Of a stretch of DNA of 20,371 bases, positions 1 to 20,371 are shown one piece after another. The stretch's first letter is position 1. Each line of letters starts with the position of its first letter. The notes below the pieces were generated by a model. It saw nothing but the letters and a program-made list of their open reading frames with translations, ran no database searches and was not told where the DNA came from. Source of the stretch: a bacterium (lineage in GTDB: Bacteria; BMS3Abin14); contig CP070698.1 of assembly GCA_020349685.1 (NCBI GenBank), forward strand, positions 1,908,200 through 1,928,570. Direction: 5' to 3'. Made by a program: the position numbers and the translations under genes.

Positions 1-261
1 CGCCGCCTCGAGCTTGGCAAGTTCGAGATCGGGATCGTTGCAGGCAAGACTGGTGCCGATGTTGGCGTTGACCTTGACGGTGAAGGGTTTACCGATCCCT
101 TTCGGTTTCAGGGAGGTGTGGGCCGGGTTGGCCGGTATGACCGATTCTCCACTGGCCAGCGAAGCGCACACCTCCTCTGCGGTGAGGCTCTCCCGGGCTG
201 CGACGTACCGCATCTCATTTGTGATACGCCCTTCAAGGGCCGCCATCCTTTGGGTGCTCAT
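1..261 (-). CDS. thiC: ThiC-family radical SAM enzyme (phosphomethylpyrimidine synthase, or a BzaA/B/F paralog); N-terminal fragment running off the left edge
   Basis: Not in the ORF track. Manual translation from ATG at 261: MSTQRMAALEGRITNEMRYVAARESLTAEEVCASLASGESVIPANPAHTSLKPKGIGKPFTVKVNANIGTSLACNDPDLELAKLEAA. TQ..A..G.IT.EM..VA..E, VIPAN..H and IG....KVNANIGTS are the N-terminal signature of short-form ThiC. Confidence 0.88.
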   Translation of the reverse strand, partial: MSTQRMAALEGRITNEMRYVAARESLTAEEVCASLASGESVIPANPAHTSLKPKGIGKPFTVKVNANIGTSLACNDPDLELAKLEAA

Positions 262-437
262 TCACTGAACTCCGGTGGAGGGATCGCTGTTGCCTAATAT
301 TAAGGCATGATTTCCAGTCACGGCAGATCCTCGAGTGCCGCATTCGTGATGAAGGCAGCTTCCCTCTTTCTAATTAAATTATAACCCTCCTGCACCTCTT
401 TTTGTCCTCCATAAATCACATGGCCATCTGGAGCCTT

Positions 438-1781
438 TCATTTCATGAGGGGCAGGACCCAGATGAGCACCATTAATACGTAACACAGAACGAGCGAGGC
501 CAGCACATAGGGTACCGTGTAGGAGAAGAACTGCCGGAGGGAAAATTTTTCTCCATCTTCCTTCTCACCCATCATGAGGGCCACATAAAGGGCAGGTGCA
601 CCAGCTATGGTGAGGTTGCTTCCAAGCGTCCCCGACCAGACAAGGCCCCAGTAATAGGGCCAGACATTCACATCAATTGTCTCACCCAGGTCCCTGATAA
701 CGTAAAGCAGTGTCAGTATAAAGGCATCGTGTTCGACGATTCCAACGATGGGAGCCGTGACCCAGTACATAACCGACGTACCGACAAGGAGGCCTTTCTG
801 TATGAAGGGAATGAACCAGTTGGCAACGATGTCGAGAATGTGGGTGTGTTCGAGGCCGCCCACAAGGGCGAACAGGGCTGCGTAAAATGCTATGGCGTTC
901 CACTCTATCTCGGCCAGCATATGCTCGAGATCAGGGATGTCGAATTTGAGAGGTTTTTTCAGGATCTCGATGGCCAGAACGAGAAGCACGGTTCCGGTGA
1001 AGGCGATAAACCCGAGCTTTACCCCGAGGTACTGCCTAAGGGACATGCCGATAATGGTAAGGATAAAGCCGCCCACCACCAGTGCAGCAAACTTCTTGTC
1101 CTTGATGTGCTCAACGGTCTGACCTGCGGCTTCATGGGCCGCCTCTTCATCCAGGACACAAAAAGCAAGTTCCGATTTCAGAAACTTGAAATAGAAGAGA
1201 AGGCAGACTACCAGATAAACCGCTGTGAGGATGATGAACGACGAGGGCCTTCCCGAATGCCAGATGAATCCTGCGAATTCGACACCCGAGACGCTGTGAA
1301 GCATCTGGGGTGGGAGGTCGCCGAGGAGAAGAGCCGTCCCCATGAAATTGGAACACAGGCCGATGAACAGGATGGGACCGGTAGCTTTGAATCCGTAGAG
1401 CTTTCGGATGTGAAAAACGATAGGTGCCAGCATAAGAACAACCACCACGTTGTCTATGAACATGGAGACGAAACCGGCAAGGCCACCGATGAGTGTCACA
1501 AACAGGGGGATGCTCCCTCTGGACCAGTGCAGCGTACGGTCACCAAGATATTCGGGAATACCTGTTTTACCGAAGTACCCGGCGATGAGCCAGACGCTAA
1601 TCAATATCATGAGAACGTTCCAGTCCACGAACTGGAAGGCCTGGACTTCGGTCATGCTGCCCACTGCCACCATGGCGATAACACCGAGCAGAGCCGCAAC
1701 CACGGTGTCGATCTTCCTGATGATGACGAAGATAATCGTGATCGTAAATATCAATAAGGTAATGATCTGGATCGGTTCCAT
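438..1781 (-). CDS. Ion-transporter superfamily permease (ArsB/NhaD/SLC13/CitMHS-like anion or carboxylate transporter)
   Basis: 447 aa, highly hydrophobic with many TM segments. Motifs VDWNVL, SMFIDNVVVV, SNFMGTALLLGDLPP and GTLGSNLTIAGAPA are typical ArsB/NhaD-family hairpin repeats. RBS GAGGGAG upstream. Confidence 0.85.
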   Translation of the reverse strand: MEPIQIITLLIFTITIIFVIIRKIDTVVAALLGVIAMVAVGSMTEVQAFQFVDWNVLMILISVWLIAGYFGKTGIPEYLGDRTLHWSRGSIPLFVTLIGGLAGFVSMFIDNVVVVLMLAPIVFHIRKLYGFKATGPILFIGLCSNFMGTALLLGDLPPQMLHSVSGVEFAGFIWHSGRPSSFIILTAVYLVVCLLFYFKFLKSELAFCVLDEEAAHEAAGQTVEHIKDKKFAALVVGGFILTIIGMSLRQYLGVKLGFIAFTGTVLLVLAIEILKKPLKFDIPDLEHMLAEIEWNAIAFYAALFALVGGLEHTHILDIVANWFIPFIQKGLLVGTSVMYWVTAPIVGIVEHDAFILTLLYVIRDLGETIDVNVWPYYWGLVWSGTLGSNLTIAGAPALYVALMMGEKEDGEKFSLRQFFSYTVPYVLASLVLCYVLMVLIWVLPLMK

Positions 1782-1861
1782 AGGGCTCCCTCTTAACTAA
1801 AAAATTAATATTATTTGATGATATATCTGTGTCTGACTGACGGGTCTCCTATGGCAGGATT

Positions 1862-2803
1862 TTATAAGCCCGCCATCATTGTCTTCCAGCGATGGGCAAC
1901 AGCGTCTCGAAGTGCTGCCTTTGCCTCTTCAGGCCCGTGAGGATTGTATCCCACCAATTGCCTGGCCAGGGTGTCGTCCAGCTCCCAGGGGTCGGCCAGG
2001 AAGGGGCTTCCCCTCCACTCGCGGGCCGGGACGGATCTTATCTCTGAGGCGGATCCGGTCACGTCTTTCACGATACCGGCCACTTCGTTCCACGTCACGT
2101 AAACTGTGGCCAGGTTAAAGGTCTGGCCGTATGCAGCCGGTGCGAAAAGACACTTTTCGATCCCCTGGTAAAGGTCTGCCATGTGCAGAAAACTTCCTCC
2201 TGAATCGCCCGGAAATTCGAGCGGTTCGCCGTCAGCGGCGGTCTGCAGCATCTGTCTTAAATGCCTGCCGCCGATGTCGTCACCGTAAGCCCACCAGAAA
2301 CGGATCACGGTGGCCGGCAGCCCTCTCTCCTTCCAGTACATGAGGCAAAGCTTTTCAGCGGCCGCTTTGGCGATCCCGTAAAGAGGTTTCCTCGCCTCTT
2401 CCACAACAAGGGGATGATCCTCGTCAATGGGTGAATACCGGGGCTTCCCGTACACAACTGCTGTACTGGTGTATATAAGGTGCCCCGTTTTCTGTTCTGA
2501 CATCTCTTCTAGCAGGTTGATGTGACCCTTCAGATCCTGGTTAAGGGTTTCCATTGGATCAGAGGAGAAAGACCAGGCCAGGTGTATGACGGCATCCATG
2601 CCTTTGACCGCCCCTTTCACCATGTCCCGGTCCTCAAGGTGACCCTCCATGAGGACCAGCCGCTCCCCTTCCAAGGCCTTTAGAGGTCCGGTGTCCCTGT
2701 CGAGAACGGTGACCCCGTACCCTCCCTTTAAAAACGACTCGGTCAGGAACATGCCGCACGAACCGGCTCCTCCCGTGATCAGGATATTCTTTCCAGCGTT
2801 CAT
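1862..2803 (-). CDS. NAD(P)-dependent epimerase/dehydratase family protein (extended SDR)
   Basis: Rossmann ILITGGAGSCG, DAVIHLA, YTSTAVVYG, catalytic YGIAK (YxxxK); RBS GAGGGAG. Confidence 0.9.
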   Translation of the reverse strand: MNAGKNILITGGAGSCGMFLTESFLKGGYGVTVLDRDTGPLKALEGERLVLMEGHLEDRDMVKGAVKGMDAVIHLAWSFSSDPMETLNQDLKGHINLLEEMSEQKTGHLIYTSTAVVYGKPRYSPIDEDHPLVVEEARKPLYGIAKAAAEKLCLMYWKERGLPATVIRFWWAYGDDIGGRHLRQMLQTAADGEPLEFPGDSGGSFLHMADLYQGIEKCLFAPAAYGQTFNLATVYVTWNEVAGIVKDVTGSASEIRSVPAREWRGSPFLADPWELDDTLARQLVGYNPHGPEEAKAALRDAVAHRWKTMMAGL

Positions 2804-2817
2804 GACCAGGCTCCCTC

Positions 2818-2875
2818 AAAAAAGGAGAAGCGGCTGGAGGTTTAAGGGTATATCTTTATCCGGCCCGTTTCTCCT
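2818..2875 (-). terminator. Possible intrinsic terminator or attenuator between tctA and the SDR gene
   Basis: On the minus strand an imperfect stem AGGAGAA-A-CGG...CCG-C-TTCTCCT ends in a T6 tract directly before the SDR RBS. Confidence 0.45.
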
Positions 2876-3039
2876 CGACAATCATCCCTGGATGAAATTT
2901 CAAAGCTGTTTTCCTGACCTTGAAACATTCTCCATGGAGCGCCTGCCATTACCAGCGCTCTGAGGTAATGAAACCGTCTCAACCGAAAATCCAGGGCTGT
3001 CCCAGGCACGGGCCAGCCCCGACCAGCTGCTGATAGTAT

Positions 3040-4560
3040 TTAGGCAGCTTGCGCCTTGCCCGCCTTGACTTTGGCCTTGACGAGCTGGAAAACAGGGAAG
3101 GCGAAGAGGAGTATCGCCACGATCATGAACCACTTTGAGATTGGCCTGTCGAAGAAGACCATGGGGTTCCCGTCGCCCATGATCAGGGACTGCCGGAAGA
3201 ACCTCTCCGTCATGTCGCCCAGCACCAGGGCTACTGCCAGAGGCGCAAGGGGATATTTCAACTTCTTCATCACGTACCCGATCCATCCGAAGATGAGCGT
3301 GCACCAGACGTCGAACATGATGTTGCGCATGACGAAACTGCCGATGAAGCAGGCGATGATGATCGTAGGGGTGAGCATCCCCCACGGCACCCTCATGATG
3401 GCGGCGAGGGCCGGGACGCCCACCATGCAGATGATGAGGCAGACGGTGCCGGACAGGAAGAGGCTTGCTATGAGACCCCACACAAAGACCGGCTGCTCCG
3501 TAAAGAGCCTGGGACCAGGCCACAGGCCCCACATGTAAAGGCCCGCCAGCAGAACGGCGGCCGTGGGTGAACCCGGGATACCCAGGGAGACCATGGGAAG
3601 CAGGGAACCGGTACCGGCGGAGTTGGCCGCAGCCTGGGGGGCGATGACCCCCTCGATGGCCCCATGCCCGTACCTCTCCGGATGTTTGGAGTACTGCTTG
3701 GCAAGACCGTAGCCCAGGAAGGAGGCCGGTGTGGCGCCCGTTCCGGGAAGAACGCCGACGAAAAAGCCCATCAGGGATGCAAGGACCGTCTGGGGGAAGA
3801 AGGCCCAGATGGCCTTGAGGCCTTCCTTCATGTCCTTGATGCCCACCTTGGCGTGGATGACCTCCTTGATCTCCGTGTTGAAGCGATCTTCGCCGTCGAT
3901 CATGATCTCACCGATGCCGAACATCCCGATGGTGATGGGAACGAAGTGGTAGCCGCTCAGCCAGGAGATCTGGCCGAAGGTCAGCCGAGGCTGACCTGTG
4001 ACGAGGTCCAGACCAACTGCGGTTAGAAGGAGTCCGAAGGCGGTGCTCACCAGGGTCTTGGAAGGCTGACCGGTGCCCAGACCAACGAAAGTACTGAAGG
4101 CCAGTAGCATGATGGCGAACATCTCCGGTGGACCGAATTTGAGCGCGAACAGGGCCAGGGGCATGGCCGCGGCCACAAATATGAGCGCCGCTACAACAAT
4201 CCCGACGAAAGAGGCTATGAAGGCGGCAGAAAGCGCCAGCCCCGACTTGCCCTGCTTGGCCATGGGATACCCGTCGAAGATAAGGGCCACGGACCACGGC
4301 TCGCCCGGTATGGCGAAGAGGACCGAGGTGATGACACCGCCATACAGTGCTCCCCAGTAGATGGCCGCAAGGAAGATGATCGCGACCTCCGGCGGAACGA
4401 GGACGGTCAGGGGAAGCAGGAGGGCGACACCGGCCGTACCGCCCAGCCCGGGCAGGACGCCCACGGCCAGGCCCAGCAGCAGCCCCAGGACCATCATCAG
4501 CAGGGACAGGGGCTGAAAAGCGACCCCGAACCCCATCATTAGGTGACCTATTGTTTCCAT
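3040..4560 (-). CDS. tctA: Tripartite tricarboxylate transporter, large permease TctA
   Basis: 506 aa. Duplicated TctA motif GVLPGLGGTAG / GVLPGTGATPAS, plus YGGVITSVLFAIPG, DGYPMAKQG, GLDLVTGQPRLTFG, LGIPGS. RBS GGGAGG. Confidence 0.95.
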   Translation of the reverse strand: METIGHLMMGFGVAFQPLSLLMMVLGLLLGLAVGVLPGLGGTAGVALLLPLTVLVPPEVAIIFLAAIYWGALYGGVITSVLFAIPGEPWSVALIFDGYPMAKQGKSGLALSAAFIASFVGIVVAALIFVAAAMPLALFALKFGPPEMFAIMLLAFSTFVGLGTGQPSKTLVSTAFGLLLTAVGLDLVTGQPRLTFGQISWLSGYHFVPITIGMFGIGEIMIDGEDRFNTEIKEVIHAKVGIKDMKEGLKAIWAFFPQTVLASLMGFFVGVLPGTGATPASFLGYGLAKQYSKHPERYGHGAIEGVIAPQAAANSAGTGSLLPMVSLGIPGSPTAAVLLAGLYMWGLWPGPRLFTEQPVFVWGLIASLFLSGTVCLIICMVGVPALAAIMRVPWGMLTPTIIIACFIGSFVMRNIMFDVWCTLIFGWIGYVMKKLKYPLAPLAVALVLGDMTERFFRQSLIMGDGNPMVFFDRPISKWFMIVAILLFAFPVFQLVKAKVKAGKAQAA

Positions 4561-4601
4561 CTATACCTCCCGATCTTTGATGCCGTTATTAATATGTCAG
4601 G

Positions 4602-4615
4602 TTGTATTACCAATT
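4602..4615 (-). promoter_or_regulatory. Candidate FadR/GntR-type operator upstream of tctA
   Basis: Minus strand AATTGGTAATACAA resembles AATTGGTAGGACAA (13325-13338) and the AATTGGTnnnACCAATT PdhR/LldR-type consensus. It lies in an unusually long (218 bp) tctB-tctA spacer. Confidence 0.35.
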
Positions 4616-4778
4616 TCTCAACGCTTGAAAAGGTAGCCGCGTTATGAAGTGCCTTTTCTTCCAGTGACAGTCCACCTAGCGCTCTTTTCGGCCGGTATCA
4701 CATCTGATAGGCCAGGTACGGTATCTATACCGCTATAGGCTTGGGACAGTGTCTCCGGTTTCCCCCCTTCATAAAACT

Positions 4779-5258
4779 TCAGATGATGAATTTGCCCTGC
4801 ATGTACAGCGGGCTCCTGGGGAGGGGGATCTTCAAACCGACTTCCATACCGAAGTAGACGGTCAACGTGATGATGACGGTAAAGGCGATCACGGCGGTCC
4901 AGCTGTGTTTTCCCAGCCAGCGCACGAAGATGGGAGAGAAGATGAGCATGGCGAAATACACGCCCGCATAGACAACGATTACCGAAAATATCAACGTCAT
5001 GAGCGCGATCCGGCCGGCCTCCATCATGCCCTCTTTGTTGATGAAAAAGTTGTCATCCTCCTTCTTTTCCCTGCGCCAGCCGAGATAAAACAGAAATGCT
5101 GAACAGCCCAGCATCAGCAGCGCCAGGTAAAAGGGCACCATCCCCGCCTGGGGTCCCTGCTGCGGCTCCCAGCCGAACCCCAGCCGGAAGCATTCCCAAA
5201 TGACAATGAGCGATACAACCATAAACAAAGCTGCGACGATCATTTCACCTTTTCTCAA
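4779..5258 (-). CDS. tctB: Tripartite tricarboxylate transporter, small permease TctB
   Basis: 159 aa, about 4-5 TM segments, GP.AG..P motif, C-terminal F..GLKIPLP. TTG start with AGGAGG RBS. Lies between tctC and tctA. Confidence 0.9.
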   Translation of the reverse strand: MRKGEMIVAALFMVVSLIVIWECFRLGFGWEPQQGPQAGMVPFYLALLMLGCSAFLFYLGWRREKKEDDNFFINKEGMMEAGRIALMTLIFSVIVVYAGVYFAMLIFSPIFVRWLGKHSWTAVIAFTVIITLTVYFGMEVGLKIPLPRSPLYMQGKFII

Positions 5259-5280
5259 TTGATCCTCCTAAAAGTAAGGA

Positions 5281-5321
5281 AAAGGGGGTGCAGGGCAACG
5301 TGCAGGACCCTGCACCCCCTT
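5281..5321 (-). terminator. Strong stem-loop after tctC (partial terminator or mRNA-stabilising hairpin)
   Basis: Perfect 14-bp inverted repeat AAGGGGGTGCAGGG (5282-5295) / CCCTGCACCCCCTT (5308-5321), followed on the minus strand by TTCCTTACTTTT. Confidence 0.7.
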
Positions 5322-5352
5322 CGTCAATGAGTCAATTCCCCTTGACTGTTTC

Positions 5353-6327
5353 CTACTTGATCCAGCCCTGGGATTTCATGATATCGATGTGCTTCTTCTC
5401 GTAATCCTCGGCGAACTTCATGAGAGCGTCGCCGGTGAGGAACGTCCTTTTCAGGCCGGTCTTTTCAGCAAAAGCCTTCCAGTCGGCATCCTCGGAGATC
5501 TTCTGGAACAGGCCCACCAGTCCATCCTGGGCCTCCTTGGAGATGCCGGGAGGCGCGAAGATGGCGCGCATCATCTCGTAGCTGAAGTCGAGGCCCACCT
5601 CTTTACCCGTGGGAACGTCCTCGTAACCAGGGATAGCCAGCCTCTCGTCCTGGAAGACGCAAAGCGGGCGCACGAACTCCGGGAAAAATCCGCCGGCCTC
5701 AGAGACCTGGTTCACGGACGCTTCGATGTGCTTGCCCACGAGAGCTTTGGCCACGTCTCCGCCGCCCTTGAAGGGAACATATTTAAAGGGCTTGGTACCA
5801 GCGATCTTCTCGATGGCCCTGAAGACGATCTCGTCTTCCTGCTTCGAGCCGGTGCCGCCCACCTGGATGCTCTTCTCCTTGGCCGCGGCTATGAAGTCCG
5901 CTGCCGTTTTGTAGGGGCTGTCCTTGTAAACCCAGAGCGGGAAGTTGTCGAGAGCAAGCAGTGCGATGGGCGTAAAGTCTCGGAAGGTGAAGGGCAGGTT
6001 CTGGAACAGCGGTGTGGTGATAAAGCTGTTCAGGGTGATGAGCATCTGGTAGCCGTTGCCCTTCTGTCCGAGGACGGCCTGCATGGCCACCGCGCCGGCG
6101 CCGCCCGGCTTGTTGACCGGGATGATAGCCTCGGAAATGTATTTCCCTTTAACGTTGAGACCGATGAGGAAGCGGGCATATTTGTCAGCACCGCCGCCAG
6201 CACCTGCCGAGATCGTGAACTCGACGGGCCTCGTGGGCCAGGCAGCCTCAGCGACCTGTCCAAAGAGGAAAACACATGCGATTGGAACAAGCAAAAGGAT
6301 AAACAAACGCGTTCTTAGCACTTTCAT
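5353..6327 (-). CDS. tctC: Tripartite tricarboxylate transporter, periplasmic substrate-binding protein TctC (Bug family)
   Basis: Signal peptide ending AEA-A, WPTRPVEF, AGGGADKYAR, VNKPGGAG, VPFKGGG, DVPTGKE.G. ATG at 6327 is preferred over GTG 6336 because of spacing from AAGGAGG. Confidence 0.93.
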   Translation of the reverse strand: MKVLRTRLFILLLVPIACVFLFGQVAEAAWPTRPVEFTISAGAGGGADKYARFLIGLNVKGKYISEAIIPVNKPGGAGAVAMQAVLGQKGNGYQMLITLNSFITTPLFQNLPFTFRDFTPIALLALDNFPLWVYKDSPYKTAADFIAAAKEKSIQVGGTGSKQEDEIVFRAIEKIAGTKPFKYVPFKGGGDVAKALVGKHIEASVNQVSEAGGFFPEFVRPLCVFQDERLAIPGYEDVPTGKEVGLDFSYEMMRAIFAPPGISKEAQDGLVGLFQKISEDADWKAFAEKTGLKRTFLTGDALMKFAEDYEKKHIDIMKSQGWIK

Positions 6328-6445
6328 GGTCTTCACACCTCCTTTAAGGAAAAAACCTAGACCATGTTAACCCCCCTAGTCGTCACTAACCATTTATCTC
6401 GTATGCCCTCAACACCTCCTTTCAATTTACTCGTACAATAATATG

Positions 6446-6497
6446 TCCCAGCGCCCCGGCGGCCCCGCAGATCCGAGGTACCGCCGGTGCGCTGGGA
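6446..6497 (-). terminator. GC-rich stem-loop between the oxidoreductase beta gene and tctC
   Basis: TCCCAGCGC-C-CCGGCGG ... CCGCCGG-T-GCGCTGGGA inverted repeat, followed on the minus strand by CATATTATT (no clean U-tract). Confidence 0.5.
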
Positions 6498-6549
6498 AAG
6501 ACCTATCTAATAATACATAGAATTACCACACGGCTCAACCCAATCAGCC

Positions 6550-7560
<1,011 letters not shown>

Positions 7561-7594
7561 TCATATTCCTTCGCAAAGTCAAGACGACGGTTTC

Positions 7595-8800
7595 CTATTT
7601 GTGGGTGTCCAGAACTTCCTTCTCGAAGTTCATCCAATAGGAATCGTTGGCTTTCCCGGTCTTGACCGCATCGGAAAGAACCTTGGCCATGGCGTAGAAC
7701 TCATTAAGCGTAACGATCTCACCGCCCAGACCTGCCATGAAGGAGGTGACGATGGGTCGCTTGTCCAGCGGATAAAGGGCGGACCTTGTCTCATGGATGA
7801 TGTTGCCGCCACGGGACTGGCCGCCGTAGGAGGTGCTGGTCTCAACAGTCCCTACAGCCTTGACCTTGGAGAGGGATTCCTGGATGGCCTTGGTGGGGAA
7901 GGGCCTCATGAAGCGCAGCCTGGCCACACCGACCTTCACACCCTGCTTGCGCAGATGGTTTACGGCGAAGCGTGCAGTCCTGGCGTGGGCTCCCTGCAGG
8001 AAGAAGGCGATCTCGGCGTCGTCCATCATGTACTCGTCCACGAAGGGGCTGTACTTCCTTCCGAACTGCTTGTTGTAGTCCTTGACCACCTCTTCGATGA
8101 CGGATTCAATCTCGTCAAAGGCCACCGCCCGCTGAACGTTGATAGCCGAGCCCTGGTCCGGGAAGATCTGGGGACCGTGGTTCACGGGCCTGTTGGGATC
8201 CAGGGGATGCGGCGGGTTGTAGGGAGGCAGGAACTCATCGACCGCCTTCTGGTCTTCCAGCTTCATCCTGCCGGGGATGTGGGACACGAAGTAACCGTCC
8301 TGGCAGCAGAACTGGGGCAGCTGGACCCGATGGTCCTCACCGATCCGGTAGTACATGATCGTGTTGTCGTAAACCTCCTGGGGAGACTCGGCCCAACCCA
8401 TGATCCAGCCCTGGTCTCGAGCGCCCATGACATCGGTGTGCTCGGATCCGAAGTCGCCGGGGGGGTCGAGGGCACGGTCGGCGATGGCCATCTGGCAGGG
8501 CAGGCGGCCACCGGCAGCGGGGGAGTAGCACTCCATGGCGTAGGCGACACCGACACCGGAGCTACCAGTGTAGGCCCTGGCGCCGGCGGCGGAGGCTCCG
8601 TAAGCGATGGAAACCTGGGCGTGCTCACCCTCACCGTGGACGAACTCGGCATCGAGTTCACCGTTGGCGACCAGCTTGGAAAGCTCCATCATGATGCCCG
8701 TGTAAGGCCGGATGGGATAGGAGCTGATCACCTCGACTCTCGCATCTTTTGCTCCGTATGCAGCAGCGGCGCAGCCGCTGTAGAATACCTCTTTTGCCAT
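7595..8800 (-). CDS. Oxalate oxidoreductase-type 2-oxoacid:ferredoxin oxidoreductase, alpha subunit
   Basis: True start ATG 8800 (MAKEVFYSGC, RBS AGGAGG), not 8860. YPIRP (Arg31 in place of the PFOR YPITP Thr), GEGEH, and DRALDPPGDF giving Arg109, Asp116, Phe117 at the same numbering I recall for the oxalate oxidoreductase alpha chain. Confidence 0.9.
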   Translation of the reverse strand: MAKEVFYSGCAAAAYGAKDARVEVISSYPIRPYTGIMMELSKLVANGELDAEFVHGEGEHAQVSIAYGASAAGARAYTGSSGVGVAYAMECYSPAAGGRLPCQMAIADRALDPPGDFGSEHTDVMGARDQGWIMGWAESPQEVYDNTIMYYRIGEDHRVQLPQFCCQDGYFVSHIPGRMKLEDQKAVDEFLPPYNPPHPLDPNRPVNHGPQIFPDQGSAINVQRAVAFDEIESVIEEVVKDYNKQFGRKYSPFVDEYMMDDAEIAFFLQGAHARTARFAVNHLRKQGVKVGVARLRFMRPFPTKAIQESLSKVKAVGTVETSTSYGGQSRGGNIIHETRSALYPLDKRPIVTSFMAGLGGEIVTLNEFYAMAKVLSDAVKTGKANDSYWMNFEKEVLDTHK

Positions 8801-8816
8801 CTTATCAAACCTCCTC

Positions 8817-9149
8817 TTAGAAGGGTTTCTCCAGACGAACGACGCCGTCGGGGAACTCAAGCTCGTTTACCGGCTCGAGACAGTTCGCGGGGCACTCGTT
8901 GATACAGATCAGACAGCCCTTGCAGTAGTCCGCGTTCCACACCATCTGCTCGGTTTTCTCATCCAGGTGCCAGCAGGCGTCCGGACAGTAGATGAAACAG
9001 TTCAGGCATGTCGTGCAGGCTTCGTGATCGATAACGGGCCGCTCGGTCCGCCAGTTGCCGGTGATCATGCCGGGCTGCTCCTTAACCGGGGCCGGAAGGA
9101 CGGCTCCCAGAGGGACCTCAAGGTGTTTCGGGATAATAAATCTTGACAT
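8817..9149 (-). CDS. 2-oxoacid (oxalate):ferredoxin oxidoreductase, delta subunit, 2x[4Fe-4S]
   Basis: TGNWRTERPVID, CTTCLNCFIYCPD and YCKGCLICINECP (two CxxCxxCxxxCP motifs); own RBS AAGGAG. Confidence 0.92.
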   Translation of the reverse strand: MSRFIIPKHLEVPLGAVLPAPVKEQPGMITGNWRTERPVIDHEACTTCLNCFIYCPDACWHLDEKTEQMVWNADYCKGCLICINECPANCLEPVNELEFPDGVVRLEKPF

Positions 9150-9165
9150 TTTATTCTCCTTTCAA

Positions 9166-9774
9166 CTACAGGGCTTTAACCTGCGCAGAGTCGAAACCCT
9201 TCTGCACACCGTCCTTGTTGGCAGCGACCTTGACGACGTTCTTGACGTCGAACATGTCGCAGACCTTGGAGGCAGCGCCGACCAGTGGAGCCGAGATACC
9301 GGCGCCAACGCTTGCTACCTCCACACCACCCTCGGACCCCATGAAGTCGATGGCGGCGTCGGCGGCGATGCCGCTGGCGTCCACGCAGACGATGTTGGCC
9401 AGGAGCTCTTTGTTGGGGATGAAGGCGAGGATCTCGTCAGGAGTCCTCCTGGTGTTGACAATGAGGCTTCCACCCTTCGGCATACCGCGGAGGATGTTCA
9501 TGCCCTTCACGATGGTGTCGTCCATGATGACGACGAGGTTGGGGTTGTTGTTCACGTAGACGAAGCGCATCTCGATCTCTTCGTCGCTGAGGCGGACGTA
9601 CTTGCGAAGGGGTACGCCGACGCGGTCCGGAAGGTCAGCGTAGTCGTCCCAGGCCTGGACGAACTTGCCACCGAGGTCGGCAGCGTTCGCCATCAGCAGG
9701 GACGCGTGTCGCCCTTCCATGTCCTGGAACACTCCACGTGCCCAAATTGTGACTTCATACACCTCTTGTGACAT
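9166..9774 (-). CDS. 2-oxoacid (oxalate):ferredoxin oxidoreductase, gamma subunit
   Basis: VTIWARGV (replaces the usual GRGGQG, as recalled for oxalate oxidoreductase), VQAWDDYADLPDR, P.LVVIMDDT, LIVNT, VDASGIA, GSEG loop; RBS AAGGAGG. Confidence 0.9.
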   Translation of the reverse strand: MSQEVYEVTIWARGVFQDMEGRHASLLMANAADLGGKFVQAWDDYADLPDRVGVPLRKYVRLSDEEIEMRFVYVNNNPNLVVIMDDTIVKGMNILRGMPKGGSLIVNTRRTPDEILAFIPNKELLANIVCVDASGIAADAAIDFMGSEGGVEVASVGAGISAPLVGAASKVCDMFDVKNVVKVAANKDGVQKGFDSAQVKAL

Positions 9775-9821
9775 AACGTTTTTCCTCCTTTGTTCTTGTG
9801 AAGAAACCTGGTAATGCGTCC

Positions 9822-10568
9822 TTAGGAGACCTTGTTCTGACTACCCCCCTTTCTTGTCTTATTCTGTTTTTTGTATCCTTTTACGCCCTGGAAAAGGCTC
9901 CTCTCGATATCCTCCAGGTGCTCGTGCATGACCCTGGCGGCGAGGTCCTTATCCCCGGTCTTGATGGCTTGAAGGATCTCCCTGTGGCGGACCAGGGACA
10001 TGCCCGGCCTGCCTTCGACCTGCAGGTATTTGTCGCGGCTCTCGGACAGAAGATCCATGATGTTATCGACGATACTGAGGATGACCTTGTTCCCGGCAGC
10101 CTGGGCGAGGATGTAATGAAAAGTCTTGTCAACCTCCATACCGCTCTCGCCCTTGGCCATGGCTCTCTCCTGTTCTTCGACGGCCTTTTCGAGCATATCC
10201 AGCTCTTCGGGCGTGGCCCGTTCGGCCGCCAGATAGGCCAGCTGCGGCTCTATGATCCGGCGCATCTCGAAAAGCTGCATCTGACCGTCCTTTTCCGTGA
10301 AGATGACATTGGCCAGCGGATTGACAAGGGTTTCAACGGGCTGGCGCGCGATGTACGTACCGTCGCCCTGCCGGCTTTCCAGATACCCCTGGGTCTCGAG
10401 GGAACGAAGGGCCTCACGGACCGAAGACCGGCTTACGTTGAAAACTTCTGCCAGCTCCCGCTCGGAAGGAAGCTGGTCTCCGGAATGCAGTCGGCCTTTT
10501 TCGATCATCTTTTTGACCTTGACCACGATCTCTTCATAGACCCTGGTCTTCTTGACAGGTTTGAACAC
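9822..10568 (-). CDS. GntR-family transcriptional regulator, FadR subfamily (PdhR/LldR/GlcC-like)
   Basis: wHTH GDQLPSERELAEVFNVSRSSVREAL...SRQGDGTY; FCD domain with E.R..IE, D..FH, H..I..AI, HL. GTG start. Confidence 0.95.
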   Translation of the reverse strand: MFKPVKKTRVYEEIVVKVKKMIEKGRLHSGDQLPSERELAEVFNVSRSSVREALRSLETQGYLESRQGDGTYIARQPVETLVNPLANVIFTEKDGQMQLFEMRRIIEPQLAYLAAERATPEELDMLEKAVEEQERAMAKGESGMEVDKTFHYILAQAAGNKVILSIVDNIMDLLSESRDKYLQVEGRPGMSLVRHREILQAIKTGDKDLAARVMHEHLEDIERSLFQGVKGYKKQNKTRKGGSQNKVS

Positions 10569-10605
10569 CCTGGTTCCCTTCTAACTCCCCCCGGGATTCC
10601 GGAAA

Positions 10606-12960
10606 TCAGTGCCGCACATTGGGGGGGACGTCGTTTAAAACGATATTTTTCTCGGCTGCCTCCTCAAAGTGAGCCGGTAAGATCACGCACCTGCTAAGAT
10701 CAGCATCCTTTTTGCCCGTCATGCATTCGTCCAGGGCCAGCATGACCGCTTTTTTGCACAGCGCTTCGATATCCGCTCCCGACCAGCCGTCGCTCATATC
10801 GGCCAGGTGTTGAATGTCGACCTTGCTGTCTAAGGGCATGTCTTTGAGGTAGATATCCAGGATCTCGATCCTCTCGTCCTTGGTGGGAAGAGGGAATTTG
10901 ATGATGTAGTCGAACCTTCCGGCACGCAGGAGCGCCGGCTCCATGAGGTCGATGCGGTTCGTGGCCGCCACGACCAGGACACCCAGAGACCCGTGAAGTT
11001 CGTCGAGTTCCCTAAACAGCTGGCTCACGATGCGTTGGGAGACTTCGCCCGCATCCTCAGCCGTCCGGGCCGGGGCGATGGCCTCGATCTCGTCGATGAG
11101 AAGGATGCAGGGAGAAGCCTGCTTGGCGCGCTTGAACACCTCCTTGAGCCCCTTCTCCGTCTCCCCCACCCACTTGGAGAGCAGCGTCGGCGGGTCGACG
11201 ACGATGAGGGTCATGCCGGTCTGGCCGGACAGGGCTCTGGCCAGCAGTGTCTTGCCGGTTCCGGAAGGACCGGAAAGAAGAACCCCCTTGGGAGGGCTGA
11301 GCCGCGTGTTGGCAAAAATGGGCAGGTCGCGGTTCGGGAACTGGGCGATGGAAAGCAGGTTCTTCTTGATCTCCTCGAGACCGCCCACATCGTCGAAGGT
11401 GAACTGCGCCCTCTCAATGAGAAACTCCCTGGTGGAGGTGGGCTGGACGGATTTGTAGGCCTCGAGGAAGTCTTCACCGGTGACCTTGATCACGGTGTCC
11501 TTGTCAAGGGTGGGCTTGTCGTCCAGCTGGAACCTGATGTCGGGCATGATCCTGCGGAGGGCGGCCATGCCGGCTTCCTTGCACAGCGCCGCTATGTCCG
11601 CTCCGACGTACCCATTTGTTATCGCGGCCAGTTCATCGAGGTCGACATCCTCCGCCAGCGGCATGGTCCTGGAGTGGATCTTGAGGATCTGCTTTCGCCC
11701 ATCCCTGGAGGGCGACCCGATGCTGATCTCACGATCAAAACGACCCGGTCGCCTGAGGGCCGGATCGACAAGTTCAGGCATGTTGGTGGCGCCGATAATA
11801 ACGACCTCGCCCCTCGACACAACGCCGTCCATGAGGGCAAGGAGCTGGGCCACGACACGCTTTTCCACATCCCCGATGACCTGCGCCCTCTTGGGAGCGA
11901 GGGCATCGATCTCGTCGAGGAAAATGATGGCAGGCGCGTTCTTGCGGGCCTCCTCGAATACCTGCCTGAGCTTGGCCTCGCTCTCACCGTAAAACTTGTG
12001 TATGACCTCAGGGCCGTTGACATGGATAAAATGCGCCCGGACCTCGTTGGAGATGGTGCGCGCCAGGAGAGTTTTGCCAGTTCCAGGAGGTCCGGACAGG
12101 AGAACCCCTTTGGGAGGGTCTATCCCCAGCTCTGCGAAGAGTTCCGGGAATTTCAGAGGCAGTTCTATCATCTCCCTCACGTGGCTCAGTTCGACATCCA
12201 GTCCACCTATGTCTTCATAGGAGGTGCGGGAGGATTTTTCGTGGGTGAAATCGGAAGTTCTAAAGGAGAGAGTTGTGTTGGCGTTGACCCGGACACAGCC
12301 GCGTGGACTCATCCCCTCAACAATGAAAAACTGCGGCCTGGTTCCGAAAAAGACGACCTGGACCCTGTCACCGACGACGACATGGAGCCCCGAGAGCAGA
12401 TGCCTGATGTGCGGGATCTCCTCGTCCTTGGGTATGGGCGCTCCGGCCTCGACAGGCGCCAGCAGAATGGTATCGGCACCCTTGAATGGTATCTTGGTCA
12501 CAGTGACCCATTCGTCAATGGAAACCTGGGCGTTATCACGGGTGATGCCGTCGATCTGGATGAGTTCCTGACCCGTATAGTTGGCGGTAAGCTGGGCGGC
12601 CCTTGCGACCGTGGAGCGGCGCCCTGTGATCTGAAGGACTTCGCCCGGCATGGCGCCGAGCTGCTGGAGGAGGGCGGTATCGATCCTGGCGAGGCCCTTC
12701 CCTTCATCGTCGATGAAGGCTTTCGTGACGCGAAGGGAGAATTCCTTTCCGGCCCCCCTCTTCGGTCCAATCTCTTCAGGCCTCTTCTCTTCCCTTATGG
12801 TCTGCTCCACATCGTCCTTGGGAATGAAGACCGCCTTGGAGCCGGATGCCTTCTTGGGCCCTGCTTTTTCTTTTTTGTCATCCAGTTTTTTTGATTTTCC
12901 GTCCAAGGTCGCTCCGCTTTCGTGGATGCCGGAGGAATCCACCCTTCCGTATTTCGCCAT
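10606..12960 (-). CDS. CDC48/VCP(p97)/VAT-subfamily AAA+ ATPase (N domain plus two AAA domains)
   Basis: N domain LRVTKA..D.GKGLARID. D1: YEDIGGL, GPPGTGKT, pore loop KFYG, DEIDA, ALRRPGRFDRE. D2: FDDVGGL, GPSGTGKT, KWVG, DEIEA, LLRAGRFD. Confidence 0.95.
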   Translation of the reverse strand: MAKYGRVDSSGIHESGATLDGKSKKLDDKKEKAGPKKASGSKAVFIPKDDVEQTIREEKRPEEIGPKRGAGKEFSLRVTKAFIDDEGKGLARIDTALLQQLGAMPGEVLQITGRRSTVARAAQLTANYTGQELIQIDGITRDNAQVSIDEWVTVTKIPFKGADTILLAPVEAGAPIPKDEEIPHIRHLLSGLHVVVGDRVQVVFFGTRPQFFIVEGMSPRGCVRVNANTTLSFRTSDFTHEKSSRTSYEDIGGLDVELSHVREMIELPLKFPELFAELGIDPPKGVLLSGPPGTGKTLLARTISNEVRAHFIHVNGPEVIHKFYGESEAKLRQVFEEARKNAPAIIFLDEIDALAPKRAQVIGDVEKRVVAQLLALMDGVVSRGEVVIIGATNMPELVDPALRRPGRFDREISIGSPSRDGRKQILKIHSRTMPLAEDVDLDELAAITNGYVGADIAALCKEAGMAALRRIMPDIRFQLDDKPTLDKDTVIKVTGEDFLEAYKSVQPTSTREFLIERAQFTFDDVGGLEEIKKNLLSIAQFPNRDLPIFANTRLSPPKGVLLSGPSGTGKTLLARALSGQTGMTLIVVDPPTLLSKWVGETEKGLKEVFKRAKQASPCILLIDEIEAIAPARTAEDAGEVSQRIVSQLFRELDELHGSLGVLVVAATNRIDLMEPALLRAGRFDYIIKFPLPTKDERIEILDIYLKDMPLDSKVDIQHLADMSDGWSGADIEALCKKAVMLALDECMTGKKDADLSRCVILPAHFEEAAEKNIVLNDVPPNVRH

Positions 12961-13002
12961 TGATCAATTCCCGTTTTGACCGCAACAGGATATGTGGTTT
13001 AA

Positions 13003-13060
13003 TCGTCTGACCAAAACGTTCTTACTGGTCAGACCAAATCAAGGTATGGTGGTCGGACCA
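13003..13060. promoter_or_regulatory. Three tandem FadR/LldR-type operators (TGGTCnGACCA)
   Basis: TCGTCTGACCA 13003-13013, TGGTCAGACCA 13026-13036, TGGTCGGACCA 13050-13060; start-to-start spacing 23 and 24 bp. They lie between the promoter and the cdc48 start. Confidence 0.85.
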
Positions 13061-13062
13061 CT

Positions 13063-13092
13063 AAACTACTGTAAGCACGACCTCTTTGTCAA
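13063..13092 (-). promoter_or_regulatory. Sigma70-type promoter of the cdc48-gntR-oxidoreductase operon
   Basis: Minus strand TTGACA (13092-13087), 18-nt spacer, TAGTTT (13068-13063). The predicted +1 falls within the 13050-13060 operator. Confidence 0.65.
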
Positions 13093-13166
13093 CGGAAAAT
13101 ATGGAAACGTGGACCCCCCCTCGTTTCTCTTGTGGTTTGCTTTAGGAAACCCTAAAAGCCGTAAAA

Positions 13167-13177
13167 TGGTAGGACCT
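13167..13177. promoter_or_regulatory. Distal degenerate FadR-type operator
   Basis: AAA-TGGTAGGACCT-T, matching TGGTnnnACCA at all but the last position. Confidence 0.5.
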
Positions 13178-13324
13178 TAAGGATTACGTTTTAAAGTTTA
13201 CCTCTTGAAATTCTCCTGCGCAAGCTCGACGCGAAAAACCCCCTAAATAAACGTGAATTGCCGCGCACCGCCTCCTGAAATGCGAAAATACTCCTACTTT
13301 CAGGTATGTCACACCGGGGTTTAA

Positions 13325-13341
13325 AATTGGTAGGACAAATT
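13325..13341. promoter_or_regulatory. Distal degenerate FadR-type operator
   Basis: AATTGGTAGGACAAATT, one mismatch from AATTGGTnnnACCAATT. Confidence 0.55.
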
Positions 13342-13362
13342 AGAAACTGTGAGCTGTGAAAT

Positions 13363-13391
13363 AAAAAAAGCCTGACCAGCTTTTGTCAGGC
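13363..13391 (-). terminator. Rho-independent terminator after glcF
   Basis: Minus strand GCCTGAC-AAAAGCTG-GTCAGGC followed by T7, about 50 bp downstream of the glcF stop. Confidence 0.85.
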
Positions 13392-13438
13392 AAAACCGTT
13401 TGCACCAATGTACCGCTAACCAAGGCGCCTTTGCCTCC

Positions 13439-14779
13439 CTAACCCCTCACCCCCATCCTCCCATACCGCGGTTCTCCCCCCTCCCCTTCCTCCTCAAGGG
13501 AATACCTTTCGAGCAGTTCCGCCATGTGCAGGACCTTAATATCGCCCCTGCCGTTCCTGATAAGCCCGTCGCGGATGTGCATGATGCAGGCCGGACAGGA
13601 GGTCACCACAGCATCGGCTCCTGACTCGAGAATACGGGCGATCTTCTGGTCGTTGACTTCCTTGGAGATATCATAGTGCTCCAGGCTGAAAGAACCGCCC
13701 ATTCCGCAGCAGCGCTCGTTGTCTCCCATAGGCACATATCTGACTCGCGGCAGGGATCTGATCAGCGCTATGGGTTCATCTTTGACACCCTGGAGCCTCC
13801 CGAGGTGGCAGGGGTGGTGATAGGTCACGGTCAGGATTGGAAGATCCCCGTCTTCCCGCTTCTCCGGTTCCCTGACCGCATCCACCTTTCTTATACGGTG
13901 GAGGAACTCGTTTATATCGAGGATTTTAGACAGGAAACTTTCGGTGCGCTTTTCCTCGATGCCGGCCTCGAGCAGAAGCTCCCTGTAATTTTCCTTGAGG
14001 TTCCCCCCGCAGGAGGCGCATCCTGTAACGACGGCATCGAGACCATACTTTTCAAAGGCTTCCAGGTTTTTGCAGGCGAGTTCCCTTGCAGTCTCGCTGG
14101 CACCACCAACGAGAGCCGGCATGCCGCAGCAGACCTGCTCGGAGGGAACAAAAACGGAGACTCCCTCCCTGGTGAGCAGCCCTATCATCTTCTCCCCGGT
14201 TCCTGGGTACAGGTAGTTGGTCATACACCCGGCGAAGATCCCCACGCGCGGCCCTTTTCCCGTCGCCACCTGTCCCGAAAAACGGTCGGTAAAGAAGGTT
14301 TTGGCCAGTCCCGGCAGGGTCCTGTCCGGGGTGATGAGCGGAAGAGGGACCCTTCTCCTGATGCCGCTGTCGGCAGGCACCCTCTTGAAAAGAAGATTCT
14401 GGAATGTCCTGCCGGTCCTCAAAGCGAGATCCAGAAGCCTGGAATCGCCCACAACCTGTTCGAGGATCAGTCTTTTGGCCGGTCTGATACCGACGTTCCC
14501 AGCCATTCGCTTTCTTGCGTCGAGCATGGTGGAAAGGGTCTGCACCTCGCTGGGGCAGGCCTCTTCGCAGGCCCCGCACAGCAGGCACTTCTCCAGATAC
14601 TCGCGGTAGGCGTCGGACTCGTCAAGATACCCCTGTTCGACCGCTTCTGCCAGGGCCAGCTTTCCCCTGGCAGCAGAGGCTTCTTCGGGAAGCACTGAAA
14701 AGACGGGGCATACGGTCTGGCAGGTACCGCACTTTACGCAGGCCGAGCGTCCGAATCGCTTCTGCCGGTCCTCACTCAT
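13439..14779 (-). CDS. glcF: GlcF-like Fe-S subunit of glycolate/D-lactate (2-hydroxyacid) dehydrogenase
   Basis: CVKCGTCQTVCP, ARGK, CLLCGACEEACP, and two CCG domains (FAGC...CCG...CASC; YHHPCH...CCG...CPAC). Overlaps the glcD stop by 8 bp. Confidence 0.9.
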   Translation of the reverse strand: MSEDRQKRFGRSACVKCGTCQTVCPVFSVLPEEASAARGKLALAEAVEQGYLDESDAYREYLEKCLLCGACEEACPSEVQTLSTMLDARKRMAGNVGIRPAKRLILEQVVGDSRLLDLALRTGRTFQNLLFKRVPADSGIRRRVPLPLITPDRTLPGLAKTFFTDRFSGQVATGKGPRVGIFAGCMTNYLYPGTGEKMIGLLTREGVSVFVPSEQVCCGMPALVGGASETARELACKNLEAFEKYGLDAVVTGCASCGGNLKENYRELLLEAGIEEKRTESFLSKILDINEFLHRIRKVDAVREPEKREDGDLPILTVTYHHPCHLGRLQGVKDEPIALIRSLPRVRYVPMGDNERCCGMGGSFSLEHYDISKEVNDQKIARILESGADAVVTSCPACIMHIRDGLIRNGRGDIKVLHMAELLERYSLEEEGEGGEPRYGRMGVRG

Positions 14780-16190
14780 GGCGGTGAACCAGTTCCCTTT
14801 CCAGGCTGGATGCTGCGTAATCGAAGGTCTTGTGCGGGTTCAGGATATTATTTGGATCGAGAGCCTGCTTGATCTTCCGCATCACCTCTATGGCGGAATT
14901 TTCCAGCTCTATGCCGAGGTAGGGTGCCTTGGCTATTCCGATCCCGTGTTCCCCCGACAGGGATCCTCCAAGGGATACGACCAGTTCAAAAAGCTCCCGT
15001 ACTGCCTCCTGCGCTCGAGAAACCTCGTCCTTGTCATCGGGGTCAAGGAGGAGGTTGACATGGACGTTCCCGTCACCGGCGTGACCGAAGTTGACGATCG
15101 TGAGCCTGTGCCTAGTTGCGAGCTTCTCGATTCCCGTGATGAGATCAGGGATCTTCATACGGGGGACGGACACATCCTCATTAATTTTGAGGGGCTTGAT
15201 CTTCATGATGGCCGGCGAAAGGGAGCGCCTGGCCGTCCACAGTGATGCCCGCTCATCCGCCTCCCTGGCGGACTTTACCTGGAGGGCTCCCTCCTTGTAA
15301 CAGGCCTCTTCGATCGTTCCGGCATCCTCCTCGACGACCGAGGGGCTGCCATCCACCTCCATCAGCAGAAGAGCGGCCGCCCCGGCAGGGATGTCTTCCT
15401 CCAGGTATGCCTTGACGCATTCCACCGCGTTCCGGTCCATGAACTCCAGGGTGGACGGCGTGACGCGACCAGACATGATCCTGGCGACCGCCCTGGCCGC
15501 GGACTGGATCTCGCTAAAAGAGGCCAGCATCGTACCCACCGATTCCGGAACGGGCACCAGTTTCAGTAAAAGGCGCGTGATCACGCCGAGCGTTCCCTCG
15601 GACCCGACGATGAGCCTGGTCAGGTCATATCCGGTCACGCTTTTAATGGAAGCCGAACCCGTGTGGACGATCTCCCCCGTGGGCATGACGACCTCCAGGG
15701 CCATGACGTAATCCCGGGTCACTCCGTACTTGACGGCCCTGGTTCCTCCCGCGTTCTCCGCCGCGTTGCCCCCGAGGGTGGAGAATTCCATGCTCGCCGG
15801 GTCGGGTGGAAAGAAAAGGCTGTATTTGGCCGCCGCTTTCTGAAGCTCGCCGTTGAGCACACCAGGCTCGACCCAGGCAGTCAGACTGTCGGGATCGATC
15901 TCAAGGATCCGGTTCATCCTCCTGGTCGTAAGGACCAGACCCCCGTCAATGGCGAGGGAACCTCCTGTGAGCCCCGTGCCTGCCCCTCGGGGAACGACGG
16001 GAAAAGATCTTTCGTTGGCCAGCTTCAGCAGCCGGGAAACCTCAAGGGCGGTCTGGGGATGGGCTACCATATCGGGCAGATAACGCCTGTTCATGGCATC
16101 GTAGGAATAGAGGATGAGATCCTCCCTGCTGTCGGAACAGTGCTCCCTGCCTACGATCTCACGGATCTTTTGTCGGATGCTCTTTTCCAA
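14772..16190 (-). CDS. glcD: GlcD-like FAD-linked 2-hydroxyacid (glycolate/D-lactate) dehydrogenase
   Basis: VPRGAGTGLTGG, FPPDPAS, STLGGN.A.NAGG, KYGVTRDYV, GYDLT..GSEGTLG, GHAGDGNVH, GEHGIG, LDP.NILNP. TTG start. Confidence 0.92.
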   Translation of the reverse strand: MEKSIRQKIREIVGREHCSDSREDLILYSYDAMNRRYLPDMVAHPQTALEVSRLLKLANERSFPVVPRGAGTGLTGGSLAIDGGLVLTTRRMNRILEIDPDSLTAWVEPGVLNGELQKAAAKYSLFFPPDPASMEFSTLGGNAAENAGGTRAVKYGVTRDYVMALEVVMPTGEIVHTGSASIKSVTGYDLTRLIVGSEGTLGVITRLLLKLVPVPESVGTMLASFSEIQSAARAVARIMSGRVTPSTLEFMDRNAVECVKAYLEEDIPAGAAALLLMEVDGSPSVVEEDAGTIEEACYKEGALQVKSAREADERASLWTARRSLSPAIMKIKPLKINEDVSVPRMKIPDLITGIEKLATRHRLTIVNFGHAGDGNVHVNLLLDPDDKDEVSRAQEAVRELFELVVSLGGSLSGEHGIGIAKAPYLGIELENSAIEVMRKIKQALDPNNILNPHKTFDYAASSLERELVHRHE

Positions 16191-16221
16191 TTGTGTCTTT
16201 CCGCTTTAGGGTAGCGGGCAC

Positions 16222-18801
16222 CTATCGCGTTGACTCGATATCGCCCTTCAGGTGCCTCAGGTGCCCCTCATATAGGTATTCAAGGGTCTGGGCCGCCACC
16301 TCCTCCGGAGAAACCTTGATCCGGGCCACACCGTCTTCCACCGCCGCTTTGGCCACCGCTGCCGCTACGACTGGAGGAACCTTGAAATCCATGGCATGGG
16401 GGATGATGTATCCCGGTTCGAGTTTGTTGTCCGGTATGAAATGGGCGATGGCCTCTGCGGCAGCAACCTTCATTTGTTTGGTGATATCGGTGGCCCGGAC
16501 GTCCAGAGCCCCCCTGAAAACTCCTGGGAAAACAAGACAGTTGTTGACCTGATTGGGAAAATCGGATCTCCCTGTGACGACCACTTTCGCGCCGGCGGCG
16601 TAAGCTTCGTCAGGCCAGATCTCCGGCACGGGATTCGCCATGGCGAACACGACGGGATCCTTCGCCATGCTGCGCACCATGTCCTGGGTGACGGTGTTGC
16701 CGACAGAAAGGCCGATGAGGACATCGGCCCCCTTTATGATCGCGGCCAGATCGCTTTTCACGTTATCGAGGTTCGTCATCTGGGCGATCTCCTCCATGAT
16801 CCTGTTCATCTTCTCTTTTCTGCCTGAATAGACAGTCCCGAATTCGTCGCAGAGGGTAATGTTTTTCGCACCCGCGACCATCAGGAGCCGGGCGACCGCA
16901 ATAGCGGCAGCACCCGCGCCGTTCATGACGATCTTGATGTCAGTCAGCTGCTTGTTTACGATCTTGAGAGAGTTTATGAGACCTGCAAGAACAGCGATGG
17001 CGGTACCGTGCTGATCGTCGTGAAAGATGGGGATGTCCGTCTCTTTTTTCAGCCGTTCCTCGATCTCGAAGCAGCGCGGGGCGGAGATGTCTTCCAGGTT
17101 GACCCCTCCGAAGGTGGGTGAGATCGCCTTTACCAGTTCCACGATCTCGTCCATGTTCTGGGTGCACACACATATGGGAAAAGCCTCCACACCGGCGAAG
17201 GTCTTGAAGAGGATGGCCTTCCCTTCCATGACCGGGATGGCCGCCCTGGGGCCGATATTGCCGAGACCCAGTACAGCGCTTCCGTCGGAAACGATGGCAA
17301 CCAGGTTGGCCTTGCAGGTCAGGTCATAGACCTTGTCGGGCTCCTTGGACAGGAGCAGGCTGGCCTGAGCCGCCTCGGGCGGAAGATAGAGCCGGTTAAG
17401 GATGTATTCATCCCGGATGGGAACCTTGACTTTCACCTCCAGGACCCCCTGATAACGGTGGTGAAGATCTATGGATTCTTCATTGATATCCATCTTCTTC
17501 TTCCTGGGCGGCACCGGGGGCAGGATCGTGTATTCGTTCTCGTAAACGATCTTCAGCGTCTTGGCCTCCACCTCCAAAGGCGAGACCTCCACCCTGGCGT
17601 CACCCCTGTCGATGGCCGTCTCCGCCACCACCCTGGCCACTTTGGAAGCGACGTGGAACTCGAAGATGGGAGGAACCAGGTAGCCGGCGCTGAGTTTATT
17701 TTCCGGCACCAGGCTGGCAATGGTCTCTGCCGCAGCCAGGTAGGTCGCCTCGGTGATTCTCCAGGCCCGCACGTCGAGAAGGCCCCGGAACAGCCCGGGA
17801 GCCACGTAGGCCGAATTGATCTCGTTGGGAAAATCGGAACGACCCGATCCCACGACCGCCGCGCCCGCCTTGATGGCCTCGTCAGGCATGATCTCCGGGA
17901 TGGGGTTTGCGAGGGCAAAGACGATGGCGTCCTTGGCCATGCTCTTGACCATGTCCCTGGACACGATACCGGGTGCCGACAGACCGATGTAGACATCCGC
18001 CCCTGCCATCACGTCCTTCAGACTGCCCGTCCTCCTGTCAATATTGGTTTGAAGGGAGATCTCCGATTTGGCCCAGTTCGTCGGTTGCGTCCTGTATCTG
18101 TAGATGGAACCGTACCTGTCGCAGAGGATGATCTCCTTGGCCCCGGCCCACAGGAGAAGTCTTGCCGTCGCTATCCCCGCTGCCCCGGCGCCCGAGATGA
18201 CAATGTTGACCTTGCTCAACTTCTTCCCAACGACCTTAAGGGCGTTGATGAGGGCCGCGTAGACGGCAATGGCCCCGCCGTGCTGATCGTTGTGGAAGAC
18301 TGGTATCCTTGTGGCTTTCTTGAGGTTCCGCTCCAGGGTGAAACATTTGGGTGCGGCGATGTCTTCCAGAACTATCCCGCCGAAGGTAGTGGCCAGCCTC
18401 AGGCAAATCTCGACGATCTCATCGCAATCCTGGGTCTTGAGGGCGATGGGCAGGGCATCCACGCCGGCAAAGGTCTTGAAAAATACAGAGCGTCCTTCCA
18501 GCATGGCCAGGGCCGATTCGGGCCCGGTCTGGCCAAATCCATAGACTGAAGAACCATCGCTGATCACGGCGATGGTGTTGCCGCGGCAGGTAAGATCAAA
18601 GGACTTGATGGGGTCCGCGGCGATCTCCATACACGGCGCGGCCACACCCGGTGTGTAAAGAAGGCTGAGGGCGTAGGAGTCCTTGATGGGGATCTTGCTG
18701 CCAACACCGATCAGGCCCTGATTCTTCAGCCTCAGATCCAGTCCATACTGCCTGGTTTGTGATTGATCAGACTTGCCGGGTTTTTTCTTCTTGCTTGTCA
18801 T
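16222..18801 (-). CDS. NAD(P)-dependent malic enzyme made of two tandem malic-enzyme domains
   Basis: Two full repeats of the small bacterial ME: SDGS, FKTFAGV, LEDI.AP.CF, FH(N/D)DQHG, GAGAA, FA(L/M)ANP.PEI, GRSDFPN, PG.FRG.LDVRA. No PTA domain. Start most likely ATG 18801 or 18804 (RBS GGGGAG), not 18858. Confidence 0.92.
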   Translation of the reverse strand: MTSKKKKPGKSDQSQTRQYGLDLRLKNQGLIGVGSKIPIKDSYALSLLYTPGVAAPCMEIAADPIKSFDLTCRGNTIAVISDGSSVYGFGQTGPESALAMLEGRSVFFKTFAGVDALPIALKTQDCDEIVEICLRLATTFGGIVLEDIAAPKCFTLERNLKKATRIPVFHNDQHGGAIAVYAALINALKVVGKKLSKVNIVISGAGAAGIATARLLLWAGAKEIILCDRYGSIYRYRTQPTNWAKSEISLQTNIDRRTGSLKDVMAGADVYIGLSAPGIVSRDMVKSMAKDAIVFALANPIPEIMPDEAIKAGAAVVGSGRSDFPNEINSAYVAPGLFRGLLDVRAWRITEATYLAAAETIASLVPENKLSAGYLVPPIFEFHVASKVARVVAETAIDRGDARVEVSPLEVEAKTLKIVYENEYTILPPVPPRKKKMDINEESIDLHHRYQGVLEVKVKVPIRDEYILNRLYLPPEAAQASLLLSKEPDKVYDLTCKANLVAIVSDGSAVLGLGNIGPRAAIPVMEGKAILFKTFAGVEAFPICVCTQNMDEIVELVKAISPTFGGVNLEDISAPRCFEIEERLKKETDIPIFHDDQHGTAIAVLAGLINSLKIVNKQLTDIKIVMNGAGAAAIAVARLLMVAGAKNITLCDEFGTVYSGRKEKMNRIMEEIAQMTNLDNVKSDLAAIIKGADVLIGLSVGNTVTQDMVRSMAKDPVVFAMANPVPEIWPDEAYAAGAKVVVTGRSDFPNQVNNCLVFPGVFRGALDVRATDITKQMKVAAAEAIAHFIPDNKLEPGYIIPHAMDFKVPPVVAAAVAKAAVEDGVARIKVSPEEVAAQTLEYLYEGHLRHLKGDIESTR

Positions 18802-18894
18802 CATCACTCCCCCGGAAAAGTATAGAAGGGGTGGCGCCCCTCCTAAAAATGGCGCCATTAGACCTTCTATCGAGCGCCCTTAACTCCAGTTTGA

Positions 18895-18923
18895 AAACTA
18901 ACACCAAGATATATATTTGGCAA
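18895..18923 (-). promoter_or_regulatory. Sigma70-type promoter for malic enzyme-glcD-glcF
   Basis: Minus strand TTGCCA (18923-18918), 17-nt spacer, TAGTTT (18900-18895), with TG of an extended -10. Confidence 0.55.
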
Positions 18924-18927
18924 CCGG

Positions 18928-18968
18928 ACCCGGAACGGGAGGTCGATTGAACGAGCCGCGTTCCGGGT
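18928..18968. repeat. Inverted repeat / stem-loop downstream of larA
   Basis: ACCCGGAACG (18928-18937) / CGTTCCGGGT (18959-18968), a perfect 10-bp stem with no U-tract. Confidence 0.6.
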
Positions 18969-19063
18969 GAATAAGGAAGGTGGAATAGGGAATAAGGAAT
19001 GAAGATAAATTGCCCCGAAAAAGTGCGGGCCCCTCACCTTCCCTATTCAATATTCCCCGTTCC
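18968..19063. repeat. Two convergent arrays of degenerate heptamer repeats (GGAATAR-like)
   Basis: Plus strand TGAATAA GGAAGGT GGAATAG GGAATAA GGAATGA (18968-19002); minus strand GGAACGG GGAATAT TGAATAG GGAAGGT (19063-19036). Confidence 0.6.
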
Positions 19064-20344
19064 CTCTCCTTTGCCCGTTATAACGGGCAACATGTCACCG
19101 GCGTCAGGCATGATCAGCGGCACGGGCAGTTCACCGAGGATCCGCTCTGCCGCCTCCATAGCTTCTTTCATGTCGGCGGCTGGGATCATACCCATCCGTT
19201 CAACATCAGAACCCTTAAGCCGGCTGACAAGTATGGTGGGAACCCTGTTGACCCTCAGCCAGGTGGAAAAGGCTGTCTGGCCGTTGATCTGGTACCTTTC
19301 CTGGAGCTCGCCGAGCCAATCCCTTTCCGTCTCGCAGCGCTCAAACCAGTCCAGGAAATCCTGGTGGCCCGTACCTTCCGGACACTCGGCAGCGAGGATA
19401 ACGACTCCACTCCCCCTGACAACCTGGTGCGCCGTAAAAAGCCCTTTGTGGGCCTGAACGAAGTTGATGTCCCGGGGATACCCGCCGCTGCCTGCCAGGA
19501 CAAGCCTTGCGGGTTCAGCCACTTGCCGCATGTACCACGAATCGTGCTTGCGGCAGGCATCAAGGTGGGCTGATTGAAGGTCACCAGCCGAGGCGGCGAT
19601 GATCCCGCCTCCCGGCTCCGTGACGACATTCAGAACAAAAATACTTTTCAGAAAGTTGCATGCTTCGATCATCTCCCGGTGAACGGGGTTGTCCTCTAGA
19701 ACACCGGGGGCCAGGTCGCCCTTCAGCTCGCCTTTCCTCCATGAGACAACCAGCTTGTGGTGGGCCTCACAGGCATCCCTGGAGGCGACTCCGGGCATCA
19801 GCGACTTTCGCCCCCCCCCATACCCTGCGAAGTAGTGGTAGGTCACCCCACCGGTCAGGACCACGCAGTCCGCATCCGCCACTTCCCTGTTTATGCTGAC
19901 CGGGATCCCCGCTTTCGTGGTTCCGAGGCGGACATTGGATCCTTGCCCTTCCGGATCATGATTGAGAACGCGGTATTCGTCCATGACCCTGTCCCCCACA
20001 AGCTCGCGAAGCTCCGCTCCTGACAGCGGTCGATGGATGCCGAGGGCCACGATAATGGTCACATCGCCGGTCAGGACGCCCGTATCCGAGATCCGTTTCA
20101 ACAGTACGGGGAGATATTCCTTCACCGCCGCTCGGCGCGTGAGGTCCGGGATCACGCAGGCGACTCGATGCCCTGCCTGCAGCAGGCTTTCAAGGCGTAC
20201 TCCGCCGAGGGGGTTGTCCAGGGCTTCGGTCACCGTACTTTCTGGATCGGGGTGGGGGAAGGGGCCCGCGCTGACAACGGCCGCGTGACCTTCCCACAGG
20301 TCGGCGAACTCAAGGAAGCCTTTTCCGTAAGGGATAGAGAACAT
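19043..20344 (-). CDS. larA: LarA-family nickel-pincer-nucleotide-dependent 2-hydroxyacid racemase/epimerase
   Basis: IPYGK N-terminus, IPDLTR, ALGIHR, NHD, HYFAGYGGGRKSLMPG (cofactor-binding Lys), NPVH.EM, GGYPRDINFVQAHK, AECPEG.G. Confidence 0.93.
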   Translation of the reverse strand: MFSIPYGKGFLEFADLWEGHAAVVSAGPFPHPDPESTVTEALDNPLGGVRLESLLQAGHRVACVIPDLTRRAAVKEYLPVLLKRISDTGVLTGDVTIIVALGIHRPLSGAELRELVGDRVMDEYRVLNHDPEGQGSNVRLGTTKAGIPVSINREVADADCVVLTGGVTYHYFAGYGGGRKSLMPGVASRDACEAHHKLVVSWRKGELKGDLAPGVLEDNPVHREMIEACNFLKSIFVLNVVTEPGGGIIAASAGDLQSAHLDACRKHDSWYMRQVAEPARLVLAGSGGYPRDINFVQAHKGLFTAHQVVRGSGVVILAAECPEGTGHQDFLDWFERCETERDWLGELQERYQINGQTAFSTWLRVNRVPTILVSRLKGSDVERMGMIPAADMKEAMEAAERILGELPVPLIMPDAGDMLPVITGKGEGTGNIE

Positions 20345-20366
20345 AGTGTCTGGTTCTAGTGTCTGG
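20344..20366. repeat. 10-bp direct repeat at the larA start
   Basis: TAGTGTCTGG at 20344-20353 and 20357-20366. Confidence 0.55.
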
Positions 20367-20371
20367 AGTCT

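Follow-up and report, generated by a model that had tools for sequence, protein, structure and literature searches.

A Cdc48-type ATPase encoded with the oxalate-splitting enzyme OOR: a probable dedicated helper

AAA+ rings dedicated to one enzyme are familiar from the Rubisco activases (Rca and CbbX) and the MoxR-type maturation ATPases (CbbQ, NorQ, and CoxD), and the "activase" idea has so far concerned Rubisco and a few metalloenzymes. Oxalate oxidoreductase (OOR), the oxalate-splitting enzyme, is defined by another chemistry, the oxalate-dependent, CoA-independent reduction of ferredoxin. The 20,371-nucleotide stretch of bacterial DNA analyzed here, hereafter the window, brings the two subjects together, as it encodes a Cdc48/VAT-type ATPase at the head of an OOR gene cluster. 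Its likeness to Rca, CbbX, CbbQ, NorQ, and CoxD is one of functional analogy only, that of an AAA+ ring placed beside one metabolic enzyme; those proteins are single-ring members of other AAA+ clades, whereas the window ATPase, a Cdc48, has two rings and an N domain. Far closer in build are VAT of Thermoplasma acidophilum and archaeal Cdc48 (5g4f, 5g4g), whose N-D1-D2 architecture it shares, together with an intact nucleotide site and an aromatic pore loop in each ring. Unlike them, the window ATPase is bacterial, lacks an HbYX-type tail, falls on a separate and strongly supported branch, carries five clade-diagnostic substitutions, and resides in the operon of a metabolic enzyme. Archaeal Cdc48 and actinobacterial Cpa have been reported to work with proteasomes (PMC3493965; PMC6017811). 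Cpa likewise belongs to the Cdc48 lineage, is bacterial, and has no settled cellular job, but it is described as a proteasome interactor of 20S-bearing hosts (PMC6017811), whereas the genome studied here yields one PF00227 match and the partner indicated by context is OOR. Because the Cdc48-OOR pairing recurs across distant bacteria, the window ATPase is, judging from comparative sequence evidence, probably a helper dedicated to OOR.

The cluster is encoded on the reverse strand in the order Cdc48-GntR/FCD-OOR gamma, delta, alpha, beta-TctCBA. The Cdc48 gene (10606..12960), an open reading frame of 784 codons with an ATG start identified from the ORF call together with domain and family profile matches, comes first; OOR gamma, which runs in the same direction, follows after ~0.8 kb, an interval occupied by the GntR gene. 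The gamma (domain III, 202 aa; 9166..9774) and delta (110 aa; 8817..9149) genes match positions 13–206 and 227–315, respectively, of the 316-position model NF045790. Their scores of 207.6 and 99.2 bits each fall under the cut-off of 230 because the subunit is split into two genes; jointly they span positions 13–315, and fused gamma-delta forms of 315–316 aa occur at four other loci (L205, L208, L216, and L217). Delta is a 2×[4Fe-4S] ferredoxin-like protein whose eight invariant cysteines form two CxxCxxCxxxC motifs. The alpha gene (7595..8860) scores 578.4 bits against NF045791 (cut-off 500), and its product aligns with the crystallized Moorella subunit 5c4i_A at 505.7 bits over 388 residues, with the YPIRPYTGIM and IADR.LDPPGDFG stretches identical; by sequence, it is the equivalent of the characterized OOR alpha. 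Its true start is likely Met 21 of the longest ORF (~nt 8800), since homologues align from there. The TPP-binding beta subunit (6550..7530) scores 572.5 bits against NF045792, whose cut-off is 590. Downstream lie the TctC, TctB, and TctA genes of a tripartite carboxylate transporter (3040..6336; Pfam), which probably serve substrate uptake and which stay downstream of OOR in Deferrimicrobiaceae loci. The conserved cluster trails off, still on the reverse strand, with an NAD-dependent epimerase/dehydratase-family gene (1862..2803) and a CitMHS transporter gene (438..1781).

Upstream of the Cdc48 gene, a hairpin with a T-run, resembling a terminator by consensus match only (13370..13391, reverse strand; stem of 7 pairs, 5 of them GC; tail TTTTTTTATT), lies 3′ of a GlcF-like gene and may end the preceding transcription unit; a terminator scan of the window found no such site between the genes of the Cdc48-OOR unit. 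Between this site and the ATG, a motif scan located three palindromic FadR/GntR-type operators (TGGTCnGACCA; 13003..13060), TCGTCTGACCA, TGGTCAGACCA, and TGGTCGGACCA, which are spaced 23–24 bp apart and lie 43–100 bp upstream of the Cdc48 start codon. These are the sole matches in the window at 0–1 mismatch. At up to two mismatches the count is at chance level (12 observed vs. 11.6 expected), so that it is the clustering that matters. At least one operator site precedes Cdc48 in all 15 other Deferrimicrobiaceae loci and in none of the four loci outside the family. Just upstream of the first operator, a TTGACA hexamer read from the sequence (13087..13092, reverse strand) is a possible −35 box; the promoter scan called no full promoter there. 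The regulator itself (9822..10568; GntR 79 bits, FCD 113.9 bits) is a GntR-family protein with an FCD ligand domain. Its nearest NCBIfam models, NanR, LldR, and PdhR, each score below cut-off, and it fits the FadR subfamily both in its domains, a winged-helix GntR and an FCD domain, and in the palindromes of the TNGTNNNACNA type that make up the operators. It is the likely repressor acting on the array, to which it is predicted to bind. The initial annotation had placed the ATPase gene directly behind the operators and 37 bp ahead of the regulator, which the coordinates bear out, and its reading of an operon headed by Cdc48 fits the upstream terminator-like site, the operator array, and the successive intergenic gaps of 37 (Cdc48-GntR), 47, and 16 bp. 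A search for RNA evidence of co-transcription listed 20 sequencing runs containing the sequence, all of them DNA-type runs of sediment, estuary, or marine-sediment samples from eight studies. The Cdc48-GntR-OOR unit may be read as co-transcribed and held in check by its own GntR protein, which would repress from the three operators over the promoter and release them when substrate is present. Under such shared control, the ATPase would be made whenever OOR is.

The ATPase is a complete double-ring protein. Pfam and motif positions agree with the N-D1-D2 arrangement first proposed for it, including both sets of Walker motifs, the arginine fingers, and the aromatic pore loops. The N domain (12256..12735; aa 76–235) comprises CDC48_N (aa 76–157; 65.8 bits, cut-off 35.1) and CDC48_2 (aa 175–235; 23.7 bits, cut-off 22.4), and is followed by two AAA modules with lids (PF00004 twice, 282 bits in total; AAA_lid_3 twice), D1 at aa 286–476 (11533..12105) and D2 at aa 560–741 (10738..11283), all on the reverse strand. 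D1 bears Walker A GPPGTGKT (290–297), pore loop KFYG (322–325), and Walker B DEID (349–352); D2 bears Walker A GPSGTGKT (564–571), pore loop KWVG (596–599), and Walker B DEIE (623–626). In an alignment of 28 rows, the lysine of each Walker A, D349 and E350 of the first Walker B, D623 of the second, and the arginine-finger residues within the stretches RRPGRFDRE (403–411) and LRAGRFD (678–684) are invariant. Among solved structures, VAT gives the best match (5g4f, 615 bits). The NCBIfam model TIGR01243 CDC48 aligns over 676 residues at 784.9 bits (E 7e-236), narrowly under its cut-off of 802.65, and the next best models, PAN and FtsH, match a single ring only. An identity as IteA was considered and set aside, as one ring matched at 245 bits against a cut-off of 510; so was a ubiquitin-like (Bil/Bub-type) or defence setting, as the window genes carry no such domains.

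Ahead of the N domain proper, which begins near residue 72, lies a Lys-rich, genus-specific extension (aa 1–71; 12748..12960, reverse strand). Its tip, GRVDS.GIH, is conserved, its Lys/Glu-rich linker varies, and the islands AVF..K..L and IREEKRPEE are again conserved. Among 16 aligned proteins, 11 have it whole, three begin inside it, and two rows from other genera lack it; Deferrimicrobiaceae Cdc48 proteins outside the genus of the window are 717–726 aa long. At the other end, the chain terminates in PPNVRH, in which the penultimate residue is not tyrosine, so that the HbYX tail said at the outset to be missing is indeed absent; the two archaeal copies at locus L096 end in -AYS and -GYT. A C-terminal V-[RK]-H was considered as a docking motif of its own and rejected, as it is confined to Deferrimicrobiaceae rows (a genome of another phylum, G262, has -KKH) and absent from proteobacterial, metagenome, and Bacillota-type rows. 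As for the family at large, the description of Cdc48 as patchy in bacteria was fair but understated its spread: 542 relatives were found among 599 candidate stretches of a genome scan, and the titles of the best 80 of these 542 come from more than 10 bacterial phyla.

The pairing with OOR was examined from both sides. Starting from Cdc48, the order Cdc48-GntR-OOR is kept in 15 of 15 other Deferrimicrobiaceae loci, a figure that joins 12 of 12 from whole genomes with 7 of 7 from the genome scan, four contigs being in common. Where one of the genes was not found in a genome of the family, the contig breaks beside the partner or the partner sits on short contigs, and one 97% complete Deferrimicrobiaceae genome (G007) is without either gene. 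Beyond the family, three proteobacterial loci have Cdc48 proteins 64–67% identical to that of the window, and all three genomes carry OOR genes: in one, OOR beta (80% identical) lies 5.7 kb from Cdc48 on the same contig, and in the other two, an OOR alpha over cut-off lies on other short contigs. By contrast, among 70 loci with more distant Cdc48 proteins (46–52% identical), the fetched flanks contain no OOR genes, and none of seven genomes with a non-clade Cdc48 has an OOR alpha over cut-off. The initial annotation would have yielded had the closest homologs proved unlinked to OOR; instead, every clade member examined is either adjacent to OOR or in an OOR-bearing genome.

The same division emerges from the tree. 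A quick LG+G4 search, with the root set on two archaeal rows, gathers all 72 OOR-linked Cdc48 rows, the window protein among them, on a single branch (SH-aLRT 100) and leaves the 70 unlinked rows, bacterial and archaeal, outside it. The linked group is defined by the very trait under test, and two of its rows, L035 and L036, are linked at the genome level only. The OOR-associated clade is a definition of the present analysis, not a curated family. Five residues mark it, G464, T510, F513, L605, and L655, all present in the window protein; each has a frequency of at least 96% in the 72 rows of the clade and of no more than 6% in the 70 others (14 such sites from 44 rows came down to five with 72). 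They sit in the D1 lid, the D1–D2 linker, and D2, and the same comparison of 72 with 70 rows finds none in the N domain, the usual site for clients and adaptors. An N domain without clade-specific residues would suit a general stress unfoldase with many clients, merely co-regulated with oxalate catabolism (e.g., against oxalate proteotoxicity or metal chelation), as would the fact that some OOR-bearing genomes do without the ATPase. Such a role nonetheless appears distinctly unlikely, as all 72 clade rows stand beside OOR or in OOR-bearing genomes, none of the 70 non-clade loci is linked in the flanks fetched, and there is little reason for a chaperone of general use to stay with a single enzyme across six gene orders and at least four phyla.

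Starting from OOR alpha, the pairing extends further still. Of 80 metagenome loci fetched with an alpha query, 51 contain Cdc48, as do 40 of the 47 whose upstream DNA measures 2.5 kb or more. In a Bacillota-type phylum, Cdc48 lies directly upstream in 28 of 30 OOR loci, the other two being cut by contig ends, and G262 has Cdc48 (59% identical), RraA, and OOR in that order on one strand. Many of the loci counted are close kin and not independent, and the samples around the order of one OOR-bearing genome, G055, and the phylum of G262 comprise two and three genomes, respectively. Gene order takes at least six forms: Cdc48-GntR-OOR, GntR-Cdc48-OOR, Cdc48-OOR, OOR-GntR-Cdc48, convergent, and with the partner ~5.6 kb downstream. 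The neighborhood of Cdc48 and OOR thus survives rearrangement, and their link is not a matter of local chance. Across 11 lineage groups, recurrence in the neighborhood is confined to Cdc48, the OOR subunits, GntR (10 of 11 groups), and the epimerase family (7 of 11).

Could the two genes travel together with no functional link, simply because the whole cassette is passed on as a unit, by inheritance or by transfer? Over 28 loci, the pairwise distances among Cdc48 proteins closely follow those among OOR alpha proteins (r = 0.87; none of 2000 permutations as high), a pattern that a single cassette with a common history could also produce, whether inherited or transferred, and the close kinship of many counted loci leans the same way. 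This is nevertheless the least probable of the explanations weighed here: the linkage outlasts repeated changes of order, strand, and spacing, conserved operators would give Cdc48 the same control as OOR in Deferrimicrobiaceae, and a ~2.2-kb passenger should often be lost, whereas none of the 28 Bacillota-type loci that can be judged is without Cdc48. The frequency of GntR among the neighbors raises another thought, namely that the ATPase is a regulatory device that removes or turns over the GntR repressor and thereby sharpens induction of the operon. GntR does adjoin Cdc48 in most arrangements, yet OOR is its neighbor more consistently. A GntR query of the fetched DNA found no GntR-like neighbor in the convergent and downstream arrangements of proteobacterial type, nor beside plain Cdc48-OOR pairs (L129, L131, and L133), and L158 has one weak match (26% identical) 9.6 kb away. 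A double-ring machine of ~720 residues would, moreover, be a costly control of one repressor, and this role is very improbable.

The reading that we favor, with moderate confidence, is that of a hexameric, substrate-threading unfoldase of the Cdc48/VAT type, belonging to a distinct OOR-dedicated bacterial clade and controlled together with OOR, which remodels OOR rather than feeding a protease. The ATPase would engage an OOR subunit, pull on it at the expense of ATP, and then release it. As a result, this multi-cofactor enzyme, with its TPP and three [4Fe-4S] clusters, would be helped to assemble; alternatively, inactive or damaged OOR would be returned to a loadable state. Direct contact between the ATPase and OOR, and remodeling as opposed to degradation, are inferred, and the findings fit activation, assembly, and disposal alike; the job named in the initial annotation, to assemble OOR or to free it of dead-end TPP adducts, is likewise a conjecture. 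Disposal deserves separate consideration. Here the ATPase would extract and unfold damaged OOR subunits, for instance those with oxidized Fe-S clusters, for a housekeeping protease, as quality control of a fragile and abundant enzyme. The Cdc48-OOR linkage fits this equally well, the presence of an aromatic pore loop in each ring hints at complete threading, and archaeal Cdc48 and actinobacterial Cpa, both reported to act with proteasomes (PMC3493965; PMC6017811), offer a precedent. It is unlikely all the same. The single PF00227 match in the whole genome means that no alpha/beta 20S pair was found there, which together with the -NVRH end led us to set aside the archaeal proteasome-docking type, and no protease or adaptor gene recurs near clade Cdc48 genes in the 11 lineage groups. 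The tails of the OOR subunits were considered as handles and rejected, as the Pro-rich beta tail and the -VVRLEKPF end of delta occur in linked and unlinked OORs alike.

Within the favored remodeling scheme, the strictest version is a true activase, needed to make or restore active OOR, that pulls on one OOR subunit and thereby lets TPP or Fe-S clusters load or a dead-end TPP adduct leave. This version we regard as tentative, and rather doubtful. A 96% complete genome (G174) has GntR-OOR-TctCBA, its alpha scoring 542 bits, and a genome-wide search at E ≤ 1e-70 yields no Cdc48; G055 (86% complete), also OOR-bearing, has none at the same threshold. The G174 locus (L108) and three others (L127, L128, and L190), each with flanks of 2–9 kb on both sides, contain no AAA match at E ≤ 1e-3. 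OOR loci of this kind imply that the ATPase is dispensable for at least some OORs, which speaks against an obligatory role. Were the ATPase a true activase, the Cdc48 family would gain its first member devoted to one metabolic client, and active recombinant OOR would need co-expression of the ATPase, a point of relevance to oxalate removal and CO2 chemistry.

More broadly, bacterial Cdc48 homologues are widespread and have almost no assigned jobs; the OOR clade comes with a definite candidate client that can be put to the test. Should the ATPase prove to assemble or reactivate OOR, the activase idea would reach the 2-oxoacid:ferredoxin oxidoreductase superfamily and the Cdc48 family alike. Outside the study in which OOR was defined (Pierce et al., 2010), which may itself mention the adjacent ATPase gene, the literature searched yielded no description of the Cdc48-OOR pairing. 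The crystallized OOR of Moorella thermoacetica (5c4i, 5exd, 5exe) is resembled by the window enzyme in its alpha subunit, and the initial mention of an AAA ATPase gene near the Moorella OOR genes is borne out by locus L204 of the Bacillota-type sample, whose alpha is ~96% identical to 5c4i_A and which reads GntR-Cdc48-OOR. With Cdc48 directly upstream of an OOR so close to the crystallized one, the proposal can be tested in a system where the enzyme is already understood. The window locus and the Moorella type differ in detail: gamma and delta are two genes in the window, as opposed to one fused 316-aa subunit in the Moorella-type enzyme, and the window locus includes TctCBA uptake and places the regulator between the ATPase gene and OOR, whereas in the Moorella-type arrangement the regulator stands ahead of the ATPase gene.

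By its sequence, the product of the Cdc48 gene (10606-12960, minus strand; 784 aa) is an intact Cdc48/VAT-type ATPase, in keeping with the N-D1-D2 architecture described in the initial annotation. A domain search places CDC48_N and CDC48_2 at residues 76-235, followed by two lidded AAA modules in which all the motifs are found: Walker A (290-297), the pore loop KFYG (322-325) and Walker B (349-352) in the first ring, D1, and Walker A (564-571), KWVG (596-599) and Walker B (623-626) in the second, D2. Both Arg-finger stretches are invariant among 28 relatives. The score on TIGR01243, 784.9 bits, falls narrowly under the cut-off of 802.65; VAT, an archaeal unfoldase (5g4f, 615 bits), is the top match among solved structures, and the anatomy is what one would expect of a processive threading machine of that kind. 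The C-terminus, -PPNVRH, indeed lacks an HbYX motif, and differs from the -AYS and -GYT ends of two archaeal Cdc48 copies met in the searches. Its final V/M/T-[RKM]-H pattern (10606-10623, minus strand; loci L014-L033) closes 12 of 15 rows from the organism's family, Candidatus Deferrimicrobiaceae, with -KKH in G262, a genome outside it; the pattern is absent from proteobacterial, metagenome and Bacillota-type members of the OOR-linked clade. Residues 1-71 (12748-12960, minus strand) form an extension confined to the window's genus, the protein being 717-726 residues long in other family genera. It has a conserved tip, GRVDS.GIH, a variable Lys/Glu-rich linker and the conserved islands AVF..K..L and IREEKRPEE, so the extension is coding and translation does begin at the ATG at 12960; the extension could serve as a regulatory or docking tail.

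The surrounding genes all lie on the minus strand, in the order LarA-like, an 878-aa malic-enzyme protein, GlcD-like, GlcF-like, a 478-bp gap, Cdc48, a GntR/FCD regulator (9822-10568), four oxidoreductase genes (gamma, 9166-9774, 202 aa; delta, 8817-9149, 110 aa; alpha, 7595-8860; beta, 6550-7530), TctC, TctB, TctA, an epimerase-family gene, CitMHS and the start of ThiC. Judged by its matches, this 2-oxoacid:ferredoxin-type enzyme belongs with the oxalate oxidoreductases (OOR). For alpha, the NF045791 model gives 578.4 bits, above its cut-off of 500, and a comparison with the crystallised Moorella thermoacetica subunit (5c4i_A) gives 505.7 bits; beta, at 572.5 bits, falls short of its cut-off of 590. 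Of the 316 positions in the 'delta' model, the 202-aa product covers 13-206 and the 110-aa product 227-315; the Moorella-type fused subunit is therefore split here. Gamma and delta are fused, at 315-316 aa, in several Moorella-type loci (L205, L208, L216, L217), whereas the window (8817-9774, minus strand) and most lineages keep them as separate genes. The 878-aa protein (16222-18858, minus strand), in the row with the LarA-, GlcD- and GlcF-like genes, holds two complete malic-enzyme modules, PF00390 and PF03949 matching twice each, and is apparently a tandem fusion. ThiC lies upstream of Cdc48 in several other genera (L019, L022, L023, L024); in the window's genus (the window, and G001 in L014) that place is taken by the GlcD/GlcF-like genes, here within the LarA-malic-GlcD-GlcF row (13439-20344), and ThiC stands at the far end of the cluster.

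A terminator-like hairpin (13370-13391) follows the GlcF-like gene, and three palindromes, TCGTCTGACCA, TGGTCAGACCA and TGGTCGGACCA, occupy 13003-13060 at a spacing of 23-24 bp, 43-100 bp ahead of the Cdc48 ATG. No other site in the window comes within one mismatch of TGGTCNGACCA; at up to two mismatches 12 sites are observed against 11.6 expected, which is chance level, so the case for an operator lies in clustering and conservation. Upstream of Cdc48, each of the 15 other family loci has at least one such palindrome; four loci outside the family have none. The motif is of the classical FadR/GntR type, which makes the downstream GntR/FCD protein the obvious candidate, and probable, repressor of the unit. 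As first described, Cdc48 sits behind this operator array and 37 bp ahead of the regulator; the gaps from GntR to gamma and from gamma to delta are 47 and 16 bp, and a terminator scan found no terminator-like site between the Cdc48, GntR, gamma and delta genes. Cdc48 and OOR are predicted to be made from the same controlled promoter in this family. That Cdc48 is a general stress unfoldase, co-regulated with OOR and no more, seems quite unlikely in view of the linkage beyond the family.

Within the family, a Cdc48 orthologue 67-87% identical to the window's occurs in 13 of 15 other genomes and OOR alpha over its cut-off in 12 of 15. One genome (G007, 97% complete) has neither; in three more (G008, G011, G013) only one of the two genes was found, and there either the contig ends next to it or it sits on short contigs. 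The order Cdc48-GntR-OOR gamma holds in 12 of 12 family loci from whole genomes, 10 of which reach beta before the contig ends. A second scan searched the loci of the best 80 of 542 Cdc48 relatives, one genome per species, with the window's proteins. Seven are family loci, all Cdc48-GntR-OOR (four share contigs with the whole-genome set), and three are proteobacterial MAGs with Cdc48 64-67% identical. In the first of these, L034, OOR beta (80% identical) lies 5.7 kb from Cdc48 and convergent to it; the genomes of L035 and L036 carry an OOR alpha that passes the cut-off (588.6 and 571.6 bits), in each case on a different, short contig. In L035, Cdc48 follows genes for formate dehydrogenase and formate-tetrahydrofolate ligase. 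In L036 it is preceded on its own strand by a second oxidoreductase and NfnAB-like genes, the kind that in L034 separate OOR beta from Cdc48. This second 2-oxoacid oxidoreductase (L034 3171-8082; L036 1-3771; L119 7088-7396) is distant, at 26-36% identity, and NfnA-like and NfnB/GltD-like genes accompany it between OOR and Cdc48; nearby, L036 also encodes a Crp-like regulator and a TPP enzyme from the fold family of oxalyl-CoA decarboxylase. In the 70 remaining loci, which come from many phyla at 46-52% identity, the fetched flanks, some of them short, contain no OOR gene, and seven genomes with Cdc48 at that identity have no OOR alpha over the cut-off anywhere (top score 422.8 bits).

The linkage was also examined from the side of OOR. 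In a broad sample of 401 genomes, three outside the family have OOR alpha over the cut-off. G262, from a small phylum represented by three genomes, encodes a Cdc48 59% identical to the window's; after housekeeping genes, its order on one strand is Cdc48, RraA-like, OOR gamma, delta, alpha and beta, Na/Ca-exchanger-like, GntR and epimerase. G174 (96% complete) has GntR-OOR-TctCBA and no Cdc48 anywhere at E <= 1e-70, and in G055 (86% complete), with OOR on a 2.7-kb contig, no Cdc48 was found. A metagenome scan with the G055 alpha returned 80 loci. Cdc48 (48-68% identical) is present in 51 and, where 2.5 kb or more lies upstream of OOR, in 40 of 47. The 29 loci without it are mostly short; in three of them (L127, L128, L190), flanks of 2-9 kb on either side show no AAA match at E <= 1e-3. 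Such Cdc48-free OOR loci show that the proposed helper is not needed everywhere. L175, L188, L199 and some 25 further metagenome loci of this kind, with Cdc48 only 48-52% identical, carry about 1.8 kb of additional DNA that separates a short gamma match from delta. In a Bacillota-type phylum (401 genomes), 30 have OOR alpha (500-844 bits); in 28 of these, Cdc48, 44-53% identical, is the gene immediately upstream of gamma and on its strand, usually preceded by GntR, and contig ends truncate the remaining two loci. The alpha of L204, one of the 28, differs from the crystallised Moorella alpha at about 15 of 395 positions (counted from the alignment), so that the AAA ATPase gene placed near the Moorella OOR genes in the initial annotation is borne out.

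At least six arrangements occur: Cdc48-GntR-OOR, GntR-Cdc48-OOR, Cdc48-OOR, OOR-GntR-Cdc48, convergent after beta, and about 5.6 kb downstream on the same strand. Some place Cdc48 beside the regulator, and in others no GntR-like gene was found beside it in the fetched DNA; that Cdc48 acts on the repressor seems very improbable. A tree was built from 142 rows by a quick IQ-TREE search under LG+G4 and rooted on two archaeal rows. A single branch, with SH-aLRT 100, sets all 72 OOR-linked rows apart from the others, although the linked label is defined by the trait under test, kin rows are not independent, and for L035 and L036 the link holds only at the level of the genome. The tree excludes one partial row, L102, and four metagenome hits that were incomplete; clustering at 90% identity left 25 representatives of the 47 full-length metagenome proteins. 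Five diagnostic positions mark the clade (72 rows against 70 others): G464 lies in the lid of D1, T510 and F513 in the D1-D2 linker, and L605 and L655 in D2, with none in the N domain. Pairwise distances of Cdc48 and OOR alpha correlate at r = 0.87 over 28 loci (alpha against beta, 0.80), a value reached in 0 of 2000 permutations; this shows inheritance as a unit, not contact. That Cdc48 and OOR have no functional link at all is considered very improbable. Across 11 lineage groups the only recurrent genes are Cdc48, the OOR subunits, GntR (10) and the epimerase-family gene (7). The latter, of the NAD-dependent epimerase/dehydratase family (1862-2803, minus strand), thus recurs in OOR clusters across phyla; it has no close curated family (best NCBIfam match 85.7 bits, cut-off 475) and may represent a step in oxalate or glyoxylate metabolism that has gone unrecognised.

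No protease or adaptor gene recurs near the clade's Cdc48 in the 11 groups, and the window genome has a single proteasome-family match. The same linkage would fit dedicated disposal of damaged OOR, a role we consider unlikely. The VAT-like anatomy, the missing proteasome tail, the single proteasome hit, the absence of a travelling protease and the predicted shared promoter together favour a dedicated remodeller, and we lean towards Cdc48 being a non-degradative helper of OOR. Such a helper would grip an OOR subunit and then release it, which might help the multi-cofactor enzyme to assemble or bring inactive OOR back into service. Rubisco activases and MoxR-type maturation ATPases, themselves dedicated enzyme helpers, would be its closest functional analogies.

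NCBIfam has no model for the clade, whose top match is the generic CDC48 subfamily. The literature searched, which extended neither to supplements nor to Pierce et al. 2010, a paper that reportedly defined OOR and may mention the neighbouring gene, yielded no report connecting a Cdc48-type ATPase with OOR. The gene neighbourhoods point to a Cdc48 lineage tied to one metabolic enzyme, a pairing apparently new to that literature. On the organism's 2.03-Mb single contig (G000), the FtsH family model matches only the two rings of the window's Cdc48, whereas genomes of the same genus, 2.9-3.2 Mb in size, do have a match at FtsH level; with completeness at 81.9%, this contig probably represents less than the full chromosome. 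Twenty sediment, estuary and marine-sediment runs, one of which may be the source sample, contain DNA near-identical to 8800-13450 (75-96% of sampled words); they come from eight studies.
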